DNA from: Candidatus Saccharimonadales bacterium | GTDB lineage: Bacteria; Patescibacteriota; Saccharimonadia; Saccharimonadales; JBBQYC01 | Assembly: GCA_038209015.1 (NCBI GenBank) | Contig: JBBQYC010000001.1 | Span: 18,974 to 82,973 of the forward strand | Direction: 5' to 3' | Length of the DNA: 64,000 bases | Position numbers and translations under genes: made by a program | Part shown: in pieces, positions 1 to 64,000 of the stretch | Layout of the letters: each line of letters starts with the position of its first letter | How positions within the stretch are numbered: the first letter of the stretch is position 1 | The notes under the pieces: model-generated | The model's input: only the letters and a program-made list of their open reading frames with translations | The model's database searches: none | What the model was told of the DNA's origin: nothing

Positions 1-1376
1 ACATACCCTGTCCAAGCATGTTAGTGAAAATTATAAGGAACTGACATATCTGATAAGAAAATGCTATAAAAATGGTCGCTAAAAATAAACGAGGAAACGC
101 TTTCTTAACTGTGTAGGCGCTTACAAACTCAAAACCAAGAGCTGTGCTGATAACCATGATAAGCATGACTGGGATGAGAATAATATACGCAAGGTTACGC
201 AAGCGACCCCAAGTGCCTGCTATGCCATCATTTGCAATGTAAGCATCCGGGGTGTTAAGGAGGTCGGATATTTTATTGTCTAAGAATACAAATGTACTGT
301 CCGCAAAACGTAGAAATGGACAAAGCAACCACGATAGGTCACTTGTTTCGCACGACTGTTGCTCACCCTCCCCGACCGCATTACTACTACCAGTAATTGC
401 CGCAGCTGTTGCCTCGGCAGATTCCGAATCGGCGCCTGCGACTGTTACTTCGACCGTCTGGTTTGAGCCATCCTTTTTAATATCAAACGTCCCAGTGTTA
501 GTGCCAAGGGCATCTATTTGGGCCTGCGTAGCCTGTATATATAAGTCGCCGGTACAATCCTCGCTGCGGAACTGGTTTCGGCTTTCGCACCATACGAATG
601 TTCGTGTGTCTTGTTCGCTCGTAGAAACGTGCTGGATGGCACCGTCGTCAGTAACGTTATAGGTAATATTAAAATTACTAAGACTACCCTGCTGTAGATC
701 TTTGTAGACCTTAACGCCTTTTAGACCGGCGCTAATACTATCAAAACATTCCCAAATCGGTCCCTTGTCATCATTGTTTTTGTTATGGAAAACAAAGTTT
801 CCATTCTGCGACGTACAGGTTACCTGTTCAACCTCATCCTCTTCGATACCCATAACCAGCTCTATATTTGCCAAAAGTCCTTGTAGGTCGCTAGCGGACA
901 CGGCTTTATCATTTCCGCCGAATGCGTCCCCCACCTTACTTCCAAGATCACCACTGAATTCATCTAATACGGATTCATCATTATCATCTCCATTGCTGTC
1001 CCCGCGCGCGTAGTTGAAGGTGTTATCGCCGGTGTTGCGGTCATAATATTTTCCGCCTATAGCATCCTGAAATTTAATATCGTCGATTATATACTGCTGA
1101 TTTGCCCCTGTTGGACTGGCACAGTCACCCGCACCAATATAGGTAATTTCAAATACTGCTCGGTTGATAATTTTAATTCGGAAGATACCGTCAGTTTCGT
1201 GATTGTCATTGCTACCAAGATCATTGGTTTGAATCACGCACAAATCATCGAGGTTTTCATCAGCATATACTGTTCTGGATTGTTCAGGTAATGGGATGGC
1301 AGAAAAAAGACTCACAAAAAGCGTGAATGTAAGAAACCACAGGGAGATCCCTGCTTTATTTATTTTGAAACCCATA
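1..1376 (-). CDS. large secreted/integral membrane protein, N-terminal 458 codons only (start ATG at 1376..1374, continues past window start); signal peptide, ~400-aa ectodomain, then multi-TM region; possible T4SS channel (VirB6/TrbL-like) component
   Basis: Hand translation of minus strand from ATG 1376 down to position 1 gives 458 sense codons without a stop (MGFKINKAGISLWFLTFTLFVSLFSAIPLPEQ...). It is absent from the ORF track only because no stop lies in the window. Hydrophobic helices sit at the window-proximal end (NLAYIILIPVMLIMVISTALGF; LFLATIFIAFSYQICQFLIIF). Confidence 0.7.
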
Positions 1377-1463
1377 AAATTATTCTAACATTACTAGTGA
1401 AGAAACTGCTAACGCTGGTCAAACATACATTTAATACCTATAATATGATATACCTTTATATAT

Positions 1464-2150
1464 ATGACTAAAAAACAAACATTATTTCTCGGCTTGACTC
1501 AACTAGTCCTACTAGCAGCTACTTTTTTGGTATTTTCTGCACCAAAAGTAAGTGCACAAACACCACCACAATGCCAGGGTGCGGGTTCAGCGGATGCAAT
1601 GGAAGCATGTTCGCGAAATGCTATTGAAGACGAGTGTGGAGAAGCCCCAAGTGCTGGGACGCCTATTCGGCAAGCTGAGGCTTATGAAGAGTGTAGGCGC
1701 AGTACTACTTCAGGTGATAGCGATAATGATGGTATCTCCGACGAAATTGAGGAAATATGTGGAACGCCCACGAATGACTCCCAGTCCCAAGGCTTCGATG
1801 CATGTCGACAACAAGTTGAAGCAGGTACCCACCCATCACAACAACAATCAACAGGAGGATCGAACGAAACTGTTCAAAGTACTGGCAGTCTAGACGGCGA
1901 CTGCAAGGATATTAATGACTGCAAGATAATCGGATATCTGCGTGACTTCATCAATCTCTTATCCGTAGTTGTAGGTATAGTCGTTGCGATAATGATAGTG
2001 GTGGGCGGTATTCAGTACAGCGCTTCACGGGATAATCCACAGGCAACGGCAGCGGCGAAACAACGGGTCACAAACGCTGTCATAGCACTTGTTGTCTACG
2101 TGTTTATATTCGCTATACTTGAATACTTGGTCCCTGGAGGTGTGTTCTAA
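1464..2150 (+). CDS. VirB2/TrbC-like pilin-type protein A: signal peptide, 10-Cys acidic ectodomain, C-terminal helix-loop-helix module
   Basis: N-terminal signal peptide (MTKKQTLFLGLTQLVLLAATFLVFSAPKVSA). C-terminal LLSVVVGIVVAIMIVVGGIQY-loop-VTNAVIALVVYVFIFAIL, shared with the five downstream paralogs. Confidence 0.6.
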   Translation: MTKKQTLFLGLTQLVLLAATFLVFSAPKVSAQTPPQCQGAGSADAMEACSRNAIEDECGEAPSAGTPIRQAEAYEECRRSTTSGDSDNDGISDEIEEICGTPTNDSQSQGFDACRQQVEAGTHPSQQQSTGGSNETVQSTGSLDGDCKDINDCKIIGYLRDFINLLSVVVGIVVAIMIVVGGIQYSASRDNPQATAAAKQRVTNAVIALVVYVFIFAILEYLVPGGVF

Positions 2151-2536
2151 TGCTACAGACTCTTACTCGATTTGCAGCCACCTGTCAGGATCTCGGCGGC
2201 AGCTTACCAGATAGAATATATGGTATCCCAACATGGTATAAGTATTTGCCATCGGAAGATGTTGCGGGTAAATGCTCACCTGTCATAGATTTGAGTGGCG
2301 ATGGTCAAGCGTCGGTGATTGCAATATTGTTAGCCGTATTCGATATACTGATATTTTTTGCAGGTCTCATTGCTGTAGGGTACGTTATATTCGGGGCTAT
2401 TCAGTTTATGGTGAGCCAGGGTGAGCCAGATAAAATCAAGAACGCTCGAAACACTGTTATGAATGCGCTCGTCGGACTTGTGCTTGTTCTGGTCTCAACC
2501 GTCGTCGTTAATCTAATAGGAAACACTCTTACATGA
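2150..2536 (+). CDS. VirB2/TrbC-like two-TM paralog B (no signal peptide)
   Basis: Overlaps the upstream stop (TAATG). Two hydrophobic helices separated by SQGEPDKIKNARNTV, the same loop motif as the paralogs. Confidence 0.55.
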   Translation: MLQTLTRFAATCQDLGGSLPDRIYGIPTWYKYLPSEDVAGKCSPVIDLSGDGQASVIAILLAVFDILIFFAGLIAVGYVIFGAIQFMVSQGEPDKIKNARNTVMNALVGLVLVLVSTVVVNLIGNTLT

Positions 2537-2820
2537 AATTTTTAGCGCAGTTTACAAAAGACGATTTCCCATCCATTCCAGACGCACCCGACCCAACCAA
2601 AGGCTTACCTCTAGCTGACGCTATGCAACTCATCTTTGGAATAATTGGAGTGATTGCAGTCGTGATGATAATGGTCGGCGGCTTTAAGTACATTGCATCA
2701 CAGGGTAATCCGCAAGAAACAGCCAAAGCAAAAAATACTATTTTGTACGCGGTCATAGGTCTTGTGCTCGCAGCCAGCGCATTTACCATTGTTTCGTTCA
2801 TAGTGGAGACAGCCAAATGA
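2533..2820 (+). CDS. VirB2/TrbC-like two-TM paralog C (short, no signal peptide)
   Basis: ATGA overlap with B. Contains IGVIAVVMIMVGGFKYIASQGNPQETAKAKNTILYAVIGLVLAASAF. Confidence 0.55.
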   Translation: MKFLAQFTKDDFPSIPDAPDPTKGLPLADAMQLIFGIIGVIAVVMIMVGGFKYIASQGNPQETAKAKNTILYAVIGLVLAASAFTIVSFIVETAK

Positions 2821-3230
2821 TTCGGTTAGCGCTAATGGCGACATTTATGGCATTATTTTGCGTGTTTCAGTTTGCGACTGTACCTGCTGCGGCAGAAGTG
2901 CTTGATCCTGCATGCGACATTACCACCACTGACGAGAACGGTAAGCAGATAAAGTCCCCTTTGTGTCCCGATGAAAACGAAACCATAGATGATAATTCCC
3001 TGTTCGGCCCAGGCGGTATAGCCACGCGACTCGTTAACCTGTTCTCATACATTATTGCTATTGCTGGCGTGATAGTAATCATCATCGGTGGATTCAAATA
3101 TGTTATATCGTCGGGCGACCAACAAAACATAAATAATGCCAAAAACACCATTTTGTACGCAGTCATAGGACTGGCAATAGCCGCTGTTGCCCAATTATTT
3201 GTCAGATTTGTGTTGTATAATATTAAGTAA
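2817..3230 (+). CDS. VirB2/TrbC-like pilin-type protein D (signal peptide + small Cys ectodomain)
   Basis: ATGA overlap with C. Signal peptide MIRLALMATFMALFCVFQFATVPAAA. Contains IAIAGVIVIIIGGFKYVISSGDQQNINNAKNTILYAVIGLAIAAVAQL. Confidence 0.6.
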   Translation: MIRLALMATFMALFCVFQFATVPAAAEVLDPACDITTTDENGKQIKSPLCPDENETIDDNSLFGPGGIATRLVNLFSYIIAIAGVIVIIIGGFKYVISSGDQQNINNAKNTILYAVIGLAIAAVAQLFVRFVLYNIK

Positions 3231-3250
3231 GCAATTAAAAGGATATCTAT

Positions 3251-3673
3251 ATGCAAAAAATAAAACAGTTTTTATCAACATCATTGAACGCGAGCCTAAT
3301 AGCTATGCTGCTTGCTTTTGGAGTTATCGCAATGGCAAGCGTGCCAGTAAATGCGCAAGCCGATGAAATATGTAAAGGTGTCGGTTACGTTGACAATGAC
3401 CCTAATAAAACCGAATGTGACGCAAGTGCGGACGGTACGGTTCGGAAAGTCGTCAAACTAGTCATAAATGTGTTTAGCTGGATAGTTGGAATTATCTCTG
3501 TCATCATGATTATCATCGGTGGACTTAAGTACATTACTTCGACTGGTGAAAGCAGCAATATTAATAGTGCCAAGAACACGATACTCTATGCCATCATCGG
3601 TTTAGTAGTGGTTGCCTTAGCTCAGATTATTGTTCTATTCGTTCTTGGTAGCGTGGACAGTCAGACTTCATAG
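3251..3673 (+). CDS. VirB2/TrbC-like pilin-type protein E
   Basis: Signal peptide ending VNAQA. Contains IISVIMIIIGGLKYITSTGESSNINSAKNTILYAIIGLVVVALAQI. Preceded by RBS-like aaagga. Confidence 0.6.
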   Translation: MQKIKQFLSTSLNASLIAMLLAFGVIAMASVPVNAQADEICKGVGYVDNDPNKTECDASADGTVRKVVKLVINVFSWIVGIISVIMIIIGGLKYITSTGESSNINSAKNTILYAIIGLVVVALAQIIVLFVLGSVDSQTS

Positions 3674-3745
3674 CGGATAGCTAAGAGTTGTCATCAGAGT
3701 TCTATCTGTGATATAACACCTATAAATCAATAAGAAAGGTTTTCA

Positions 3746-4162
3746 ATGTTAAAACGAATTAAATCAACGCTCACCAGCTTGTTGCTCAGTTCTATGTTCT
3801 TCCTACCAATGGCCGTACCAGCGACTGTTGCCGCCCAGGATCTCGTAGACTGTGAAGGAATTCAGGGCTGTTTAACTGAAGGTGCAGATAAAACTGGCGA
3901 TGCCACAGCTGACGAGGCTGGCACGCAGGTAAACAATATTGTGCGTTTAGTCATTAACACCTTTTCATGGGTTGTTGGAATCATCTCTGTCATCATGATT
4001 ATCATCGGTGGACTTAAGTACATTACCTCCGGTGGTGAAGGTAGCAATATCTCCGCAGCCAAAAACACGATACTCTACGCCATCATCGGTTTAGTCATTG
4101 TGGCACTTGCTCAGATTGTAGTTCAGTTCGTACTAAAGAACGTTACTGATTCCTCTGTCTAA
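3746..4162 (+). CDS. VirB2/TrbC-like pilin-type protein F (recent duplicate of E in the C-terminal half)
   Basis: Signal peptide ending TVAAQ. C-terminal module nearly identical to E at both protein and nucleotide level. Confidence 0.6.
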   Translation: MLKRIKSTLTSLLLSSMFFLPMAVPATVAAQDLVDCEGIQGCLTEGADKTGDATADEAGTQVNNIVRLVINTFSWVVGIISVIMIIIGGLKYITSGGEGSNISAAKNTILYAIIGLVIVALAQIVVQFVLKNVTDSSV

Positions 4163-4184
4163 CACTAGCTAGAAGATTCAAAAA

Positions 4185-4214
4185 GACTCCCTTTCCAGGG
4201 AGCCTTTTGTTTTA
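4185..4214 (+). terminator. rho-independent terminator after the pilin-like array
   Basis: CTCCC-TTTCCA-GGGAG hairpin (4187..4202) followed by CCTTTTGTTTT. Confidence 0.6.
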
Positions 4215-4218
4215 TATT

Positions 4219-4247
4219 AAAAACTCCTCGGTAGCGAGGAGTTTTTA
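4219..4247 (-). terminator. bidirectional rho-independent terminator (serves the minus-strand hsp20 gene)
   Basis: AAAAA-CTCCTCG-GTAG-CGAGGAG-TTTTT perfect hairpin flanked by A and T runs. Confidence 0.65.
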
Positions 4248-4265
4248 ATTACTAAGACTAGGGCC

Positions 4266-4778
4266 TTAGAGGACTTGGATTTTCTTTACCGTGTCTTGTT
4301 TGACCTTAGTGAAAGAAATAGTCAGCACACCGTCTTTAAGAACAGCTTCAATCTCTTCTTCTTTAACGGGAACTGGTAAGGCAATACTGCGGCTAAATTC
4401 ACCCCAGTAACATTCCTGAACAAAGTAATTCTCTACATTCTCATCGTTACCAGCGCTCAATGTACCACGGATACTAAGCGTATTGTCGGCAATACTTACA
4501 TCTAGATCCGCCTTGTTAACACCGGCTACCCTGCCCTTTACGACAAGTCGTTCTTTGGTTTCGTATACGTCTACGGCGAGCTGTCCTGGGACTGCTTCAT
4601 CTTCAGTCCAGTCATCTTCAGTAATTGGCGCACTCTGTGGCATAGCTGGTTGTTGTTGCCCTTGGTCTGTCGGCACGTCGAATTCTTCCTCACCTAGAAA
4701 CGCTGCTGTCAGCTCATCTTCCATCAATAAATCGTCGTCACGGCCTTTACGTGCCATTGTTGTTACCCTCCGCGTCAA
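4266..4778 (-). CDS. small heat-shock protein, Hsp20/alpha-crystallin family
   Basis: C-terminal alpha-crystallin-like domain (AVDVYETKERLVVKGRVAGVNKADLDVSIADNTLSIRG...GVLTISF). The probable true start is the internal MARKGRDD (~4757). Confidence 0.75.
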   Translation of the reverse strand: MTRRVTTMARKGRDDDLLMEDELTAAFLGEEEFDVPTDQGQQQPAMPQSAPITEDDWTEDEAVPGQLAVDVYETKERLVVKGRVAGVNKADLDVSIADNTLSIRGTLSAGNDENVENYFVQECYWGEFSRSIALPVPVKEEEIEAVLKDGVLTISFTKVKQDTVKKIQVL

Positions 4779-4934
4779 AAGACGTTAAAAACTAAGTATT
4801 TTTGGCTTTTTGTTAAATCTAGTATATCCGTGTATATCCAGAGGTGCAACAGCTAGGTCGTTTTATTACAACACAATAATCACAACATGCACTCCACTCA
4901 TGGTTAAATGAGGCAACAATTATAATATATACCA

Positions 4935-5603
4935 ATGCAATTACTCGATAGGATCTTATCGATAGTGGCACCGCTAGAGTGTATGGGGTGCTCGAGTGAG
5001 GAAGGCGTACTCTGCACAATGTGCTTGAATACCCTGCCTCTTGTTCCTAGCCGGTGCTATCGCTGCCAGGCTGCCACCAATAACTTTGAAGTCTGTGGAA
5101 GCTGCCGTAAATACACCAAGCTCGGACATGTCTGGGTTGCAACTGTATATGAAGGGCTTATTAAAGAAGTAATCCATGCCTACAAATATGAGCGAGTACT
5201 ATCGGCGCATAAACAGCTGAGTATGATGCTAGTTGATGCGCTGCCACTAGTCAGTGATATGATTGTGGTGTCTGTGCCAACCGCAACATCAAGGGTAAGA
5301 CAGCGAGGCTACGATCACACTTTGCTGATAGCCAAGGATGTAGCTTTCCAAAAAAACTTGATTAGGAAGCGACCGATGGTTCGGTTTTCTCAATCACGTC
5401 AGGTTGGATCAAGCAGAAAGGCACGTTTTGAACAGTTATCGAACAGTTTTTTTGTCACCCGCCCCCAGGATATTATCGGCAAAAAAGTACTAATTATTGA
5501 CGATGTCATAACAACGGGCGCAACCGTCGAAACCATTGCCGCTCTGTTGAAATCTACAGGAGCGAAAGAAGTGAATGCATTGGTTTGTTCTCAAAAACTC
5601 TGA
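4935..5603 (+). CDS. comF: ComF family protein (competence protein F-like phosphoribosyltransferase)
   Basis: N-terminal Cys4 cluster (CxxC...CxxC) and a C-terminal PRTase motif (VLIIDDVITTGATV). Confidence 0.7.
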   Translation: MQLLDRILSIVAPLECMGCSSEEGVLCTMCLNTLPLVPSRCYRCQAATNNFEVCGSCRKYTKLGHVWVATVYEGLIKEVIHAYKYERVLSAHKQLSMMLVDALPLVSDMIVVSVPTATSRVRQRGYDHTLLIAKDVAFQKNLIRKRPMVRFSQSRQVGSSRKARFEQLSNSFFVTRPQDIIGKKVLIIDDVITTGATVETIAALLKSTGAKEVNALVCSQKL

Positions 5604-5777
5604 TTTGTACCAAAGATAAAAGCTGATATAATCACCCCTGTTACAATTTACAGCTGTTTCAGGATTGCAATTAGCGATACGCTGACTGTAGTTTTGATAA
5701 AAGTGATCGGTGTGGGTATGCCTTTTTGTCGATAATATGTTTACCGACAGATAGTATACCCACCTACGCTTTACCTT

Positions 5778-5870
5778 GGAGAGGTACCCAAGTGGCTGAA
5801 GGGGCGGCTTTGCTAAAGCTGTAGGGGGGCGCAAGTCCCCGCGAGGGTTCGAATCCCTCTCTCTCCGCCA
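5778..5870 (+). tRNA. tRNA-Ser (anticodon GCT), long variable arm, CCA encoded
   Basis: GGAGAGG acceptor stem. Anticodon stem-loop CGGCT-TTGCTAA-AGCTG. Long extra arm. T-arm GAGGGTTCGAATCCCTC. Confidence 0.85.
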
Positions 5871-6024
5871 GGAAAGGAGTGGTCATGGGTAGTATGGCCC
5901 TTCTTTCCTAGAGAATTTTGAACACAAGGTTCGATAATCGAATGATATTTATACTGAAGTCAAAATTGCCAATTTTCTAAGATAAAACAGTTTTGGCTTG
6001 AAGTATTAGCCCTCTCTGCCGATG

Positions 6025-6378
6025 CTAGTCCATATTTATTCTATGTATTTCTTTCGGTATTACTGATCTACGATTAGCCAAACACATTTTTATGAGAAAT
6101 TCTTCGTCTTTCGGCTTATAAATATATAACCAGTCATACTCGTTGATAGCTGACTTCTTGATAACATACCCTTTTGAATTTGAATGAATTTTCCGTAGGT
6201 CTACTTCTTTGCCTCCAAAATACTTAACCTGCACCCGCCATAAACCCAATGAGTCATCAACGATAAGATCATAGGCTGCAGATTCCGTAAGGGGTAGCGA
6301 AATATCGAAACCCATTTTAGTAAATGTAGCAATAGCTTGTGTTACGGCTATATCCCCTTTTCGTTGAGTCGGTCTCAT
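6025..6378 (-). CDS. small PD-(D/E)XK-like nuclease-fold hypothetical protein
   Basis: Motif AYDLIVDD...LWRVQVKY fits the D-x(n)-(E/Q)-x-K nuclease core. Sits between two tRNA-Ser genes. Confidence 0.4.
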   Translation of the reverse strand: MRPTQRKGDIAVTQAIATFTKMGFDISLPLTESAAYDLIVDDSLGLWRVQVKYFGGKEVDLRKIHSNSKGYVIKKSAINEYDWLYIYKPKDEEFLIKMCLANRRSVIPKEIHRINMD

Positions 6379-6444
6379 AGGTAAATAGTAACATTAAACG
6401 GTTTAGTATACCGTTGATTTTTTATGATATAATTTTACGCTATT

Positions 6445-6534
6445 GGAGAGATGACCGAGTGGTTGAAGGTACTTGTCTTGAAAACAAGCGTGCCCGCAAG
6501 GGTACCGTGGGTTCGAATCCCACTCTCTCCGCCA
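6445..6534 (+). tRNA. tRNA-Ser (anticodon TGA), CCA encoded
   Basis: GGAGAGA acceptor. Anticodon stem-loop CTTGT-CTTGAAA-ACAAG. Long variable arm. T-arm GTGGGTTCGAATCCCAC. Confidence 0.85.
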
Positions 6535-6543
6535 AGAAGAAAA

Positions 6544-6565
6544 ACTCACTCCAGTGAGTTTTTTA
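6544..6565 (+). terminator. rho-independent terminator after tRNA-Ser(TGA)
   Basis: ACTCACT-CC-AGTGAGT hairpin followed by TTTTTT. Confidence 0.6.
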
Positions 6566-6614
6566 ATTTCGTTACTTATGCATCGTAGGGGTTTTGTAGT
6601 CAACTTGGTACAAT

Positions 6615-6932
6615 ATGCTTATGTCCAGTAGTGAGCTCTCTGCAATGTTCTGTTATGTATATCTCCTTCGATCTGAGATGAGCAATAATTGGTATGTCGG
6701 TTTTACTAACGATTTACGCAAAAGATTAACAGAACACAACAATGGCTTGAATCGTTCAATAGCCCATGGTAAACCGTGGGTATTTGAATACTACGAGGCG
6801 CATCGGAATGAGACTGATGCACGAAGGCGAGAGAATTATCTTAAAACCAGCGCTGGTCATCAGACACTACGTAGAACGTTACGCGAACAACTAAGCCGCC
6901 GCGATTCAAGCCGGCAGAAAGTCTACTACTAG
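6615..6932 (+). CDS. GIY-YIG nuclease family protein (UPF0213-like)
   Basis: YVYLLRSEMSNNWYVGFTNDLRKRLTEHN matches the GIY-YIG core (Y..Y..G...NL..R...H). The probable start is the internal ATG (MFCYVYLL, ~6645). Confidence 0.7.
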   Translation: MLMSSSELSAMFCYVYLLRSEMSNNWYVGFTNDLRKRLTEHNNGLNRSIAHGKPWVFEYYEAHRNETDARRRENYLKTSAGHQTLRRTLREQLSRRDSSRQKVYY

Positions 6933-6934
6933 GT

Positions 6935-7555
6935 ATGCAACCAGGGGAAACAATCACACCGGGACAGACAACTGAACCATCTGGCGAAACCGAACAGAAG
7001 TTTCGCTACAGTGCAGAACCTGCTAACCCGCAACCATCCCCTACTCCAGTGCCTCCTACACAAAGCCCAGCACAACCAGAAGCGATATATGAACAAGCTA
7101 CTTTAGCCGAGTGGAGTGCTTCAGAATATATAGATCATCATAAATCCATAGAATGGTACGCGGTTCTAGTCTTAGCTTCGGTATTACTAGGCGGGTTGCT
7201 GTATCTTGTAACGCGTGACTGGATAAGCGTCGTCGTGGTTCTGCTAGCTGCTGGCATGTTCGGAATCAGTGGCGCCAAAAAGCCACGAACTCTCACATAT
7301 AGGATTACGGAGAGTGGCGTCCAGGTAGCGGGAAAACTGTATCCATATGAAGATATAAAAGTGTTCTCTGTGGTTAATGAGGGTGGTGTTAGCTCAATTC
7401 AACTCCTACCTCTCCGTAGATTTATGCCACCACTAAGTATTTACTATCCACCAGATATGGAAGAGCCTATATTTAATGCTTTAGCTAACTATCTCCCACA
7501 CGAAGAGAATAAACATGACCCCGTAGACCGTCTCATGAAGCGTTTGCGATTCTAG
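6935..7555 (+). CDS. hypothetical membrane protein, Pro-rich N-terminus, two TM helices
   Basis: ORF with PTPVPPTQSPAQP low-complexity and TM segments (WYAVLVLASVLLGGLLYLV; SVVVVLLAAGMFGI). Confidence 0.5.
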   Translation: MQPGETITPGQTTEPSGETEQKFRYSAEPANPQPSPTPVPPTQSPAQPEAIYEQATLAEWSASEYIDHHKSIEWYAVLVLASVLLGGLLYLVTRDWISVVVVLLAAGMFGISGAKKPRTLTYRITESGVQVAGKLYPYEDIKVFSVVNEGGVSSIQLLPLRRFMPPLSIYYPPDMEEPIFNALANYLPHEENKHDPVDRLMKRLRF

Positions 7556-7558
7556 TAG

Positions 7559-7996
7559 TTATTTCTTTTTTGGAAGTTTGAGCAATGTACGGAACGAGTT
7601 ACTTTTGAGTCTATTACCGTAATCATTCGCGCCCTTCGTTCCTGGTGCGACCAGTAAGTACACAGCGGCCAAGAAGTTAATAATAGGTACAACCGCAAAA
7701 ATAATGAGCCACCATGGCTGGTTTAGGTCGTGAAGCCTGCGCACAATTGTGCTGGTTTCTATAATTACCGCGATGAGCTGAAACATCCCTAACAGCAAAA
7801 GTCCAGCCCCGACTACCACCAGTTGATACAGGACTGAATCGGTACCATATTTTTCGAGGTATGTTCCTAGAACAATTGCCGGAGCCACTACGACTAACAC
7901 GATTGCCGCTAGGATGAGCGAAAAATATATCGACGTTAGAAGGAATTGTATGCGTGACAACCGCCCCTGGAAAAGAGATGTTATGTATTCAATCAT
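7559..7996 (-). CDS. DUF805-family inner membrane protein
   Basis: GRLSRIQF N-terminal motif and RRLHDLNQPWW motif typical of DUF805 (YhaH-like). Multiple TM helices. Confidence 0.65.
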   Translation of the reverse strand: MIEYITSLFQGRLSRIQFLLTSIYFSLILAAIVLVVVAPAIVLGTYLEKYGTDSVLYQLVVVGAGLLLLGMFQLIAVIIETSTIVRRLHDLNQPWWLIIFAVVPIINFLAAVYLLVAPGTKGANDYGNRLKSNSFRTLLKLPKKK

Positions 7997-8083
7997 TTAT
8001 TCAATAGTAGCACGACAAAATAAAAAGCCATCTTTCGACAGCTTTTGAATACATTTGGTACAGCATTATATACGAAGTTAGAA

Positions 8084-8320
8084 CTATTTTGGCTCTTGAA
8101 TGTCGCCTTCTAGAATGTATGTAGTTTCTACCTGGGCTTGTCGCATAAAAGGCTTTTCAGCTTGTGGCAGTACGGTCTCTAGTAGCTGTCTAGCAGCACT
8201 CAATTTTCTCGCAACTTCTATAACTTGGTCGGGTGGAGTATCAATAGGAACTCTAAGAGGGTCTCTACCGACTTCTTGAACCACATTTAGACCTTCTCTT
8301 GATTTCCTGAACATACTCAC
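8084..8320 (-). CDS. hypothetical protein (78 aa)
   Basis: ORF only. Located 45 nt downstream (minus sense) of repeat copy 1. Confidence 0.35.
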   Translation of the reverse strand: MSMFRKSREGLNVVQEVGRDPLRVPIDTPPDQVIEVARKLSAARQLLETVLPQAEKPFMRQAQVETTYILEGDIQEPK

Positions 8321-8367
8321 AGTTTAGCACTAAGCATCCAATCAAATGCGAACAAAACACCAAACAA

Positions 8368-8460
8368 GATTCAAACTCGTTTCAAGATGATAAAAAACAG
8401 CTAACAAAAAAGAGATTGAAACTGACTTCAATCTCTATCTGTAATTTCACTCTGGTACAC
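8368..8460. repeat. ~93-bp direct repeat copy 1; contains a minus-strand rho-independent terminator hairpin and an 8-10-nt fragment identical to the tRNA-Arg 3' end
   Basis: gattcaaactcgtttcaa...acaaaaaagagattgaa-actgac-ttcaatctctatctgtaatttcactctggtacac aligns to 9269..9360. The 3' 50 nt are nearly identical. GAGATTGAA/TTCAATCTC is a perfect 9-bp inverted repeat followed (minus sense) by TTTTTT. Confidence 0.8.
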
Positions 8461-8511
8461 GGTAATAAAGGAAGTTCAAACTGCTATAAACAGCTTGGTA
8501 GTTGCCTGAAA

Positions 8512-9216
8512 TTATTTTTTAGCTTTATGCCTTATATCATTCTTTGTTTCTTTTTGGGTAACTGCATCAGCAAGATTAACATTCAACCTATTGGCTAAAT
8601 GCACGAGGTATAGTTGCACATCTGCAAGCTCGTCTAATACAGAAACGTTTTCATAGCCTTCATCACGATTAAGCCCTTCGTTTTTACGAATTGCACGTGC
8701 TAACTCACCAATCTCCTCTGTAAGAAGCAACATTGTGTCTCTTGCGGATTCTTCTGCCCAGCCCCTACGTTTAGATATTCTTGCATAGTAGCTTTGCAGA
8801 CCATTTATTCCGTGTCCTGGTTTGTGAACTCTTTCCTGTACATCAGTGGGGCTTTTAACAACTTCTGTAATCATTTTTTCTATCAAAGGGTCAACAGGCT
8901 TTTCATCTGTATAAACGGGTATGCCAAGGGAGTGAGCATTGCCGATTTCAAAAGCCGCACTTAAGCCGACGTAACCAGAAGGAGCAAACAGCCACACGAA
9001 ATCTGCGTCACGCATTGCAGCAAGCAGCCGTTCTTCAATGGTGACAATATCATCATCTAGCTCGTGCTGTGCTCTCACAAAGTCTGCTTTTGGCTCAGTA
9101 AAATCTATGCTCTTAGGGCAAAGAATATCAAAATCAACAGACAAGCTTTCGTATAGCCGCCTAAGCTTCTCTTGTTCCTTTCGGAAGGTACCTATTAAAA
9201 CGACGCTTTTTCGCAT
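8512..9216 (-). CDS. fusion protein: N-terminal nucleoside 2-deoxyribosyltransferase-like (Rossmann-like) domain + C-terminal MazG-like nucleotide pyrophosphohydrolase domain
   Basis: N-terminal half FVWLFAPSGYVGLSAAFEIGNAHSLGIPVY (deoxyribosyltransferase-like). C-terminal half LLLTEEIGELARAIRK...DELADVQLYLVHLANRLNVNLADAV (MazG/NTP-PPase helices with EExxE/D motifs). Confidence 0.6.
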   Translation of the reverse strand: MRKSVVLIGTFRKEQEKLRRLYESLSVDFDILCPKSIDFTEPKADFVRAQHELDDDIVTIEERLLAAMRDADFVWLFAPSGYVGLSAAFEIGNAHSLGIPVYTDEKPVDPLIEKMITEVVKSPTDVQERVHKPGHGINGLQSYYARISKRRGWAEESARDTMLLLTEEIGELARAIRKNEGLNRDEGYENVSVLDELADVQLYLVHLANRLNVNLADAVTQKETKNDIRHKAKK

Positions 9217-9268
9217 AGTTCTATAGTAGCAGTTCAGCCATGACCCTCATGCACTCAGACACCAGGCA

Positions 9269-9360
9269 GGATTCAAACTCATTTCAAAGTGTTAATCTCT
9301 GACCAACAAAAAAGAGATTGAATAGGGCTTCAATCTCTATCTATAATTTCACTCTGGTAC
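9269..9360. repeat. ~92-bp direct repeat copy 2; overlaps the 3' terminal 6 nt of tRNA-Arg and contains its downstream terminator hairpin
   Basis: See copy 1. GAGATTGAA-TAGGGC-TTCAATCTC hairpin at 9314..9337 with a T-run on the minus strand. Confidence 0.8.
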
Positions 9361-9431
9361 ACCCGGCAGGATTTGAACCTACGACCTTCTGTACCGCAAA
9401 CAGACGCTCTATCCAGCTGAGCTACGGGTGC
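9355..9431 (-). tRNA. tRNA-Arg (anticodon GCG by my folding; CCA encoded)
   Basis: The reverse complement GCACCCGTAGCTCAGCTGGATAGAGCGTCTGTTTGCGGTACAGAAGGTCGTAGGTTCAAATCCTGCCGGGTGTACCA folds as a 77-nt cloverleaf. Acceptor GCACCCG/CGGGTGT. Anticodon loop TTGCGGT. Confidence 0.8.
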
Positions 9432-9929
9432 GCGTCAGAGTGAGGCTTTTGACTCGCTCTGACGCGCCAAGCACGCAGAGTCTCATCTTGTAGCTCTCCC
9501 TCCTCCTTTCTAGTTTTTTTAAACAGCCGAGCCCGCAAAGCCGACTCCTTGGTTTAAAAAAACTGATTCAGGGCAGTTAGACTGCCAGAAACAGGGGTGA
9601 TTGTAGCATATGGCTGAGTATAGTGCCAGAGGCAGCGTAAAACTGTTGGTTTTGTGTCTCAGTCACCATTAATAACCATAATAGTGTTAGATTGATTATA
9701 GAACTTATAAAAAATATAGGGTATCGTGCTAATTGAAGGGAGACTTCGGGTTATGGTACACAAAAAATTTATTCCGCGTTATTACGTGCGAGATAGCGAA
9801 ACGCAAGAACTGTGGTGTTTTACTGCGCCAGCCATCGCTGGGAAATAACGGAAGTTATAATTATTGGCTTTTGATGGTTCAGTACTTTGTGCTGAACTCG
9901 GTTTGGTCTGCTGCTACTATGTATTGCAT

Positions 9930-10023
9930 GGAAGAGTGGCCGAGCCCGGTTGAAGGCGCACGACTCGAAATCGTGTAAGTACGGCAACGTGCTTCGAGGG
10001 TTCGAATCCCTCCTCTTCCGCCA
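9930..10023 (+). tRNA. tRNA-Ser (anticodon CGA), CCA encoded
   Basis: GGAAGAG acceptor. Anticodon stem-loop CACGA-CTCGAAA-TCGTG. Long variable arm. T-arm GAGGGTTCGAATCCCTC. Confidence 0.85.
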
Positions 10024-10024
10024 G

Positions 10025-11029
10025 TTACTTTGGGTTCACCTGCGGTCTGATAATATTCTGTCTGTTTCGTGTCAGTCTGAGCACAATGAATAATAAAATC
10101 GCAATGAGTATTACAGCGCCACTATAAATGAGCGTTCGCTGTACCGCTAAATCAATTGCCTGAAAGACAATGTTATTGAGTATGTTGGCAAAGGAGCCAT
10201 CTTTGAACTGGGCTTTGAGGTTAGGTGATAGGGCCGGAAGAAGTTTACCGAATACAAGAGCCGATATTGCTAAAAACAACCCTGTTGAAAGGAGCGATTT
10301 TGCAACTCGGTCTAGACCAATACGCTTTGATTTTGCCAAAAATACTATAGCAATTGATGAGATAACTGCCAAAACTGCCATGGTTAGAGGGAGTGTTTGT
10401 AGCCTTTGAAAGCTATCTGAGATTCTATCCAAATCTTGTTGTTGCACATCCCCGATATCATCAAATGTAATAGTGGTATCAGGCAGAAAACCATCACTTG
10501 CAAGCAGTTCTCGCTCTATCTTCTGTGCTTCAGCATCCAGATTGATACCGGGGGGTTGGCAGTCAAGTTCAAACGGATCTGTTGTAGTAGGCAGCGAGGA
10601 GCACATTGGCAGGCCTTGGACACGCTGCTTTGCGTACTGGCTGACCCCTTTCGCAATTTCTCGCTTTTCATCTGCCAGGTTCAGAACATAATCCGGTTTG
10701 GGGACTTCCCCATTCAGCCACCTATACGTTCCATCTGAAATATCCTTGAATAATTCTTTTAAACGTTCCGGAGGAAACGTATCATTGGCGAGCTTCCGAA
10801 TCTTGGGGTCGTTCACGGGTACGGTATTTTCCGAGTCGTCCAGCTTGGCGGATTCATCGAGTATGCGGTTGATTATCGAATCATATGCGCCGCTATTTTC
10901 AACAAACGATTGGGTGGTCGAAGGTGAGCCTATGAGTGCAACGAGTACTGCAGCTGTAATTGCCAGCAGCACGGATACCCTTAGGGTTATCCGGCTTATC
11001 CAATAGAGAGCGTTTTGCCACCAATGCAT
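10025..11029 (-). CDS. hypothetical integral membrane protein (N-terminal TM, extracytoplasmic middle region, C-terminal TM bundle)
   Basis: Long ORF with hydrophobic helices (VSVLLAITAAVLVALIG; LTMAVLAVISSIAIVFL; AVILIAILLFIVLRL). No recognised domain. Confidence 0.55.
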   Translation of the reverse strand: MHWWQNALYWISRITLRVSVLLAITAAVLVALIGSPSTTQSFVENSGAYDSIINRILDESAKLDDSENTVPVNDPKIRKLANDTFPPERLKELFKDISDGTYRWLNGEVPKPDYVLNLADEKREIAKGVSQYAKQRVQGLPMCSSLPTTTDPFELDCQPPGINLDAEAQKIERELLASDGFLPDTTITFDDIGDVQQQDLDRISDSFQRLQTLPLTMAVLAVISSIAIVFLAKSKRIGLDRVAKSLLSTGLFLAISALVFGKLLPALSPNLKAQFKDGSFANILNNIVFQAIDLAVQRTLIYSGAVILIAILLFIVLRLTRNRQNIIRPQVNPK

Positions 11030-11045
11030 GAGGGTATTGTATCAG

Positions 11046-12635
11046 TTAGTCACTGTTATGTGCGTTCAGTAGAGACGGCAGGTAGTGGTTTCGCCGTCCA
11101 ACCGTCACCGAAGCATCTGGATGAACAGTGAGAATCTGATATCCAAGCAGGTCGTGCGTTTGTTTATGGACGCTCAGTAGCACCATAGATGCATCGTCGT
11201 AAAGCGGACCAAACGTTGGCATATCACCACCTGCTCCACCGGAGCTAGCGCCGACTATTAGCAGACCTGCAGTATTAGTAGACGAAGTAATGTCTTCAAC
11301 TTGGTGTTTATGCATATGCCCAGACAATGCTACCTTGGCGCATCCGCGTTGTAGTGCGGTGTAGGCAGCATCGTGATCGTGAACTAAAAGGAAATCAACC
11401 GGCTCTGGTTGTGCGCAAGCTTCATGTGCCAGACGTTCGCCAATATCTACAACAGATTCTTCGCCAACTTGACGGATATTTACTCCAAACTGACTACGAC
11501 GTGGATCGCTATCACCGAGTATCGTTATTCCTTGTAGGGTGGTAGGCTGGCCGGTGAGCACGGAGAATCCTGCGCGGCTCATCTGCGGTCCTGTCACTGC
11601 TAGGTCATCATGGTTACCTAGGCTGGTCGCTTTATCGATTCCCTCAAGCGCTTTTCCTAGCGGCCCAATACACAACTCTTCATATTCCGTACCACTTGCG
11701 GTTACATCCCCACCATCCAATGCAAAGTCTATGGACTGTTGTTCTGCTACGGTTTCGATGACTCTACTCATCCCCGTATTACAGTGATAATCCGTTATAA
11801 ATAAGCCCGTTACTGATCTGTTTGTCGGCTGGAATGTCGGATGATCCTCAAGAGCTGCCTGCATATTGACGGCGGCTTGCTTATAAAATTGATCGTTACT
11901 GTTGATGTAGTCGAGTACTTCTACACCGGCTGTATTGACGGCCAGCTGCATCCACCTCCCTTTCACGAGCGCTCCTTCGAGCGGCGTATTCTCAAATAGT
12001 TCACTCACAGGTATGAACCCATCAGGTAGCTGTATTTCATGTGAAGCAGTTGGCATCTGTATTCCCAGCAAGCTAACGACGGCAGCGGCGGGAGCTAGTT
12101 TTCTCACTGCCGGCATTACGCGGGTTTCATACACTTGCCTTCGCGCATCACGACCCACAAATGTATACAGGGCAACGGTACCAGCCATAGCTATGAGTCC
12201 ATTGCGCGCTGCTTGCTTCCCTGTCTCTTTCGCAGTGTTCTGTAGATCGTCTTCTATGGTGGTGAGCATACGGGCATAGGATTGGAGTTCTTCAGGGCTG
12301 AGTTCAGATGGGTCAGAACCCAGTGATACATCAGCTGGCATTTCTTTGATGGTTATATGTGCCCCTACCCCGAACATATTTTTTTGAGGGAAGGCTATGG
12401 CGCCTGGCATACCCACGTCAAATGTCGCCAAACTATCGTACGAGACAGTGGTTACCGCTCGGTGACCACCTATGGTTGTTTCTGTGCCGATATGCTCTGC
12501 TGACAGTAGCGCCGACCCAACGCCGATGCCAAGAAGTGCTGCACTTTTTGCGATCTTAGGTAGAAGCCGCCGTTCCGGGGCGAATTGTAGTGTGTGTTGC
12601 GGCGCGACCGCTACCTCGGGGTTCGCCATATCCAT
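11046..12635 (-). CDS. membrane-associated calcineurin-like metallophosphoesterase
   Basis: Metallophosphoesterase motifs (LFITDYHCN; GGD; GNHD; GHMH). N-terminal hydrophobic segments. Confidence 0.65.
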   Translation of the reverse strand: MDMANPEVAVAPQHTLQFAPERRLLPKIAKSAALLGIGVGSALLSAEHIGTETTIGGHRAVTTVSYDSLATFDVGMPGAIAFPQKNMFGVGAHITIKEMPADVSLGSDPSELSPEELQSYARMLTTIEDDLQNTAKETGKQAARNGLIAMAGTVALYTFVGRDARRQVYETRVMPAVRKLAPAAAVVSLLGIQMPTASHEIQLPDGFIPVSELFENTPLEGALVKGRWMQLAVNTAGVEVLDYINSNDQFYKQAAVNMQAALEDHPTFQPTNRSVTGLFITDYHCNTGMSRVIETVAEQQSIDFALDGGDVTASGTEYEELCIGPLGKALEGIDKATSLGNHDDLAVTGPQMSRAGFSVLTGQPTTLQGITILGDSDPRRSQFGVNIRQVGEESVVDIGERLAHEACAQPEPVDFLLVHDHDAAYTALQRGCAKVALSGHMHKHQVEDITSSTNTAGLLIVGASSGGAGGDMPTFGPLYDDASMVLLSVHKQTHDLLGYQILTVHPDASVTVGRRNHYLPSLLNAHNSD

Positions 12636-12706
12636 TCCTACCAGTATGGCAAATTATGACCCGAAGTTGAAGATAACTATTACAACGCGCCTGCTACACT
12701 GGATGT

Positions 12707-13105
12707 ATGAGCGATACGATTTTTACTAAAATTATCAAAGGCGAAATCCCAAGTCATAAAATCTACGAAGATGCATTGACACTGGCCTTCCTCGACATTC
12801 ACCCTCTTCAGCCTGGTCACACGCTCGTTATACCAAAATCTCAGATTGAGTTCGTTTGGGATTTATCAGATGCAGATTATCAGGCGGTAATGGCAACCAC
12901 TAAGCTAGTTGCGCTCCATATGAGGCATGTACTGCAGGTGCCGTATATTCACTCACGAGTTGTTGGTATAGATGTACCTCACGCGCATGTTCAACTTATT
13001 CCCTTCTCTGATGTTTCGGAGCTGCGTGTTCAGCAGGATATGTCGGTTGAACCGGACCATGATGAGCTCGCTCGACTTGCGGACCGTTTGCGAATAAGCC
13101 AGTAG
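12707..13105 (+). CDS. HIT (histidine triad) family hydrolase
   Basis: HAHVQLIPF is the HxHxHxx triad. Typical HIT N-terminus IFTKIIKGEIP. Confidence 0.75.
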   Translation: MSDTIFTKIIKGEIPSHKIYEDALTLAFLDIHPLQPGHTLVIPKSQIEFVWDLSDADYQAVMATTKLVALHMRHVLQVPYIHSRVVGIDVPHAHVQLIPFSDVSELRVQQDMSVEPDHDELARLADRLRISQ

Positions 13106-13137
13106 CGAAATCGTATCCACCACGCTATACTTAACAT

Positions 13138-13314
13138 ATGTTTTCCACAGGATTAATCGGCTTATTCGCCGGGCTCGGCGTAGCTGCATATGTATACAAC
13201 ATGATGTATAAAAACACTGGTGGTAATACCCAGTCTGCTCTCATTGTGGCTGCTATTGCTGGCGGATTTGTATGGATCGGCTTAGCAGTCGGTCTTAGTA
13301 TGCTTTCTAGTTAG
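13138..13314 (+). CDS. possible small two-TM membrane protein (58 aa; below the ORF-track size cutoff)
   Basis: ATG..TAG open frame MFSTGLIGLFAGLGVAAYVYNMMYKNTGGNTQSALIVAAIAGGFVWIGLAVGLSMLSS found by reading the intergenic sequence. No homology evidence. Confidence 0.3.
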   Translation: MFSTGLIGLFAGLGVAAYVYNMMYKNTGGNTQSALIVAAIAGGFVWIGLAVGLSMLSS

Positions 13315-13454
13315 TACTAAACGGCTAGTTTCTATTGCTTAGACTGACCATAACTAGTACTATACTGTTATATGATCCCGTTAGAAATTGCGGGAAAAAG
13401 GGTGGTAAATGAATCATATTCAGTCAGATAACAGTTGGAAGGGTTTCTAACGGG

Positions 13455-14354
13455 ATGACACAGGTGGGAGCCAGGCCAAAGAAGGCCTCAGGTGGTGCTG
13501 AAGCACAGACGAGTTCCGAGAAAGCACTCGGAGCGGCCTTGCAGGCTGCCCGAAAGGCAGCCGGACTGACTCAGCAAGAGCTCTGTCAGCGTTCAGGACT
13601 TAGTTACTCAACGCTTGCCAAGATTGAACGTGGCGCCATTAAGTCCCCTTCTATCTTTACTATTCAGTCTATTGCTGGTGCACTTGGAACTGATCTCAAC
13701 GGGCTAATGGGCGTTAGCTCACCGCTCAAACCAGCTAAAAAAATAACCAAGAACGGTGTCAGTTTCATCTATTTTGATATCAACGGCTGCTTGGTAAGGT
13801 TTTTCCACCGGGCGTTCACCAAGCTGGCACATGACACAGGCGCATCACCAGATACGATTGAAACGACATTTTGGCACTACAACGATGCGGTTTGCCGCGG
13901 CGAAATGTCTATGGATGAGTTCAATGCGATTATGGCCAAGCAACTTAAATCCGATTCTATCGACTGGATGCAGTATTATCTGGCATCTGTTGATCCCATC
14001 ATGGAGATGCACGAGTTGGTTACCTGGGCTTCCGGCCAGTACGCAATTGGTCTTCTAAGTAATATTATGCCCGGATTTATTGACGCTATGCTGAAACAAG
14101 GTATCCTGCCTAAAGCCGATTACCAACATATTATTGATTCGTCTCAAGTTGGTGCTATTAAGCCAGAAAACACCATTTATGAAATTGCTGCTCAAAAAGC
14201 AGGCGTCTCACCCCAGGAAATATTGCTGATAGATGACTCCAGAACAAACCTTATGGCAGCAGAACGAATGGGCTGGCGGGTACTTTGGTTCGACGATTAT
14301 CGCCCAGATGAGTCTGCAGCTCGCGTTCGCGCCTCTATAGAACCAGCAAATTAG
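13455..14354 (+). CDS. XRE-family HTH domain fused to HAD-superfamily hydrolase domain
   Basis: HTH LTQQELCQRSGLSYSTLAKIERGAIKSPSIFTIQSIAGALG. HAD motifs (FIYFDINGCL; LLSN; LIDDSRTNLMAAERMGW). Confidence 0.65.
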   Translation: MTQVGARPKKASGGAEAQTSSEKALGAALQAARKAAGLTQQELCQRSGLSYSTLAKIERGAIKSPSIFTIQSIAGALGTDLNGLMGVSSPLKPAKKITKNGVSFIYFDINGCLVRFFHRAFTKLAHDTGASPDTIETTFWHYNDAVCRGEMSMDEFNAIMAKQLKSDSIDWMQYYLASVDPIMEMHELVTWASGQYAIGLLSNIMPGFIDAMLKQGILPKADYQHIIDSSQVGAIKPENTIYEIAAQKAGVSPQEILLIDDSRTNLMAAERMGWRVLWFDDYRPDESAARVRASIEPAN

Positions 14355-14496
14355 CCCAGATAATACCAGATAAAGTAACCCATCAAGACCATTGGTATGC
14401 CAACTATTATCGCTGGTCTCCATATCAAGCCTAGAAAATTCAGTAGAAGACCGATACCTATGAGGCTGAAACCAAATTTTTCGACTTTGTTTAATT

Positions 14497-17043
14497 TCAT
14501 ACGAACTGTGTTTGTGTGTGCTGTAGGGTTTTTAATGCTTCTTTAGTATCAGTTAGTTGCTGTTTCGTCTCATCTACGAGACTCTTCGGTGCATTTGCTA
14601 CATATGATGTATTCGACAACCGTTTTTCAAGATTTTTGATGTGCTGCTGGGCGGTATCTATCTGCGCTTGCAGCTTGTTTCGGTATGCTTGGATGGTTTT
14701 ATCGTCTAAATCCAGCCATGCTTCTGCAGATGTAAGCCTAATACCGCCACTAATTTCACCGCGCTCTACGCTGTTAAGACGCCCTAGCGATGCAATCAGA
14801 TGCTCATGAGCCGCTATCACTGGACTGCTGCTGAATACCAATCTTGATTTACTCACCCCAAGACTGGATTGGATGAAACGGATCTCACTAACCACGTCTT
14901 TTACTGCCTCAAACTGGTCAGCTTCATCGGCGTACGAATCTTCTAAGGCTCGCGGCCACGCACTCGTAATCAGTAAGTTTTCATCTTCCCATCTTAGGGT
15001 TTGCCAGATAGTTTCAGTGACGAATGGGACTAATGGATGCGCGAGCTTTAGAATTGTCTCAAGTGCATAGGCTAGCACGCTAGGGTTAGGCTGAACTTTG
15101 CTGGCTTCGATATACCAGTCTGCCAAATCATCCCAAACTAAATGGTAGATATATTCTGCGGCTTCAGAAAATCGATAGGTTTCGTACAAACGCGCCATAT
15201 CGGTCACAGATAGTTGTAATTTACGCAACATCCAGGCATCTGCATCTGTATGCACGGTTGGGTTGGAACGCAAATGGTACTCATCACCAATCTTATCTTC
15301 TATATAGCGTGCAATATTCCACAGTTTGTTGCAGAAGTTGCGTGCATCCTCTACCTTACGGGGGTCATAGCCTCTGTTTACAGCTGGAGCTCTGCCGGTA
15401 GTGAGTCCAAGCCGCAGCGCATCTGAACCGTACGCGTCTATTACTTCTATAGGGTTAATAACGTTGCCCTTGCTCTTACTCATTTTAGAGCCGTCTTCGG
15501 CCATGACGTAGCCATGAATATACACTTCCTTAAATGGAATGTCCCCTGTTACGTAGAGTCCGAGCATTATCATTCTTGATACCCATGGGTAGAGAATCTC
15601 GCCACCGGTTTCCATCAGGCTGTTTGGGTAGAAATCTTTGAATAGGTCGCCATCAGGATAGTTCATTGTTGCATATGGCCAACTGCTGCTGCTAAACCAG
15701 GTATCAAATACATCTGGATCTCGGCGGTATGTTTTTCCGTCAATTTCAATCAACTCTTGATCTATCGTGTCGTTATACATCCATTCATCTTCATCATCTA
15801 TGTTTTGGAACGCCGGGATTGGGATACCCCAGATGATTTGTCGACTAATATTCCAATCGCGCAGATTTTCGAGGTAGGTTATCAGCTGGGTTCGCTTGCT
15901 ATCTGGATAAAATGTAATTTGTTTCTGTTCGAGCGCCTTAATTGCCGGCTTCGCTAGAGGTTGCATATCAACAAACCATTGCTTCATAAGCATCGGTTCT
16001 ATAACTGTTTTACAGCGGTAGCATTTACCAACACGGTTTTTGTATTTTTTATCAATTTTAATGAGTAAACCTTTTGCTTCTAGTGCATCAGCTACCGCTT
16101 GGCGTGCTTCGAGCACGGGCATATCGCGGAAACGCCCTGCCCTCTCGTTCATAGTCCCGTCATGGTTAATAACGCGAACAGCAGGTAAATTATGACGCTG
16201 CGCGACCTCCCAGTCATTCGGATCATGGGCAGGAGTTATCTTTACGACCCCTGTTCCAAAGTCTCTGTCTACCATTTCATCAGCAATTACGTCGACTTCA
16301 AACGGGCCTTCCACGCCCTCTATAGTCAGGCGCTGGCCAACATATTTCTGATAACGAGTATCATCTGGGTGCACAGCTACAGCCGTATCACCGAACTTTG
16401 TTTCTGGTCGGGTAGTAGCTAGCTCAAAAGGTCCGTACTTTATGTAGTACAACGGCGTCACGGCATCCTCATATTCAACCTCAACATCAGCAAAGCCTGT
16501 GCGATGGAAGGTACAGTAATTTACCAGCCTTTCACCTCTGTAAATGAGTCCTTCATCCCACATTTTTTTAAATGTAGCGTGGGCCTGTTTGGTGACTTTC
16601 GGATCGAGCGTGTAGGTATAACTCTGCCAGTCCACGCTGGCTCCAAGACGTCGGTATTGGGATTCATACACCCCCTTATTCTCTGCTACAAATTCCCATA
16701 TCTGCTTGTATAAATCGTTGCGCTTAAAATCGAACCGGCTCTTCCCTTCCTTGTTCAGGTGTTTTTCATACACGTCTTGTGTTTCAAACCCCGCATGATC
16801 TGAACCGGGCAGCCATAGCGTTTTATCACCTTTCATACGGTGATAACGGATGGCGGTATCCTGAAGTGCAAACATAAGGCTGTGTCCGACATGTAAGTTC
16901 CCGTTTGCATTCGGGGGTGGCAGCACTATAGAGTAGGTTTCACCTGTTCCCCGATCTTTTGGCGTAAATGCGCCACTCTTTTCCCAGAGAGAGTAGATAT
17001 CAGATTCGTAGGCGTGCGGATCATACGTTTTGGGTAAATTCAT
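14497..17043 (-). CDS. valS: valine--tRNA ligase
   Basis: Class I HIGH (PPPNANGNLHVGHS) and KMSKS (KMSKSKGN) motifs. 848 aa with a C-terminal coiled coil. Confidence 0.9.
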   Translation of the reverse strand: MNLPKTYDPHAYESDIYSLWEKSGAFTPKDRGTGETYSIVLPPPNANGNLHVGHSLMFALQDTAIRYHRMKGDKTLWLPGSDHAGFETQDVYEKHLNKEGKSRFDFKRNDLYKQIWEFVAENKGVYESQYRRLGASVDWQSYTYTLDPKVTKQAHATFKKMWDEGLIYRGERLVNYCTFHRTGFADVEVEYEDAVTPLYYIKYGPFELATTRPETKFGDTAVAVHPDDTRYQKYVGQRLTIEGVEGPFEVDVIADEMVDRDFGTGVVKITPAHDPNDWEVAQRHNLPAVRVINHDGTMNERAGRFRDMPVLEARQAVADALEAKGLLIKIDKKYKNRVGKCYRCKTVIEPMLMKQWFVDMQPLAKPAIKALEQKQITFYPDSKRTQLITYLENLRDWNISRQIIWGIPIPAFQNIDDEDEWMYNDTIDQELIEIDGKTYRRDPDVFDTWFSSSSWPYATMNYPDGDLFKDFYPNSLMETGGEILYPWVSRMIMLGLYVTGDIPFKEVYIHGYVMAEDGSKMSKSKGNVINPIEVIDAYGSDALRLGLTTGRAPAVNRGYDPRKVEDARNFCNKLWNIARYIEDKIGDEYHLRSNPTVHTDADAWMLRKLQLSVTDMARLYETYRFSEAAEYIYHLVWDDLADWYIEASKVQPNPSVLAYALETILKLAHPLVPFVTETIWQTLRWEDENLLITSAWPRALEDSYADEADQFEAVKDVVSEIRFIQSSLGVSKSRLVFSSSPVIAAHEHLIASLGRLNSVERGEISGGIRLTSAEAWLDLDDKTIQAYRNKLQAQIDTAQQHIKNLEKRLSNTSYVANAPKSLVDETKQQLTDTKEALKTLQHTQTQFV

Positions 17044-17331
17044 CGTGTTAGAAACCCCTTCCAGTTAAGTTCAAAGTGTTAAGTATATCTGTTTCTAATT
17101 TGGGGTAATTTCTAACTTGATTCATCCCACCACTATAACAAGCAGCTAACAGAAATGCCACCCCTGTTAATTTTCATGTGAAAAGTTAGCAATAAGAACC
17201 AAAGGTTTTCACGTGAAACCTTATGTGCTTACTTCCAACCGTTTTCCTACGTGCAATTCTGATGGTCTTCAGAACAATACCGTTTTTATTTTCATAAGCA
17301 GTATACCAGATGAATTAACAGGGAAGCAATA

Positions 17332-17360
17332 TTGACCTAGTCACTAAAAACTGCTATAAT
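17332..17360 (+). promoter_or_regulatory. near-consensus sigma-70 promoter TTGACC-17-TATAAT (extended TGcTATAAT)
   Basis: TTGACC 17332..17337, 17-nt spacer, TATAAT 17355..17360. The 97-aa ORF begins at 17368. Confidence 0.55.
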
Positions 17361-17367
17361 CAGTCTA

Positions 17368-17661
17368 ATGAAATCGTATGAAGCCGGACAACCGGAACTA
17401 GTTATAATTGCTGAAATGACCGGTGAAGAATTATGTGCACCTTCTGGTATTTATGACCCAAATCTCGACAAAGATCTTACTAATTTTTCTGCAATCGAGC
17501 TCATAGAGCAAGCACAGGGCAGTCAAGGGGTGTGCTTAAATAGTAATGGGTATTTGTCTCCAGAGGCGGCGGCTTACAATTCTCAGCTCCACCGGAATAG
17601 GGAGCTAACCGTTGAGCGAATGCTATTTGCGGTTATCTCAAAGCGTCCACCAAAACAATAG
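17368..17661 (+). CDS. hypothetical protein (97 aa)
   Basis: ORF directly downstream of a consensus promoter. No SD and no recognisable domain. Confidence 0.4.
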   Translation: MKSYEAGQPELVIIAEMTGEELCAPSGIYDPNLDKDLTNFSAIELIEQAQGSQGVCLNSNGYLSPEAAAYNSQLHRNRELTVERMLFAVISKRPPKQ

Positions 17662-18723
17662 TTACATAGTTAGGTTTGGCGCTATATCCAGCTTATAGGG
17701 GTCTGCAGTGACTTGGTTGAGGTTCATATGAAAACAGCCCAGCGTGGCTACCATGGCGCCGTTATCCGTCATTAGTTTGGCATCCTGATACTCGACTGGA
17801 ATTGGAATCCGTTCGGCCAGTTGTCGACGCAGTTCGGGGCTGGCGGCTACGCCACCGCCAATTACTACAGATGTAGGCTGGAATTCTTCATATGCCTGGA
17901 ATGTCTTATCTACCACGGTTTCAACTGCTATTCGTTGGAAGCTGGCGGCAATATCGGCCTTCTGAGCCTCAGAGAGGCGTTCTGCCAGCATATGGGATGC
18001 GAATTCGTGTGTTTCACCGACTTCACTCTGAGCAAGCCTTAGAACGGCTGTTTTTAAGCCGCTGAAACTATAGTTATATTTATCCTTGAGTTTTGCTTTG
18101 GGCAGGTCGTATTTGTAAGCGTCTCCTTCGGCAGCTTTTTTACCAATATTCGGACCACCAGGGTAGGGAAGACCAAGTATCTTGGCGACTTTATCAAACG
18201 CTTCACCTATGGCATCATCTTGAGTTTGTCCCAAGAGGCGATAGTCAAAGTGGTCACGCCATAGCACTAACTGGCTGTGCCCGCCGCTAACAATGAGCCC
18301 AAGCATAGGAAATGTCGGCTGTTTTTGACGCATAACGTACTGCTGAAGCGGGCTTTCAATCAGGAAGTTAGCGTAGATATGGGCTTCGACGTGATTGATA
18401 GCGTACAGGGGCTTTTGTTTAGTAATGGCCAGGGTCCGCGCAGTTAATACTCCGACCAACAGGGAACCGCCAAGCCCTGCGCCGTAGGTTACGGCAATCC
18501 CATCAATATCTTTCCACGTGCATTGTGCCGTCTTTAACGCCTGGTCTATGACCGGTATGATGGCTTCAATATGACTTCTGGCGGCAATCTCCGGCACGAC
18601 GCCACCGTACGCGGCGTGCAAATCCATGCTAGACAATACTTCGTTACTGAGTAGCCGCTCGCCGTCTTCCACGACTGCGGCGGCTGTTTCGTCACAGCTT
18701 GTTTCTATCCCAAGAATTTTCAT
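17662..18723 (-). CDS. tsaD: tRNA N6-adenosine threonylcarbamoyltransferase TsaD (Kae1/Gcp family)
   Basis: MKILGIETSCDETAAAV N-terminus and ASKH-fold motifs (GVVPEIAARSH; VSGGH). Confidence 0.9.
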   Translation of the reverse strand: MKILGIETSCDETAAAVVEDGERLLSNEVLSSMDLHAAYGGVVPEIAARSHIEAIIPVIDQALKTAQCTWKDIDGIAVTYGAGLGGSLLVGVLTARTLAITKQKPLYAINHVEAHIYANFLIESPLQQYVMRQKQPTFPMLGLIVSGGHSQLVLWRDHFDYRLLGQTQDDAIGEAFDKVAKILGLPYPGGPNIGKKAAEGDAYKYDLPKAKLKDKYNYSFSGLKTAVLRLAQSEVGETHEFASHMLAERLSEAQKADIAASFQRIAVETVVDKTFQAYEEFQPTSVVIGGGVAASPELRRQLAERIPIPVEYQDAKLMTDNGAMVATLGCFHMNLNQVTADPYKLDIAPNLTM

Positions 18724-18747
18724 TACAAACCAAGTATACTGAGGGCA

Positions 18748-20055
18748 ATGAATTTTAGAAAATTATTGAAGTTTTTTATTCCGCGCGGATTGTTCAAGCG
18801 CATAGAGCCTGCCGGCCATCTTGCAGAGGCGGTGTTGTTCAATCTCATTAATGGATTTCCGGCCCGCGGGATGAAGGTTATTGGTGTGACCGGTACCAAT
18901 GGTAAAACAACCACTAGCTACATGATCTATACTATGTTAAATACCGCCGGGTATAAAGTAGGACTTAACACCACCGTTGCCTATGGGGTAGATGGTGATA
19001 TCCGCCCGCAGCTGCACCATATGACCAATGTTAGTGCGCCAGAACTTATGAAACGGCTGAAGTGGTTTAAGCGCCAAGGTGTTGAATGGCTGGTGCTTGA
19101 AACAACCAGTCATGCACTGGCTCAGAACCGGGTGTGGGGTGTTCCGTACAGCGTAGCCGTACTCACAAATCTGACCCACGAACACCTCAGTTATCATGGT
19201 ACTTTCGAACGTTACCGCGACGCGAAGCTCAAATTATTCAAGCTTACCGCTAAAAACAAGCGCGGGTTACAAACCGGCATTGTCAACCAGGAAGACGAAA
19301 ACGCGGATATATTTGCCCAAGCGGTCCCAAACAGTGTGAGGTACGGCAGTGGCGGCGATATCATAGCGAAAGACGTTCAGTTACAGCCAAACGGATTCAG
19401 TTATACAGCTGTCGCCGGTGAAGATTCATATAATATAACCAGTTCGTTGCCTGGTAGTTTCAATGTTAGTAATACCTTGGCGGCGGTTGGCGTTGGGCGC
19501 ACACTGGGCTTTAGCAAAGAGCAGATAGAGCAGGGAATAGCGGCACTGGAATCGGTTGAGGGACGCATGACTCGGGTAAACGAAGGCCAGGACTTTGATG
19601 TAATCGTTGACTATGCGCACAGTCCCGACAGCTTCCAAAAGTTATTCAGTGATGTCCGGCCTGTTGTGAAGGGAAAAATCATTGCTGTCTTTGGGTCGCT
19701 GGGTGGTGGTGACGTTGCAAAACGACCAGAACAGGGGAGAATCGCTGGTGAGTTTGCCGACGAAGTTATCCTTACCCAGGAGGATGATCGCCAGGAAGAC
19801 CCGACAAAGATTATGCAGGATATTGCTCAAGGAGCTGCGGCTACCGGTATGCAGCGGGATGCAAACCTGTTTTTTATTCATGACCGTACAGAAGCAATTA
19901 ACTTCGCTGTAAAACGCGCCAAAACGGGCGATATGGTATTGCTGCTGGGCAAGGGGCACGAGAAAACACAGGAAGATGCAACGGGAGAACACCCCTGGGA
20001 TGAAATAGCCACCGCCCGTACCGCACTCCTCGAGTTGACAAAACACTCAAAATAA
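18748..20055 (+). CDS. murE: Mur ligase family protein, MurE-like (UDP-MurNAc-tripeptide synthetase)
   Basis: P-loop VIGVTGTNGKTTT, DYAHSPDSF motif, and a C-terminal Mur ligase domain. Short N-terminal domain. Confidence 0.7.
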   Translation: MNFRKLLKFFIPRGLFKRIEPAGHLAEAVLFNLINGFPARGMKVIGVTGTNGKTTTSYMIYTMLNTAGYKVGLNTTVAYGVDGDIRPQLHHMTNVSAPELMKRLKWFKRQGVEWLVLETTSHALAQNRVWGVPYSVAVLTNLTHEHLSYHGTFERYRDAKLKLFKLTAKNKRGLQTGIVNQEDENADIFAQAVPNSVRYGSGGDIIAKDVQLQPNGFSYTAVAGEDSYNITSSLPGSFNVSNTLAAVGVGRTLGFSKEQIEQGIAALESVEGRMTRVNEGQDFDVIVDYAHSPDSFQKLFSDVRPVVKGKIIAVFGSLGGGDVAKRPEQGRIAGEFADEVILTQEDDRQEDPTKIMQDIAQGAAATGMQRDANLFFIHDRTEAINFAVKRAKTGDMVLLLGKGHEKTQEDATGEHPWDEIATARTALLELTKHSK

Positions 20056-20084
20056 TATAGAATAGTTTAATTCTAAAGGAGATT

Positions 20085-20867
20085 TTGATGAGTCAACGAG
20101 AACCATCTCAAGAAGTAATGCGTTCACGCGTACAGGAGTTAGAGCTGTTCCAAGCTTCTCTGACGAGTGTAGTAGACGAAGTAGTAGATCAGCTTGCTAT
20201 TCGCGATTTTGATATTGAAAAAGATTTCAGAGTGCTTTGGGCGGAAGGTAATAATGCCCGAGAAGTGCCTGTCAAACACCAGACATACCGTCAACGCACA
20301 CTTAGTCATATGACAAAAGTACTGCCGGCTATGCGCAAAGCTATAGGTGAAGGTCTTATTACTAATCCAAACGACGCTGGTGACCTTGCTGGTACCCTAA
20401 TGGCATTCGAGGGCAGCCCCTCAGCTTGTTTGCGCTATCTACGCGGTACTTCAAACAGCTTGGTCAGTGAACCTATTCGCCCCCGTGAACTCATCAATAT
20501 CCTTGGCGCATACCAAGCAATACTTGATGTTACGCCTACCGAAGGTGAAGCTAAACTGCCGAAACCAACACTAGCTAGCGCTATCTCATCTGCGCAGGAC
20601 TGGGGCTTTGACCTCATGCATCCGTTAACTGAAGCAGATATAGACAATGTTCACGCATCGATTGATGAGTACCAGTTCGTCGAAACGGTATCGCGTGCTA
20701 GCAGGGAAGGTCAACCGTACCAAACGATACACTTGATAGATGCAACTTCACAGCGCCGGAATCCGATTGGTTTTACTGCTGTTTCCTCTGATGATATGCG
20801 ACGAGACAGTACTCTTGAAGACTACATGCTCAGGGATGTGCTTCAAGATGACATGGCTACCAGCTAG
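20085..20867 (+). CDS. hypothetical cytoplasmic protein (operon gene 1 of 5)
   Basis: ORF with RBS aaggag 8 nt upstream. No recognisable domain. Confidence 0.55.
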   Translation: MMSQREPSQEVMRSRVQELELFQASLTSVVDEVVDQLAIRDFDIEKDFRVLWAEGNNAREVPVKHQTYRQRTLSHMTKVLPAMRKAIGEGLITNPNDAGDLAGTLMAFEGSPSACLRYLRGTSNSLVSEPIRPRELINILGAYQAILDVTPTEGEAKLPKPTLASAISSAQDWGFDLMHPLTEADIDNVHASIDEYQFVETVSRASREGQPYQTIHLIDATSQRRNPIGFTAVSSDDMRRDSTLEDYMLRDVLQDDMATS

Positions 20868-20875
20868 GAGTCGCT

Positions 20876-22150
20876 ATGCCGAAAAATTTTGACGAACTCA
20901 TGGGCGAACAAGCTCGTAACCCATTCGAAACTAGCGGGCTGACGCCAGAAGCCGTTAAGGCGCTGCACGAATCCGGTGATCCGGAGCTGCTGCAAACCGC
21001 GGTAAACGGGGTTATGCGGGCGCTGTCCCGAGGTATGCACCCAGATGCCACGGGCAAGCAAGCCGGTGATTTTTTTATGCAACTGGTTGAATCAAACAAG
21101 CTTATCCAGGGATATGACACAGGAGCAGTCCAGCAGTTAGCCACCGATTACACTAGAAAAAAACGCGGTACGAAAGCGGCCAAGCCGGAGGTTGTACAAG
21201 TCCATCAGGACCGCAGCCATGAGTTACTTCTAAACATTGCAGGGCAGCCACTTGGTGAATTAGGCCCAAGTTTTAACCCGAACACCGGTATTGAGTTCAC
21301 GAGCCTTCAGAAGGAGTTCATAAATATACCTAATCGACTATTAATGCACCGCACCGATGAAGATCGTTGGCAACTCAGTGAGTACCACTATGCGGAAATT
21401 GAAGAGCGTGAACTCGATGAAAACGGGAAGCTTCAGCGTGATAATTCGCTTGGTCATGAAATGGTCGGCAATATGGATTGGCAACGGTTAGTTACTGCAC
21501 GTCATGTAAAAAATTTGCAACGCGGGTTTATGTATATCAATAGGGAAACAAACCAAAAATTAGCAATAGATGCTGTACATGTATCAGGCATGGTGCACCG
21601 GTTGGGCGACAGCCTTGTGCTGTTTGATGAAAGCGGTAATAAAGTTGATACGTACCCTAATGACCTTACTGAGACCGATGACGCTACTGACGATAGCTTC
21701 TATCGCTTGTCACTAACGGTAGCTGGTACCAATGAGGACGATTTAACCGTACAGACTGCGACGGCGCGACGGTATATGTACCGGGATGACGAACCTGAAA
21801 TATACGATTTCCGACTACTCGGCACAACTGATGAAGTATTTGCACAACAAGTCGTAGCTGATTTGCGCAGATCGGTCCGTGGTGACGAGCCGCGCCGTTT
21901 CAATGAACAGGTAACGATTAGTGAATTAAATGTCGGTATCTCGCGTTCTAACCAGCTTTCCAGCCTCGGATTTTCACTCCAATCCGAACAAATAAAAAAA
22001 ATAGGCGAGCATTTTACGCCCGCGATTGTTCCTGAAAATCATTTAGTGGTGTCAGACGGTGAGAAACTATATTTGTTAGGGGTGGCTCAGCGGCTCTACA
22101 AAAATATGTTTGCGAACCACCCACTGTCCGTACCGCTCTCCGGTTATTGA
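20876..22150 (+). CDS. hypothetical cytoplasmic protein, 424 aa (operon gene 2 of 5)
   Basis: ORF 9 nt after gene 1. No recognisable domain. Confidence 0.55.
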   Translation: MPKNFDELMGEQARNPFETSGLTPEAVKALHESGDPELLQTAVNGVMRALSRGMHPDATGKQAGDFFMQLVESNKLIQGYDTGAVQQLATDYTRKKRGTKAAKPEVVQVHQDRSHELLLNIAGQPLGELGPSFNPNTGIEFTSLQKEFINIPNRLLMHRTDEDRWQLSEYHYAEIEERELDENGKLQRDNSLGHEMVGNMDWQRLVTARHVKNLQRGFMYINRETNQKLAIDAVHVSGMVHRLGDSLVLFDESGNKVDTYPNDLTETDDATDDSFYRLSLTVAGTNEDDLTVQTATARRYMYRDDEPEIYDFRLLGTTDEVFAQQVVADLRRSVRGDEPRRFNEQVTISELNVGISRSNQLSSLGFSLQSEQIKKIGEHFTPAIVPENHLVVSDGEKLYLLGVAQRLYKNMFANHPLSVPLSGY

Positions 22151-22196
22151 CAAAATACACATAAAAATGTTATAATCTTCCATAATAAGGAGTGTT

Positions 22197-22841
22197 ATGT
22201 CTGGACTGAGTTTAGAGCAGCTGGAACGAGTACGTGATGAGGCCAATGGTATAGTCACTAAATATAATGTCCTCAAGGACGACCCCTTGCACGCCCTGGA
22301 AACCGGAGAAGGTAATTGTTTCGCCAAGGCTATTTTGGCCGCGGGGATTATTTCGGTGCGTCACAGCCTCGGTGATGATGTGCCGGCCGGCGTATTTAGT
22401 GCCCGACTTCATGCCACAGAAAAACCGTCTTCTTTCGGAATGCCGCCCAAGGCAAACCGTGGACATTACACCTTACTCGTTCCGGATAGTGAACGACTTG
22501 CTCGTGATGACGAATGGGGTATTTTTAGTCTCGATTTCGGCATAGACGGCCGTGAAGATTCCGGCGATATCATGGACTATAACGAAGTCGGTGACTGTGT
22601 GTACTACGCCGGGCTATCGAATAAAATTAAAGCAACTCCACTTTTTGCTGAACAAAATCATATGTTTGTAACTGGCTGGAAGGAAAGCGCTAACACCTAC
22701 CTCAAACTCATAGCCGACGGTCCGCGCGATATGAATGATCCAATCCCGGAGCTGCCGTTTAATCCCGCACTCCAAGACCAGGTGAATTATGATCAGATGC
22801 TGGAAATGTTGGCGCAGAAACCACACCTAGAACTTTTATGA
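22197..22841 (+). CDS. hypothetical protein with possible transglutaminase-like/papain-like Cys-His-Asp arrangement (operon gene 3 of 5)
   Basis: GEGNCFAKAILAAGI (G-x-C-F-A), downstream RGHYTL and DFGID. RBS aaggag upstream. Confidence 0.5.
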   Translation: MSGLSLEQLERVRDEANGIVTKYNVLKDDPLHALETGEGNCFAKAILAAGIISVRHSLGDDVPAGVFSARLHATEKPSSFGMPPKANRGHYTLLVPDSERLARDDEWGIFSLDFGIDGREDSGDIMDYNEVGDCVYYAGLSNKIKATPLFAEQNHMFVTGWKESANTYLKLIADGPRDMNDPIPELPFNPALQDQVNYDQMLEMLAQKPHLELL

Positions 22842-23221
22842 ACACATTCCCGCTAGGATATACTGGTCGTATGAGTGAAGAAACTCCAGAAACGTATTCG
22901 TTCGGGCACGGCAACGCTATTGTAGAGCCAAAACAGTTGCAGCTGGATTTGGGAATCACTCCAGAAGACCAGCAGGAACAAAACTACGCTCGCCAATCTA
23001 TGAAAAAAGAAATGGGAGGCTTTGCATTAACAGCTTATTTGCAATCGCTTGATTCGAATCTCACTGGTGATCTTTTAGGATTAGTAGAGGGAGAAACACG
23101 CTTTATTAAAAGTAATGAACAGCGTCTCAATGATATTATTGAGGCTGCAAAACTTACCGGCAAGAGAGAGCTTATCACTGAGCTGTTACATAGGTATGAG
23201 CAGACACGAGACTTGCAATAA
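22838..23221 (+). CDS. hypothetical protein, 127 aa (operon gene 4 of 5)
   Basis: ATGA overlap with gene 3. Confidence 0.5.
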   Translation: MNTFPLGYTGRMSEETPETYSFGHGNAIVEPKQLQLDLGITPEDQQEQNYARQSMKKEMGGFALTAYLQSLDSNLTGDLLGLVEGETRFIKSNEQRLNDIIEAAKLTGKRELITELLHRYEQTRDLQ

Positions 23222-23250
23222 TAGCAACAATGTGCTAATATACTATAGTT

Positions 23251-24033
23251 ATGTTACAAACAAAAATTGATAATCCCTACGAAACACTTGAACTCTTTAT
23301 TACAGATTTTCATGAAAGCCAGCACTCGCCAGACGTCACCGTAGAAGATAAAAGTCAGTTATTAAACACTATCGGTCGCTTTGGGCTGCAGCATGGCCTC
23401 CCGATTGATTACATCGCGCATCGATTAGAGATGCCTACGGATAGTTTGTTGCAAGAGCTTGAAGTTGATGAAGCGCTAAGCAAAGCCTTTCATAAGACGA
23501 CCACAGAGGGTTTGAATATGGGTGGTAGTCCTGAAAAAACCGATACTTCCGTCTATACGACTGATCCTGAAGCGCTTGGTTGGTTAAACGGTAAGCCTGC
23601 CGTGAAGTTGCCGGCAGTCCTTGTTGAAACCGAAGATCTAACCTACCGCTTGGTGGATTTAGTTGGTCTTCACCGCGTGCCGAAGAAGCTCAGGCAAAAA
23701 TTACTTGATCAGCATGAATACGAAAGTCTACATGAAAAACTAACTCATGAAGCGATTCCGAAGCTCTATAAGGATGTAAAGACACTTGATGGTAAGCTGC
23801 GTCCCGTTGCTATGGGCAATCGTACAAAAAAAGAAGCAGAAGCCGTTGCCAGTTTCAAATGTAAGCTTCCAGCTTACAAAGTTGATGCCCACGGTACAAA
23901 TAATAGGGCAATCATCGTGTTTTTAGGTAATAGTAGCGATAAGGAGCCGGTTCCTCAGTTTGGGCTTGCGGCGTTATATGATCATGATGACGATGAGGCA
24001 ATTCACTCAGCGTTATTTGCTAAGCAGAAATAA
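23251..24033 (+). CDS. hypothetical protein, 260 aa (operon gene 5 of 5)
   Basis: ORF 30 nt after gene 4. No recognisable domain. Confidence 0.5.
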   Translation: MLQTKIDNPYETLELFITDFHESQHSPDVTVEDKSQLLNTIGRFGLQHGLPIDYIAHRLEMPTDSLLQELEVDEALSKAFHKTTTEGLNMGGSPEKTDTSVYTTDPEALGWLNGKPAVKLPAVLVETEDLTYRLVDLVGLHRVPKKLRQKLLDQHEYESLHEKLTHEAIPKLYKDVKTLDGKLRPVAMGNRTKKEAEAVASFKCKLPAYKVDAHGTNNRAIIVFLGNSSDKEPVPQFGLAALYDHDDDEAIHSALFAKQK

Positions 24034-24034
24034 T

Positions 24035-24892
24035 CTAAATTGTTAGGGTGGTGCAGCGTATAAAGCCGCCGCCTTTTTGCAGCTCGACTACATCAGGGTG
24101 TATAAGCGTGTACCCATGGTTCTCAAGCTGCGCAGCAAGGAGCGGGGCATGTGAACTCATAATAACTGTTTCTGAGGTTGAAACGAGGTTGCAGGCCAGT
24201 CCTTGCATGGCCTCTTCAAGGGTGACTTCTATAGTATCTAACGCCAGGGCGCGGACTTTTTCCTGGCTTTCCTGCGTAAAAGCTTCCGGGCACCAAGCGA
24301 TTAAGTCATCTGAGATAATCGAAACCGCTAAGTCGATGTCATAGAAAAAGCTATCCGGCCAGTTGGTTACTTTGTTGATAACCGCTTTTCCAGTGGTATC
24401 AAGTTGCGGAATGGCCTGTAGACTAATTACTTCTAATCCCGTCTGTTCTGCTAAAAAGGGGTGTACTTCGGCATCGGTGCGGTAAGTACTACCGCACAGT
24501 AGATATGGCCCGCAGGGCAGTGCATCGCCTTGGCCGCTGAAGCGTAGATTGCCTGGTACCTGGACAATTTCTTTACCAAGAGTTCGCAATACGTCTTGAG
24601 CATACGACTGTTCTGCTTGCCGCGGACCTGGCAAGTTAGACATAATTGCCTTGTTCCCGACGCAGAGCGCCCAGTTGGCGGTATACACTCCGTCTTGGCA
24701 GTTATCAGGAGCGTCAACTTTATGTATTTCTACCCCTGCGCTACGAAGCGCAGCTTGTATGTTAGTGTGATCTGTTACGGCGCGATCAATATCGACTGCA
24801 ACTGATGCATCCATGTAGGCATTAATTGCGAAACCGTCATTAAAATATTCGGCTCCGCTCATCAATACACTACTGTTCATTTTTTGTGGCAT
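24035..24892 (-). CDS. pentein-fold amidinotransferase/DDAH/arginine-deiminase superfamily enzyme (short, 285 aa)
   Basis: C-terminal GGGFIRCTTL, the catalytic Cys motif of guanidino-group-modifying enzymes. Length is DDAH-like rather than ArcA-like. Confidence 0.6.
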   Translation of the reverse strand: MPQKMNSSVLMSGAEYFNDGFAINAYMDASVAVDIDRAVTDHTNIQAALRSAGVEIHKVDAPDNCQDGVYTANWALCVGNKAIMSNLPGPRQAEQSYAQDVLRTLGKEIVQVPGNLRFSGQGDALPCGPYLLCGSTYRTDAEVHPFLAEQTGLEVISLQAIPQLDTTGKAVINKVTNWPDSFFYDIDLAVSIISDDLIAWCPEAFTQESQEKVRALALDTIEVTLEEAMQGLACNLVSTSETVIMSSHAPLLAAQLENHGYTLIHPDVVELQKGGGFIRCTTLTI

Positions 24893-24937
24893 TAGCGTCT
24901 AGTATACCAGGCAAAAACCATTGACAAAACAGCTTGG

Positions 24938-25516
24938 TTGTGGTATTTTATATCGACTATGGAGAAAGATCCGTTTCGGTGGGCTGCAAACGCACCCTTA
25001 CTACCGAAGAAATACTGTATTGCTGATTATTACCATGCGTCCAGCAAAGAGCATCGGTTGATTGTTGATGCACGGCAAGATTATAAAACAGATCAATACA
25101 CTCGGGCCAAGCTTGAGAACAAAGGAATGGTTCTGCGATTGGCAGGGGTACAGCATCCTTCAGGAAGTATGGAATACATAATTCCTGATGGGGTAACTTC
25201 ACTGGGGGCATTTTTAAATTCAACCTCTGCTGATCAAAACAGGGCCTGGAAACGACGCTACATGTTCAATCGTATAACTGAATTTCTGAGTGAATTCACT
25301 GCAATGGGACTCGGCCTCAGCGCAGAACCGTCTGCCAGCCGCCACAATATAGGCCAAAATCTGTTAAGCGATCCGGTATTGTTACCGGCGCTTCCAGTGA
25401 GCATAGAGGAGATGGATAATCACCAAGCTCATATTCAGAATCAAGCATTTTATGTGCAGATTCAGCAGGACATAATAGAGGTTGCGCCGCCCGACGAGCG
25501 TGATTTCCCCTTCTAG
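24938..25516 (+). CDS. hypothetical protein (192 aa), probably co-transcribed with the kinase-like gene
   Basis: ORF 9 nt upstream of 25525. Confidence 0.45.
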   Translation: MWYFISTMEKDPFRWAANAPLLPKKYCIADYYHASSKEHRLIVDARQDYKTDQYTRAKLENKGMVLRLAGVQHPSGSMEYIIPDGVTSLGAFLNSTSADQNRAWKRRYMFNRITEFLSEFTAMGLGLSAEPSASRHNIGQNLLSDPVLLPALPVSIEEMDNHQAHIQNQAFYVQIQQDIIEVAPPDERDFPF

Positions 25517-25524
25517 GATTTACT

Positions 25525-26340
25525 ATGGGCTACGAACACACGGAATCATTACCCAGCTTTGAAATTGCTGAGTCTTTGCAGATGACGCCACACCTTGGCG
25601 CCACCGCCCAGCTTGGCGACTCAGCTCATAAAGTCTGCGTTGCAGAGGATGATGACTATAACTTATGGGTGATTAAACCAGCATCACATGCAAAAGCTCG
25701 CAATGAAGTTTCTATGCTTTCAGCGGTACAGAAGGCGGGTATACCGACGTTGGTATTTGACCCGGGCAAAGAACCAAGGTTGGTTCCCTATGACGCTGAC
25801 ACAACAGCTATAGTTATGCAGTTTAGGCGACTTCAGCCACTGACTCGTCTCGATTGGGGCGCTAATGTCTATGATCAACCGACGCACGACGTTTTAGACA
25901 TGCACACCATTCGATCGATGCATGCGATAGCTAAGATGCATAAGCGCGGCATGTACCACGGTGACTTCCAGGCGAAGAATACCGGTCTTATGACTATGAA
26001 TAATGGTTACAAGCGACAAATCTGTTTTGATTTCGAGGGAGCAGGCCGGCTTGGCAAATGGACCGAAGAAGATACTGAGCACCGTGTCATGGCAGATGAT
26101 ATTGTCCAGTTTTTCAAATCCATTCTTATTAATCGCTACCTAGAAGAGCTACCTGCCGAGCTGAAGATGCAGCGGCTTGGATCATTCGCCTTACTGTACG
26201 CACAGAAACTGTCCAACAGGAATGAGCAAGCCGTCGAAGCGGCTACAAATATTGCGGTTGAAATCGAATTACAGACTGAAGATTGGGTATCCCAACCGAG
26301 TTCTATAAAACGCGCCCGCCAACGATTTAAAAATTCTTGA
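25525..26340 (+). CDS. protein-kinase-like fold protein (Kdo/RIO/aminoglycoside-phosphotransferase-like)
   Basis: VIKPAS...ARNEV (beta3 Lys / alphaC Glu). HGDFQAKN (catalytic loop HxD...N). CFDFEGAG (DFG-like). Confidence 0.55.
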   Translation: MGYEHTESLPSFEIAESLQMTPHLGATAQLGDSAHKVCVAEDDDYNLWVIKPASHAKARNEVSMLSAVQKAGIPTLVFDPGKEPRLVPYDADTTAIVMQFRRLQPLTRLDWGANVYDQPTHDVLDMHTIRSMHAIAKMHKRGMYHGDFQAKNTGLMTMNNGYKRQICFDFEGAGRLGKWTEEDTEHRVMADDIVQFFKSILINRYLEELPAELKMQRLGSFALLYAQKLSNRNEQAVEAATNIAVEIELQTEDWVSQPSSIKRARQRFKNS

Positions 26341-26347
26341 CGGCAAG

Positions 26348-26374
26348 TTAGCACTCCATTATATTGAGTGCTAG
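26348..26374 (+). promoter_or_regulatory. CIRCE element (HrcA operator) upstream of groES
   Basis: TTAGCACTC-CATTATATT-GAGTGCTAG. 17/18 match to TTAGCACTC-N9-GAGTGCTAA. Confidence 0.8.
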
Positions 26375-26409
26375 AGATTTGGCACTCGTTTGCGAGAAGT
26401 GCCAAATCT
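26375..26409 (+). promoter_or_regulatory. perfect 12-bp-arm palindrome (AGATTTGGCACT-N11-AGTGCCAAATCT) between CIRCE and the groES RBS
   Basis: Arms are exact reverse complements. The function (second operator or 5'UTR hairpin) is unknown. Confidence 0.5.
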
Positions 26410-26435
26410 ATGACAAGTAAACAGGAGAATCTATA

Positions 26436-26705
26436 GTGGCAGTAAACATACACCCACAAGCCGATTATGTGGTTGCTAAGCATGAAGCACCAGAAACCAA
26501 GACCGCCAGCGGCATATATCTACCGGATAATGCGAAAGAAAAGCCGAAAGAAGCTGTAGTAGTAGCTGTTGGCAGTGATGTCAAAGGCGTATCTGTCGGT
26601 GACAAAATTCTGTATAAGAATAGTTATGAAGCAACAGAAGTTACTCAAGGGAAAGACGAGTACATCGTAGTAGAGAAGAAAAATATCGTAGCAACCGTAA
26701 AGTAA
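26436..26705 (+). CDS. groES: co-chaperonin GroES (GTG start)
   Basis: GroES fold sequence (IYLPDNAKEKPKEAVVVAVGS...GDKILY). Upstream of groEL with a CIRCE element. Confidence 0.9.
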   Translation: MAVNIHPQADYVVAKHEAPETKTASGIYLPDNAKEKPKEAVVVAVGSDVKGVSVGDKILYKNSYEATEVTQGKDEYIVVEKKNIVATVK

Positions 26706-26816
26706 TTTATATTTTTCAATTAGTTCACTTTTCTCATTCGCCAAATGGCAAATAGTAAAATGATTGAAAACTGGTTAATGAATAATGATAAATCAAACGA
26801 CTACAAGGAGTAAGTA

Positions 26817-28460
26817 ATGGCTAAAAAAGTATTTTATGATGATGACGCGCGCCGTCGTGTGCTAGGTGGGGCAGAACTTTTATATAACGCAGTGAAAACA
26901 ACCATGGGGCCTAAGGGTCGCAACGTAGTAATTGATAAAAGCTACGGCAGCCCAACTGTCACGCATGACGGTGTTACCGTCGCAAAGGGCGTGGACATCG
27001 CTGATGTCGACGATGAAACACTAGGATACAAAGTTGGCGCTGAGCTTATCAAGCAAGCTGCTAATAAGATGAATGATGTTGCCGGTGACGGTACAACCAC
27101 AGTTACGGTGTTAACTTACAATATATTGAACGAAGCCAACAAGCTGATTGCTGCCGGCCACAATCCGATGCAGCTGCGAAAAGGTCTGGAAGCTGCAGCT
27201 CAAGATGTTATGAAGCAACTTGGCAGTATGGCCGAGGACATCAAGGCGAATAAGAAACGCGTGGCTGAAGTCGCGACTATCAGCGCTGGCGACGCTGAAA
27301 TCGGTGAGCTGATTGCTGATGTCATCGATAAGGTTGGTAAAGACGGCGTTGTTACTGTTGAAGAAGGCCAGGGACTTGAGCTGGAGAGCGAAGTCGTTGA
27401 AGGCTTCACCTTTGATAATGGCTTTGTCAGCCCGTACATGGTAACTGATAGCGCACGCATGGAAGCAATAGCTAACAAGCCGGCTATCGTTATCACTGAT
27501 AAGAAAATTAGCTCAATTCAAGAGTTCCTTCCCTTGATGGAAAAACTAGCACAGGCTGGTAAGAAAGACGTCGTTCTAATAGCCGAAGATGTCGAAGGCG
27601 AAGCACTCGGCACGCTTATACTGAACAAGCTTAAGGGCGTATTCAATACCATTGCGGTTAAGGCACCGGCATTTGGTGACCGCCGTAAGGATATCTTGAA
27701 TGACATCGCTATTTTGACCGGCGCACAAGTTATTACCGAAGACCGCGGTATGACGTTTGAAAACGTTGAACTCGATGTAGTTGGTACGGCCCGCAAAGTC
27801 ATAACTACCAAAGACAGCACGACAATTATCGAAGGTGCTGGAATGGTAACTGAGCTAGAGGCGCGGATTGATCAAATCATGAGCCAATCAAAACTTGCTA
27901 CCAGTGAATATGACAAAGAAAACCTTGATAAACGGGCTGCTGCACTGCGAGGTAAGGTTGCTGTTATTAAGGTAGGAGGCGCTACCGAAACTGAAATTGA
28001 AGAGAAGAAGTTCCGTGTTGATGATGCCGTAGCAGCTACCAAAGCGGCGCTGGACGAAGGTATCGTACCAGGCGGTGGAGTGACGCTCATTAACCTCAGC
28101 GATAGCATCAAGAGCGAAGGTGCGAGCAGTGAGTCTGCTGGTAAGCAGTTGCTGAAAACCGCACTGACACGTCCGTTTTACGAACTAATGAAAAACTCTG
28201 GCCTAAACCCTGACGAATGGTTACCTAAGATTCGTGAAGCTGGCGAGGGGCAGGGCGTAGATGTAAATGACCCGACCGGTTTAGTCGACATGAAAAAAGC
28301 CGGTATTGTTGACCCAGCTCGCGTTACTAAAGAAGCCATCCAGAATTCTGTGAGTATTGCTGGAACCAGCATGACCATGGGCGCGCTTGTGGTTGATGTT
28401 CCTGAAAAGGAAAGCAACGCTGGTGGTGGCGGTGGTATGCCTGGCATGGGCATGATGTAA
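26817..28460 (+). CDS. groEL: chaperonin GroEL
   Basis: AKKVFYDDDARRRVLGGAELLYNAVKTTMGPKGRNVV... and a C-terminal GGM repeat tail (GGGGGMPGMGMM). Confidence 0.95.
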   Translation: MAKKVFYDDDARRRVLGGAELLYNAVKTTMGPKGRNVVIDKSYGSPTVTHDGVTVAKGVDIADVDDETLGYKVGAELIKQAANKMNDVAGDGTTTVTVLTYNILNEANKLIAAGHNPMQLRKGLEAAAQDVMKQLGSMAEDIKANKKRVAEVATISAGDAEIGELIADVIDKVGKDGVVTVEEGQGLELESEVVEGFTFDNGFVSPYMVTDSARMEAIANKPAIVITDKKISSIQEFLPLMEKLAQAGKKDVVLIAEDVEGEALGTLILNKLKGVFNTIAVKAPAFGDRRKDILNDIAILTGAQVITEDRGMTFENVELDVVGTARKVITTKDSTTIIEGAGMVTELEARIDQIMSQSKLATSEYDKENLDKRAAALRGKVAVIKVGGATETEIEEKKFRVDDAVAATKAALDEGIVPGGGVTLINLSDSIKSEGASSESAGKQLLKTALTRPFYELMKNSGLNPDEWLPKIREAGEGQGVDVNDPTGLVDMKKAGIVDPARVTKEAIQNSVSIAGTSMTMGALVVDVPEKESNAGGGGGMPGMGMM

Positions 28461-28483
28461 ACCAAGCCAATGCATCACAAACA

Positions 28484-28515
28484 GGAGCCGGGCAAAGCCC
28501 GGCTTTTCTGTTTGT
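28484..28515 (+). terminator. rho-independent terminator after groEL
   Basis: AGCCGGGC-AAA-GCCCGGCT hairpin followed by TTTCTGTTTGTTT. Confidence 0.65.
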
Positions 28516-28729
28516 TTCTGGCGCTGATACTAATTTTTTCTTTACGATTCTCATTCACCGTACCGTCTGTACGGCTCATTCCGATTCGCTGAAAGAAATA
28601 AGCATCAGCATCCAGATGCATTACCTTGGCGGGCTTAGTTGGTGCTGCTTCCTCTCTGACCAACTGAGCTGGTCTGCTCACCACCCAATAGGAAATAAAA
28701 AACTCAGAGTGAATCCGAGTTTTTTACAT

Positions 28730-28999
28730 TTACAAAATAATATATGACAACAAGGGTAGTAAAAAAAGTACAAAGAATGTAACGGTTACAATGAATGCCA
28801 CAAGTCGGATAGCGGTATGTACATCTAATGCTCTTAGGACAAACCAGTAAGTCAGCAAAATTATTATAAGAGTTGCACCCAACCCTATTATGTAAATTAG
28901 ATCATTTCCTGTAGTGATATACAAAAAAACCATTGAACCAATAAAAATTGTAGATAATTGGTAAAAACGTTTTGGTATTAGGTACTTCTTATCATTCAT
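28730..28999 (-). CDS. small hypothetical membrane protein (3 TM)
   Basis: Hydrophobic ORF overlapping the upstream gene by 8 nt. Confidence 0.45.
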   Translation of the reverse strand: MNDKKYLIPKRFYQLSTIFIGSMVFLYITTGNDLIYIIGLGATLIIILLTYWFVLRALDVHTAIRLVAFIVTVTFFVLFLLPLLSYIIL

Positions 29000-29195
29000 C
29001 GTTAACTACCACACTGTGGAATATGGCTTGCCAACCGCGGTCGGTTTTTTCGTAGAGAACGCAACCACTGATGCCGGTATCTATACCAGATTCAAGGTCA
29101 TCTGATTCAATGATTATTCCACGTTCAATTTGTTGGCTGACAAAATTATTACCGGACTCAGGGTGCCTGTTCGGGCAAGCTTCAAAATCAGTCAT
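28992..29195 (-). CDS. hypothetical protein (67 aa)
   Basis: ORF overlapping 28730..28999 by 8 nt (coupled). Confidence 0.35.
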   Translation of the reverse strand: MTDFEACPNRHPESGNNFVSQQIERGIIIESDDLESGIDTGISGCVLYEKTDRGWQAIFHSVVVNDE

Positions 29196-29290
29196 ATACT
29201 CAGTATAGCAACAAACCTACTTATGGTTACGACAAACTTGATATTTATGCCACTATGTAGTATTCTAGGCATACGAAACGGGAGAATTGT

Positions 29291-29812
29291 ATGGCTAAAT
29301 GGTCACTTAAGAATCGTAACTCAGAGAGTAAACCACCAGATATGCCGCCTGCGGCAGAAAACTATTATCGTGCAGAAAAACGCGATCGTATGGTTGGTGT
29401 ATGGCTGCTTGGCCTAGCGACACTTGCGGTTACCGCAGTGCTTGCATTTTTACTATTCCTAGGTGGTCGTTGGGTGTACCGACAATTCACAGATAATGAA
29501 GCAAATGCACCAGAAACATCTCAAACCGAAGAGTCGAGCGAAGTTACTGGCGTTCCCGAAGCTCCTGCTGATAGTACACAGAATGATTCTGGTGACGAAA
29601 ACCAGAACAGTGGGACAGCCGACGTTGCTGGTACGAATGAAGATTCAGAAAATGATACTGACGCAAATAACGATGAAGGTACGGTGAGCGAAGAAGCTGC
29701 TACAACTGACCTGCCGAATACGGGTCCGGCTGATACTCTAGCACTTTTCCTTGGCGTAACTGTCATTGCGGCACTATTACACCGTACGGTGATTGCCAAA
29801 GAATCTCACTAA
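29291..29812 (+). CDS. LPXTG-type cell-wall-anchored acidic low-complexity surface protein (sortase substrate)
   Basis: N-terminal signal-anchor TM. D/E/S/T/N-rich linker. C-terminal LPNTG + hydrophobic stretch + basic tail (LPNTGPADTLALFLGVTVIAALLHRTVIAKESH). Confidence 0.7.
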   Translation: MAKWSLKNRNSESKPPDMPPAAENYYRAEKRDRMVGVWLLGLATLAVTAVLAFLLFLGGRWVYRQFTDNEANAPETSQTEESSEVTGVPEAPADSTQNDSGDENQNSGTADVAGTNEDSENDTDANNDEGTVSEEAATTDLPNTGPADTLALFLGVTVIAALLHRTVIAKESH

Positions 29813-29825
29813 AGTAGCCGTATAC

Positions 29826-29852
29826 AAAAAAAGGGGCACTAGCCCCTTTTTT
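29826..29852. terminator. bidirectional rho-independent terminator between convergent genes
   Basis: AAAAAAA-GGGGC-ACTA-GCCCC-TTTTTT. Confidence 0.65.
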
Positions 29853-29866
29853 AATTTCGAAATATA

Positions 29867-30292
29867 TTAGCTCTGATGTTTCTGTGAAAAATAGTTGATT
29901 TCGTTGATTACGTCCAGCAGTGCTTGGGCTTTCGATTTCTCATCTTCGATACCGTTAGCAGCTTCATAAGCGACCGGAATCAAACTGTCATCATCACTTG
30001 CCTGGATCATCATCATGGTTGTTCTGAATTTCTCCTCTGGCGTCTGTTCCAGGTGGCTCACAAGCGGGCTGAGCTGAGCAAGCGCTTGTTGCTTAATAGC
30101 CAATATATCAGTTGATGATGTCTGTGGAGACGTAGTGTCTTGTTGCGGCTGCGATGCGTGATCGCTAATCTGATGGTCCGGTAACTGATACGGATCTGTT
30201 TGTTGTGCTTGCGGGGGAACGCTACTGCCAGGCAAACTTATACTGCTCACATCACCCATTGGCTGAGCCTGTGTGTTATTCCTATCGAACAT
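29867..30292 (-). CDS. hypothetical protein, Q/S/T/P-rich disordered N-terminus
   Basis: ORF only. Confidence 0.45.
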   Translation of the reverse strand: MFDRNNTQAQPMGDVSSISLPGSSVPPQAQQTDPYQLPDHQISDHASQPQQDTTSPQTSSTDILAIKQQALAQLSPLVSHLEQTPEEKFRTTMMMIQASDDDSLIPVAYEAANGIEDEKSKAQALLDVINEINYFSQKHQS

Positions 30293-30367
30293 ATCTAACC
30301 ACCCCCTTGAATAGCATTATGAAATTACTCTACAATAAGCATAACAATAAATGACTGGAGAAAAAAG

Positions 30368-31405
30368 ATGTCGGTGCTAGATGATTTGAAGTTAATCCAC
30401 CACCGAGACGCCCAAGACGCTCTAGGAATTGCCATGAACCAGTGGAAACAGCTGGAAACAGATGTTGTATTTGACTGGAAAACAGATAAAAAAATAACCT
30501 CTATCGTATTAGCGGGGATGGGAGGCTCTGCGCTGGCTGGACTCTTGAGTACTACCTGGCCGGATTACCACGTTCCGTTTGAGTTGTGCAGGGAGTACGA
30601 TATACCGTCGCACGTCAATGACCATACATTGTTCATTGCTTCCAGCTATTCTGGAAATACTGAAGAAGTGCTTTCGGCGCTCGCGCAAGCTGAAGAGCGC
30701 GGCGCGATTATTGTATGCATGTCATCGGGTGGGAAGCTCCAAGAAATTGCTCAGCAGAAAAACCATCCATTTATATTGCTGCCGACGGCCAGCCAGCCAC
30801 GCTTCGCAGTCTTAGGCGGTCTAAAGGCGTATGTAGCGGTCTTGGAGCGAGCAGGATGCGTTAAAACGAGCGATGCAGAGCAAGCTATGCATGCATCAGC
30901 TGCATTTCTGCGGGAAGCGGTCAGCGCCTGGGCTCCGGAGGTTCCAACCAAGGATAATCCTGCCAAACAGCTAGCCTTGGAGCTCATGGGCAAATCAGTT
31001 GTTATATATGCCGGTCCAAAACTGTATCCAGCCGCATATAAGTGGAAGATTAGCTTTAATGAAAACGCTAAGAACGTGGCGTGGTGCAATACTATCCCCG
31101 AATTCAATCACAATGAATTTTTGGGATGGACAAGCCACCCAGTCAAAAAGCCGTATGCTGTTATTGATTTACGTTCCAGCCGCGAACATCCGCGGGTACA
31201 AAAACGATTCGAGGTTACCGAACGTCTGCTTTCCGGGCAGCGTCCCGCACCTGAGGTAGTAGACGTACAGGGGGCAGATGACTTACAACAGCTATTGTGG
31301 GCTGTCGCGTTTGGTGATTTCGTGAGCTTGTACCTGGCTATTTTGAATGGGCTTAATCCCACTCCGGTTGATGCGATTGAGAAGTTCAAAAAGCTACTCA
31401 ATTAG
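30368..31405 (+). CDS. bifunctional phosphoglucose/phosphomannose isomerase family (SIS domain)
   Basis: SIS motif VLAGMGGSALAG. Size and domain order typical of archaeal-type PGI/PMI. Confidence 0.7.
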   Translation: MSVLDDLKLIHHRDAQDALGIAMNQWKQLETDVVFDWKTDKKITSIVLAGMGGSALAGLLSTTWPDYHVPFELCREYDIPSHVNDHTLFIASSYSGNTEEVLSALAQAEERGAIIVCMSSGGKLQEIAQQKNHPFILLPTASQPRFAVLGGLKAYVAVLERAGCVKTSDAEQAMHASAAFLREAVSAWAPEVPTKDNPAKQLALELMGKSVVIYAGPKLYPAAYKWKISFNENAKNVAWCNTIPEFNHNEFLGWTSHPVKKPYAVIDLRSSREHPRVQKRFEVTERLLSGQRPAPEVVDVQGADDLQQLLWAVAFGDFVSLYLAILNGLNPTPVDAIEKFKKLLN

Positions 31406-31447
31406 ATCATGCTTGTAGTCGAACGCCAATAAGCGCATTATGAAAAC

Positions 31448-32173
31448 ATGAAAATCGTCTCAACAGATGATATCAAAAACCTAGGCACGATTTTATGTCT
31501 TGGTGCGCATCCGGATGATGAAACATATACGGCCGGTGGCATATTGGCTGCAGCAGCAGCGAATGGTCAGCAAGTAGTGTGTATAACAGCAACGAGGGGA
31601 GAGCAAGGCGTACAGGATGAACGACGTTGGCCGCGTGCCAGCCTGGCGGCTACACGGGAAGCTGAACTTGCATCAGCTCTGGCCGTTCTCGGTGTTAAGA
31701 ACCATCACTGGCTTTCCTACAAAGATGGATGTTGCGGCGATGTTTCATCAGCTGATGCCGTAGATGCACTGCGACCGCTCTTATTACGCTATCAACCAGA
31801 CACTATCCTGACATTCGGGCCTGATGGAATGACGGGGCATGAAGACCATTCGGCGGTATCGAACTGGGCAGCGGCAGCCAAGCAGGAGCTAGGATTAAAA
31901 GCGAATATGTATCATGCGGTTATAGCTCAGGATATATATGACGATTACTTACAGGAACTCGATAAGCACTTGAATATGTTTTTTAATATCGATAAGCCCC
32001 CACTTCGGCAGGCATCGGTATGTGATATTTCGTTCCAGTTGACTGATGACATATGTGTGCAAAAATGCAATGCGCTTCGAGCTATGCCATCTCAAACCAG
32101 CGGACTGTTTAAGCGTTTTACTACTGAATGGATCTGCAGGGCATGGGCCAAAGAAACTTTCGTAAAGACGTAG
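31448..32173 (+). CDS. PIG-L/LmbE family N-acetylglucosaminyl deacetylase
   Basis: LCLGAHPDDE and HEDH motifs. Confidence 0.75.
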   Translation: MKIVSTDDIKNLGTILCLGAHPDDETYTAGGILAAAAANGQQVVCITATRGEQGVQDERRWPRASLAATREAELASALAVLGVKNHHWLSYKDGCCGDVSSADAVDALRPLLLRYQPDTILTFGPDGMTGHEDHSAVSNWAAAAKQELGLKANMYHAVIAQDIYDDYLQELDKHLNMFFNIDKPPLRQASVCDISFQLTDDICVQKCNALRAMPSQTSGLFKRFTTEWICRAWAKETFVKT

Positions 32174-32213
32174 TAGCATTGACTTATAACTAGTAAAATG
32201 TTAATATATACAA

Positions 32214-32696
32214 ATGAAGGAATCATTTCCATCAAACAAAAATTACGAATTACAACAAGCATATCTTAGGCAAAAACAAGCAGACATCAGTCAAAAGCTG
32301 TTTGAGGCTGGAGTAAGCCCACGTATCTTAGAGGTTCAAGAAGGCCATGGTGCTAAGATTGCTTCGCGTGGGCTGGATATGTTGAATGTACAATGTTTCC
32401 CAGTTAGAAAAAAACGCACGACTTCGTTAGGCGATGAACTCACCGTAATAAATTTATGCGTGAAACAAGAAGATACCGAACGATCCGCAGCTTCATACAA
32501 ATACATTCCTGTCGGTACGCTTGATCGTTCGGGAGTGATTATATATCCCTCCAAGGGAATAATCCCGGAAGATGCCGAAGCAGTCCTTATGGCAGGGCTC
32601 GATCTTGCGGCTGCCAGGGATTCAGGCGAACTACCGGATCTAGACTGGTCACTTCAATCTGTACGAAACCCAAACACTGCTATCAAGAAAGCCTAA
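32214..32696 (+). CDS. hypothetical protein (160 aa)
   Basis: ORF only. Confidence 0.4.
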   Translation: MKESFPSNKNYELQQAYLRQKQADISQKLFEAGVSPRILEVQEGHGAKIASRGLDMLNVQCFPVRKKRTTSLGDELTVINLCVKQEDTERSAASYKYIPVGTLDRSGVIIYPSKGIIPEDAEAVLMAGLDLAAARDSGELPDLDWSLQSVRNPNTAIKKA

Positions 32697-33214
32697 ATAG
32701 GCTGTTTTTTATACCCGATCTTGTAGCCGATGTATGAGATTGCCAGGTGTAATCCGAAGTACACTACAAAAATAGTTACAATCACCCACAGTGGAACAGA
32801 TACGACCAGGCTAACTGCTAGCAATCCTCCAATGATGTAATCTATTTGATCAAAAGGGAACCAGCTTGAGCCGGGGTTTATATTGAGCTGGCGCTTGACC
32901 ATGCTTTCCAGAGCGTCGCCGGCTAATGCGCCGAAACCAAGCAATCCACCAATGATATACAGCGGGGCGGGGCCAACCGCATTTGGCACAATCATCCCGA
33001 TTACTACCGCCGATAGCGCGCCTACAACCGTACCCATAATGAGGCCACGCCAGGTTTTATTGGCTCCAAACAGCGGTCTACCACGTAGTTTCAAGCCGAA
33101 GTCTATTGGCGTGTTCCACTGGTCTAGTAATGGTAAACGGCTGGCGAAAACTGGCGCCATATTGGCAAGGCCCGCTGGTAGAAAAAACAGTATTGCAGCT
33201 ATGTAATCGTTCAT
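32693..33214 (-). CDS. CTP-transferase family integral membrane protein (CdsA/CarS-like, short CarS-sized form)
   Basis: KTWRG and GDALESMVKRQ motifs and a C-terminal FPFDQIDYIIGG. 173 aa with 5 TM. Confidence 0.55.
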   Translation of the reverse strand: MNDYIAAILFFLPAGLANMAPVFASRLPLLDQWNTPIDFGLKLRGRPLFGANKTWRGLIMGTVVGALSAVVIGMIVPNAVGPAPLYIIGGLLGFGALAGDALESMVKRQLNINPGSSWFPFDQIDYIIGGLLAVSLVVSVPLWVIVTIFVVYFGLHLAISYIGYKIGYKKQPI

Positions 33215-33873
33215 TTTTTGAGCTTCTTTTTGAGCTTATTAAATTTTGGATAGAGCAGTGCTCGTGCGCTTGGGCGCATAGTAAATGGTATCCCAGCTGC
33301 TAACTGACTGACAAGATTTGTTTGGTCGATCGGTTTTAATACAGTGGTATAGGTACGACCTAGTCCCATAAACCCGTGCGCATCACTACTCGCGACCCCA
33401 GGTATTCTATTAAGCTTGGCATACACGGCCGCTTGCTGACTGCGGTTTTGTAAGAATGCACGGCCATTCACGACTTCAAAAATATCAATATCACTGATAC
33501 AAGCATCTAAATCTTTGGGGTGCAGCCCCTGGCGGACCGTTTCAAATGGGTGTGGAATATATACCAAACCACCCTGGCGTTTGATTGCATGAATGGTGGC
33601 TTTCAGCGACTGGTTGGGTGCTATAACCTCTGATAAAAATAGCCCGATTATCTCACCGGACTCAGTTAGGATTTCCTCGCCTACTATAACCTGGTGACCG
33701 AGGGCGTCCCGTAGATGCAGCGCAAAATCTATGCTGTTATGATCTGTTACTGCTACAAAATCAAGCAACTGCGAACTGAGCGCTTTACGATATTGGTCTA
33801 TAGTGATGCCGCCGTCAGGGCTGGCAGACGAATGCGTGTGCAAGTCAATCTTATACACTCGATAACCGCCCAA
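33211..33873 (-). CDS. PHP-domain metal-dependent phosphoesterase
   Basis: IDLHTHSSASPDG and VTDHN motifs. Confidence 0.7.
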   Translation of the reverse strand: MGGYRVYKIDLHTHSSASPDGGITIDQYRKALSSQLLDFVAVTDHNSIDFALHLRDALGHQVIVGEEILTESGEIIGLFLSEVIAPNQSLKATIHAIKRQGGLVYIPHPFETVRQGLHPKDLDACISDIDIFEVVNGRAFLQNRSQQAAVYAKLNRIPGVASSDAHGFMGLGRTYTTVLKPIDQTNLVSQLAAGIPFTMRPSARALLYPKFNKLKKKLKK

Positions 33874-34555
33874 GGATATTAGCTAGACGGGTTAGTATTG
33901 TGATTATGCCTAAGACCAGGATGATTGCTAATACATACGGTATCTGGCTGAATAAAAAGCCAACAACCAGCAAAAACATTCGTACTTCAAAGCCGAGAAC
34001 ACCGCCACGGAATGTTTTGTTTACCGGATGGGCAGTATCAGACTGAGTCGAGAGGACAGCTTCACCCCACGCATTTAGATAGCTAATGAGGATGGAAACA
34101 CCTACGCAAGCCAGTGCTAAAACCGCTAAGTAAGGACTATCTGTAAAATATATCGTCCACCAGCCAATGCCAACGTACAGCACAACTTCTTTTATGCGGT
34201 CGGTAAAAGAATCAAGAAACATACCGCTGGCACTTGTCGATTTCTGCAATCGTGCCAGTTCGCCGTCCAGCGTATCGAATAATCCAAAAATGATCAGTAA
34301 AATCCCTGAAACGAACAAGTAATCGCTGGCCACTAAATAGGCAATAGGGATATGAGCTGCCAGCCCCGCGAGGGTGATACTGGTCGGTGTTAGTGTACCG
34401 CGCGATAGCGAATTCAGAGCCTTTGCGAGTGTGTGCATAAGACTACGGACCACTGTTTTAATAGTCTGCATAGCCACATTATACGGTGTTATTGCTTTAT
34501 ATCGGAATGATGGGAAAACAGTTAGCAGCCCAAAGTGTTTAGTTTTATCGCACAT
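33851..34555 (-). CDS. CDP-alcohol phosphatidyltransferase family protein
   Basis: DTLDGELARLQKSTSASGMFLDSFTDRIKE matches D-G-x2-A-R-x8-G-x3-D-x3-D. Confidence 0.75.
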   Translation of the reverse strand: MCDKTKHFGLLTVFPSFRYKAITPYNVAMQTIKTVVRSLMHTLAKALNSLSRGTLTPTSITLAGLAAHIPIAYLVASDYLFVSGILLIIFGLFDTLDGELARLQKSTSASGMFLDSFTDRIKEVVLYVGIGWWTIYFTDSPYLAVLALACVGVSILISYLNAWGEAVLSTQSDTAHPVNKTFRGGVLGFEVRMFLLVVGFLFSQIPYVLAIILVLGIITILTRLANILGRLSSV

Positions 34556-36226
34556 AGTTCATCTATCTGTGCATCTGGTATAGTTTTAGGGATGAGACAG
34601 CAGTTGCGACAAAATATTATTGGTGTATGCCAACGTCTATTTAATCAAGAAGTTGATGTGGTCCTTACTAGGCCTGATTCACAGTTTGGTGACTTTGCCT
34701 GTAATGTCGCCCTTCAGCTGGCGAAACCCCTGGGTAAAAATCCGAGGGAAGTTGCTCAGATGATTGCTGATGAGCTCGCTCAAGATGAGCTATTGCAATC
34801 GGTTTCAGTAGCCGGCCCAGGATTTATAAATATGTTCTTGACTGATGAAGCGCTACTGAAACTAGCAGGTAGCCATTACGAAGGAGGCGCTGGCCAGACA
34901 GTCGTAATTGAAACCAATAATCCAAATCCATTTAAGGCGATGCATATAGGACACGCCTACAATGCGATTACTGCAGATACAATGGCTAATCTTCTGCAGT
35001 ACGAGGGAAACGACGTGCACCGAGTAAGCTATCACGGCGATGTTGGTGCCCATGTTGGCAAGAGTATGTATTCTATTCTTGAATGGCTCGATGGCGACAC
35101 ATCAAAGCTGGAGACAATTGCTATCGACGAGCGCAATAGCTTCATGTCAGAGCATTATGCTCGCGGAGCTGCAGCATACGATAAAGATGAAACTACAAAA
35201 CAGAAAATCAATGAACTTGCTAAGCAATCCTTTAAGCTCGATGACCAAACATATAAGACAGTCTATGAAATTTGTATTGCCTGGAGTTTTGAAGAAATCG
35301 ACAGGATCATTGATCGGCTTGGGAATAATCGGGTTGAAAAACGGTATTTAGAAAGTCAGGCAAACGCACTTGGTGTAGCCACGGTCCAAGACCATGTCGG
35401 GACGGTTTTTCGTGAAAGTGACGGCGCCGTAGTGTTTGATGGTGAACAATACGGTAGTTTCACGAATGTATTTGTGGCTAGTAACGGTGAAGGCTTATAT
35501 GCCGCCCGCGACCTCGGTCTCATGCAGCTCAAGCATCAGGACTTCCAAGCTGACAAAAGCTATATTGTAACCGGCGGGGAACAGAGAGATTACTTCAAAG
35601 GTGTCATTGCCGCTGCCGAACAATGCCTACCGGATCTAAAAGGTGTCACTGTGAACGTTTCAACCGGACTCGTCAAACTGTCGACTGGTAAAATGAGTTC
35701 GCGTACCGGCGACGTGCTTGACATACATTGGTTATTTGAACAGATGGAGGAGGCGGTAGAAGCTCGGGGTAGCGCAGCCGATCACATACTGCTCGGCGCT
35801 ATACGGTACGAATTCCTAAAAGTAAAAATAGGCAGTGATGTTGTGTTCGATGTTGGCGAAGCGGTTAGTATCAAGGGAAATACCGGCCCATATTTACAAT
35901 ACGCTCACGCCCGTGCACGAAGTATTCTGCGCAAGAGTGAAATTCAGTCTGAAAATATCATGAATCTTGAGGAAGATGAGCGTTCGCTGGTTCGAAAATT
36001 AGGGGAGTATGAACAGACGGTTGAACTGGCCGTTTCCGAATTGCTCCCCCACTATGTCTGCACGTATTTATACGAGCTTGCACAAGTATTCAACCGGTTC
36101 TATGAGTCCAACACGGTCATCGGCCATGAACGTGAAGCCCAGCGGTTGCAGCTGGTGGATATGTACTCACAGACACTTAGAAATGGCCTGGATATCCTCA
36201 ATATCACCGCTCCGGAGCAGATGTAA
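34535..36226 (+). CDS. argS: arginine--tRNA ligase
   Basis: Class I HIGH (MHIGHAYN) and an anticodon-binding C-terminal domain. The true start is probably the internal ATG at ~34592 (MRQQLRQNIIG). Confidence 0.85.
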   Translation: MFSFIAHSSSICASGIVLGMRQQLRQNIIGVCQRLFNQEVDVVLTRPDSQFGDFACNVALQLAKPLGKNPREVAQMIADELAQDELLQSVSVAGPGFINMFLTDEALLKLAGSHYEGGAGQTVVIETNNPNPFKAMHIGHAYNAITADTMANLLQYEGNDVHRVSYHGDVGAHVGKSMYSILEWLDGDTSKLETIAIDERNSFMSEHYARGAAAYDKDETTKQKINELAKQSFKLDDQTYKTVYEICIAWSFEEIDRIIDRLGNNRVEKRYLESQANALGVATVQDHVGTVFRESDGAVVFDGEQYGSFTNVFVASNGEGLYAARDLGLMQLKHQDFQADKSYIVTGGEQRDYFKGVIAAAEQCLPDLKGVTVNVSTGLVKLSTGKMSSRTGDVLDIHWLFEQMEEAVEARGSAADHILLGAIRYEFLKVKIGSDVVFDVGEAVSIKGNTGPYLQYAHARARSILRKSEIQSENIMNLEEDERSLVRKLGEYEQTVELAVSELLPHYVCTYLYELAQVFNRFYESNTVIGHEREAQRLQLVDMYSQTLRNGLDILNITAPEQM

Positions 36227-36858
36227 TGTGCGCAAAAATTGTATTCGATTTCGACGGCACGCTCGCCGATAGTTTATCTGTGGCGCTTAGGGTATACAAC
36301 CAGTTGGCCGTACCGAAAAATCTACGGACAATCGACCTAGTTGAATGGCAAAAAGTACGAACCATGAGCGTACCGCAAGGGTTAAAGTATGTTGGAGTCC
36401 GCTCGTACCAATTACCCGGCTTATTATCAAAAGGTCGCCGCGAACTACAAGCACATGCTGGAGATATACGTTTGTTTGCAGGTATTAAGCCGCTTGCTAA
36501 GCAACTCGTAAAAGATGGTCACCAGTTGTACGTATTAAGTACCAACTCACGGATTGTCGTCCAGACAGTTCTGGAAAAAGAAGCGCTCGATACCATGTTT
36601 GATATCTTAAATAGCGCACCAGTGTTTGGAAAAGCTGCCGCGCTTAAAAAACTCATAAAACTGACGCATTCAGACCCAAACGACATATGGATGATTGGTG
36701 ATGAGCTTCGAGATGGCCAGGGGGCTCGTAAGGCCGGGGTAAAATTCATAGGCGTTAACTGGGGGTATCAACCAGCGCAAGTCCTGCACGCAGCATTGCC
36801 GGTTGCAATCGTTCAGAAGCCGGCTGAAATCAAGCAAATTATAGATTCATATGAGTGA
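36226..36858 (+). CDS. HAD-superfamily hydrolase (phosphoglycolate-phosphatase-like)
   Basis: VFDFDGTLADS motif I. ATGA-type overlap with argS. Confidence 0.7.
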   Translation: MCAKIVFDFDGTLADSLSVALRVYNQLAVPKNLRTIDLVEWQKVRTMSVPQGLKYVGVRSYQLPGLLSKGRRELQAHAGDIRLFAGIKPLAKQLVKDGHQLYVLSTNSRIVVQTVLEKEALDTMFDILNSAPVFGKAAALKKLIKLTHSDPNDIWMIGDELRDGQGARKAGVKFIGVNWGYQPAQVLHAALPVAIVQKPAEIKQIIDSYE

Positions 36859-37552
36859 TCAAATTACCGCGGTGCAAACCATGCTGCGGGAACACGCCGA
36901 CCCAAGCAGGCCTGATTTTTTGTCTAATTGGTTCAAAAACCGTCCAGGGTATCCGCCCGACGATTCGTTCCTCGGTGTGCGTGTGCCCGTCCAGCGTGCC
37001 ACTGCCAAGAAAAATTATCAGCGTATATCACTACACGATACGCAAAAACTGTTGCAAAGCGTATGGCATGAAGAGCGTCTGACGGCGCTGTTTATTCTGC
37101 TGCTGAAATACCAGAAATTCGACTTCAATCGTCAAACAATTTTTGATATGTATATGAGTAATCTACTGCACATAAATAACTGGGATTTGGTCGATTCCAG
37201 TGCGCCCGGGATTGTCGGCAGGCACTTATCTGGCTCACCATATAAAATGCGAGTTTTGAAAAAAATGGCCACATCGAGCCGGGTATGGGAACGGCGCATC
37301 GCAATAATTTCAACGCTGTATAACATAAAACAGGGGAGCGGAACGGAGACACTGGAACTTGCGGCACAATTAAGCGATGATACTGATGCTTATATTCACA
37401 AGGCTACTGGACGGATGCTACGTGAAATGGGCAAGCGTATAGATGAAGAGCTGTTGATCGACTATCTGAATCAGCACGCCGCATATATGCCAAGGACAAT
37501 GGTGCGATATGCAATAGAAAAGTTACCACCACAAGTCCGCTCACAGTACTAA
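36851..37552 (+). CDS. DNA alkylation repair enzyme (AlkD/AlkC-like HEAT-repeat glycosylase family)
   Basis: FLGVRVPVQR and NNWDLVDSSAP motifs characteristic of the family. Confidence 0.6.
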   Translation: MSDQITAVQTMLREHADPSRPDFLSNWFKNRPGYPPDDSFLGVRVPVQRATAKKNYQRISLHDTQKLLQSVWHEERLTALFILLLKYQKFDFNRQTIFDMYMSNLLHINNWDLVDSSAPGIVGRHLSGSPYKMRVLKKMATSSRVWERRIAIISTLYNIKQGSGTETLELAAQLSDDTDAYIHKATGRMLREMGKRIDEELLIDYLNQHAAYMPRTMVRYAIEKLPPQVRSQY

Positions 37553-37564
37553 AGAAGGAGTCAT

Positions 37565-38776
37565 ATGCTCAAAAGTACCCACGATAATATTCGACGAGTA
37601 GCCCAGAATATTGGCCTCACTGACAGCGACATTGATTTTTTATTGAGCATTGATAAAGAGCACATATTTGAAATTGAGTTAGAAAATGGAAAATCATATC
37701 CTGCATATCGGATGCAGCATAAAAACATCCATGGACCGTACAAAGGCGGAATACGGTTTCATCCTGACGTTAATGTAGATGAAGTCAGGGCGTTATCTAT
37801 ACTCATGTCCCTAAAAACGGCAGCAGTTGGGCTGCCGCTAGGAGGGGGGAAGGGCGGTGTCACCGTTGACCCTCGGCAGCTAAACCCTCATGAGTTAGAG
37901 GAATTATCCCGGGCATACGCTAGGCACCTTCACAAACATATTGGTCCAGATACTGACATTCCGGCACCGGATGTAAATACAGACAGCAAGATTATCGACT
38001 GGATGGTTGACGAGTTTGAGCAATTAACCGGTGATACTTCAGGCGCATCATTTACTGGAAAATCTCTCAAAAACAGAGGCAGTCAAGGTCGCGAAGCAGC
38101 TACCGGGAGGGGCGGCGTCTTAGCGCTGCGTGAAGTATTGAGCGATCAAATGCAGGACAATAGAAAAATGACCGTCGGCGTTCAAGGATTCGGCAATGTT
38201 GGACAATATTTCTGCCTGCTACTGCAGCAGTTGCTGCCCAATAGTGTTGTTGTGGCTGTTACTGACAGTTCAGGCGGAGTCTACAATCCCAACGGGTTGA
38301 ATCTAACGGAGTTAATTGATTATAAGAATAATAGCGGGCGGCTAGCAGATTTTTCCTCTTTGCAGACAAAAAACATCACAGCAGAACAGATTGTTCCAGT
38401 AGAAGTAGATGTATTGGTTCTTGCGGCGCTAGGTGATGTCATTACGCCAGATAACGTACATACCGTTAAAGCTTCATATGTTCTGGAGCTGGCAAATGGC
38501 CCAGTACAAGAACCAGCCGAAGCAATATTGGCTGAAAAGAATATCTTTGTGATTCCAGATGTGCTCGCTAATGCCGGAGGGGTCATAGTCAGCTACTTAG
38601 AGTGGTTACAAAACAAGGAACGAAACCACTGGTCAAAAGCAGAGGTTGAGCAGAAGCTCGAATCTATTCTTGTGCCCCCGCTACGGGAGACGCTGCAATA
38701 TATGCGAACGCATTCAGTAACAATGCGTGAAGCCGCATTAGCTCGGGCAATGAAAAGCCTGTTAAAAGCACGTTAA
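37565..38776 (+). CDS. gdh: Glu/Leu/Phe/Val dehydrogenase family (glutamate dehydrogenase-like)
   Basis: KGGIRFHPDVNVDEVRALSILMSLKTAAVGLPLGGGKGGV signature. GFGNVG Rossmann motif. Confidence 0.85.
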   Translation: MLKSTHDNIRRVAQNIGLTDSDIDFLLSIDKEHIFEIELENGKSYPAYRMQHKNIHGPYKGGIRFHPDVNVDEVRALSILMSLKTAAVGLPLGGGKGGVTVDPRQLNPHELEELSRAYARHLHKHIGPDTDIPAPDVNTDSKIIDWMVDEFEQLTGDTSGASFTGKSLKNRGSQGREAATGRGGVLALREVLSDQMQDNRKMTVGVQGFGNVGQYFCLLLQQLLPNSVVVAVTDSSGGVYNPNGLNLTELIDYKNNSGRLADFSSLQTKNITAEQIVPVEVDVLVLAALGDVITPDNVHTVKASYVLELANGPVQEPAEAILAEKNIFVIPDVLANAGGVIVSYLEWLQNKERNHWSKAEVEQKLESILVPPLRETLQYMRTHSVTMREAALARAMKSLLKAR

Positions 38777-38819
38777 CACTAGGGCCCATGATAGAATAGA
38801 CGCATGAAGATGAGGGTTT

Positions 38820-39149
38820 ATGGCGCGTAGGGCAGTGAGTGGTTTTATAGAGTTTGTACGGACCCAGGGCGTTGTCGGACTGGCGGTTGGTTTGGCCATT
38901 GGAGCGGCTTCTGCGGAATTTGTAAAAAACATTGTCGCGAGTATTATCACGCCAATCGTAGACCTGCTAGTCGGTCCGGGAGGCTTGGATAATTTGACGT
39001 ACACAATGATGATCGGTGACCGTCGAGGAGTTTTCAATTTTGGTTTACTCATTGATAGTCTTTTGAAGTTTCTAGCTGTAGCATTCGTTATTTATTTTGT
39101 TGTCAAAGGCTTCCGCCTTGATAAGCTTGATAAGAAAAAGGATGCGTAA
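38820..39149 (+). CDS. mscL: large-conductance mechanosensitive channel
   Basis: FIEFVRTQGVVGLAVGLAIGAA...IITPIV typical of MscL. Confidence 0.85.
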   Translation: MARRAVSGFIEFVRTQGVVGLAVGLAIGAASAEFVKNIVASIITPIVDLLVGPGGLDNLTYTMMIGDRRGVFNFGLLIDSLLKFLAVAFVIYFVVKGFRLDKLDKKKDA

Positions 39150-39152
39150 TTC

Positions 39153-39548
39153 ATGCAATTAAGCGACACGCAGTGGCAAGATAAACTATCAGAAAAGCAA
39201 TATAGCGTTCTGCGCCAGAAGGCCACCGAACAACCTTTTACCGGTGATCTGCTTAAAGAAAAACGTTCCGGTATGTTTGTATGCGCGGGATGCGGGAGTG
39301 AATTATTTACAAGCCATACTAAGTTTGAAAGCGGGTCCGGCTGGCCTAGTTTCTACGATGTCGCAGAAACCGGTGCCGTGAAGCTTATCGATGATAAAAC
39401 GCTTGGAATGGTCCGAGTAGAAGCGGTGTGCGCATCGTGTGGAGGGCATTTAGGACATGTATTTGATGATGCTCACGACCAGCCGACAGGTAAACGCTAC
39501 TGTATAAATTCAGTCGCTTTAGAATTTAAGCCAGAGGATAAATCATAA
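39153..39548 (+). CDS. msrB: peptide-methionine (R)-S-oxide reductase
   Basis: Two CxxC pairs and GWPSF and HLGHVF motifs. Confidence 0.9.
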   Translation: MQLSDTQWQDKLSEKQYSVLRQKATEQPFTGDLLKEKRSGMFVCAGCGSELFTSHTKFESGSGWPSFYDVAETGAVKLIDDKTLGMVRVEAVCASCGGHLGHVFDDAHDQPTGKRYCINSVALEFKPEDKS

Positions 39549-39638
39549 TGAATCCTGTTAGAACCTATTCACTTTTGGTACAAGAACACCAATATGCCAC
39601 TATCGAATGTATGAATAAACTGGAAGGCTTCTAACGGG

Positions 39639-41165
39639 ATGGATGATATTCGAGATAGATTTCGAGCAAACGGAGCGCCAAGTACTGGTGGACGCCGTGA
39701 TTTTGTAGGACCTTTGCGGCCCGAACGACCCTTGCAGCCACAACGTACGCCACAGCCCGCGCCAACACCCAAGCCTCAGTCGAATGCGCCATCCTCATGG
39801 ATGCAGCAACCGAGTCAGTCGCAACCTGCCATGAGTCCGCGACCGCGACCACGTCCGATAGCTGCTCAGCCAAATCAGTTTGGACCAATCCCGCAGCGAT
39901 CGGCCGCAGCTCCTGCTGCCGCCAAAGCGCGTAAAGCGCGTAAAAAAAGTAGGAAGAAGCCAATCATAGCCGTACTAGCTTTGCTTGTTTTATTAGCCGG
40001 CGGCGGTGGCGCATACGCATTCCTTGGTCGCACACCTACTGAACAAGCATCTCAAACTCCTGTGGCCGATACGGCAGGCGCATCGACAGCTGCTGCGGAT
40101 TCTGAACCGCAATTACAGCAGGGCACAATCAGGCTGATGGCTACCGGAACATTCGCTGCCTATGATTCCATCCACCAGATGGCAAGAAAAGGTGACAAAT
40201 ATGACTATCTACCTTTGATGCAAAACATCAAACCCGCGTTAGATACTGCTGATATCAGCGTCTGCCATCAGGAGACGTTAGCCGGTGGGGCCGATAAGGG
40301 AGTGAGCGGATATCCTGAATTCAATGCTCCTTTCGAGTGGTCGGCTGCTATGGCGGGTATCGGCTGTAGCGTAATGAACGTTGCTTCACTAAACACCAAT
40401 GACAAGGGCCAGGCAGCCATAGACGCTGCATTAAAATATTTTGAGAGTCAACAGTCTATCGTAGCCGTTTCTGGAGCAAACCGAAGCCAAGACGAACAAG
40501 ATAAAATTCGCTACTTCGAAGTGAAAGGGCTGCAGTTCGCCTATCTTTCCTACACGACCCAATCACTGAAAGCTCCCGCAAACAAATACAGCGTTAATGT
40601 TTACAGTGAGCCACTCGCTAAGAAACATATTACTGAAGCTCAAAAAAATGCAGATTTTGTGATTGTGGGAATGACATGGGGTGAACCTGATAAAGCTGAA
40701 GTCACAGCTCAGCAGAATCAAATCGCAGCGTTTTTAGCCAAGCAAGATGTCGATTTGGTAATCGGGAATGGACCTCATATCTTGCAGCCGGCAAAAGTAT
40801 TAGATGGTACCGAAGGGCACCAAACGCTGGTATGGTTTAGTCTTGGAAATGCAGTCAACTCACAGCTACCGATGGAAAATCTTATTGGCGGTATCGCAGT
40901 TGTTGATATAGATATTCAGACTCAAGATATGTTAAATCCTGGGCTCCTGCCTGTCTACCAGCACTATGAGTGGACCGCAGCTGAAAAGGCTAACAGTAAG
41001 TTTGATGCCCGTAAAAACTTTAGCTTGTATATGCTGGATAAAGCCGCGGAAGTACTCGCAAAATCCCAAAACGGGACTACCGTTGAAGCCCAGAACAAGC
41101 GGGTGAATGACATTATCACTCGTGATGCACCTATTAATGTCTTAAGCTCCAAAGACCTCGAATAA
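39639..41165 (+). CDS. CapA/PGA_cap family protein with Pro-rich N-terminal region and TM anchor
   Basis: Alignment-level resemblance to CapA (LMATGTFAAYD; ADISVCHQE; CSVMNVASLNTND; RYFEVKGLQFAYLSYT). Confidence 0.6.
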   Translation: MDDIRDRFRANGAPSTGGRRDFVGPLRPERPLQPQRTPQPAPTPKPQSNAPSSWMQQPSQSQPAMSPRPRPRPIAAQPNQFGPIPQRSAAAPAAAKARKARKKSRKKPIIAVLALLVLLAGGGGAYAFLGRTPTEQASQTPVADTAGASTAAADSEPQLQQGTIRLMATGTFAAYDSIHQMARKGDKYDYLPLMQNIKPALDTADISVCHQETLAGGADKGVSGYPEFNAPFEWSAAMAGIGCSVMNVASLNTNDKGQAAIDAALKYFESQQSIVAVSGANRSQDEQDKIRYFEVKGLQFAYLSYTTQSLKAPANKYSVNVYSEPLAKKHITEAQKNADFVIVGMTWGEPDKAEVTAQQNQIAAFLAKQDVDLVIGNGPHILQPAKVLDGTEGHQTLVWFSLGNAVNSQLPMENLIGGIAVVDIDIQTQDMLNPGLLPVYQHYEWTAAEKANSKFDARKNFSLYMLDKAAEVLAKSQNGTTVEAQNKRVNDIITRDAPINVLSSKDLE

Positions 41166-41203
41166 TCTCTGCTTTATTCCAAGAAGTTATAGACGAGTAC
41201 TTT

Positions 41204-41965
41204 TTACCAAGGTTGAGAGGCGGGAACGACATCGAAAAATTCTTCGAGTGTTTCAATATGTTTTGTATGCATTTCGGTCGCTAAATCTTTACCGACATAC
41301 CGCCAGTGCCATGGTTCCGCGCGGTACCCTGTGATAGCTTGCTTGTCTGGAGTATACCGTTGAATATACCCATACTTGTGTGCGTTCTTTTGTAGCCATT
41401 TGTATGGTTCGGTTCCACCAAAGCAGTCCTCAATTCCGCAGCCACCACCACCGACATCAATACCAAGTCCTGTTTGGTGTTCACTGTGTCCCGGCCGAGC
41501 GCTTTGCGCATCTGCTGCAGCTTGGCCATATCGTTGCACTTCCGAGGCATATACAGCTTGTTGGGTTTGGTAGGAGCGGTACCCACTAAGCGGAATGATT
41601 TCCACATTCTCACTTCGAGCATCAGCTAATAGCTTAGTAAATGCTTTGGCGGCTTCGGTTCGCAGCTGCTGGCCACCACCTACATCAGTTAAGTCAGACG
41701 GTGCATATTCTACCGGTTGCAGCGGCTGAACCTTGCTGGCTATAACCCAAATACTATTCGGATCGTTCAACGAGTACTTTTTTTTATCAAATTCAGGTTC
41801 TGATGGCTGCTTCGAAGCAGGTTGTGGCGCTTGAGGCCTGCTGGTTAGCTCCGGTGAAAAAACACGGCTTGGGAAGGCAACCAGGGCTACCGCTACCAGC
41901 AAAGCTATGACGAGGAGGCCGATAATTCGCTTGTTCATACCTGAGCAGTATATACTAGGTGCCAA
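41204..41965 (-). CDS. D-alanyl-D-alanine carboxypeptidase, VanY/peptidase M15B family (secreted)
   Basis: SGYRSYQTQ, SEHQTGLGIDV and EPWHWRYVG motifs. The probable start is MNKRIIGLLV (~41938). Confidence 0.75.
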   Translation of the reverse strand: MAPSIYCSGMNKRIIGLLVIALLVAVALVAFPSRVFSPELTSRPQAPQPASKQPSEPEFDKKKYSLNDPNSIWVIASKVQPLQPVEYAPSDLTDVGGGQQLRTEAAKAFTKLLADARSENVEIIPLSGYRSYQTQQAVYASEVQRYGQAAADAQSARPGHSEHQTGLGIDVGGGGCGIEDCFGGTEPYKWLQKNAHKYGYIQRYTPDKQAITGYRAEPWHWRYVGKDLATEMHTKHIETLEEFFDVVPASQPW

Positions 41966-42528
41966 TGAGTAGTCCTAACAAGCACCAGTTGCCAACAAAA
42001 TTATTGTGGGTCGATTTAGAGATGACCGGTTTGGATTCGACAAAAGACGTGCTTTTAGAAATTGCCGCCGAAGTAACTGACTTCAATTTCAAAACCCTTG
42101 GCAGTTATGAGGCCCGAATAAAACAAAATAAAAAAACAGTACTCAGTCGTATGCAGGCCAATATTTGGTGGCGTGATTTTCCTGAAAACCGCGATGAGTT
42201 TGTCAATAAATTAGACGAAGGCAAGCCGCTACAGCAAGTCGAAGGAGAAATGATTCAGCTTGTTGAAGAGCATTTTAATGATGAGCACGCGGTGCTGGCA
42301 GGGAACTCTATCTATAATGACCGCAATTTTATTAAGTTTTGGATGCCTTCGCTAGACCTCAAGCTTCATTACCGAATGCTTGATGTGAGTGCTTGGAAAG
42401 TATTTATGCAAGGCCGCTACAACGAGGTTTTTGAGAAGCGTGAAGTACACCGCGCCTTCGATGATATTCAGGCATCAATAGCTGAACTCGAACATTACTT
42501 GGAGTATTTCAAGAAAAATGGATCATAA
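41959..42528 (+). CDS. orn: oligoribonuclease (DEDDh 3'-5' exonuclease)
   Basis: LLWVDLEMTGLD exo I motif and HRAFDDIQASI exo III motif. Confidence 0.85.
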   Translation: MPMSSPNKHQLPTKLLWVDLEMTGLDSTKDVLLEIAAEVTDFNFKTLGSYEARIKQNKKTVLSRMQANIWWRDFPENRDEFVNKLDEGKPLQQVEGEMIQLVEEHFNDEHAVLAGNSIYNDRNFIKFWMPSLDLKLHYRMLDVSAWKVFMQGRYNEVFEKREVHRAFDDIQASIAELEHYLEYFKKNGS

Positions 42529-42862
42529 AACTGTCGAAACGTTTTTGTTAAGTTTGCCGAACGCAAAGTTGGACTATCCATTCGGAGAAGGTGTAGCTGT
42601 TTATAAAATTGACGACAAAATGTTCGCCATTATTCAGGAGCAAAAAGAACCAGTCAATATTAGCCTGAAATGCGACCCGCAGTTAGCGGTAGTGTTACGT
42701 GATACATACGAAACGGTTATGGCGGGATATCATTTGAATAAAAAACATTGGAATACCATTGTGCTAACCGGACAACTGCCATGGGAAGAGGTGCAAGCGC
42801 TCATTCAGCATAGCTATAGTCTTGTTACGAACGATGGTGACCCAACACCTTTATTTGACTGA
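42518..42862 (+). CDS. MmcQ/YjbR family protein
   Basis: LDYPFGEGVAVYKIDDKMFAII N-terminal motif. Confidence 0.65.
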   Translation: MDHKTVETFLLSLPNAKLDYPFGEGVAVYKIDDKMFAIIQEQKEPVNISLKCDPQLAVVLRDTYETVMAGYHLNKKHWNTIVLTGQLPWEEVQALIQHSYSLVTNDGDPTPLFD

Positions 42863-43510
42863 TTCGGCTTCTTCTATTAGTACTTGAGCGCTATCGTACA
42901 TGCCACTGAGGATTTGTTTATTGTCAACGTTTTCTGAGCTCTTATGAACGCGCTGCAGACTCACCTGATATTCTTTTAATAGCGAAATAATAACTTCGGT
43001 AAATGCTTGGTCAAACTGGTTATTTTGAAGAGCGTTTTCCAAAATGGAATTGGTCGCCGGATTACTACCCCCTGACAGTGTCTTTTTATCGGATTTCATG
43101 CCCGCTTTTTGCGCAAGGTCTGCTAGCTTTGCACCATCGGATACCATCGTAAAATTGATTGTCGAGGCCAGATTCTTCGTAGCAGGGGAGGAGGCTTGTT
43201 TGATTCCGATTTCGCTAACTCTTTGTAGTTCAACCTGCTGCTGCTGCGTCTTGAGGATATCTTTTTTGACTTCATCCCCAAGGCTGGCTATAAAAGACGA
43301 TATGCCGCTGCCTACAATCACTAGGGTTATTATCCCTGCAACGACCAGGAGAATTCGTTTTTGTTTAGACATACCGCTACCTAGTGGCTGTTTTGGCTGC
43401 TTAGGATCATTTATAAAGTCATAAGGGTTAGCACCGCTTTTCATTGGCGGCGGTACATTCGGAGCTTGTTCCATAAGCATAAGCATACAGTTCTGGTAGC
43501 GTGCCGGCAA
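42851..43510 (-). CDS. hypothetical membrane-anchored protein
   Basis: Single TM (ILLVVAGIITLVIVG) after a basic N-terminus. Confidence 0.45.
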   Translation of the reverse strand: MPARYQNCMLMLMEQAPNVPPPMKSGANPYDFINDPKQPKQPLGSGMSKQKRILLVVAGIITLVIVGSGISSFIASLGDEVKKDILKTQQQQVELQRVSEIGIKQASSPATKNLASTINFTMVSDGAKLADLAQKAGMKSDKKTLSGGSNPATNSILENALQNNQFDQAFTEVIISLLKEYQVSLQRVHKSSENVDNKQILSGMYDSAQVLIEEAESVK

Positions 43511-43557
43511 TAGATAAATTTTGACAAACTATAATAAAAGTGTATTGTAATTTTATT

Positions 43558-43719
43558 ATGACAACATACGAACAGGATCCATATTTTCATCGTAACAGTG
43601 AAGATATTCAAGCCGAGCTCAGTGCTGAAGCAGCAGACAGGGCGGGTAAGTGGGATGAATTCATAGGCTACGCTGAAGGTAGTAATCCTACATACCTCAT
43701 CGAAAACTGGTACGAATAA
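43558..43719 (+). CDS. possible small acidic protein (53 aa; below the ORF-track cutoff)
   Basis: ATG..TAA frame found by reading. Candidate TTGACA ~35 nt upstream. No SD. Confidence 0.2.
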   Translation: MTTYEQDPYFHRNSEDIQAELSAEAADRAGKWDEFIGYAEGSNPTYLIENWYE

Positions 43720-43782
43720 AAATCGTAACCACAAGCAAGTAGTTATTACCTGATTAGCGTGGAACAGTTCAATTCAAGCTAG

Positions 43783-43811
43783 TTGACAAAAACACAATAA
43801 ACTGCTATTAT
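43783..43811 (+). promoter_or_regulatory. sigma-70-like promoter TTGACA-17-TATTAT for the 43868..45920 operon
   Basis: TTGACA 43783..43788, 17-nt spacer, TATTAT 43806..43811. Shares AAACTGCTAT(A/T)AT with the 17355 promoter. Confidence 0.5.
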
Positions 43812-43867
43812 TCATGTAAGTTTTAAAAACTAAAAAGTATAAAACAAAACAAAATCGGAAAGCAAAA

Positions 43868-44404
43868 ATGAGTGAAAAACTAAAGAACAAAATCATCGAT
43901 AGGTACCAAAAGAAGCGTACTGATAAAACTCGTGTTCACGATAAAGCATTAGCAGAAGACATGGCATACGCAGAAAAACCCTATCGTGACGCTGCGCTTG
44001 CTCAGAAAGAAATCGGTATGGCCGCAGTCGGGGAAGTGTGGTCCCGCTATCCGGACACTACAGGTACTGAGCGTGTGTCTGTTTCGGATGTTGCACAACG
44101 GACTGACCATAACGAGGACGACATAGCTCACGTCCTAACTAGGGGTAGTCGGAGTTTAGCACATGATTTGTATGTAAAAGCAGACAAGACTCACCCCTAT
44201 AGAAAGCTTAAAAAAGTACGTAACCAGGCCGCTGAAATCTTTTCAGTTGATCCTGATGATATGAGTATGAGTCAGGCGCAGCAAATCGGACACCATTTAG
44301 TAGATAAAGTCTCTCAAACAACCGTAGAATCAGGAATTAAAGCCGCAGAAATAGTCCAGCAGAGACAAGAACGAAGTGCCGAAAGCAGAGAAGAGAGGGT
44401 TTGA
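43868..44404 (+). CDS. hypothetical protein (178 aa)
   Basis: ORF. First of three overlapping genes. Confidence 0.5.
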   Translation: MSEKLKNKIIDRYQKKRTDKTRVHDKALAEDMAYAEKPYRDAALAQKEIGMAAVGEVWSRYPDTTGTERVSVSDVAQRTDHNEDDIAHVLTRGSRSLAHDLYVKADKTHPYRKLKKVRNQAAEIFSVDPDDMSMSQAQQIGHHLVDKVSQTTVESGIKAAEIVQQRQERSAESREERV

Positions 44405-44979
44405 AAATGAGTGAACAGTTAGTTACTAAATCGGAAAAGCAGAAGACCAATAAAGAAATTGCTCAGCAGATTGGTAGAATCACAGGTAAGTTAGTAGACC
44501 GCGCCCATAAGCTACCGGTTACCGAGTGGAATGGCAGCGATTTCCGTCAAGCCGAAGGGGCTGACGGCACCAAGATTACGTCGGTTAAACACGATCTTGC
44601 GCCTCGCACATTCGGCAAATCGACTGAACAGAAAATGTTATATATAGATGAGCTATTATCAGACAAAACCAGAAAAAAAACTTCTCTATCAACGACAGAA
44701 GAATTAGACGGTACGCACAGTATGTCCACTGTACGTAAATCTGAAGACTATGGAGACGTTACGCCACGAGTAGACGTATCGCGTCAAGTAACAGCGATGC
44801 CTGAGGCCGCTGAAAAAAATCAATTGCACAGTAGGCAGAGAGTTGAAATCAATAGCCAAGTTGTGAATGAAATAGATCAGATATCAACAAACAGCCCAGA
44901 ACATGTAGTTTCAGAGAGTGCCCAAATGTTGATGGAAGCCCGCAACCATATCGCTAAAGCAGAAGGACAGCAAAAATGA
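44401..44979 (+). CDS. hypothetical protein (192 aa)
   Basis: ATGA overlap. Confidence 0.5.
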   Translation: MKMSEQLVTKSEKQKTNKEIAQQIGRITGKLVDRAHKLPVTEWNGSDFRQAEGADGTKITSVKHDLAPRTFGKSTEQKMLYIDELLSDKTRKKTSLSTTEELDGTHSMSTVRKSEDYGDVTPRVDVSRQVTAMPEAAEKNQLHSRQRVEINSQVVNEIDQISTNSPEHVVSESAQMLMEARNHIAKAEGQQK

Positions 44980-45920
44980 GTAGGCATAACAACCATTCCC
45001 AGAATGAAGGCCCCATAACTCAAATAGCAGAGAAAATACCACACGCAGCGCTTGCGGCTGGAATTATTGCAACAGGATTAATGTCTCATGCAGATTCGCA
45101 TGAGACAGTGAATAAGTTTCAGGCGGAAGTCGAAGAAATAGCCGAGTCTGCTCTCAGTGAGTCACTGCGGGTTGTAGATAGTGCTGCACACAGCAAACTC
45201 TCCAATCACCAGATAGGGGAGCTTAGCGACAGGGGTCTGTTGATAGTAGACGGGGAAGACCTGCAAGATTTATCAGAAACTAAACATGCTGAGATGCTTT
45301 TTCTTCCAGGTGGTGGTAAATTCACCGGTACCATTGCAGGTACGGCGACGCTTGAAGAAGTTATCGCAGGTAATCACCGTGATGAATCTACTACTGGCAT
45401 TAAGTATGATAAAACAGCAGATAACAATGAACAGGATGCTACTGATCAACAGATAACACGCGATTTTGATTCAGTTATGGTTGTAGAATCAGACGACGGC
45501 GGACAGCTCGCGCTGATTGAAACCGGTTCTTCGACAGTGCAATTCATTGATGTCAACGAGCCTGCTTCTTGGAAGATTGGTGAAGATACGGTGGATGTGA
45601 TGCCACTTGCCCAAGTAAAAACACCGGGTATCAGTTTCGGTCCGCTGAATGACGTACTGTACCACTCTAGTATTGAGCGTGATACGCGCGTCCCAGACTT
45701 TGAAATATTCGATACAGATGAGAACGGCAAGACCGACATTGACCGACTATCCGCAGCAATCAAGGCAAATAGCGTACCCATAACGGGCATATTCGAACAG
45801 CCGAAAGGTACTATGATTGATGCCGAAGGCGCCAAACTCCCTACAGTGAAGCGATTTGTGCAGCTGAGCAGTACCGCAGAAACACCACAATACTTAGAAA
45901 TAAATACGCAAGTAACTTAG
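44976..45920 (+). CDS. hypothetical protein (314 aa), one predicted TM near the N-terminus
   Basis: ATGA overlap. IPHAALAAGIIATGLM hydrophobic segment. Confidence 0.5.
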   Translation: MSRHNNHSQNEGPITQIAEKIPHAALAAGIIATGLMSHADSHETVNKFQAEVEEIAESALSESLRVVDSAAHSKLSNHQIGELSDRGLLIVDGEDLQDLSETKHAEMLFLPGGGKFTGTIAGTATLEEVIAGNHRDESTTGIKYDKTADNNEQDATDQQITRDFDSVMVVESDDGGQLALIETGSSTVQFIDVNEPASWKIGEDTVDVMPLAQVKTPGISFGPLNDVLYHSSIERDTRVPDFEIFDTDENGKTDIDRLSAAIKANSVPITGIFEQPKGTMIDAEGAKLPTVKRFVQLSSTAETPQYLEINTQVT

Positions 45921-46035
45921 CGTATAGAGTCCAATGGTTTATTCAGCAGTCTGGCAGCCGTCGCACCAAAATTCAATTGCATAGATAAGCGTTAGTAAGT
46001 AGTAGGTAACAGAGTAGCGTACAATATCATCAGAT

Positions 46036-47790
46036 ATGGATGCGAAGGATGAGGTTAAACAGCGTTTGAGCATAGAAGACGTAATAGGCGAATACGTTCA
46101 GCTTAAGCGTGCCGGGCGTAATTTTAAGGGTTTGAGTCCGTTTGCAAACGAGAAAACACCGAGTTTTATTGTTAGTCCTGAGAAACAAATCTGGCATGAC
46201 TTCAGCACCAACCGTGGCGGCGATATATTTAGTTTTGTTATGCAGATGGAAGGGCTCGATTTTAAGGGCACACTTGAAATGCTAGCCCGCAAAGCTGGTG
46301 TTGAACTCGAACAATACCGGAGCGATACCAGCAACACACAGGTCAAAGAACGGCTGTATGCTGCGCTTGAACTTGCGACTAAGTTCTACCAAGTTCAATT
46401 CAAAAATAATAAAATAGCCCTGGATTATGTATTTAGGAATCGTCAATTCACCAAACAAGTTGTATTGGATTTTCGTCTAGGCTACGCTCCCAATACGGGT
46501 AATGCTCTCGGTAAGTTTTTAGTCGATAAAGGGTTTACGACCAAGGAATTGCAGCAAGCCGGTTTATTATCTCGGACTTCACGAGCCGGCGACATGTTCC
46601 GAAATCGTCTGATGGTGCCGCTCATGGACGGGCAGGGTCGCGTAATCGGATTTACGGCCCGTTTGCTGGCCGATGATCCGAATGCTCCGAAATACATCAA
46701 CACGCCGCAGACGATGTTATATGACAAAAGTCGGCACGTTTTTGGACTGCACCTCGCTAAAGAGTCGATGCGTAAAGAAAAATTCACCGTTGTTGTTGAG
46801 GGAAACTTAGATGTTATTGCGAGTCATCAGGTAGATGTAAAAAATGTCGTGGCCACCGCTGGTACGGCGATGACCGAACAACATCTGAAAACCGTCGGAC
46901 GGTTCGCGGATGACGTGCGACTAAGCTTTGATAGTGACAGCGCTGGCCTGGCGGCAACCGAACGGGCGATTCCTATAGCTAGTAAAGTCGGGGTCACCCT
47001 CAGTATCATTACCTTACCCGGCGCAAAAGACCCCGATGAACTAATCAAACAAGATGTTGGTGCCTGGAAAAAGGCATTAGAAAAGCGGCAGTACGCTATG
47101 GATTGGCTGATAAGTCATTATGCACATCAATTAGATTTAGACAGTGGGCAGGGAAAGCGGAGTTTTAGCGACGCAATGTTGCCGACATTACGCGAGCTAA
47201 GTGATCCGGTAGAACAGGACCACTACTTAACTGAAGTCGCCAAGCGCATGCAAGTTAGTCCAGCGGCTCTCAAGGATAAACTGCAAACTGATACACCTCA
47301 ACCAAAACTGAAAAAACGAACTCCATCAGATAACATGGTAAGCCAGCAGCAACTTGAACATGCCAAGGTCCAAGATCATTTTATGTCTATGATGCTGATG
47401 AGACCGCATCTGCGGCACATGATAGATATTGTCGATAGCTCAATGCTGCTGCAAGAACAAGCCCAGCAGTTGTTGGATTTTTTGATAGGTCATCCAGATT
47501 TTGAAGGTGATATGCGTCAGGTACCGGTGTTGCAAAGTATTAGTGACTATGTCAAAATACTGTCATTACAGTACGAGGCACTGTTTTCTAAGCTCGATGA
47601 AGTCGAAGGACGCTATGAAGCTCGCCGACTCAGAGCCCGCCTCATTGAACTATATGTAAAATCCAAAAAAGCACAGTTGGCCCAAGCATTGGACTCAGCT
47701 GATGATGAAACAGCCCAAAAACTCCTCACAAGAGTAAAAGAACTCGATCAATTACTAAAGGTTAGTCAAGGAAAGGACACCCATGCCTAA
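46036..47790 (+). CDS. dnaG: DNA primase
   Basis: CHC2 zinc finger region ([11 protein letters not shown]) and TOPRIM motifs (EGNLDV; DSDSAG). Confidence 0.9.
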
Positions 47791-48904
47791 GAAGAAAGCA
47801 GCGAAAGCTGTCGAAGCGGAAACGAAAGCAAACCCAGCAGATATTAAAGAGCAACTGCTAAAACGAGCAAAAAAAGACAAGAAAATATCTCAAAAAGATA
47901 TTCTCACCGCTCTGCCAGAAAACTCTGATAACGCGGAAGCGCTTGATGAGCTGTATACGGACCTAGCAGATTTGAATATTGACGTCGTTGAAGGCAAGGC
48001 CGGCAAAGATGACGGCTGGTCAAATGAAGACGACGATGAAGTTACCATAGACGAAAACACCTATCTTGATGATATTGCAGACGACTCGGTTCGTTTGTAC
48101 TTGCGTGAAATCGGTAAAATCCCACTACTGACAGCTGAAGAAGAATTGGCGCTGGCTCAAAAAGTTGTATCCGGCGACAAGCGCGCAAAAGACCAAATGG
48201 CAGAGGCTAATATGCGGCTGGTGGTAAGTATTGCAAAGCGTTACGTTGGACGTGGACTTGACCTGCTGGATTTGATTCAAGAGGGGAACACTGGCTTACT
48301 CCGCGCTGTTGAAAAGTTTGATCCGGATAAAGGATTTAAGTTCAGTACCTATGCAACATGGTGGATTCGCCAGGCTATCACGCGTGCGATTGCCGACCAA
48401 GCACGAACTATTCGTATCCCGGTGCACATGGTAGAAACAATCAACAAACTACTACGAACACAGCGCCGTCTGACTCAGGATCTCAACCGCGAACCAACCA
48501 ATGAAGAAATCGCAGCCGAAATGGAGATTGAAGTCGATAAAGTTGAACACATCATGAAGATTAAGCAAGATATTTCTAGTCTTGATGCCAGTGTTCGTGA
48601 TGACGAAGAAGATTCTGTATTGGCAGATTTCATCGAAGATGAAGATACAATTACGCCTGAAGAATCGGCGACTGGTCAGCTGCTAAAAGAACACGTCAAA
48701 GAAATGCTGAGCGCACTGACAGAACGTGAGCAAAAAATATTAAAGCTCCGTTTTGGTCTTGAGGACGGTAAAAGCCATACACTTGAAGAAGTCGGGCAGG
48801 AGTTCATGGTAACCCGCGAACGAATTCGTCAGATAGAAGCGAAAGCACTTGCTAAACTGCGCAAACACAAAGACAGCCGCAAACTCCACGACTATATTAA
48901 ATAA
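47783..48904 (+). CDS. rpoD: RNA polymerase sigma factor RpoD (primary sigma-70)
   Basis: Regions 1.2-4 ([16 protein letters not shown]; [18 protein letters not shown]; rpoD box). 8-nt overlap with dnaG. Confidence 0.9.
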
Positions 48905-48968
48905 AATCACGCTCAACTTGAATATAGGTAATCGATTATGTGCCCTGTAAGTAGTGGTAGGTTAAACT

Positions 48969-50444
48969 ATGGCAGTGAGTAAAGACATCATTATTATTGG
49001 TGCCGGGTTTGGTGGATTAAGCGCAGCAGCGTATTTGGCGCGCGCCGGACATAATGTAACGGTGCTTGAGAAAAACGATCGCCCGGGTGGGCGAGCGATG
49101 GTATTTTCTGCGCGCGGTTACGTCTTTGATCAAGGTCCATCCTGGTACCTTATGCCGGATGTGTTTGATGAATTCTTCGCTGATTTTGAAAAAGTAACCA
49201 GCGACTACTATGAGCTAGAAACACTTGAGCCATCATATAAAGTCTTTGAGAAGGATGATTCCTACAATGTAACGACTGCACCGTCAGTATTTACATTATT
49301 CGAAAAACTAGAACCCGGTTCCACCAAGTCAATTACTCGATTACTGGAAAAAACCAAATCAGAGTACGATGCGGTAAGAGCCGGGCTACTGATAAACTCG
49401 CAATTGAGCCCTCTCAGTTTGTTAAGAGAACCAAAGGTTCGAAAACTTCTGAAAAACACCGAATTAGTTCGATCATATCATTCACGTATTTCTAAATATG
49501 CAAAAACCGACAAGCTCCAACATATTCTAGAATTTATGACGGTATTTTTAGGCGGGAGTCCCGGTAATGTTCCCGCAATGTATAGTTTGCTTACTCATGT
49601 CGATCTAGGTTTGGGTGTGAGGTATCCAGCCGGCGGTATCGGGAGTGTGGTATCGGCATTTGTTAGGCTTGTCCAAGAGCAGGGAGCACGTATCCGCTAC
49701 GAATCACCGGTTGCTCGCATTACGACTCATAACGGTAAAACAACCGGGGTTATATTGGAAAACGGCACAGAATTACCAGCTGATATAGTGGTCGCTAATG
49801 CAGATTACCATCATGTTGAAACAACTATGCTCGGTAGTAAAGATAGAACATACGATGAAACGTACTGGCGCAAAAAAACTGTTTCGCCATCAGGTCTTCT
49901 GATATATCTTGGCGTGAATAAAAAAATACCAAGTCTGCAGCATCACAATTTGTTTTTTGATACAGACTGGGACCATCACTTCAGAGAAGTATTCAATCGT
50001 AAAAAATGGTCGTCGGAACCATTATTTTATGTATGCATGCCATCCCGGAGTGATAAAACTGTCGCTCCAAAAGGGAAAGAAAACTTGTTTGTGTTGGCAC
50101 CTATGGCTAGTGGAGTCCAACCAACTCAGACCGAAATTGATACAACCGTCAAGAGCATTTTAAGGCGAATTGAACGGCATAGTGGTACAGTTTTTCAGGA
50201 TAAAATCGAGGTACAAGAAGTTCGAACACAAGCATACTTCGAGGAAGCATTTAATGCGTACCAAGGTAATGCATTTGGGCTTGCTCATACACTCAGTCAA
50301 TCGGGGCCATTACGGCCACGTATGAAAAGTAAAAAAGTAGCCGGACTGTACTATGTTGGCCAGTACACAAACCCAGGAACTGGAGTACCACTGGTTGTAC
50401 TGTCCGGCAAAGCTGTGAGTAATCTGATTCAAACTCATGAGTAA
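48969..50444 (+). CDS. crtN: phytoene/diapophytoene desaturase family FAD oxidoreductase (CrtI/CrtN-like)
   Basis: IIIGAGFGGLSAA...GGR dinucleotide motif. Pattern DQGPSWYLMPDVF as in CrtN/CrtI. Confidence 0.75.
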   Translation: MAVSKDIIIIGAGFGGLSAAAYLARAGHNVTVLEKNDRPGGRAMVFSARGYVFDQGPSWYLMPDVFDEFFADFEKVTSDYYELETLEPSYKVFEKDDSYNVTTAPSVFTLFEKLEPGSTKSITRLLEKTKSEYDAVRAGLLINSQLSPLSLLREPKVRKLLKNTELVRSYHSRISKYAKTDKLQHILEFMTVFLGGSPGNVPAMYSLLTHVDLGLGVRYPAGGIGSVVSAFVRLVQEQGARIRYESPVARITTHNGKTTGVILENGTELPADIVVANADYHHVETTMLGSKDRTYDETYWRKKTVSPSGLLIYLGVNKKIPSLQHHNLFFDTDWDHHFREVFNRKKWSSEPLFYVCMPSRSDKTVAPKGKENLFVLAPMASGVQPTQTEIDTTVKSILRRIERHSGTVFQDKIEVQEVRTQAYFEEAFNAYQGNAFGLAHTLSQSGPLRPRMKSKKVAGLYYVGQYTNPGTGVPLVVLSGKAVSNLIQTHE

Positions 50445-51285
50445 GCAGCTTGAAAAACAAATATTTCGCAACGGTAGTACAACGTACTACTGGAGCAGTG
50501 TATTTTTCCCAAAACAGGAGCGGTCTGATATTTTTCGTTTGTATAGTTTTGTTCGGGTTGCTGATGATTACGTAGATGCAATCCCGCAGCAAAAAGAACA
50601 GTTTAACGATCTGGTGCGGTTATGGCAAACGGTTTCAGCAGATACGACATATACACTTACGCCAAATGATGGTGACTCAATCGATTTGAGAGTGGTCAAA
50701 AATATAGTTTATTTGCAGCGCAATAAAGGCATTAAAAAAGAGTGGGTCGAGGCATTCATAAAAGCTATGCAATCCGATACTAAGCTGCATACATATAAAA
50801 CGATCGACGATTCACTGGCATATGTATATGGCTCTGCCGAGGTCATCGGTTTAATGATGTGCCAGGTTCTCGGTATTCCAAAGCAAGCTCACAAAGCAGC
50901 TATGATGCAGGGGAGGGCAATGCAGTGGATTAATTTTATTCGTGATATTGACGAAGACAATCGACTTGGCCGCCAGTATTTTCCGCAATTCAGTTTAAAT
51001 GAGCACGGCCTCGAAAATCTTACCTCACCTGATCAGGAAGAACGTATAAATACATTTATTCGCTCGGAAATTACACGCTACAGTGAATGGCAAGAGCGGG
51101 CTTACGAAGGCTACAGATATATCCCAAGACGTTACCAAATACCTATTGCGACAGCAGCCGATATGTACAACTGGACTGCGCATCAGATTAATAAAAATCC
51201 ATCAATCGTTTTTACTAAAAAACTTAAACCAAGTCGGTTTCGAGTCCTCATTACCGTCTTAAAACATAGTTTGCGAGCTATATAG
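50437..51285 (+). CDS. crtM: squalene/phytoene synthase family (CrtM/CrtB-like)
   Basis: YSFVRVADDYVD and IRDIDEDNRLGRQYFP Asp-rich motifs. 8-nt overlap with the desaturase. Confidence 0.75.
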   Translation: MSKQLEKQIFRNGSTTYYWSSVFFPKQERSDIFRLYSFVRVADDYVDAIPQQKEQFNDLVRLWQTVSADTTYTLTPNDGDSIDLRVVKNIVYLQRNKGIKKEWVEAFIKAMQSDTKLHTYKTIDDSLAYVYGSAEVIGLMMCQVLGIPKQAHKAAMMQGRAMQWINFIRDIDEDNRLGRQYFPQFSLNEHGLENLTSPDQEERINTFIRSEITRYSEWQERAYEGYRYIPRRYQIPIATAADMYNWTAHQINKNPSIVFTKKLKPSRFRVLITVLKHSLRAI

Positions 51286-51315
51286 CCGTTCGCTTATTTT
51301 CAGGTAGTCTACAGG

Positions 51316-51903
51316 TTACTTCTGTTCTATGTCGAGTTTTGCTAGCAATGTATCTAATGATCTCAAGAGTGTATCAACAGAACCATCATTAACGAATGTA
51401 TAATCAGCGAATGCAATCGGTCCGCCTTGCTCCAGGTTTTCAATCTGAGCAATATCGCGATTCATAATTTGTTCCGCCGAGGTGTATTTGCGGTGGCTAT
51501 CTACTCGATTTAAAATCCGTTGATATCGCTCTAAACGAGGTGCAGTAACGGCGATAAGCAGTAAATCGTCACCAATTTTGTTATGCAGATAGTTCCGCTC
51601 GCTCCAGCTATACAGGCCGTCGAACACAACCGTTGTGTGTCCCTCATTAAAATATTTATTTGCTTTTCGTAAAGCGTGTTTGGCAAGCACGGCTGTACCA
51701 TCTTGCTTGCGCATGTCTTCGCGAACAAAAGCTTCATCGGCAACGTTATCTAATCCGCGGCGTTGCACTTCTTCGTATACCATAGTCCCGAAATGGACCA
51801 CCGGAAGCTTATAGGCAGTTTCAATATGATTAGTACAGGTTCCTTTTCCTGAACCCGGCATCCCCACAAAAGCTATTATTCTATTCCTCTTCACGCAAGT
51901 CAT
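51316..51903 (-). CDS. P-loop nucleoside/nucleotide kinase-like protein
   Basis: Walker A GMPGSGKGT. Size ~195 aa. Confidence 0.5.
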   Translation of the reverse strand: MTCVKRNRIIAFVGMPGSGKGTCTNHIETAYKLPVVHFGTMVYEEVQRRGLDNVADEAFVREDMRKQDGTAVLAKHALRKANKYFNEGHTTVVFDGLYSWSERNYLHNKIGDDLLLIAVTAPRLERYQRILNRVDSHRKYTSAEQIMNRDIAQIENLEQGGPIAFADYTFVNDGSVDTLLRSLDTLLAKLDIEQK

Positions 51904-51963
51904 TGTAACGCGACTTCAAAAAAAGTGAGAACATTTGTAACCGGCGTATACTAGAAGCCACGT

Positions 51964-53073
51964 ATGACTAAAAAAATTGATACTGCAAACCCGGATATTG
52001 CCGTTTTTACGCGCAAACTTAACGAATTTAAACAGTTGATAGACGCTGATATTTCCACTTACAGCCGTCAGATTACTAAAAACACAAGAAAACAGTACGG
52101 CCCATATGCCCAGATTGAAATAGACGCATTCTTGAGTATTTTAGGACGCGGTGGTAAACGCATTCGCGGAGCACTCGTCATGCTGGGTTATGAGATGAGT
52201 GGTGGTACGAACAAAGCTATGATTATTGAAGCAGCTCGGGTGGTCGAAATGATTCATGCGTATATTCTAATCATTGATGATATCCAGGACCGTTCTAGGA
52301 TACGCCGCGGAGGTCCGGCTGCACATATGCTTTTGAGCGAATACCATAGTCAGCACAGCCTATCTAGTAATAGTGATCACTTTGGTATTTCTATTGCTAT
52401 GAACAGTGCACTTGCCGGAGCCCACGCTGCTCAAATGCTACTCACTAACTTGGACGTCGATCAGCAGCTGCGCCTGAATACAATAGCTATACTCAACCGA
52501 ACTATGCTGGTAACGGCACACGGACAGACCAATGACATCATGAACGAGGTGTTAGCAGAAGTGAGCCAAAAAGATATCGAAACAGTTTTAGAGTGGAAGA
52601 CTGCGCACTATACGTTTTTAAATCCACTGCACATGGGTATGGTGCTAGCTGGTGCGGATTGTGATGCTACTGATGCCATAAGCAACTATGCAATTCATGC
52701 CGGGAAAGCATTTCAAATTACCGACGATATCCTAGGTGTTTTTGGGAATGAATTTGAAAGTGGCAAATCACCACTGGATGATATACGCGAAGGCAAGCGT
52801 ACCGTGTTGACTGTCAATGCTCTTGAAAACACTGATGACGGGAATAAAAACTTTCTTATTCAAATGTTAGGGAACGACCATTTAACACGCGCTGAATTTG
52901 ACCGTTGCAAAGACATAATTATAGAAGCCGGGTCGCTCGATTATGCAAAGAAACGAGCCATACATCACATTAATCAGGCTGTTGAATCGCTGGATGGTGT
53001 GGACTATTGGTCAGAGGACGGATTGGCATTTTTACGCGGCTTAGCAGTATCACTGCTCAATCGTCATAGCTAG
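51964..53073 (+). CDS. polyprenyl diphosphate synthase (FPP/GGPP synthase family)
   Basis: First DDxxD (LIIDDIQD) and second (FQITDDILG) Asp-rich motifs. Confidence 0.8.
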   Translation: MTKKIDTANPDIAVFTRKLNEFKQLIDADISTYSRQITKNTRKQYGPYAQIEIDAFLSILGRGGKRIRGALVMLGYEMSGGTNKAMIIEAARVVEMIHAYILIIDDIQDRSRIRRGGPAAHMLLSEYHSQHSLSSNSDHFGISIAMNSALAGAHAAQMLLTNLDVDQQLRLNTIAILNRTMLVTAHGQTNDIMNEVLAEVSQKDIETVLEWKTAHYTFLNPLHMGMVLAGADCDATDAISNYAIHAGKAFQITDDILGVFGNEFESGKSPLDDIREGKRTVLTVNALENTDDGNKNFLIQMLGNDHLTRAEFDRCKDIIIEAGSLDYAKKRAIHHINQAVESLDGVDYWSEDGLAFLRGLAVSLLNRHS

Positions 53074-53094
53074 TCTTTCATCTTTGACCTAGAT

Positions 53095-54255
53095 GTGTTT
53101 AACTTTGCGTTGATGAATAGAGATACGGAAATATTTGAACAGCTGCCCGACTTCGAGCGGGGTATTGAAATTGAACAACCGCCAGTTAAATCGGTAACTC
53201 TTGAAGAGGTGCAAACCTTGCTGCGCGAACGTCATAAGTTAGGCTCACGTCAGGGTCATATTCTGACATTAGAGCAAGAATGTACTCTCGCTCAAGCTAT
53301 AGAAAAAGGTTCGGCGGCATCTGAATGGCTAACTGATGAAACGATGGAGTTACCTGAAGAAGAGACTGAAGTGCTCCAAAAGTGGGTGAAAGCACGAGAA
53401 GAATCAGTCGCTGAATTCATTGCATCCAATCAAGGACTCGTGACCATGATAGCCAAGCGTTACATGAACCGAGGTTTACCGTTAGAAGATCTCATACAAG
53501 AAGGAAATATTGGCCTATTAACTGCGGTCGAGAAATACGACTGGAGGCGAGGGTTTCGTTTCAATACAATGGCGTTTTGGTGGATTCGCCAAGCAATTCC
53601 TAGAAAATTAACCCTTGCTGGCAATGTAAATATCCCACCCCGTGCAAATGATTTGAAACGCCAGGTAAAACGATTTATGGCTGATTATCCAACCAGCAGC
53701 CAGCAGGATGCCTATGAGTTTTTAGGTTTATCTGACTCTGACCAGGAATCTGTAGAGGCGGCTTTAGCAATGAGCAGTCTGGCATCACTGAACAAGCGAG
53801 TCGGTGATGACCTTTTCGGTAGTGAGCAGCAAGATTTTGTTGCAGACAGCAGTGCGTCAGTTGAACACATGGTGACTGATCTATACATGAATGATGAGAT
53901 TAATAGCTTACTCCATACTTTAGGCGAAAAACACAGGCAAGCGATTATTTTGCGTTTTGGTCTAGGAGAAGAACAAGGCAGAAGTTACGAGGCAGCGGCT
54001 GAAGTAATGGGGGTGGCGGCTAGCACGTTCAAGGGTATTGTAAACTCGGCACTGGATCAGCTCCAGGAAAAAGCCAAACAGGACCCTGATTTTACACCAG
54101 AAAAAAAGACAGAGCCGGTCTCGATGTACGAAATATCAGCCGATGAAGCTATGCGTATGGTACGTCAGTACAGTGAACTACTCGGATATTCTGCCCAGCA
54201 GATAGCTAGTATGCTGGATATCCCTCTGGAAGATGTTGAGAACTACTTAAGCTAA
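53095..54255 (+). CDS. sigma-70 family RNA polymerase sigma factor (second RpoD-like paralog)
   Basis: Region 2 (DLIQEGNIGLLTAVEKYD...FWWIRQAI) and region 4 HTH present. Confidence 0.75.
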   Translation: MFNFALMNRDTEIFEQLPDFERGIEIEQPPVKSVTLEEVQTLLRERHKLGSRQGHILTLEQECTLAQAIEKGSAASEWLTDETMELPEEETEVLQKWVKAREESVAEFIASNQGLVTMIAKRYMNRGLPLEDLIQEGNIGLLTAVEKYDWRRGFRFNTMAFWWIRQAIPRKLTLAGNVNIPPRANDLKRQVKRFMADYPTSSQQDAYEFLGLSDSDQESVEAALAMSSLASLNKRVGDDLFGSEQQDFVADSSASVEHMVTDLYMNDEINSLLHTLGEKHRQAIILRFGLGEEQGRSYEAAAEVMGVAASTFKGIVNSALDQLQEKAKQDPDFTPEKKTEPVSMYEISADEAMRMVRQYSELLGYSAQQIASMLDIPLEDVENYLS

Positions 54256-54287
54256 CTCCTTAGAATCTTTAGCGTATACTGTACCCA

Positions 54288-56927
54288 ATGGCAGTCGCGC
54301 GTAAAAAATTTGTAATTATCGACGGGAAATCGGTCTTTTACCGTGGGTACTACGCCATGCCCGGGTTGAGTACAAATGATGGCACGCCCACAGGAGGAGT
54401 TTATGGGTTTGCGGTTATGGCGCTCGAAGTCCTCAAGCGTCTCAAACCAGACTACGTCTGCGTTGCATGGGACAAGCCTAAAACGAATATTCGTAAACGG
54501 ACTGACTTATATCCAGAGTACAAGGCCGGTCGCAAATCACCACCGCAGGATTTTTATGATCAAATACCAATTCTTCACGAACTGCTAGATGCGTTCGGAT
54601 GGCCGCTGTATGAGCTTGACGACTATGAGGCCGACGACATCATGGCGACACTTGCCGATCAAGCCAAAGAGGAAGATATCGAAACAATGTTAATTACGAG
54701 CGATCTTGACGCTCTGCAGGCGGTAAATAGTCATACCCATGTTTACGCGCTTAAAAAAGGCTTGAGTAATATTGAATTATTTAAGCCAGAAAGTTTCAAA
54801 GAAAAGTATGGCTTAGAACCAAGTCAATTTCTAGATCTCAAGGCGCTCATGGGGGATAGCTCCGACAACATCCCGGGAGTTGCCGGAATTGGTAAAAAGG
54901 GTGCCACCGATTTACTTCAAGAATACGGCAGCCTGGATGCAATCTATGAAAACCTTGACCTGCTTAAAAATTCTGTGCGCAAAAAACTTGAAGACGGCCG
55001 CGACATGGCGTACTTGAGTAAACAATTAGCAACACTGTGGACTGACGCACCTATTAAACTCGATCTGAAGGCAGTTGACGGTAGTAAATGCGACCCGGTT
55101 AAGGTCAAGGAAGAGCTACAGAAGCTTGAATTTCGAACACTACTTCGTCAGTTGCCCGATGCGATGCAAATGAGCCAGGAGCAAGTTGAACAAAATAATA
55201 TTCAAGAATTCACGGTTTCAGAAACTGCCGCCCACGCAATTTCTAGCGACGCTGATCTAAAAAAGCTGGTTTCAAAAAAACCGACTGAACTCTATGTGTA
55301 TTCCCGGGCAGCAGGCACGTACGGCAATAAGCCGCTGGTGCTTCTCGTGAGTTTGGACGGCAAAAAAACCTATCATATTGATGTAACGAAGGTTTCGACG
55401 CCAGTTCTTAAAGAGCTATTTGCAGCCAAGCCGCAGCTGATTGGCTACGATATAAAATCTACACTCAAGGTACTTCTCGAACTTGGTATAGCCATGCCGC
55501 CAATTGGGCACGATGTCTTAATCGGTTCGTTCCTTATAAATAGCTTGCGGCGAGAAAAGACTTTGACTGAACTAGCGCAGGCAGACATAGGGTACCAAGG
55601 GGAGCTTGAAACCGTCGCCACAGATGAACTGATTGTAAAAGGCGCAGAAATAATTGAAGTTTTGCGAGCTCTTTATCTGCAACAGGCGACTGCTCTGGAA
55701 GAGCTTCCCAAGGTTCAGAAGCTGGCCGATGACATTGAGTGGCCAGTTATTCGAGTACTTGCTAGTATGGAGCACCGTGGTATCAAACTAGACACTGATT
55801 ACTTGGGTATGATGAGCGAACAATTGACTGATGCAGTTAGTGATCTAGAACAGCAAATTTACGGCTACGCAGACCAAGAATTCAATATCAGCAGCCCCAG
55901 CCAACTAGCTGAAATTTTATTCACCACGCTCAAGCTTCCAACCAATGGAATCAAAAAAGGTAAAACCGGGTACTCAACTGCCGCTTCAGAACTCGCAAAA
56001 TTACGGGGTGAACACGAAATTATTGATTTTATAAGTCAGTACCGGGAAGTTACGAAGCTGAAAAGCACTTACGTCGATACATTGCCGGAACTGGTAGATG
56101 ACAATTCACGCCTGCATACGACGTTTGCTTTAACAGTGGCGCAGACCGGCCGGCTCAGCAGCCATGATCCAAACCTGCAGAATATTCCTGTTCGCAGCGA
56201 GCTTGGCAAAAAAATTAGAACAGCATTTGTAGCAGGTGAGGGCAATGTATTTATTAGCGCAGATTATAGCCAGTTCGAACTCCGTTTGGCGGCGTACTTA
56301 TGTAATGACAAAGATTTGATAGATATGTTTAATCGGGATGTTGACGTACACGTTGCTACTGCTGCTGAGGTATATGAGCGCCGCCCTGAGGATATCACTA
56401 AGAATATGCGGCGTGATGCCAAGGTGGTAAATTTTGGGGTTATGTACGGACTGAGCTCGCACGGGCTAGTCCAGGCCACCGGTATGAGTTACGACCAAGC
56501 AACACACTTTATTAAGCGTTATTTTGAGGTCCGTCCCAAACTGCAGGGATATATTGATGAAATTAAAAAACAAGCCAAAGATGAGGGGTATGTAGAAACT
56601 ATTTTTGGTCGACGTCGCCCGACTCCAGATGTGCGCTCAAATGTATTTCCGATTCGCGAAGCCGCCTACCGGGCAGCCGTAAATATGCCGTTCCAGGGCA
56701 GTGCAGCCGATATTATGAAGCTTGCCATGGTGCAATTGCATGAGAAACTTCAGGGTACTGACTGTAATTTATTGCTGCAAATCCATGACAGCGTTATAGC
56801 TGAGTGTCCAGCCGGCCAAGCTGAAGTCTTCGCCACACTCATCAAAGAGACAATGGAGGGCGTTGTCAACTTACCAATCAAAATGACCGTAGACACCGAC
56901 ACAGGTAAAACTTGGGGTGAACTCTAG
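54288..56927 (+). CDS. polA: DNA polymerase I
   Basis: 5'-3' exonuclease N-terminus. Polymerase motifs A (DYSQFELR) and C (QIHDS) and O-helix region. Confidence 0.9.
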   Translation: MAVARKKFVIIDGKSVFYRGYYAMPGLSTNDGTPTGGVYGFAVMALEVLKRLKPDYVCVAWDKPKTNIRKRTDLYPEYKAGRKSPPQDFYDQIPILHELLDAFGWPLYELDDYEADDIMATLADQAKEEDIETMLITSDLDALQAVNSHTHVYALKKGLSNIELFKPESFKEKYGLEPSQFLDLKALMGDSSDNIPGVAGIGKKGATDLLQEYGSLDAIYENLDLLKNSVRKKLEDGRDMAYLSKQLATLWTDAPIKLDLKAVDGSKCDPVKVKEELQKLEFRTLLRQLPDAMQMSQEQVEQNNIQEFTVSETAAHAISSDADLKKLVSKKPTELYVYSRAAGTYGNKPLVLLVSLDGKKTYHIDVTKVSTPVLKELFAAKPQLIGYDIKSTLKVLLELGIAMPPIGHDVLIGSFLINSLRREKTLTELAQADIGYQGELETVATDELIVKGAEIIEVLRALYLQQATALEELPKVQKLADDIEWPVIRVLASMEHRGIKLDTDYLGMMSEQLTDAVSDLEQQIYGYADQEFNISSPSQLAEILFTTLKLPTNGIKKGKTGYSTAASELAKLRGEHEIIDFISQYREVTKLKSTYVDTLPELVDDNSRLHTTFALTVAQTGRLSSHDPNLQNIPVRSELGKKIRTAFVAGEGNVFISADYSQFELRLAAYLCNDKDLIDMFNRDVDVHVATAAEVYERRPEDITKNMRRDAKVVNFGVMYGLSSHGLVQATGMSYDQATHFIKRYFEVRPKLQGYIDEIKKQAKDEGYVETIFGRRRPTPDVRSNVFPIREAAYRAAVNMPFQGSAADIMKLAMVQLHEKLQGTDCNLLLQIHDSVIAECPAGQAEVFATLIKETMEGVVNLPIKMTVDTDTGKTWGEL

Positions 56928-56930
56928 ATT

Positions 56931-57497
56931 ATGAGTAAACCGGTACTGTTTATTACAGGGAAATCGCGAAAAATAATGCAGGCAGAAGCATGCCTAAAAA
57001 CATATGATATTGAAGTAGTATCCAAAGATGTTGAGGTTATTGAAATACAGTCCCACGATCCGCTAGACATCGTAAAGCATAAAGTCATTAGCGCCTATCA
57101 AATTACCCAAGAGCCTGTTGTGGTGTGTGATCATTTTTGGTCATTTCATGCTCTGAATGGATGGCCGGGCGGATACATGAAAGACATGAATCATTGGCTT
57201 GATGAAAAAGACTTTTTGAATCTTATGAAAGATAAAAAAGACAGACGAGTAACCTTCACAGAAGCAATTTCGTATACAGCGGACGGTATACGTACAGAAG
57301 TTTTCACGGCTCAATTCTCAGGAGCAGTGGTTACTGCTGCTAAAGGAACAGGCTATGTCCCAGCTGAGCGGGTGATTGTATTTGATGGTCAAACCAAGAC
57401 AATTGCAGAGCAAATTGACGCTGGTCATGATTCACGTAATATGAATGACTCAGCCTGGCATATGTTTGGTAGCTGGTACCAAGCGAACAAGGAGTAG
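56931..57497 (+). CDS. Ham1/RdgB-like non-canonical NTP pyrophosphatase family protein (divergent)
   Basis: Alignable to RdgB (LFITGKSRK vs LATGNVGK; NGWPGGYMK vs GGAPGIYSAR; GTGYVP vs GFGYDP). Starts 4 nt after polA. Confidence 0.5.
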   Translation: MSKPVLFITGKSRKIMQAEACLKTYDIEVVSKDVEVIEIQSHDPLDIVKHKVISAYQITQEPVVVCDHFWSFHALNGWPGGYMKDMNHWLDEKDFLNLMKDKKDRRVTFTEAISYTADGIRTEVFTAQFSGAVVTAAKGTGYVPAERVIVFDGQTKTIAEQIDAGHDSRNMNDSAWHMFGSWYQANKE

Positions 57498-58055
57498 CTA
57501 GCGCTGTTTTCGAGTGATCAAACGCTTTGCAGCGATTGCTGCGGCGCCTAATGCTAGAGCGGCTCCACCTACAACCGCCTCAGGTGAAATATCTGTACTC
57601 GTTTCAGCAAGTTCCTTGGGTTGGGATTGTACCTCTACTGTTGTTTCGGACTGAGATTCATCAAAAGCAGGGTTATGTACGATAACCCCTTCATCAGAAA
57701 TTTCAGTTCCCAGTGTCGCGGGTGGCGCTGACTCTACGGTGCTATCTTGGGTGGAATTATCAGATTGGGTGACTGGTTGTTCTGGGTCAACAATCGTTAC
57801 TGACTCGGTTGTGGGTGTTGTGTCAGGAGGAGGCACGTCATCTGGGCGTTCTTCTACATCAGGACCCTCGTCTTTATGCGCCGGATCAACATATTCATCA
57901 CTACTGGTGGTGTTCTCATTTGAAAACGCTTCTGGCTGGTTATTAACTTGTAGTTCGTCGTTGTTTTGATTGTTTGTTGTTTGTGCAGATTCCATATATG
58001 TAACCTTGATTAATGTACATATCATAACAAAATAACCACCAAATGTCAATACCAA
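57498..58055 (-). CDS. acidic Ser/Thr/Pro/Asp/Glu-rich low-complexity protein with C-terminal hydrophobic anchor and basic tail (no LPXTG)
   Basis: ORF. C-terminus VVGGAALALGAAAIAAKRLITRKQR. The likely true start is the internal MESAQ. Confidence 0.45.
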   Translation of the reverse strand: MVLTFGGYFVMICTLIKVTYMESAQTTNNQNNDELQVNNQPEAFSNENTTSSDEYVDPAHKDEGPDVEERPDDVPPPDTTPTTESVTIVDPEQPVTQSDNSTQDSTVESAPPATLGTEISDEGVIVHNPAFDESQSETTVEVQSQPKELAETSTDISPEAVVGGAALALGAAAIAAKRLITRKQR

Positions 58056-58077
58056 AGTTATTATGCTTTATTGACAC

Positions 58078-59994
58078 TTGGGAAAATTCCGCATACCATA
58101 CAGTAAAGAACACATACATACTATGAGCATCATACATACAGTATTACGTCCCATACAATCGATTTTCGGATTTTTGGGGCGCCTATCTCTTAAGATAAAA
58201 CTAGTGTTAACCGCCTTACTGGTGCTTGCAGGAGCCGCTTTCGTAGCTTTTGCATTTATATTGCCAGGTACACCGCCAGCCAGTAATCACGTTATTTTCT
58301 TATATAGTTCTGAAAACGGCTACAGTGAGACACAGTATGGCTTTGAACCGGTTAGGTACCCAACGGTGCTATATGACAATGGACTTTTTGTCTGTGGTTC
58401 TTCACATGTGGGTGAGGGAACGCCTAAGCAGCGTTATTTGGATAAGAAAACGCAGCAAACTTTCTTTGAGGAGCTTGGGGCTTCTGGCTTCCTTGGCCTG
58501 AAGAGCGGTGATTATTCTGAAGATTCAGAATTCCCCCAACCACTTGATTTAGAAACGACTATTTATGCAAATAAAGACGATCAACCCATTCACGTTACGT
58601 ATAGCAGCCCTGTATCACCTAAAAAACTTTCTAAAACAACAGCGTATATACAGACATTCTGCAACAAAGAGATACGAGACGATTTCCATACTGGCACCTA
58701 TCTGGTTCGAGCTATTAAGCTCGATGACGCCAAACAAGCTGGCCAGGAGTACCGTACCGTCCAAGTCGATCAGGCAACTGCTGATATGTTCGTGCGGACC
58801 AATGTTATTGAACCACAACAGTCAAAAACCGTAGACCAAAAATCATATGAAGAATTTCAATCAACCTTCAAAGCCGATACCGCGATACTTGCATATGAAG
58901 ACAAGCTGTTTCTCGTAAATATAACTCCTGCACTGCATCCATACGAACTAGCAGGCGGAAATATAGCTCATGCTCGCTCAGCAGATGTGGCAGGTGACAG
59001 CACTAACAAGCAAGTACTCGCTGATGCGACCCCGCACGTAGAATTCATTTGGCTTCATGGATCAAACCAAGCCCCTCCATCCGATGCCACTACTATTTTG
59101 CGTAGAACATCTCAGCGCGTCCGCGACTGGTATATGAGCAAAGCCGGCAAGACCCTGAAGTTTGGGGGAAACCGAGTATTAAAATCATCTCAAACAATCG
59201 GGCAGATCGAAACGTGTCCGAGCGAAACGGACTGCCAAGGCGATAAGTCCTTAGCGGCCTACTATAATTTGAAAAAAAGCGTATACCCCGATCTCACCGG
59301 ACGACAGGTCGTAGTGTTATACCAAGGAACACACGACCAATGTAACGGCTGGGGTGCGCCGAATAGCGGCGATTATGGTGGGGGGAGTTTGAACTCTGCG
59401 GGAACCTCGAACGGAGGCTTTGGTCTACTCAATATTATAGCTTGCAATTGGGATAATGGTAGGGAAAAGGTGGCAGGTCATGAGCTGGGGCATGCCTTAG
59501 GTTCAACTCATTGGTGCCAAGATAAAAATATTATGGTCGGTTCGGGATGTTCCAGTTCCGCTCGCTCCGACGGACTTCGCTATGCGAATATGAATGATAC
59601 GCAAAAAAACGCATTTTTGGGCAGTGAATTCTTTAAAAAGTCGAGTGATAGATTGTTACCAGGCCAACGTCTCTACTCTGGCGGGGTGATGCATTCAATA
59701 GATGGGAGTTACAGGCTTATTGTTCAACCAACAGATGGAAATGTCGTAGTTTACAGAAATGACAATGCATATAAGTGGGATTCAACCACGTACAATCCAG
59801 GGAACCCTCACATTATATTTGAGTTTGCAGAGGACGGTAACGTGCATGCATCAACAGATTATAGTTATGGCTGCCGCTCTGGTCCAAGGCCTGGGGCTAA
59901 TCGACTTATTATGCAACATGACGGTAATCTTGTCGCATATGATGCGGCGAATCAAGCAAAATGGGCAACCTCCTGGAATTATTGGTACTGTTAA
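58078..59994 (+). CDS. membrane-anchored metzincin-type zinc metalloprotease fused to C-terminal bulb-type (B-)lectin domain, paralog 1
   Basis: HELGHALGSTH (HExxHxxGxxH). C-terminal QxDxNxVxY-type repeats (VQPTDGNVVVY; MQHDGNLVAY). N-terminal signal-anchor TM. The first ATG is at 58123 (the track start at 58078 is TTG). Confidence 0.65.
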   Translation: MGKFRIPYSKEHIHTMSIIHTVLRPIQSIFGFLGRLSLKIKLVLTALLVLAGAAFVAFAFILPGTPPASNHVIFLYSSENGYSETQYGFEPVRYPTVLYDNGLFVCGSSHVGEGTPKQRYLDKKTQQTFFEELGASGFLGLKSGDYSEDSEFPQPLDLETTIYANKDDQPIHVTYSSPVSPKKLSKTTAYIQTFCNKEIRDDFHTGTYLVRAIKLDDAKQAGQEYRTVQVDQATADMFVRTNVIEPQQSKTVDQKSYEEFQSTFKADTAILAYEDKLFLVNITPALHPYELAGGNIAHARSADVAGDSTNKQVLADATPHVEFIWLHGSNQAPPSDATTILRRTSQRVRDWYMSKAGKTLKFGGNRVLKSSQTIGQIETCPSETDCQGDKSLAAYYNLKKSVYPDLTGRQVVVLYQGTHDQCNGWGAPNSGDYGGGSLNSAGTSNGGFGLLNIIACNWDNGREKVAGHELGHALGSTHWCQDKNIMVGSGCSSSARSDGLRYANMNDTQKNAFLGSEFFKKSSDRLLPGQRLYSGGVMHSIDGSYRLIVQPTDGNVVVYRNDNAYKWDSTTYNPGNPHIIFEFAEDGNVHASTDYSYGCRSGPRPGANRLIMQHDGNLVAYDAANQAKWATSWNYWYC

Positions 59995-60114
59995 TTCGAG
60001 ATTTTCCGTAAAAATCTATAAATAAGATCCAAGGTAATTCATTACCATTCTAAGTTGACAAACCGTATTGTATAAACATATGCTTCAATCAATACATTAT
60101 ATAAGGATTAAGCT

Positions 60115-62019
60115 ATGGCTGGCCGCACATTAAAACTCAAAACAAAAACAAAAACTTCTGTAAAAAAGTCTAATCGCAAAAAACAGCAAAGTAAATTGAA
60201 AGTATTCTTCAATATACTAAAACAAAGGAGGGCAATCCTTTTTGCGGTGTTTTTTGCAATCATTGGAGTAACCATACTGTATCTGGTGAATGCCCAGAAT
60301 ACGCCGAATACATATAATGAAGTAGCCTTTCTCTATAGCGAAGGCCATGGACATGAAGAATCACAATTTGACCTTAAACCGGTTGATTATCCATTAGTTT
60401 TATATAAGGATGGTTTATTGGTTTGTTCAGCACACGGTCATGGCAGTGAAGAATCCAGCCCAACACAGGCACAGCTTAACAAAGAGCAAATGAATGAGTT
60501 TCTATCTGCTGTCAGAACTAATGGGCTAGATAGTTTAGAAGAAAAACATTATGAATCAGCTGGTGGCCCGGCGGATCCTATAGCGTTATATACGACTGTT
60601 TTTGCCGACTTTGGCAGGAGCCAAAAATACGTAACATATAGTTCTGGTGATAGGCCAAGTGGGCTGAGTAGCATTACTTCATTTACGCACAATTACTGTG
60701 ATAATAAGGCAGTGGAAGCCTATGATGCCGACACCTATACTGTAGACAGTGTCATTATAGATAATCAAACGAATTCTAGAGTAACAGGACTCGCTAAAGC
60801 GCGAGAGGTGATTGGTGCCAAACTGAGCCGTAATGACCGCTTAGCTCAGGCTATCCGCAGCATAGACAACGCTAATAAAAAGCAGGCACAAAGTGTCAAC
60901 CGGCAGACTGCAAGTGAGATAAAAAAAGCGCTCAAAGGTAAGTCGGAGGGCGTCATGACGATAGAAGGTGCTGAAGTGCTAGTGCGGCTTACTCCGTTAC
61001 TAAGACCTTACGAATTAAAAGGGCAGAGTAATGTCAGCATAGAGAATGAGTCAGACAAAGTGTATGCCGCGACGGCAAAAAAAGTCGAATTTGTATGGTT
61101 CTATGCGTCCAATCAATCGTTACAAAGCGGATACACGACTAAATTAAACGGTACATCACAAAAAGTGCGCAGCTGGTACCGTAGTCAGGTGGGTGAAGAT
61201 GTTTTACATGCTAAGAACTACACCAAAAAAGGGGCAAAAACAGTAGCTCAATATGAAACCTGCCCGAGTGGTAAAAACTGTGCTGGTGATAAATTACTTG
61301 CTGCGTTTTATAATGTGCAGGCAGAGCTGGGGACACTAACTGATGCCCAGGTTGTCGTAATGTTTCAGGGCAGTGAAACCACCTGCAAAGGCTGGGGGAG
61401 TGTCGCTGGGTCGACCGCTAATAACTCTGTAACTGCAGCCAAATCAGGTACTGGTATAGTCAATGTGACGGGTTGTACGTGGGATGATGGACGTGAGAAA
61501 ATAGCAGGTCATGAGTTTGGCCATGGCCTAGGATCGGCACATTCATGCTACAACTATAATATTATGGCTAATAGTTCTTGCGCGACTACAGGCAATGGCT
61601 TACCACATTCAATACTGCACAGTACTCAGAAATCATCATGGGCAAATTACAGTCAGTTTTTCGGCGGAGTGCGTACTTACCTCAACGGCAACGAACATAT
61701 GTACCAAGGCCATACAACATATTCACCGCAGAAAAAATATCGATTAGTCATGCAAGGGGATGGTAACCTGGTCATATACAGCAGCAATAATTCAGCGGTA
61801 TGGAGTGCTAGAACTGGTGGTAACAGCGGTGCATTCTCTATATTCCAGACAGATGGCAATTTGGTACTCAGAAAACCAAGCGGTAAATATTGTCATGCTG
61901 CAAGCAACGGCAAGGGCGGGTATCGTCTCAATATGCAAGATGATGGCAACTTGGTTATCTACAAATCTGACCTAAAGACTGCCGTGTGGTCACGATACAA
62001 TGGTTGGTACTGCAACTAG
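60115..62019 (+). CDS. membrane-anchored metzincin-type zinc metalloprotease fused to C-terminal bulb-type lectin domain, paralog 2
   Basis: HEFGHGLGSAH. Three lectin repeats (MQGDGNLVIY; FQTDGNLVL; MQDDGNLVIY). Basic N-terminus + TM. Confidence 0.65.
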   Translation: MAGRTLKLKTKTKTSVKKSNRKKQQSKLKVFFNILKQRRAILFAVFFAIIGVTILYLVNAQNTPNTYNEVAFLYSEGHGHEESQFDLKPVDYPLVLYKDGLLVCSAHGHGSEESSPTQAQLNKEQMNEFLSAVRTNGLDSLEEKHYESAGGPADPIALYTTVFADFGRSQKYVTYSSGDRPSGLSSITSFTHNYCDNKAVEAYDADTYTVDSVIIDNQTNSRVTGLAKAREVIGAKLSRNDRLAQAIRSIDNANKKQAQSVNRQTASEIKKALKGKSEGVMTIEGAEVLVRLTPLLRPYELKGQSNVSIENESDKVYAATAKKVEFVWFYASNQSLQSGYTTKLNGTSQKVRSWYRSQVGEDVLHAKNYTKKGAKTVAQYETCPSGKNCAGDKLLAAFYNVQAELGTLTDAQVVVMFQGSETTCKGWGSVAGSTANNSVTAAKSGTGIVNVTGCTWDDGREKIAGHEFGHGLGSAHSCYNYNIMANSSCATTGNGLPHSILHSTQKSSWANYSQFFGGVRTYLNGNEHMYQGHTTYSPQKKYRLVMQGDGNLVIYSSNNSAVWSARTGGNSGAFSIFQTDGNLVLRKPSGKYCHAASNGKGGYRLNMQDDGNLVIYKSDLKTAVWSRYNGWYCN

Positions 62020-62023
62020 GCAT

Positions 62024-62051
62024 TGCAAATATATAGTGAATATGCTATAAT
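62024..62051 (+). promoter_or_regulatory. sigma-70-like promoter TTGCAA-16-TGcTATAAT upstream of 62073 gene
   Basis: TTGCAA 62024..62029. Extended -10 TGCTATAAT ending 62051. RBS GGAGAGG before the ATG. Confidence 0.45.
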
Positions 62052-62072
62052 ACTTTCATAATCGGAGAGGCT

Positions 62073-62636
62073 ATGAAGTATTTCATTGGTGTCCTAGTTA
62101 TATTGTTCTTCTTTATCGTTGGCGGCCTGTTGTTTTTTAACCGAGACAAAGCGCCAGAGGTTCTTAGTGATGCCAAAGATAATTCACTTGCACAACATGC
62201 CGAGAACTCTGACAGCAGCGTGAGCTGGACTAAAAAGGGTAAAATCGTTGCAAATGAAGACTTTTACGCAGTACGCGTTACCGTTACTTCATCTCAGCGC
62301 ACTATTGAGGTCCTAAAAGGGTATAACGAGACGCTTGTTAGACGAGAAACCTACCCAAACAATAAAGAGGCGTATAGCGTACTTCTGAAGGCTCTAGACA
62401 ATCTAGGATATAGCAAGACGAAAGATGCTACATATAGTGAAGCAGAAGGTGCATGCCCAACGGGATACCGCTATCTTTATAAGCTTGAATCAAGCATGGA
62501 GACGCCAGTAGATTCGTGGTCTACGTCATGTTCAACCAGGGATGGAACTTTTGATGGTACGGCTAGTACCGTGCGCCGTTTATTCCAGGAGCAAATTAGC
62601 GACTTCAACGAAATTACCAAACCAGCAAAGTTCTAA
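62073..62636 (+). CDS. hypothetical membrane-anchored/secreted protein (N-terminal TM)
   Basis: ORF with N-terminal hydrophobic helix YFIGVLVILFFFIVGGLLFF. Confidence 0.5.
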   Translation: MKYFIGVLVILFFFIVGGLLFFNRDKAPEVLSDAKDNSLAQHAENSDSSVSWTKKGKIVANEDFYAVRVTVTSSQRTIEVLKGYNETLVRRETYPNNKEAYSVLLKALDNLGYSKTKDATYSEAEGACPTGYRYLYKLESSMETPVDSWSTSCSTRDGTFDGTASTVRRLFQEQISDFNEITKPAKF

Positions 62637-62654
62637 ATCTGCTACAGTGGTTGT

Positions 62655-63227
62655 GTGATTAAAGCGATACTATTTGACTGCTTTGGAGTGTTAACCGCAG
62701 ATACCTGGCGTGAATTCCTCAATAGTCTGCCTGATACAGCAGATACCGGGCGGGCTCGTGAATTGAACCATCAATACGATGCCGGACTTATTACAATCGA
62801 TGAATTTTTAGGTCAAGTTGAAGAGGCTACGGGGCATCGCCCGGTAGAAGTAGAAAAACTGCTGGACAACGAAACAAGCAAGAACTCGGTCCTACTTACC
62901 TACATTAAAGATCTAAAACAAAACTATAAAATTGGCCTACTCAGCAATATAGGTACTAACTGGATTCGAGATGCTTTTTTGACCGAATCAGAACAAGATG
63001 TATTCGATGATATGGTATTTTCATTTGAAACAGGTACCACCAAACCAGACCCAGAAATATACAAATTAGCGTGCCAGCGACTCGGCGTAGAACCAGAAGA
63101 GGCAGTATTTATAGACGATATTGAAAGCTACTGTACAGCGGCGCAAGCCGTCGGCATGCAAGCAATCCATTACCGGGATTTCCAGCAACTCAAGCACGAT
63201 TTAGAGCTTCTTTTAGTTCACACATGA
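62655..63227 (+). CDS. HAD-superfamily hydrolase (subfamily IA-like)
   Basis: ILFDCFGVLT motif I. LLSN and DD motifs. Confidence 0.7.
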   Translation: MIKAILFDCFGVLTADTWREFLNSLPDTADTGRARELNHQYDAGLITIDEFLGQVEEATGHRPVEVEKLLDNETSKNSVLLTYIKDLKQNYKIGLLSNIGTNWIRDAFLTESEQDVFDDMVFSFETGTTKPDPEIYKLACQRLGVEPEEAVFIDDIESYCTAAQAVGMQAIHYRDFQQLKHDLELLLVHT

Positions 63228-63330
63228 TATAAAACCTACGTAATGCCGATTGTGTTTACTATCATATTGACTCATAGCTATAGCGGGTGTTAACTTAAAT
63301 TAGTTTTCCAAAACAAAGAAAGGAAACAGT

Positions 63331-63564
63331 ATGTCGACAATCGAGGTATTTGATGACCAAAATCTAGAGCGTGCCTTACATAACTACGCCGTTGGCGATG
63401 TCATGATGATGGCGTCCGTAATAGGCCGAATGGATTCGCTTAGTTCTGAGCAGCGCTCAGAGTTAGAGGCCAGTGATTTGTACCAGACCATGGCGCCATT
63501 TGTTGGCTCAACCGCACTTAGAATAGAGAATGGTACCCAACCATCGCTACGACTTATAGGTTAA
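63331..63564 (+). CDS. hypothetical protein (77 aa)
   Basis: ORF with an upstream aaaggaaac RBS-like sequence. Confidence 0.35.
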   Translation: MSTIEVFDDQNLERALHNYAVGDVMMMASVIGRMDSLSSEQRSELEASDLYQTMAPFVGSTALRIENGTQPSLRLIG

Positions 63565-63579
63565 ATCACACAGATTCAT

Positions 63580-63825
63580 TTAATGATTAATCTGAATTCG
63601 TAAGCTCTTTTTGGTATTTAGTTCTTCTTTCAAGACATGCAAGTGTTCACGTAGAGCGGCAGCAAGAGATGGATTTCCTACAGATATAACGATGCTATGT
63701 TCCCGAGCTTTTACCTCACATATTTCATCGAATACGTCCTTAATGTAAGCTTTAATCTGTTTAATTTCCGGTGCTTCCTCGGGCATTTTCCGCCGTGCCA
63801 ATATGTCGCCTAAACTATGTGTCAT
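63580..63825 (-). CDS. small DUF721-like protein
   Basis: Size and pattern (LGDIL...HSIVISVGNPSLAAALR) resemble DUF721 proteins. Confidence 0.4.
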   Translation of the reverse strand: MTHSLGDILARRKMPEEAPEIKQIKAYIKDVFDEICEVKAREHSIVISVGNPSLAAALREHLHVLKEELNTKKSLRIQINH

Positions 63826-63850
63826 TCAGCTATTGTACAATGATTGGACT

Positions 63851-64000
63851 ATGCCTGAACTACCAGAAGTCGAAACCGTCCGGATTGGTCTTGCGAAACT
63901 ACTACCTGGCAGAACAATTGCTTCTGTGACATCAGATTGGAAAAAATCTTTTCCCAATGCAAAAACCGATGTCGATACATTTCTCATTGGTGCTATGGTG
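63851..64000 (+). CDS. fpg: formamidopyrimidine-DNA glycosylase, N-terminal 50 codons (continues past window end)
   Basis: MPELPEVETVR catalytic N-terminus (Pro2/Glu3). Confidence 0.8.
   Translation, partial: MPELPEVETVRIGLAKLLPGRTIASVTSDWKKSFPNAKTDVDTFLIGAMV

What the first reader, a model, noticed from the sequence alone, without database searches (positions are those of the whole stretch)
1..1376. Unlisted 458+-codon minus-strand ORF divergent from the pilin array: secreted ectodomain followed by a multi-TM region (candidate T4SS channel protein)
The ORF track shows only two short plus-strand ORFs here. Reverse-complement translation from ATG 1376 runs stop-free to the window edge. It gives a signal peptide, a ~400-aa Asp/Gly-rich Cys-containing ectodomain, then successive hydrophobic helices. 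The pilin-like operon is divergently oriented 88 bp away. VirB6/TrbL-type proteins (polytopic, sometimes with large extracytoplasmic extensions) are commonly encoded next to virB2. The pair may therefore be the edge of a T4SS locus extending upstream of the window.
Basis: partly seen in the sequence, partly recalled or inferred. Interest (0 to 1): 0.6.

Follow-up and report, generated by a model that had tools for sequence, protein, structure and literature searches.

The report
Saccharibacteria T4SS VirB6-like membrane protein
The unlisted reverse-strand ORF is real and is the first 458 residues of a 1,006-residue VirB6-like membrane subunit of the chromosomal type IV secretion system already described in Saccharibacteria (TM7), so it is a correct but largely ordinary find.

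Summary
The ORF exists. The ATG is at 1375-1373 (not 1376), and 458 codons stay open to the window edge. The start lies 88 bp from, and divergent to, six VirB2-type pilin genes. An exhaustive search recovered the full-length protein (P0060, 1,006 aa, 100 % identical over all 458 residues). Its parts are a probable cleaved signal peptide, an acidic ectodomain of about 300 aa with four conserved Cys pairs, a polytopic membrane core, and a basic tail of about 390 aa. A modelled family member best matches TrwI/VirB6 of the R388 T4SS. A custom VirB6 profile gives hhalign probability 61 %, against 1.6 % or less for reversed controls. In 75 species-level Saccharibacteria loci, 53 of 53 testable loci have a divergent pilin array and 48 of 49 have PrgI and VirB4 genes downstream. 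The layout matches the essential T4SS locus of Ca. Southlakia epibionticum, where the positional equivalent SEML1_0013 was annotated TrbL/VirB6-like. One point I did not find in the papers read: the ectodomain is lineage-specific (about 56 cluster representatives), has no PDB fold match, and is replaced by unrelated ectodomains in other family members.

The parts
2..1375 (-). 5' part (458 of 1,006 codons) of the VirB6-like T4SS membrane protein gene; runs off the left window edge
   Evidence: Open frame from ATG 1375-1373; 458/458 identical to P0060, 1,006 aa
1262..1375 (-). aa 1-38: probable Sec signal peptide (K4, K7; hydrophobic aa 9-27; V-Y-A at aa 36-38, likely cleaved before D39)
   Evidence: Hydropathy. 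A38 conserved in 49/50 and A/V36 in 47/50 subfamily members. Modelled as helix 4-26 followed by a disordered linker. Cleavage is inferred; no SignalP was run.
353..1261 (-). aa 39-341: acidic, beta-rich, subfamily-specific ectodomain containing conserved cysteines C46, C85, C187, C210, C263 and C274
   Evidence: AF2 pLDDT above 90 for aa 40-330. Cys conservation 44-50 of 50. 56 cluster representatives, almost all about 1,000 aa with the domain at aa 30-340. No Pfam, NCBIfam or PDB fold match.
194..352 (-). aa 342-394: family-wide C-x9-C motif (SCE..W..CP) and a long juxtamembrane helix leading into the membrane core
   Evidence: C342 and C352 invariant in 50/50 and nearly invariant across the whole family; modelled helices 348-373 and 383-413
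137..193 (-). aa 395-413: first transmembrane helix of the VirB6-like core
   Evidence: Hydropathy 2.58; the best-conserved stretch of the family (RN.AY..L.P.ML.MV..TALGF)
26..85 (-). aa 431-450: second transmembrane helix. The preceding loop (YTVKKAFPR) is basic and predicted to be cytoplasmic
   Evidence: Hydropathy 1.98 and loop charges
1376..1463 (.). 88-bp divergent intergenic region between the VirB6-like gene and the pilin operon
   Evidence: Coordinates. One promoter-like site for the plus strand (1416-1444), no more than shuffles give.
1464..4162 (+). Array of six VirB2-type pilin genes (1464-2150, 2150-2536, 2533-2820, 2817-3230, 3251-3673, 3746-4162)
   Evidence: All six hit PF18895 T4SS_pilin above the gathering score; the same array is present in 53/53 related loci
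4266..4778 (-). Hsp20 gene, conserved flank of the locus
   Evidence: PF00011, 6.7e-18; found upstream in 52/53 related loci; equals SEML1_0020
4935..5603 (+). ComF-like phosphoribosyltransferase-domain gene, conserved flank, followed by tRNA-Ser at 5778-5870
   Evidence: PF00156; tRNA; same order as SEML1_0021 (K02242) and SEML1_0022 tRNA

Best explanation
The ORF encodes the N-terminal 46 % of a 1,006-aa 'extended VirB6' subunit of the chromosomal, MPF-FATA-related type IV secretion system found across Saccharibacteria. What is shown: the protein has an N-terminal hydrophobic signal sequence, a folded disulfide-type ectodomain of about 300 aa, a conserved C-x9-C juxtamembrane helix, a polytopic membrane core whose predicted fold is closest to TrwI/VirB6, and a basic Cys-free tail of about 390 aa. 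It is always encoded divergently from an array of 4-8 VirB2-type pilin genes and upstream of PrgI/VirB3-like and VirB4-like genes. What is inferred, by analogy with the R388 structure in which a VirB6 pentamer forms the membrane base of the stalk: the core oligomerises in the cytoplasmic membrane as the platform or channel on which the neighbouring pilins are taken from the membrane and polymerised. The charge pattern fits N-out, five membrane passes, C-in, which is the classical VirB6 topology, provided aa 502-549 form one long helix. That places the tail in the cytoplasm, where it could dock the VirB4 ATPase. The N-terminal ectodomain sits on the outer face, where VirB6 meets VirB5 in R388. 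It may therefore serve as the stalk, tip or host-contact element in a system for which I saw no VirB5 reported outside rare Gram-negative-type clusters. The system as a whole is needed for epibiotic growth on the host bacterium; its substrate is unknown.
For: Identity and completeness. Pilin neighbours. Synteny in relatives: and quantified (53/53 pilin arrays, 52/53 Hsp20, 48/49 PrgI and VirB4). Fold: the AF2 model of family member P0002 has pLDDT 80-97 in the membrane core. Its Foldseek PDB ranks 1-6, 8 and 9 are chains of the R388 stalk entries, E 3e-3 to 0.35, with 283-298 aligned columns for the best five; rank 7 is Legionella DotA. 7o3v_F is confirmed as TrwI, and chains with 260-272 modelled residues are too long to be the 226-aa TrwJ. 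TrwI is a Pfam TrbL/VirB6 member at 5e-50. Profile-profile: family alignment A5 against ten plasmid VirB6 proteins gives hhalign probability 61 %, P 8e-5; reversed-sequence controls give probability 1.6 % or less, P 0.03-0.09. The match always aligns APLAILAWIFPGNDKLW with GPLFILALIWQPTHRFF. Precomputed Pfam PF19590 TrbL_3 tags appear on about half of family members. Topology. Extracytoplasmic ectodomain: conserved Cys pairs and AxA motif. Literature: the SEML1_0013-0022 layout is identical, SEML1_0013 is annotated TrbL/VirB6-like and scored NE/ES/ES in Tn-seq; VirB6 homologues near virB4 and pilin arrays in Saccharimonadia (PMC12102498); VirB4, VirB6 and VirB2 region in TM7x and other Saccharibacteria (PMC7427843).
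Against: No curated model matched in my own scans. Pfam, NCBIfam and PADLOC gave nothing for the window protein, for P0060, or for isolated membrane domains, even at E <= 10, so the precomputed TrbL_3 tags were not reproduced. A profile search of PDB sequences found nothing relevant. The fold match is modest (E about 3e-3, TM-score 0.35-0.44 on the target, rmsd about 11 A). It was also obtained on a homologue with a short ectodomain, not on the window protein, because only two core helices lie in the window. The five-pass topology rests on hydropathy and the positive-inside rule; a plain count of hydrophobic peaks gives six passes, which would put the tail outside. The window could not be extended, so the downstream T4SS genes are seen only in orthologous loci. 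All functional roles are analogy, not experiment.
Confidence: 0.85

Rival explanations
1. It is a PrgH/TcpH-type (Gram-positive MPF-FATA) channel protein and not a VirB6/TrbL-type protein proper. The function would be the same, but the lineage would be that of monoderm conjugation systems.
For: The surrounding genes are of the monoderm type: PrgI, TraC-like, VirB4 with a P-loop_TraG domain, and VanY and lysozyme hydrolases. The Patescibacteria VirB4 clade is sister to MPF-FATA.
Against: In the published survey only 12 of 480 Patescibacteria VirB6 homologues were retrieved with the PrgH profile; the rest were retrieved with the MPF-T VirB6 profile. My best fold and profile matches are to MPF-T TrwI/VirB6. 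I did not test PrgH or TcpH directly, and I know of no solved structure for either.
Confidence: 0.1
2. It is a transporter permease (ABC-2 type or similar) or another polytopic membrane protein that merely lies beside the T4SS genes.
For: In the Southlakia table the equivalents SEML1_0013 and SEML1_0011 carry KEGG K01992 (ABC-2 permease), and one annotation line reads 'ABC transporter permease', 0.575.
Against: No ABC ATPase gene is adjacent in any locus examined. Linkage to pilins, PrgI and VirB4 is near universal. No transporter appears among the top fold matches, and no ABC-2 Pfam hit was found.
Confidence: 0.03
3. The window part is mainly a surface adhesin or host-recognition protein that uses a VirB6-like core only as a membrane anchor. 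Its essential role would be attachment, not channel or pilus-platform formation.
For: The ectodomain is large, folded, acidic and Cys-paired. Across the family it is swapped for unrelated sequences: 32 BLASTP groups among 56 ectodomains, in parallel with the divergent pilin arrays. [quoted passage not shown]
Against: Some family members, such as P0002 and P0004, have only about 40-70 residues before the C-x9-C motif and still keep the same locus. The conserved, and presumably essential, part is therefore the core. This reading adds to the best explanation more than it competes with it.
Confidence: 0.12

Closest known systems
SEML1_0013 of Candidatus Southlakia epibionticum ML1 (Wang et al. 2023, Cell; PMC10633639)
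   Same: Same position and orientation. It is a minus-strand gene of about 1,000 codons, divergent from six plus-strand T4SS pilin genes, followed by Hsp20 (minus), ComF-like (plus) and a tRNA. It was structure-annotated as TrbL/VirB6-like with a helical (ARM-like) C-terminal region and belongs to the T4SS cluster SEML1_0006-0019 required for epibiotic growth.
   Different: I could not obtain the SEML1_0013 sequence, so orthology rests on position and architecture only. Length is 1,088 versus 1,006 aa. Southlakia has a second large polytopic protein (SEML1_0011) and an NTF2/VirB8-like gene between it and PrgI, whereas the closest loci to the window (L006, L008) go from this gene to PrgI with zero or one small ORF between.
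TrwI/VirB6 of plasmid R388 (PDB 7O3V, 8RT9, 8RTD), Pfam TrbL/VirB6 PF04610
   Same: It is the best structural match of the family's membrane core. The shared conserved motif falls in the same helix. The inferred N-out, C-in polytopic topology and the genetic linkage to VirB2, VirB3 and VirB4 homologues also agree.
   Different: TrwI is 342 aa with no large ectodomain or tail. Sequence similarity is below what curated HMMs detect. The R388 system is diderm, with VirB5 and VirB7-10 and a relaxase and coupling protein. The Saccharibacteria system is monoderm-type and chromosomal, and most clusters lack a relaxase.
'Extended VirB6' proteins (review PMC12857230)
   Same: A VirB6-type hydrophobic core with added large hydrophilic domains.
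   Different: The review describes the added domains as central or C-proximal. This protein has a long C-terminal tail and also a large N-terminal extracytoplasmic domain placed before the first core helix.

Membership tests
VirB6/TrbL superfamily (T4SS polytopic inner-membrane subunit) | Significant match to curated family models (Pfam PF04610 TrbL, PF19590 TrbL_3, or NCBIfam equivalents) | tested here: not met
   No hit for the window protein, full-length P0060, eight homologues or three isolated membrane domains, even at E <= 10. Precomputed database tags list PF19590 TrbL_3 on about half of the family, but I could not reproduce them. The positive control TrwI hits PF04610 at 5e-50.
VirB6/TrbL superfamily (T4SS polytopic inner-membrane subunit) | Remote homology by profile-profile comparison with bona fide VirB6 proteins | tested here: inconclusive
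   hhalign of the 53-sequence family alignment against ten plasmid VirB6 proteins gives probability 61 %, P 8e-5. Reversed-sequence controls give probability 0.6-1.6 %, P 0.03-0.09. hmmsearch --max gives a best score of 20 bits. The same motif is aligned every time. This points the right way but falls below the usual 90 % confidence level.
VirB6/TrbL superfamily (T4SS polytopic inner-membrane subunit) | VirB6-type fold of the membrane core | tested here: met
   Foldseek of the P0002 model against the PDB: ranks 1-6, 8 and 9 are chains of the R388 TrwJ/TrwI stalk entries (probability 0.66-1.00, up to 298 aligned columns), and the next T4SS hit is DotA. TM-scores are modest at 0.35-0.44. The test was done on a homologue, not on the window fragment.
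VirB6/TrbL superfamily (T4SS polytopic inner-membrane subunit) | Polytopic topology with extracytoplasmic N-terminus, five or more hydrophobic helices and cytoplasmic C-terminus | tested here: inconclusive
   Hydropathy shows five or six core segments. The positive-inside pattern, the Cys distribution and the basic Cys-free tail favour N-out, five passes, C-in. No dedicated topology predictor or experiment was available.
VirB6/TrbL superfamily (T4SS polytopic inner-membrane subunit) | Encoded within a T4SS gene cluster next to VirB2, VirB3 and VirB4 homologues | tested here: met
   Six PF18895 pilin genes lie 88 bp away in the window. In relatives, PrgI/VirB3 and VirB4 lie downstream in 48 of 49 loci and pilin arrays upstream in 53 of 53. 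For the window itself the downstream side lies outside the sequence.
Saccharibacteria/Patescibacteria chromosomal T4SS (Wang 2023; Quinonero-Coronel 2025) | Chromosomal locus with a multi-gene VirB2-like pilin array and conserved Hsp20, ComF and tRNA flank, in a Saccharibacteria genome | tested here: met
   The window carries housekeeping genes: ValRS, TsaD, a Mur ligase and GroEL. Its relatives are almost all Saccharibacteria or Saccharimonadales MAGs. The gene order is identical to SEML1_0013-0022.
Saccharibacteria/Patescibacteria chromosomal T4SS (Wang 2023; Quinonero-Coronel 2025) | Required for epibiotic growth on a host bacterium | not testable with these tools
   Known only for Southlakia epibionticum by Tn-seq; the organism of this window is an uncultured MAG.
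PrgH/TcpH-type Gram-positive VirB6 analogues | Match to PrgH, CD415, GBS1362 or TcpH profiles | not tested
   No such profiles or sequences were retrieved. The literature reports that only 12 of 480 Patescibacteria VirB6 homologues match the PrgH profile.

The most novel reading that the evidence does not exclude
The N-terminal ectodomain is a previously undescribed, confidently folded, disulfide-stabilised module with no Foldseek match in the PDB. It is one of many unrelated, lineage-specific ectodomains grafted onto the same conserved VirB6 core. These interchangeable heads could be the host-contact or VirB5-substitute (stalk or tip) element of the Saccharibacteria T4SS and could co-diversify with the pilin arrays to set host range.
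Probability: 0.25. Interest if true: 0.55.

Novelty: new member of a known kind. Interest (0 to 1): 0.25.

Why it matters
[quoted passage not shown] It is also unusual in pairing a monoderm-type machine with VirB2-like pilins, and its substrate and architecture are unknown. This window adds one more unannotated VirB6-like gene to a locus already known to be universal in the group, which matters little by itself. The more useful point is comparative. The VirB6 core is conserved, while the large N-terminal ectodomain is swapped between lineages and, in this subfamily, is well folded but has no PDB fold match. That makes it a concrete candidate for the part of the machine that faces the host cell, which could be tested in the cultivable, genetically tractable strains.

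Tried and rejected
- **Literal frame.** Translation from base 1376 is full of stops. The frame shifted by one base is the real one.
- **Curated libraries.** Pfam, NCBIfam and PADLOC gave no hit for the protein. The only line was a sub-threshold NCBIfam 'halo_surf_dom' match at 17.6 bits against a cut-off of 40, which I treat as noise.
- **TrbL_3 tag.** I tried three times to reproduce the precomputed PF19590 tag by hmmscan, including on isolated membrane domains at E <= 10, without success. The cause is unknown; HMMER's bias filter acting on hydrophobic sequences is one guess.
- **PDB sequence profile search.** Only noise came back, such as ribosomal S23 and PACSIN.
- **Word-indexed search with the ectodomain.** Nothing was found. 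The exhaustive search then found 56 cluster representatives.
- **Extending the window.** Exact look-ups of the first pilin, of P0060 and of the 95-aa pilin returned nothing or only contigs of about 1 kb. The 86,469-bp NCBI source contig is not retrievable with these tools.
- **First R388 accession.** BR000038 was not in the plasmid collection; NC_028464 worked.
- **Pam pilus preprint.** It describes a different, chaperone-usher-like pilus and is not relevant.
- **Divergent promoter.** The 88-bp spacer holds one sigma-70-like site, no more than shuffled sequence gives.
- **ABC-2 permease reading.** Suggested by a KEGG label in the Southlakia table; rejected because there is no partner ATPase and no fold or profile support.

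Full report
**Observation.** The neighbouring frame, whose ATG occupies 1375-1373, is open for 458 codons down to base 2 at the window edge. The ORF lister omits it only because it runs off the window. The two plus-strand ORFs listed here (252-662 and 765-1013) lie antisense inside it. The first pilin ATG is at 1464, so the divergent spacer is 1376-1463, 88 bp, as stated.

- The N-terminus is basic (K4, K7), followed by a hydrophobic stretch at aa 9-27.
- The region to aa 394 is acidic, with 11.2 % Asp, 9.3 % Gly, net charge -38 and eight Cys.
- Two hydrophobic helices (aa 395-413 and 431-450) precede the edge.

**The complete protein.** A word-indexed search with the ectodomain alone found nothing. 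An exhaustive HMMER search found 56 cluster representatives, 49 of them at E <= 1e-10. Almost all are about 1,000 aa long and carry the domain at residues 30-340. The top hit, P0060 (1,006 aa), is identical to all 458 window residues, so the window holds the N-terminal 46 % of that protein. P0060 comes from an NCBI contig of 86,469 bp and carries no name. I could not retrieve that contig.

**Architecture.**
- A hydrophobic N-terminal segment, then V-Y-A at aa 36-38. Position 38 is Ala in 49 of 50 subfamily members and position 36 is Ala or Val in 47 of 50. This looks like an SPase I site; cleavage is inferred.
- An ectodomain ending around aa 341.
- A family-wide C-x9-C motif (C342 and C352, invariant) on a long helix.
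- Hydrophobic segments at aa 395-413, 431-450, 502-549, 566-584 and 598-616.
- A 390-aa tail with 55 Lys/Arg and no Cys.

Loop charges fit N-out, five passes, C-in if aa 502-549 form one long helix. The model of a homologue does show a single 50-residue helix at that place. This is the classical VirB6 topology, but here it is an inference from hydropathy. Six cysteines inside the ectodomain (C46, C85, C187, C210, C263, C274) are conserved in 44-50 of 50 members, which fits an extracytoplasmic, disulfide-bonded domain.

**Context.** The six downstream plus-strand ORFs all match PF18895 T4SS_pilin above threshold. The window is chromosomal, with Hsp20, a ComF-like gene, tRNAs, ValRS, TsaD, a Mur ligase and GroEL.

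Homologues of the conserved C-terminal part sit in loci with the following order:
- Hsp20;
- five or six pilin genes;
- divergently, this gene;
- PrgI;
- a TraC-like ORF;
- a VirB4-type ATPase;
- a roughly 1,000-aa VanY protein;
- a lysozyme.

A scan of species-representative genomes returned 75 loci, nearly all from Saccharibacteria or Saccharimonadales MAGs. In the three closest (L006-L008) the ectodomain is also shared. In the two I examined, L006 and L008, the orthologues are 1,012 and 1,002 aa and are followed by PrgI, a roughly 300-aa ORF, VirB4 and VanY.

Across all loci:
- 53 of 53 with enough upstream sequence have 4-8 divergent pilin-like ORFs, most often six.
- 52 of those 53 also have Hsp20 upstream.
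- 48 of 49 with enough downstream sequence have PrgI-like and VirB4-like genes on the same strand.

**Is it VirB6?** Curated models did not say so. Pfam, NCBIfam and PADLOC gave nothing for the window fragment, for P0060, for homologues, or for isolated membrane domains. I could not reproduce the PF19590 TrbL_3 tags that the protein database carries for about half of the family. A profile search of PDB sequences found only noise.

Two independent tests did point to VirB6:
- **Fold.** An AlphaFold2 model of the complete homologue P0002 (53-sequence alignment, pLDDT 80-97 in the membrane core) was compared with the PDB. Chains of the R388 stalk entries took ranks 1-6, 8 and 9, with Legionella DotA at rank 7 and noise below. 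7o3v_F is TrwI, and the chains with 260-272 modelled residues are too long to be the 226-aa TrwJ. TrwI itself is a clear Pfam TrbL/VirB6 member.
- **Profile.** I collected ten annotated MPF-T VirB6 proteins from plasmids and compared profiles. The result was hhalign probability 61 %, P 8e-5, against probability 1.6 % or less and P 0.03-0.09 for reversed-sequence controls. Every comparison aligned the family's most conserved motif (APLAILAWIFPGNDKLW) with TrwI's GPLFILALIWQPTHRFF.

The scores are modest. Taken with the synteny, they make a VirB6-type subunit the clear best reading.

**Literature.**
- The region is known. McLean et al. 2020 described a conserved Saccharibacteria region with VirB4, VirB6, VirB2 and an array of four to six small secreted proteins (PMC7427843).
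- Wang et al. 2023 showed by Tn-seq that the T4SS cluster SEML1_0006-0019 of Southlakia epibionticum, including its pilin array, is essential for epibiotic growth (PMC10633639).
- Their supplementary tables give SEML1_0013 (minus strand, 3,267 bp, best structural hit 'TrbL/VirB6', scored NE/ES/ES), then six plus-strand pilin genes, Hsp20 (minus), a K02242 ComF-type gene (plus) and a tRNA. That is the layout of window 1-5870, gene for gene.
- Quinonero-Coronel et al. 2025 found 480 VirB6 homologues in Patescibacteria, mostly near virB4, and 441 pilin arrays (PMC12102498).
- A 2025 review presents these systems as the exception among monoderm T4SSs in having VirB2-like pilins (PMC12857230).

Across the family, 57 complete ORFs in species-level loci have a median length of 945 aa and a median of about 300 residues before the first core helix. 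Their ectodomains fall into 32 groups with no BLASTP similarity between groups, and the window's type is shared only with L006-L008. Some members, such as P0002 and P0004, have almost no ectodomain. Within the window's own subfamily the ectodomain is about as conserved as the start of the core, at 31 % versus 33 % median identity, so it appears to be conserved as a functional domain. None of the papers I read describes this modular, swapped N-terminal head on the VirB6 core.

**Mechanism.** Shown: the architecture, the VirB6-like core fold in a homologue, the obligatory linkage to pilins, PrgI and VirB4, and the essentiality of the orthologous locus in one species. Inferred by analogy with R388:
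- The core oligomerises as the membrane base from which pilins are extracted and polymerised.
- The basic tail is cytoplasmic and may dock the ATPase.
- The ectodomain occupies the outer face where VirB6 meets VirB5 in R388, and may act as stalk, tip or host-contact element.

The transported substrate remains unknown; the published surveys note that most clusters lack a relaxase.

**Verdict.** The gene is a new, unannotated member of a known kind, the VirB6-like subunit of the Saccharibacteria T4SS. Interest is low to moderate, and the variable ectodomain is the only lead worth following.

Noticed in passing
window 1464-2150 (+): The first pilin of the array is unusually long at 228 aa. Ahead of the PF18895 core (aa 159-222) it has a Cys-rich, acidic N-terminal extension of about 130 aa. 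That extension contains a bacterial TSP3-type Ca-binding-like motif (DSDNDGISDE; PF18884 E 3e-4, below cut-off) and a weak Excalibur-like stretch.
   Followed up: no
window about 16000-19000: The cumulative GC skew reaches its minimum here. Gene orientation also switches at about 18.7 kb, with ValRS and TsaD on the minus strand and the Mur ligase and following genes on the plus strand. This looks like a replication-origin-type strand switch about 15 kb from the pilin array. None of the ORFs I scanned is DnaA. Published work notes that T4SS loci lie near dnaA in some Patescibacteria.
   Followed up: partly
window 1339-1354 (inside the ORF, codons 8-12): A near-perfect palindrome, GCAGGGATCTCCCTGT, scored as terminator-like on both strands. 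Two sites were found against 0.3 expected in shuffles. It lies about 20 nt downstream of the start codon of the VirB6-like gene. It could be a chance match or a regulatory hairpin or operator.
   Followed up: no
L006 8731-9837, L008 8815-9900 (also L007, L052): An extra 361-368-aa ORF with one hydrophobic segment and no Pfam hit sits between the pilin array and the VirB6-like gene in 4 of 75 related loci. It is absent from the window, where the spacer is only 88 bp.
   Followed up: partly
homologues P0002, P0004, P0007 and others; loci L001-L005: The protein database carries precomputed Pfam PF19590 (TrbL_3) hits, some unmarked (E <= 1e-5). hmmscan against the session's Pfam-A copy did not return them even at E <= 10, whether on full proteins or on isolated membrane domains. 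This is a methodological discrepancy that may affect other hydrophobic families.
   Followed up: partly
window 10025-11029 (-) and 11046-12635 (-): Two adjacent ORFs of 334 and 529 aa have no Pfam hit at E <= 1e-5. They lie between a tRNA-Ser and an HTH-HAD fusion gene.
   Followed up: no
window 5778-10023: Four tRNA genes (Ser-GCT, Ser-TGA, Arg-GCG, Ser-CGA) cluster within about 4 kb just past the T4SS flank, interspersed with small ORFs.
   Followed up: no
Southlakia locus SEML1_0011 and SEML1_0013 (literature); TM7x_00055 and TM7x_00060: The cultivated strains appear to carry two large VirB6-like or polytopic proteins in the T4SS cluster. The loci closest to the window (L006, L008) have only one between the pilins and PrgI. 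The copy number of this component therefore varies between lineages.
   Followed up: partly

Follow-up and report, generated by a model that had tools for sequence, protein, structure and literature searches.

A tandem array of six small membrane-protein genes, designated A to F, very probably constitutes the VirB2-like array of a chromosomal Gram-positive-type (MPF-FATA-like) type IV secretion system (T4SS), which is conserved throughout Saccharimonadia (Saccharibacteria/TM7). The array lies near one end of the window, meaning the whole 64-kb stretch of Candidatus Saccharimonadales DNA that was analyzed, and the features of this region are collected in Table 1. Since such an array has been published and is essential in a cultured relative, the present finding rediscovers it correctly and brings no new kind of system; the published family assignment was correctly recovered from raw sequence alone. 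Few machines have been shown to be indispensable for candidate-phyla-radiation bacteria that live as epibionts; the Saccharibacterial T4SS is one of them, and its pilin array distinguishes it from other Gram-positive-type T4SSs. The points added here are the six fixed classes, a putative internal promoter of F, a duplication that mostly concerns F, the Cys pairs, and a hypervariable A, which lead to testable hypotheses on the major pilin and the host-contacting subunit.

Table 1. Features of the pilin array and its flanks (positions are those of the window).
Feature	Position	Strand	Details
VirB6-like polytopic membrane protein, N-terminal 458 codons	2-1375	-	Cut off by the window start
Promoter-like site TGGTCA-17-TATAAT	1416-1444	+	10/12 consensus matches; pattern match only
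Pilin A	1464-2150	+	228 aa; PF18895 35.9 bits
Pilin B	2150-2536	+	128 aa; PF18895 32.7 bits
Pilin C	2533-2820	+	95 aa; PF18895 60.4 bits
Pilin D	2817-3230	+	137 aa; PF18895 48.3 bits
Pilin E	3251-3673	+	140 aa; PF18895 45.8 bits
Putative F promoter and ribosome-binding site	3688-3739	+	-35 TTGTCA 3688-3693; extended -10 TGaTATAAC 3709-3717; SD GAAAGG 3734-3739
Pilin F	3746-4162	+	138 aa; PF18895 45.1 bits
Terminator-like hairpin with T-run	4187-4202		Between convergent F and hsp20; pattern match only
Perfect 15-nt inverted repeat	4216-4249		Between convergent F and hsp20; pattern match only
Hsp20	4266-4778	-	Pfam
ComF-like phosphoribosyltransferase	4935-5603	+	Pfam
tRNA-Ser	5778-5870	+	tRNA scan

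A preliminary description of this DNA had reported six same-strand genes at 1464-4162 with a common C-terminal two-helix module, and this was borne out by the open reading frames, the alignment, and the PF18895 matches of all six products. The module aligned in A-F consists of a hydrophobic helix, a polar loop, and a second hydrophobic helix, on which the motifs read earlier, GG(F/L/I)(K/Q)Y and the AKN loop end running into the TILYA of the second helix (AKNTILYA), were found again. The gene overlaps also proved to be as described, with TAATG at the A/B junction and ATGA at B/C and C/D. In A, D, E, and F, an AxA-type site (VSA↓Q, AAA↓E, VNA↓Q, and VAA↓Q, respectively) comes after a hydrophobic segment at the N-terminus, while hydropathy assigned the hydrophobic stretches of B and C to just the two module helices, without a classical signal peptide; the signal peptides had been distributed in the same manner before. 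Pilin A is composed of a signal peptide, a long acidic ectodomain, the pilin module, and a C-terminal VPGG(V/L)F that is specific to the A class. Its ectodomain holds 8 Cys, not the 10 counted at first, and a TSP3-like DxDxDG motif that may bind calcium (TSP3_bac 20.9 bits, under its cut-off). The N-terminal region of B shows a class-conserved FAAxC...G(I/L)PTWYKYL...C in the consensus of 49 orthologues, and contains 2 Cys that had gone unmentioned. C is the shortest pilin, being barely more than the bare module, and has no Cys. In D, the signal peptide is followed by a short ectodomain, which holds a conserved Cys pair, and then by the module; one of the 3 Cys of D is located inside the signal peptide. 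E and its near paralogue F are both built of a signal peptide, a Cys pair, and the module. The N-termini of A, B, and C have no mutual relationship, as had been stated for all six genes, but this statement failed for D, E, and F, since E and F are 57% identical over 130 residues and D and E 42% over 136. Antisense ORFs on the minus strand at 2529-2816, 2867-3256, 3385-3579, and 3862-4068 were rejected as spurious, because they represent the opposite strand of hydrophobic coding regions.

The family of the module was identified by using profile HMMs. All six products lay above the curated gathering cut-off of PF18895 T4SS_pilin (26.6 bits) with scores of 32.7-60.4 bits, which is far beyond chance. 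PF04956 TrbC/VirB2 (cut-off 27.9 bits) was passed by C (29.6 bits), with F (21.6 bits) and D (18.3 bits) below the cut-off and no match for A, B, and E at E ≤ 1. Similarly, NF045849 for the Mbov_0395 pilin-like protein (cut-off 40) was passed by C (45.8 bits) and matched the other five below the cut-off. More than 4000 homologues were obtained for F, some of which are named 'pilin [Patescibacteria group bacterium]'. Holin and Flp models, which had been proposed as negatives, as well as type IV pilin models, gave no match to any of the six at E ≤ 1 in Pfam and NCBIfam. The AF2 model of F (pLDDT 74.5) predicts helices at residues 2-29, 38-49, 55-94, and 99-135, of which the last two would form a hairpin after the signal-peptide helix. 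The module was hence modeled as the helix-loop-helix that had been anticipated, though structure searches with this model retrieved only generic helical hairpins. Two long hydrophobic helices, a short polar loop, and a leader compose the VirB2-type layout, which is present here except for the missing classical signal peptide of B and C. No sequence match to the solved conjugative pilins was obtained in the PDB with the F profile and C as queries, the best being chance matches to membrane proteins (cytochrome bd, E = 0.28; flippase, E = 3.5). Weak sub-threshold matches to unrelated membrane families such as cytochrome bd subunit II, DctQ, and DUF6112 might be taken to indicate that the module derives from an unrelated family of small membrane proteins (holin, bacteriocin immunity, Flp, or type IV pilin) with a coincidental T4SS likeness. 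This origin is scarcely credible, as PF18895 was passed by six out of six, no holin, Flp, or type IV pilin match occurred, and the linkage to VirB4, VirB3, and VirB6 is invariant; it is effectively refuted by the HMM results together with the T4SS linkage. The assignment to the T4SS VirB2/TrbC-type pilin module, as put forward in the preliminary description, is right at the level of HMM comparison.

The T4SS part visible in the window is the VirB6-like fragment, and the linkage to VirB4 and VirB3 was read from relatives. Exact matching placed A, F, and the 100%-identical database entry P0001 on no contig and C on contigs of approximately 1 kb only, and VirB4, VirB3, and the remainder of the VirB6-like gene of this genome would be located outside the window. 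This fragment is transcribed divergently from the array across an intergenic region of 88 bp, and contains a signal peptide, a large acidic ectodomain, and the first transmembrane helices. In a syntenic locus, L003, the gene in the corresponding place encodes 1036 aa, and the fragment is colinear with its residues 273-443 (28% identity, E = 3e-15; phmmer 1e-11); this L003 gene carries PF19590 TrbL_3 as a precomputed annotation. The fragment itself gave no Pfam or NCBIfam match in hmmscan, which also failed to recover the precomputed labels (PF19590, PF26593) of the VirB6-like and TrsD-like neighbours; the 310-aa TrsD-like neighbour showed weak NCBIfam matches to VirB4-N-terminal/TrsD models. 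The counterpart of the VirB6-like gene in Southlakia epibionticum, SEML1_0013, was matched to TrbL/VirB6 by structure (Wang 2023, PMC10633639). The gene order of L003 is VanY-domain, VirB4, TraC/TrsD-like, PrgI, VirB6-like, six pilins, Hsp20, and PRTase. Upstream DNA was sufficient in 32 related loci of Saccharimonadia; VirB6-like, PrgI/VirB3-like, and TrsD-like genes adjoin the array in all 32 and a VirB4 ATPase is found in 27. The PrgI/VirB3-like, TrsD-like, and VirB4 genes are located within 10 kb of the array in the relatives. VirB4 was verified with NF045971 (348.8 bits, cut-off 325) and PDB 4AG5 (E = 1.8e-47), and PrgI (VirB3-like) was matched at E = 4.4e-11. On the other side, Hsp20 follows the array in 58/58 related loci and the PRTase in 53/58. 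The flank at 4266-5870 with Hsp20, the ComF-like gene, and tRNA-Ser is an orthology marker that lies outside the machine. An Rfam scan detected four tRNAs and nothing else.

Six-gene arrays with the same size pattern comprised 45 of the 68 complete arrays, and the best cross-genome match was located at the same array position in 273 of 294 cases. Judged from these positional matches, A-F are six ancient orthologue classes arranged in a fixed order. Paralogue identity within a genome is similar to that between genomes, E and F excepted: their modules are 80% identical in this genome compared with a mean of 61% for E/F pairs from different genomes, and their nucleotide identity is 82-83% over two module stretches. 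A slight excess of E/F identity within genomes suggests gene conversion. The N-terminal parts of orthologues show 8-28% identity versus 41-67% for the module, and in the A class (49 orthologues) an ectodomain of 50-223 aa exhibits 8% identity versus 43% in the module. F is the best-conserved class, with an orthologue module identity of 0.73 versus 0.42-0.57 in the other classes. Class-specific N-terminal motifs and Cys pairs are retained in B, D, E, and F; the two Cys are present in 39/49 orthologues of B and 40/49 of D. Where arrays are expanded, the A-to-E core is retained and the additional copies are mostly of the F type, with ABCDEFF... as the typical arrangement, and F-type duplication was observed in 23/68 arrays. 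The pilin genes of the nearest relative (L086, F 71% identical) are fragmented in a way that resembles assembly indels, and it was left out of dN/dS.

The preliminary description considered a variation system, in which a conserved pilus scaffold would carry interchangeable exposed N-terminal domains that vary the surface or the host range. The fast divergence of the N-termini relative to the module, the variable length of the A ectodomain, the duplicated F-type copies, and the trace of gene conversion between E and F are all consistent with it, and the idea is also voiced in the accessible portion of PMC12102498. However, the six classes are ancient and keep their order, and B, D, E, and F preserve their own motifs and Cys pairs. 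Neither silent cassettes nor invertible segments nor switching repeats were detected in the region, whose direct repeats are the paralogous modules only; no long inverted repeats flank any pilin gene, and no further module copies exist elsewhere in the window. The cross-genome comparison bore out an ectodomain divergence above that of the module, but not a rapid turnover of paralogues, as within-genome and between-genome identities are similar and the duplicates are mainly F. Furthermore, each orthologue is scored essential in S. epibionticum, which is unexpected for redundant variants and argues for non-redundant parts against interchangeable ones. Antigenic or adhesive variation is thus weakly supported and appears improbable. 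The antiquity of the classes, together with the essentiality of every single orthologue in S. epibionticum, makes it most likely that the six serve as non-redundant components of one structure.

A division of labor among these parts may be indicated by the regulatory signals. The promoter-like site ahead of A is located 20 nt upstream of the gene, inside the divergent region. Another putative promoter lies in the E-F spacer with 18 nt between its -35 and -10 elements, which the generic consensus scan missed because this -10 ends in C. TGnTATAA was found in the E-F spacer of 35/49 orthologous arrays, compared with a shuffled mean of 1.2 and a maximum of 5, and TTGnnn was found at the -35 distance in 34/49. 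A GAAAGG-like SD precedes F in 43/49 arrays, and the SD-like core of F, detected in 46/49, makes it the most consistent ribosome-binding site among the classes. F would be the bulk subunit in view of a conserved promoter of its own, a ribosome-binding site more consistent than those of the other classes, the strongest conservation, and its majority among the extra copies of expanded arrays. These promoter and SD motifs, together with the conservation, make F a candidate for the major pilin. A-E would then be specialised subunits of low abundance, among which A, with its hypervariable Cys-rich domain, is the best candidate for the host-contacting subunit. The fixed A-F orthology and the F promoter are not stated in the accessible portions of the literature on these arrays.

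The hydropathy together with acidic N-tails, the conserved Cys pairs, and the helix-loop-helix of the AF2 model are the basis of a speculated topology. Each of the six proteins would form a helical hairpin in the cell membrane and expose both ends outside the cell, with A, D, E, and F using a cleaved Sec signal peptide and B and C being anchored by their first helix. The acidic N-terminal parts would be placed outside the cell and stabilised by disulfides, and the short basic or polar loop would be directed toward the cytoplasm. By analogy with Gram-negative conjugative pili, the VirB4 ATPase and the VirB6 platform may draw out the subunits, which would then be stacked to give a tube or a short conduit with the N-termini exposed on the outside. 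All of these assembly steps are drawn by analogy for A-F.

Gram-positive T4SSs were for a long time considered pilus-less. This view would fit an alternative in which the six products are small membrane subunits of a translocation channel, or secreted 'effectors', and no pilus is made. Indeed, the TM7x transcriptome paper names 'six putative effector genes' beside the T4SS, the fold is a generic helical hairpin, and no demonstration of a filament was found in the literature on the T4SS pilins of Patescibacteria, these proteins included. On the other hand, the module is homologous to the VirB2/TrbC pilins, and PrgF, a VirB2-like protein of the Gram-positive pCF10, was reported to form pili and to be essential for conjugation; two hydrophobic helices of approximately 30 residues each are also ill-suited to soluble effectors. 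The non-filament alternative is therefore rather unlikely. For the pilin array, it is possible, though tentative, that the classes are position-specific blocks of one heteromeric envelope-spanning conduit, in which F would form the shaft, B-E the adaptor, initiator, or base, and A a host-recognising tip. The A tip of such a conduit would be hypervariable and disulfide-rich, and the F shaft would be expressed under its own conserved promoter. If this is true, the Saccharibacterial T4SS would be a feeding or injection tube, of which the host specificity resides in the A ectodomain. The T4SS cluster of S. epibionticum has no recognisable relaxase or coupling protein (PMC10633639), which makes protein export or nutrient/DNA acquisition likelier than conjugation; the nutrients or DNA would be acquired from the host bacterium.

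Among the known systems, the array is a gene-for-gene orthologue of SEML1_0014-0019, and the essentiality of these genes is known for S. epibionticum only. There, six PF18895 genes were each GD/ES/ES by Tn-seq, and all six were scored essential in co-culture (Wang 2023, Cell, PMC10633639). Polar effects could account for part of this Tn-seq result, the genes being small and sharing one operon. The two loci are alike in the divergent VirB6-like gene, the six PF18895 genes, the opposite-strand Hsp20, the ComF-like gene, and tRNA-Ser (SEML1_0013-0022). The last four pilins consist of 103/126/127/138 aa in S. epibionticum versus 95/137/140/138 aa here, and the first two of 132 and 185 aa versus 228 and 128 aa in this different species; the latter difference is in line with the variable N-termini of A and B. 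For Patescibacteria, the accessible portion of Quinonero-Coronel 2025 (Microb Genom, PMC12102498) describes PF18895/PF04956 genes that stand in tandem near virB4, with 2-11 genes per array and approximately 25% identity among them; such VirB2 arrays abound in Saccharimonadia, and they were reviewed in PMC12857230. In that portion of PMC12102498 the arrays are regarded as sets that vary, and a variation of antigens or host range is suggested, whereas six fixed classes with mostly F duplicated were observed here. Like the array, the Gram-negative VirB2/TrbC/TraA pilins have a leader peptide ahead of the helix-loop-helix hairpin and are genetically linked to VirB4, VirB3, and VirB6. Unlike them, the array belongs to a monoderm, has six paralogues where those systems have one pilin plus VirB5, and bears Cys pairs in its N-terminal extensions; machinery for cyclisation or acetylation was not identified for it. 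PrgF of Enterococcus pCF10 and the Mbov_0395 family of Mycoplasma ICEs are likewise VirB2-like two-helix proteins of monoderm T4SSs, but they are encoded by single genes on mobile conjugative elements with relaxases, in contrast to a six-gene chromosomal array. Several divergent VirB2 copies also stand beside the T4SS in Bartonella and Anaplasma, an analogy drawn in the accessible portion of PMC12102498. Those copies are read as variants for antigenic change or host interaction, whereas the classes found here are ancient and ordered, and each of their orthologues in S. epibionticum is essential.

All six proteins of the pilin-gene array (pilin genes A–F) scored above the curated cut-off of PF18895 (T4SS_pilin; 32.7–60.4 bits vs. 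26.6), and models of holins, Flp pilins and type IV pilins matched none of them at E ≤ 1 in the Pfam/NCBIfam profile search, which bears out their assignment to the T4SS pilin (VirB2/TrbC) family in the preliminary description. For PF04956 (TrbC/VirB2), C lay above the cut-off while D and F matched below threshold. The best NCBIfam family for all six was NF045849 (Mbov_0395 pilin-like conjugal transfer protein), with C above its cut-off. When F was used as a database query, more than 4000 relatives were retrieved, of which the named ones were annotated as "pilin [Patescibacteria group bacterium]" or came from Candidatus Saccharibacteria. Multiple alignment confirmed that the six genes have a common C-terminal module, whose first hydrophobic helix terminates in GG(F/L/I)(K/Q)Y; a short polar loop and then AK(N/Q) separate it from another hydrophobic helix. 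An AF2 model of F built with 20 homologues (pLDDT 74.5) consisted of a signal-peptide helix, a short helix (38–49) and a long hairpin (55–94 and 99–135); this predicted fold is compatible with VirB2 without proving VirB2 identity. Sequence searches of the PDB gave chance matches only.

Pilin genes and other tabulated features of the window
Feature	Position	Strand	Description
Pilin gene A	1464–2150	+	ORF, 228 aa
Pilin gene B	2150–2536	+	ORF, 128 aa
Pilin gene C	2533–2820	+	ORF, 95 aa
Pilin gene D	2817–3230	+	ORF, 137 aa
Pilin gene E	3251–3673	+	ORF, 140 aa
Pilin gene F	3746–4162	+	ORF, 138 aa
VirB6-like gene	start 1375, continues past window start	-	signal peptide, large acidic domain, then transmembrane helices
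PD-(D/E)XK endonuclease gene, small	6025–6378	-	between tRNA-Ser genes
GIY-YIG nuclease-domain gene	6615–6932	+	beyond second tRNA-Ser

The A/B junction reads TAATG and those of B/C and C/D read ATGA; E follows D after a gap of 20 nt, and F follows E after one of 72 nt. A, D, E and F carry a hydrophobic N-terminal segment followed by VSA|Q, AAA|E, VNA|Q and VAA|Q, respectively; the hydrophobic segments of B and C are the two module helices only. Cysteines had been listed for A (10 residues), D, E and F; we counted 8 in A and found a Cys pair in B as well. The N-terminal parts, described as mutually unrelated, are evidently related among D, E and F, with an identity of 57% between E and F (130 residues) and of 42% between D and E (136 residues). 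Long minus-strand ORFs mirror the pilin genes (2529–2816, 2867–3256, 3385–3579 and 3862–4068); lying opposite hydrophobic coding regions, they are most likely spurious as genes.

The truncated VirB6-like gene is colinear with a 1036-aa polytopic protein (28% identity, E = 3e-15) encoded at L003, a syntenic locus on a related 180-kb contig. There, an array of 208/128/91/134/124/137 aa is followed by Hsp20 and phosphoribosyltransferase genes as in the window, and the divergent upstream genes encode the 1036-aa protein, a PrgI-family protein (verified at E = 4.4e-11), a 310-aa TraC-like protein, a 636-aa ATPase and a VanY-domain protein. The ATPase was identified as VirB4 (NF045971, 348.8 bits vs. 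a cut-off of 325; PF19044, E = 4.4e-27; PDB 4AG5, E = 1.8e-47); it covers positions 174–732 of the 752-position VirB4-like NF045971 profile. The 310-aa protein (L003 2665–3597), which precedes the 636-aa protein (715–2625), gave weak VirB4-N-terminal/TrsD matches. The precomputed assignments PF19590 TrbL_3 (L003 4685–7795) and PF26593 TraC-like (2665–3597) were not reproduced by Pfam-A hmmscan, even at E ≤ 10. The VirB4 of Saccharimonadia appears to be split in two genes.

The remaining window genes are housekeeping ones (ValRS, TsaD, Mur ligase, GroEL, ArgRS, DnaG, RpoD and PolA). Two tRNA-Ser genes (5778–5870 and 6445–6534) are interleaved with the two small nuclease genes (5778–6932), which might be homing-endonuclease-like or selfish elements. 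Two adjoining large paralogous ORFs of 638 and 634 aa (58078–62019) gave weak reprolysin-like metallopeptidase matches, the second also a B_lectin match under the cut-off; their products are possibly secreted or surface proteins. For five same-strand ORFs at 20085–24033 (260, 424, 214, 127 and 260 aa), Pfam was empty even at E ≤ 10, barring chance-level matches.

The locus was surveyed in one genome per GTDB species, giving 80 loci whose titles were mostly Saccharibacteria, Saccharimonas or Saccharimonadales, the others bearing generic or different MAG labels; array members were detected by an HMM built on the module. Among 68 complete arrays, 45 had six genes, 15 seven, three eight, two five, two nine and one ten. 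Each had all of its genes on one strand and kept the size pattern and spacing (A–D tight, a small D–E gap, an E–F gap of ~70 nt). Expanded arrays retained the A-to-E core, and most were ABCDE plus additional F-type copies. Where the contig reached far enough, VirB6-like, PrgI-like and TrsD-like genes lay upstream in 32/32 loci and VirB4 in 27/32; downstream, Hsp20 was found in 58/58 loci and the phosphoribosyltransferase in 53/58. In 49 six-gene arrays, 273 of the 294 best matches in other genomes lay at the corresponding array position. Within-genome paralogue identity was close to between-genome identity for most gene pairs, and the alignments indicate no general concerted evolution of the array. 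For E/F, identity was 0.68 within genomes vs. 0.61 between (the D/E excess was smaller), which suggests occasional gene conversion. The E/F modules of the window (3459–3645 and 3948–4134) are 80% identical in protein and 82–83% in nucleotides over stretches of 103 and 77 nt; E is closer to F than to its own orthologues (0.60), suggesting recent conversion in this lineage.

Pattern matching placed a promoter-like site 20 nt upstream of A; after F, it showed a hairpin plus T-run and a perfect inverted repeat of 15 nt. The E–F spacer of the window contains TTGTCA-18-TGaTATAAC and the Shine-Dalgarno (SD) sequence GAAAGG. Across the 49 arrays, this spacer held TGnTATAA in 35 (shuffled mean 1.2), a -35-like TTG in 34 and an SD in 43; an SD-like core preceded F in 46 and A in only 8. 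Conservation, too, is highest in F among the six classes. These signals and this conservation suggest that F would be expressed separately and at a high level, and that it is likely the bulk subunit.

Among orthologues, the pre-module region was only 8–28% identical vs. 41–67% for the module, and that of A ranged over 50–223 aa. This faster variation agrees with the preliminary reading of a conserved pilin scaffold carrying variable exposed domains for antigenic or adhesive variation. That reading is nevertheless weakened, because positional orthology is fixed, the region is without cassettes or switching repeats, and the orthologues in Southlakia epibionticum were individually scored essential. 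The N-termini do not vary freely: B orthologues retain FAAxC...GxPTWYKYL...C, the Cys pair is retained in D, E and F, C usually has no Cys and A mostly an even number. The mature N-terminal parts are acidic. In F-pilus and T-pilus structures of conjugative pili, the N-terminus lies at the exposed surface. By analogy, the kept Cys pairs and acidic N-termini fit segments that would be extracellular, disulfide-stabilised and surface-exposed. The ectodomain of A contains a motif, DSDNDGISDE (1705–1760, residues ~84–101), that is a sub-threshold match to the calcium-binding thrombospondin type-3 repeat of bacteria (PF18884; 20.9 bits vs. a cut-off of 25). The ectodomain of the adjoining VirB6-like protein has an acidic stretch like it, GDSNGDDNDE. 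In the better-supported model, each of the six proteins would be a non-redundant subunit of a single structure associated with the T4SS, with F as its major subunit and A as a hypervariable, possibly host-contacting one.

The six-gene feature is real and its family assignment correct, yet it is already known. In S. epibionticum, the T4SS cluster SEML1_0006-0019 was described as essential; SEML1_0013 is VirB6-like on the minus strand, SEML1_0014-0019 are six PF18895 proteins of 132/185/103/126/127/138 aa, each with Tn-seq essentiality scores of GD/ES/ES, and Hsp20, a ComF-like gene and tRNA-Ser come after them (Wang et al. 2023, PMC10633639, with supplementary tables). The window array is the same locus as SEML1_0014-0019. 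Next to the T4SS, a TM7x transcriptome preprint named "six putative effector genes", which may be identical with the six pilin genes. Quinonero-Coronel et al. (2025, PMC12102498) counted 441 VirB2 arrays of 2–11 genes among 383 assemblies of Patescibacteria, noted that they are abundant in Saccharimonadia, and raised antigenic variation or host range as a possible role for them. According to a 2025 preprint, a Gram-positive bacterium makes pili from PrgF, the VirB2-like protein of pCF10.

What the first reader, a model, noticed from the sequence alone, without database searches (positions are those of the whole stretch)
8368..9431. ~93-bp direct repeats, one overlapping the tRNA-Arg 3' end, bracket a single-gene cassette (att-like signature)
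Copy 2 (9269..9360) overlaps the last 6 nt of tRNA-Arg and extends ~86 nt downstream of it. Copy 1 (8368..8460) lies ~900 bp away and ends in tggtacacgg. This reproduces the terminal 8 nt of the tRNA (GTGTACCA) outside any tRNA. Each copy contains the same terminator hairpin GAGATTGAA-N6-TTCAATCTC plus T-run in the minus-strand sense. The hairpin arms and the distal 50 nt are near-identical. An internal ~18 nt has diverged. The only gene between the repeats is the MazG fusion. Duplication of a tRNA 3' segment flanking inserted DNA is the classic footprint of site-specific integration at a tRNA. No integrase is present here, so this may be a decayed element or a cassette exchange site.
Basis: seen in the sequence. 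Interest (0 to 1): 0.65.

Follow-up and report, generated by a model that had tools for sequence, protein, structure and literature searches.

The report
tRNA-end repeats bracketing a MazG cassette
A single nucleotide-cleaning gene sits just after a tRNA-Arg gene between two 104-base copies of the tRNA's tail and terminator; this is the scar of DNA insertion at a tRNA, seen here in an unusually small form with no integrase gene nearby.

Summary
The repeat is real. 8357-8460 and 9259-9362 match at 84/104 positions without gaps (blastn E 2.5e-19). It is the only non-coding direct repeat in the window. It is 104 nt, not ~93, and it covers the last 8 nt of tRNA-Arg(GCG), not 6. Only the deoxyribosyltransferase-like/MazG (dCTP-pyrophosphatase-like) gene lies between the copies.

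Comparison with other genomes favours insertion over local duplication:
- An 88%-identical MazG in another metagenome shares DNA with the window only from the ATG to exactly ...GTGTACCA, in a different context.
- A 64%-identical MazG sits after tRNA-Pro with the same layout, built from tRNA-Pro sequence.
- A homolog of the next gene (76 aa) is bracketed by 3' fragments of yet another tRNA.

No integrase was found among the 40 window ORFs I tested or next to any related copy. I found no strict empty site and no phage counterpart.

Best reading (~0.55): a small integrase-less, CIME-like cassette inserted by one crossover at the tRNA-Arg 3' end, in a hotspot of repeated integration. Interest is moderate.

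The parts
9355..9431 (-). tRNA-Arg (anticodon GCG), CCA encoded; 3' end ...GGTTCAAATCCTGCCGGGTGTACCA
   Evidence: ARAGORN; Rfam tRNA 65.4 bits
9259..9362 (-). Direct repeat copy 2 (next to the tRNA). It holds the last 8 nt of the tRNA, a 76-nt spacer with the terminator, and a tRNA 3' fragment.
   Evidence: 84/104 identical to copy 1, E 2.5e-19
9355..9362 (-). Core octamer GTGTACCA inside the tRNA; left edge of the repeat and candidate crossover region
   Evidence: a 19-nt perfectly identical block starts here
9307..9338 (-). Intrinsic terminator of tRNA-Arg: AGAGATTGAA-GCCCTA-TTCAATCTCT followed by TTTTTT
   Evidence: scan; fold
9252..9278 (-). T1: degenerate tRNA-Arg 3' fragment (GTTTGAATCCTGCCTGGTGT--CTGAGTG), running from the T-loop to just past the 3' end
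   Evidence: family D2; (p<0.0003)
8512..9216 (-). Cargo gene, 234 aa: N-terminal nucleoside 2-deoxyribosyltransferase-like part fused to a C-terminal MazG / dCTP-pyrophosphatase-1-like domain
   Evidence: Pfam PF03819; PDB DCTPP1/RS21-C6 matches; PF05014 on some homologs
8477..8497 (-). Hairpin in the MazG 3' UTR. It is part of the cassette shared with L013.
   Evidence: homology to L013
8357..8460 (-). Direct repeat copy 1 (distal): GTGTACCA, a 76-nt spacer with the terminator, and tRNA 3' fragment T3
8453..8460 (-). Octamer GTGTACCA outside any tRNA. Homology to the 88%-identical cassette in L013 ends exactly here.
8405..8436 (-). Intrinsic terminator now serving MazG: AGAGATTGAA-GTCAGT-TTCAATCTCT followed by TTTTTT
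8357..8376 (-). T3: more decayed tRNA-Arg 3' fragment (GTTTGAATCTTGTTTGGTGT), homologous to T1 through the repeat
   Evidence: D2, D3. Not significant on its own against the tRNA.
8084..8314 (-). Next gene, 76 aa, no known family. Its homolog in L080 is itself bracketed by tRNA 3' fragments.
8056..8063 (-). CTGTACCA (7/8 match to the tRNA end), 20 nt after the stop of the 76-aa gene and just before a terminator (8023-8046). Possible further att remnant; weak evidence.
   Evidence: Not significant by the alignment shuffle test.

Best explanation
The 902-nt unit (the MazG gene plus one copy of the ~104-nt tRNA-Arg tail/terminator region) was inserted as a small circular DNA. A single reciprocal crossover took place at or next to the last 8 nt of tRNA-Arg (core GTGTACCA). 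The result is tRNA-attL - MazG - attR.

The site already carried an older integration scar: the tRNA terminator followed by a tRNA 3' fragment. The incoming DNA carried a diverged copy of that same region, so about 100 nt is now duplicated rather than only the core. This is what is expected if a cassette had earlier excised together with an adjacent att-flanked remnant, as in accretion and cis-mobilization of CIMEs.

Both repeat copies now act as intrinsic terminators, one for the tRNA and one for MazG. No recombinase is encoded nearby, so the cassette is a non-autonomous, CIME-like islet. The recombinase would have to act in trans, or RecA could have acted on the ~100-nt homology.

Shown: the repeat, its anatomy, the cassette boundary, and the recurrence of the layout at other tRNAs. 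Inferred: the circular intermediate, the crossover point and the enzyme.
For: 1. The repeat begins 8 nt inside the tRNA, and its longest perfect block (19 nt) sits at that edge, while the rest is a mosaic that includes unrelated blocks. In L017 the perfect block (9 nt, CCCGACCAA) is also at the tRNA edge of a 68%-identical repeat. This fits a crossover core with flanks from two different parents.
2. L013/L014 (MazG 88% aa identity) share nucleotide homology with the window only over 9216-8453, from the ATG to the final A of GTGTACCA. After that the flanks are unrelated.
3. L017-L019 (MazG 64% aa identity) carry the same layout at tRNA-Pro(UGG): tRNA, terminator, tRNA-Pro 3' fragment (21/22), MazG, CCCGACCA plus terminator, tRNA-Pro fragment.
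4. MazG lies in a different gene neighbourhood in each of the relatives whose neighbourhood was retrieved (P0002-P0005, P0008, P0014). In RAAC3_TM7_1 it sits in a dTMP-synthesis cluster, so the gene relocates.
5. In L080 the homolog of the next gene (69% aa identity) follows tRNA - terminator - exact 18-nt tRNA fragment, with no MazG, and is followed by another fragment (13/15).
6. Copies of tRNA ends downstream of tRNAs are enriched in these genomes: 2 of 16 tRNAs, against 0.008 expected per tRNA.
7. The layout is reproduced in independent assemblies.
Against: - No tyrosine or serine recombinase was found among 40 window ORFs, nor next to L013, L016, L017 or L080.
- No strict empty site was found. 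All contigs from the same population carry both repeats. L080 shares only the 76-aa gene with the window, not the flanks.
- Only 8 of the 104 repeat nt lie in the tRNA. A classical attP/attB identity block runs from the T-loop or anticodon loop to the 3' end.
- The ~19% divergence between copies could also mean an old duplication in place.
- The cassette's 3' arm is not significantly conserved between the tRNA-Arg and tRNA-Pro versions.
- No phage or IMG/VR counterpart was found. The two viral 19-mer hits lie inside an ORF and are chance matches.
Confidence: 0.55

Rival explanations
1. This is the remnant of a larger, integrase-bearing prophage or integrative element that inserted at tRNA-Arg and was then deleted down to its att-proximal cargo gene (MazG), with both att sites kept.
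For: - MazG-type pyrophosphatases are common phage cargo; PHROG pyrophosphatase families match the C-terminal domain.
- In L016 about 6 kb (methyltransferase, ResIII helicase, hydrolase) lies between the orthologous tRNA-Pro and MazG, so larger islands occur at this kind of site.
- CPR genomes have a strong deletion bias (general knowledge).
Against: - It would need independent decay to exactly one intact gene, tightly bracketed (att fragments about 20-155 nt from the ORF ends), in at least three separate cases: window MazG, L017 MazG and the L080 70-aa gene.
- There are no pseudogene debris or integrase fragments.
- It does not explain why the ~100-190 nt downstream flank is duplicated on both sides, in the window and in L017.
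- The full fusion protein has no phage hit.
Confidence: 0.2
2. This is a local, non-mobile duplication. The intergenic module downstream of tRNA-Arg (terminator plus leader) was copied in place, by unequal recombination or template switching, so that both the tRNA and MazG have a terminator. No foreign DNA or att recombination was involved.
For: - Both copies are functional-looking terminators with perfectly conserved stems and free loops.
- The two spacers from GTGTACCA to the next ATG are both 138 nt, and both carry TGCTAnnnT 6 nt before the ATG.
- The 19% divergence fits an old event.
- Every contig from this population has both copies.
Against: - L013 keeps the GTGTACCA octamer at the end of its MazG cassette although its flank is unrelated. 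The octamer therefore travels with the cassette and is not a product of local copying in the window lineage.
- The same architecture recurs at tRNA-Pro with unrelated sequence.
- Placing a 104-nt copy 798 nt away needs two steps (tandem duplication, then deletion).
- MazG is not at this locus in its closest relatives.
Confidence: 0.15
3. The repeat is a selected RNA or regulatory module (for example a processing or attenuation element that includes a tRNA-like piece), reused upstream of two genes. It is not a recombination scar.
For: - The conservation is blocky: stems, T-run and TTGAAAYGAGTTTGAATC are conserved while other blocks are unrelated.
- In predicted folds the two ends of each copy can pair.
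Against: - Apart from the terminator hairpin the folds are not better than shuffles (z -2.1 and -1.6).
- No Rfam family other than tRNA matches.
- The tRNA-like piece lacks the 5' strands needed for a tRNA-like fold (my inspection of the sequence).
- The counterparts in L017 and L080 share the layout but no sequence.
Confidence: 0.05

Closest known systems
Genomic islets or islands integrated at tRNA 3' ends by tyrosine integrases (the Reiter 1989 and Williams 2002 type; from my own knowledge)
   Same: One direct repeat copy overlaps the tRNA 3' end and the tRNA remains intact. The insert is accessory DNA. Displaced tRNA 3' fragments (T1, T3) mark earlier use of the site. The cargo occupies different contexts in relatives.
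   Different: No integrase is present. The insert is a single 0.7-kb gene. Only 8 nt of the repeat lie inside the tRNA, and about 96 nt are downstream flank that includes the terminator. No empty site or excision has been shown.
CIMEs (cis-mobilizable elements) and tandem accretion at att sites (definition in PMC5704250; Pavlovic 2004 and Bellanger 2011 as cited there)
   Same: The unit is flanked by attL- and attR-like repeats and lacks integration and transfer genes. Units separated by att copies lie in tandem. A composite that excised with a neighbouring att-flanked remnant would explain the ~100-nt duplicated flank.
   Different: CIMEs described so far are kilobases long and derive from ICEs or IMEs of Firmicutes and Actinobacteria. 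No cognate ICE or IME or integrase is known here. The units are single-gene (0.3-0.9 kb) or non-coding (76-150 nt).
Prochlorococcus genomic islands with repeated tRNA 3' fragments (Coleman et al. 2006; from my own knowledge)
   Same: A streamlined genome in which a hotspot next to a tRNA holds several direct copies of the tRNA 3' end separating accessory segments. Integrases are mostly absent.
   Different: Those segments are multi-gene and tens of kb long. Here each segment is one gene, and the repeat includes the terminator.
Integron gene cassettes and attC arrays
   Same: Single-ORF cassettes in one orientation, each followed by a hairpin-containing repeat of about 100 nt. The shared DNA between the window and L013 starts at the ATG and ends at the 3' site.
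   Different: There is no intI or attI. The attC core and inverse-core motifs (GTTRRRY / RYYYAAC) are absent. The hairpin with its T-run is an intrinsic terminator. The repeats contain tRNA sequence.

Membership tests
tRNA-targeted integrative element / genomic islet | Direct repeats flank the insert, and one copy overlaps the 3' end of an intact tRNA gene | tested here: met
   9259-9362 overlaps tRNA-Arg by 8 nt. 8357-8460 is the second copy.
tRNA-targeted integrative element / genomic islet | An integrase (tyrosine or serine recombinase) is encoded next to one att site | tested here: not met
   No recombinase family was found among 40 window ORFs. NCBIfam, PHROGs and PADLOC gave none for the neighbouring genes. 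None is called next to the related copies.
tRNA-targeted integrative element / genomic islet | Variable presence: an empty site in related genomes with the same flanks | tested here: inconclusive
   Contigs from the same population all carry the insert. Relatives have MazG elsewhere. L080 shows tRNA - terminator - tRNA fragment - 76-aa homolog without MazG, but at a different tRNA sequence and with otherwise unrelated flanks.
tRNA-targeted integrative element / genomic islet | Excision to a circle and restoration of attB | not testable with these tools
   This needs raw reads or PCR.
CIME (cis-mobilizable element) | attL and attR are retained while integration and transfer genes are lost | tested here: met
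   Both repeat copies are present, and the only gene between them is the MazG fusion.
CIME (cis-mobilizable element) | Derives from, and can be mobilized by, a related ICE or IME with the same att specificity | not tested
   No such element was found in the window or in viral contigs. The rest of the genome is not available.
Integron cassette / attC | An attC site with paired inverse core RYYYAAC and core GTTRRRY flanking an imperfect palindrome | tested here: not met
   Neither motif occurs in either repeat copy or its flanks, on either strand.
Integron cassette / attC | An intI integrase and attI at the head of the array | tested here: not met
   A tRNA gene stands at the head of the array, and no integrase was found.
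Transposon / casposon-type insertion | Terminal inverted repeats and a fixed-length target-site duplication | tested here: not met
   There is no inverted match between the cassette ends beyond an 8-mer. The duplicated lengths differ: 104 nt here, about 175-190 nt in L017 and 38 nt in L013.

The most novel reading that the evidence does not exclude
Saccharimonadia (CPR) may carry arrays of single-gene, integrase-less cassettes anchored at tRNA 3' ends. Each cassette would end in a copy of the local tRNA's last 8-20 nt. The cassettes would be shuffled between tRNAs and genomes by an unlinked, trans-acting recombinase. This would be a functional analogue of integron or IMEX cassette capture that uses the tRNA end as the attachment site.

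The reading rests on four tightly bracketed single-gene units: window MazG, the window 76-aa gene (weak), L017 MazG and the L080 70-aa gene. Two cargo families are involved, each found at tRNAs of different sequence.
Probability: 0.2. Interest if true: 0.75.

Novelty: new variant of a known kind. Interest (0 to 1): 0.5.

Why it matters
tRNA-end integration scars are textbook, so the basic reading is not surprising. What is less ordinary is the scale and the recurrence. Single intact genes (a dCTP-pyrophosphatase-like fusion and a 76-aa protein) are tightly bracketed by copies of whichever tRNA they sit behind, in several Saccharimonadia genomes, with no integrase in sight.

If these units really move as one-gene cassettes, that would be a simple route for gene flux in ultra-small, host-dependent, naturally competent bacteria, whose mobile-element biology is poorly known. 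It would also point to a recombinase and att core (the tRNA's terminal octamer) that can be tested directly. If they are only decayed islands, the locus is still a clean marker of an integration hotspot and of how streamlined genomes prune inserts down to the useful gene plus a terminator.

Tried and rejected
- Assembly artefact. Rejected: the same layout appears in independent Logan assemblies. The odd end of L007 is a Nextera adaptor.
- Search for an empty site using exact and homologous flank proteins. This returned only same-population contigs and two distant homologs. L080 is informative but not syntenic.
- Species-representative genomes. The source species is not among the hits; only two distant loci were returned.
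- Phage origin. No IMG/VR hit to the repeat core or to the MazG fusion. In the phage database only the tRNA part matches, and there is no protein hit. Viral contigs that hold the tRNA-Arg 19-mer are either real tRNA genes or, in L084/L085, a chance match inside a 1093-aa ORF.
- Conserved cassette 3' arm shared by the tRNA-Arg and tRNA-Pro versions. Not significant (p=0.23), so I dropped the idea.
- Extension of the repeat to the start codons. Not significant (p=0.09).
- attC/integron motifs and terminal inverted repeats. Absent.
- A structured RNA beyond the terminator. Folds are not better than shuffles, and Rfam gives only tRNA.
- A possible small reverse-strand ORF in the L016/L017 MazG 3' region. 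I considered it by eye; the L016 copy lacks a start codon, and I did not pursue it.
- The 283-aa gene that sits with MazG in L013 as a hidden recombinase. No hit in NCBIfam, PHROGs or PADLOC, and no precomputed Pfam hit is on record for it.

Full report
**Setting.** The window (45% GC) is an ordinary chromosome segment of a Saccharimonadia-type (TM7/CPR) bacterium. It carries five tandem T4SS-pilin paralogs, HSP20, ComF, ValRS, TsaD, a Mur ligase, GroEL and sigma-70 factors. The closest genome-collection hit to the cargo gene is a Saccharimonadales MAG. ARAGORN and Rfam place four tRNAs in the window, among them tRNA-Arg(GCG) at 9355-9431 on the minus strand.

**The observation.** The repeat finder and blastn give a direct repeat, 8357-8460 against 9259-9362. 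It is 104-105 nt long, 82% identical, E 2.5e-19, with spacing 902. The gapless identity is 84/104. It is the only non-coding direct repeat of at least 28 nt in the 64 kb, and its 19-nt core occurs exactly twice against 0.01 expected.

Read on the minus strand, each copy consists of:
- GTGTACCA, which in copy 2 is the last 8 nt of the tRNA;
- 10 bp stems AGAGATTGAA/TTCAATCTCT followed by a T-run. Both are called as intrinsic terminators. The stems are 20/20 identical and the loop differs at 5/6 positions;
- a block of about 17 nt that is unrelated between the copies;
- TTGAAAYGAGTTTGAATC...GGTGT.

The last segment is itself a tRNA-Arg 3' fragment. 9252-9278 aligns to the tRNA from the T-loop to 7 nt past the CCA with score 16, against 7.6+-1.4 for shuffles. 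The minus-strand layout is therefore: tRNA-Arg | terminator spacer | tRNA fragment T1 | MazG fusion (9216-8512) with its own 3' hairpin | GTGTACCA | terminator spacer | fragment T3 | 76-aa gene (8314-8084) | DUF805 gene. Independent assemblies from several sequencing runs reproduce this layout at 98.3-100% identity. One deviating contig end is a Nextera adaptor.

**The cargo.** The 234-aa protein has a C-terminal MazG domain (PF03819). Its closest solved relatives are dCTP pyrophosphatase 1/RS21-C6. Some homologs also hit nucleoside 2-deoxyribosyltransferase (PF05014). In RAAC3_TM7_1 the ortholog overlaps DHFR and sits beside thymidylate synthase, dCTP deaminase and thymidylate kinase. I therefore infer a nucleotide house-cleaning or dTMP-pathway enzyme. 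It matches no defence family (PADLOC), and the full fusion protein has no phage hit.

**Evidence that the gene was inserted here.**
- The family has 479 members at E<=1e-5. Its nearest relatives lie in different neighbourhoods.
- The 88%-identical copy (L013/L014) shares nucleotide homology with the window only over 9216-8453. That span runs from the ATG to the final A of GTGTACCA. Beyond it the flanks are unrelated. The octamer that equals the tRNA-Arg terminus therefore belongs to the cassette end.
- In L013 a 38-nt direct repeat (E 1.6e-6), homologous to this cassette end, flanks MazG plus an extra 283-aa gene.
- The 64%-identical copy (L017-L019) lies 280 nt downstream of tRNA-Pro(UGG) with the same four-part layout, built from tRNA-Pro sequence. 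The order is: tRNA, terminator, tRNA-Pro fragment (21/22), MazG, CCCGACCA plus terminator, tRNA-Pro fragment. The two flanks align at 68% over 95 nt (E 4e-7), starting exactly at the tRNA's last 8 nt.
- L016 shares that tRNA-Pro locus but has about 6 kb (methyltransferase, ResIII helicase, hydrolase) between the tRNA and MazG. The site is a variable hotspot.

**The neighbouring gene behaves the same way.** A 69%-identical homolog of the 76-aa gene (L080) follows a tRNA 3' end, a palindromic terminator and an exact 18-nt copy of that tRNA's end about 40 nt before its ATG. A further copy (core 13/15) lies 31 nt after its stop. No MazG is present.

In the window, CTGTACCA lies 20 nt after the stop of the 76-aa gene, just before a terminator. 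This is weak on its own.

Copies of tRNA ends downstream of tRNAs are enriched in the low-GC loci I collected: 2 of 16 tRNAs, against 0.008 expected per tRNA. L074 is one example, behind tRNA-Trp.

**Mechanism.** In both the window and L017 the longest perfect block of the repeat lies at the tRNA edge (19 nt and 9 nt), while the remainder is a mosaic that includes unrelated stretches. This fits a crossover core flanked by sequence from two different parents better than uniform decay of a local duplicate.

A single crossover between the chromosome and a ~0.9-kb circle carrying MazG plus a diverged copy of the tRNA-tail/terminator/old-fragment region reproduces the structure. Such a circle would arise if a cassette excised together with an adjacent att-flanked remnant. 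That is the accretion and cis-mobilization behaviour described for CIMEs (PMC5704250). The circular intermediate, the crossover point and the enzyme are inferred, not shown. RecA acting on about 100 nt of homology would give the same product.

**Weaknesses.**
- No recombinase was found among the 40 window ORFs tested or beside any related copy.
- No strict empty site was recovered.
- Only 8 nt of the repeat lie inside the tRNA.
- There is no phage or IMG/VR counterpart.
- The cassette 3' arm is not significantly conserved between the Arg and Pro versions.
- Integron attC motifs and terminal inverted repeats are absent, and there is no evidence for a structured RNA beyond the terminator.

**Verdict.** The att-like interpretation is the best-supported one, at about 0.55 for a small integrase-less cassette. 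Decay from a larger element gets 0.2, local duplication 0.15 and a selected RNA or regulatory module 0.05. The kind of feature is known (tRNA-end integration scars, CIME-like islets). The single-gene scale, the nested fragments, the terminator-containing att region and the recurrence with the same cargo at different tRNAs make it a variant worth a systematic survey.

Noticed in passing
window 9754-9761 (minus strand): A third exact GTGTACCA lies about 320 nt upstream of tRNA-Arg on the same strand. All three occurrences of this octamer in the 64 kb fall within 1.3 kb. It could be another att remnant or chance (roughly p~0.03).
   Followed up: partly
window 9430-9467 and 9512-9564: A 15-bp-stem hairpin overlaps the first bases of tRNA-Arg. 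A palindrome with A7/T7 arms (bidirectional-terminator-like) sits about 80 nt upstream of the tRNA (families I2 and I6).
   Followed up: no
window 9217-9258 and 8315-8356: The spacers from GTGTACCA to the next start codon are both exactly 138 nt. Both carry an extended -10-like TGCTAnnnT ending 6 nt before the ATG, which suggests leaderless transcripts for MazG and the 76-aa gene. The sequence similarity of these 42 nt is not significant.
   Followed up: partly
window 5778-7555: tRNA-Ser(GCT), a PD-(D/E)XK endonuclease gene, tRNA-Ser(TGA), a GIY-YIG nuclease gene and a 206-aa gene of no known family are interleaved. Small nuclease genes wedged between tRNAs look like another tRNA-linked accessory patch.
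   Followed up: no
window 1464-4162: Five tandem paralogous genes with the T4SS pilin domain (PF18895). Two of them share ~83%-identical 100-nt stretches.
   Followed up: no
L017 7695-7781: An 87-nt palindrome in which the tRNA-Pro T-arm/acceptor 3' part and an inverted copy of it (AGAGGACTTGAACC) flank the terminator. L080 has the same kind of palindrome (18-41 / 47-70). So tRNA-end copies occur in inverted as well as direct orientation.
   Followed up: partly
L016 1902-8708: Between tRNA-Pro(CGG) and the MazG homolog lie a DUF488 gene, an N6_N4 methyltransferase plus ResIII helicase pair that looks like a restriction-modification system, and a serine hydrolase. This is a larger island at the site that holds only MazG in L017.
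   Followed up: partly
L013 238-1089 (minus strand): A 283-aa cysteine-rich protein with no hit in NCBIfam, PHROGs or PADLOC (and no precomputed Pfam hit on record) shares the repeat-bounded segment with MazG.
   Followed up: partly
L032 1607-1683, L039 710-786, L037 3331-3407, and L026/L029/L031/L042/L051: More distant MazG-fusion homologs also often lie next to tRNA genes on the same strand: tRNA-Arg(TCT) 33 nt downstream, tRNA-Arg(CCT) 89 nt upstream, and tRNA-Ile(GAT) 0.7-2 kb upstream. No flanking repeats were detected there.
   Followed up: partly
L007 940-963: This public Logan contig ends in Nextera adaptor sequence (CTGTCTCTTATACACATCT) inside repeat copy 1. It is a contaminant, not a variant junction.
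   Followed up: yes
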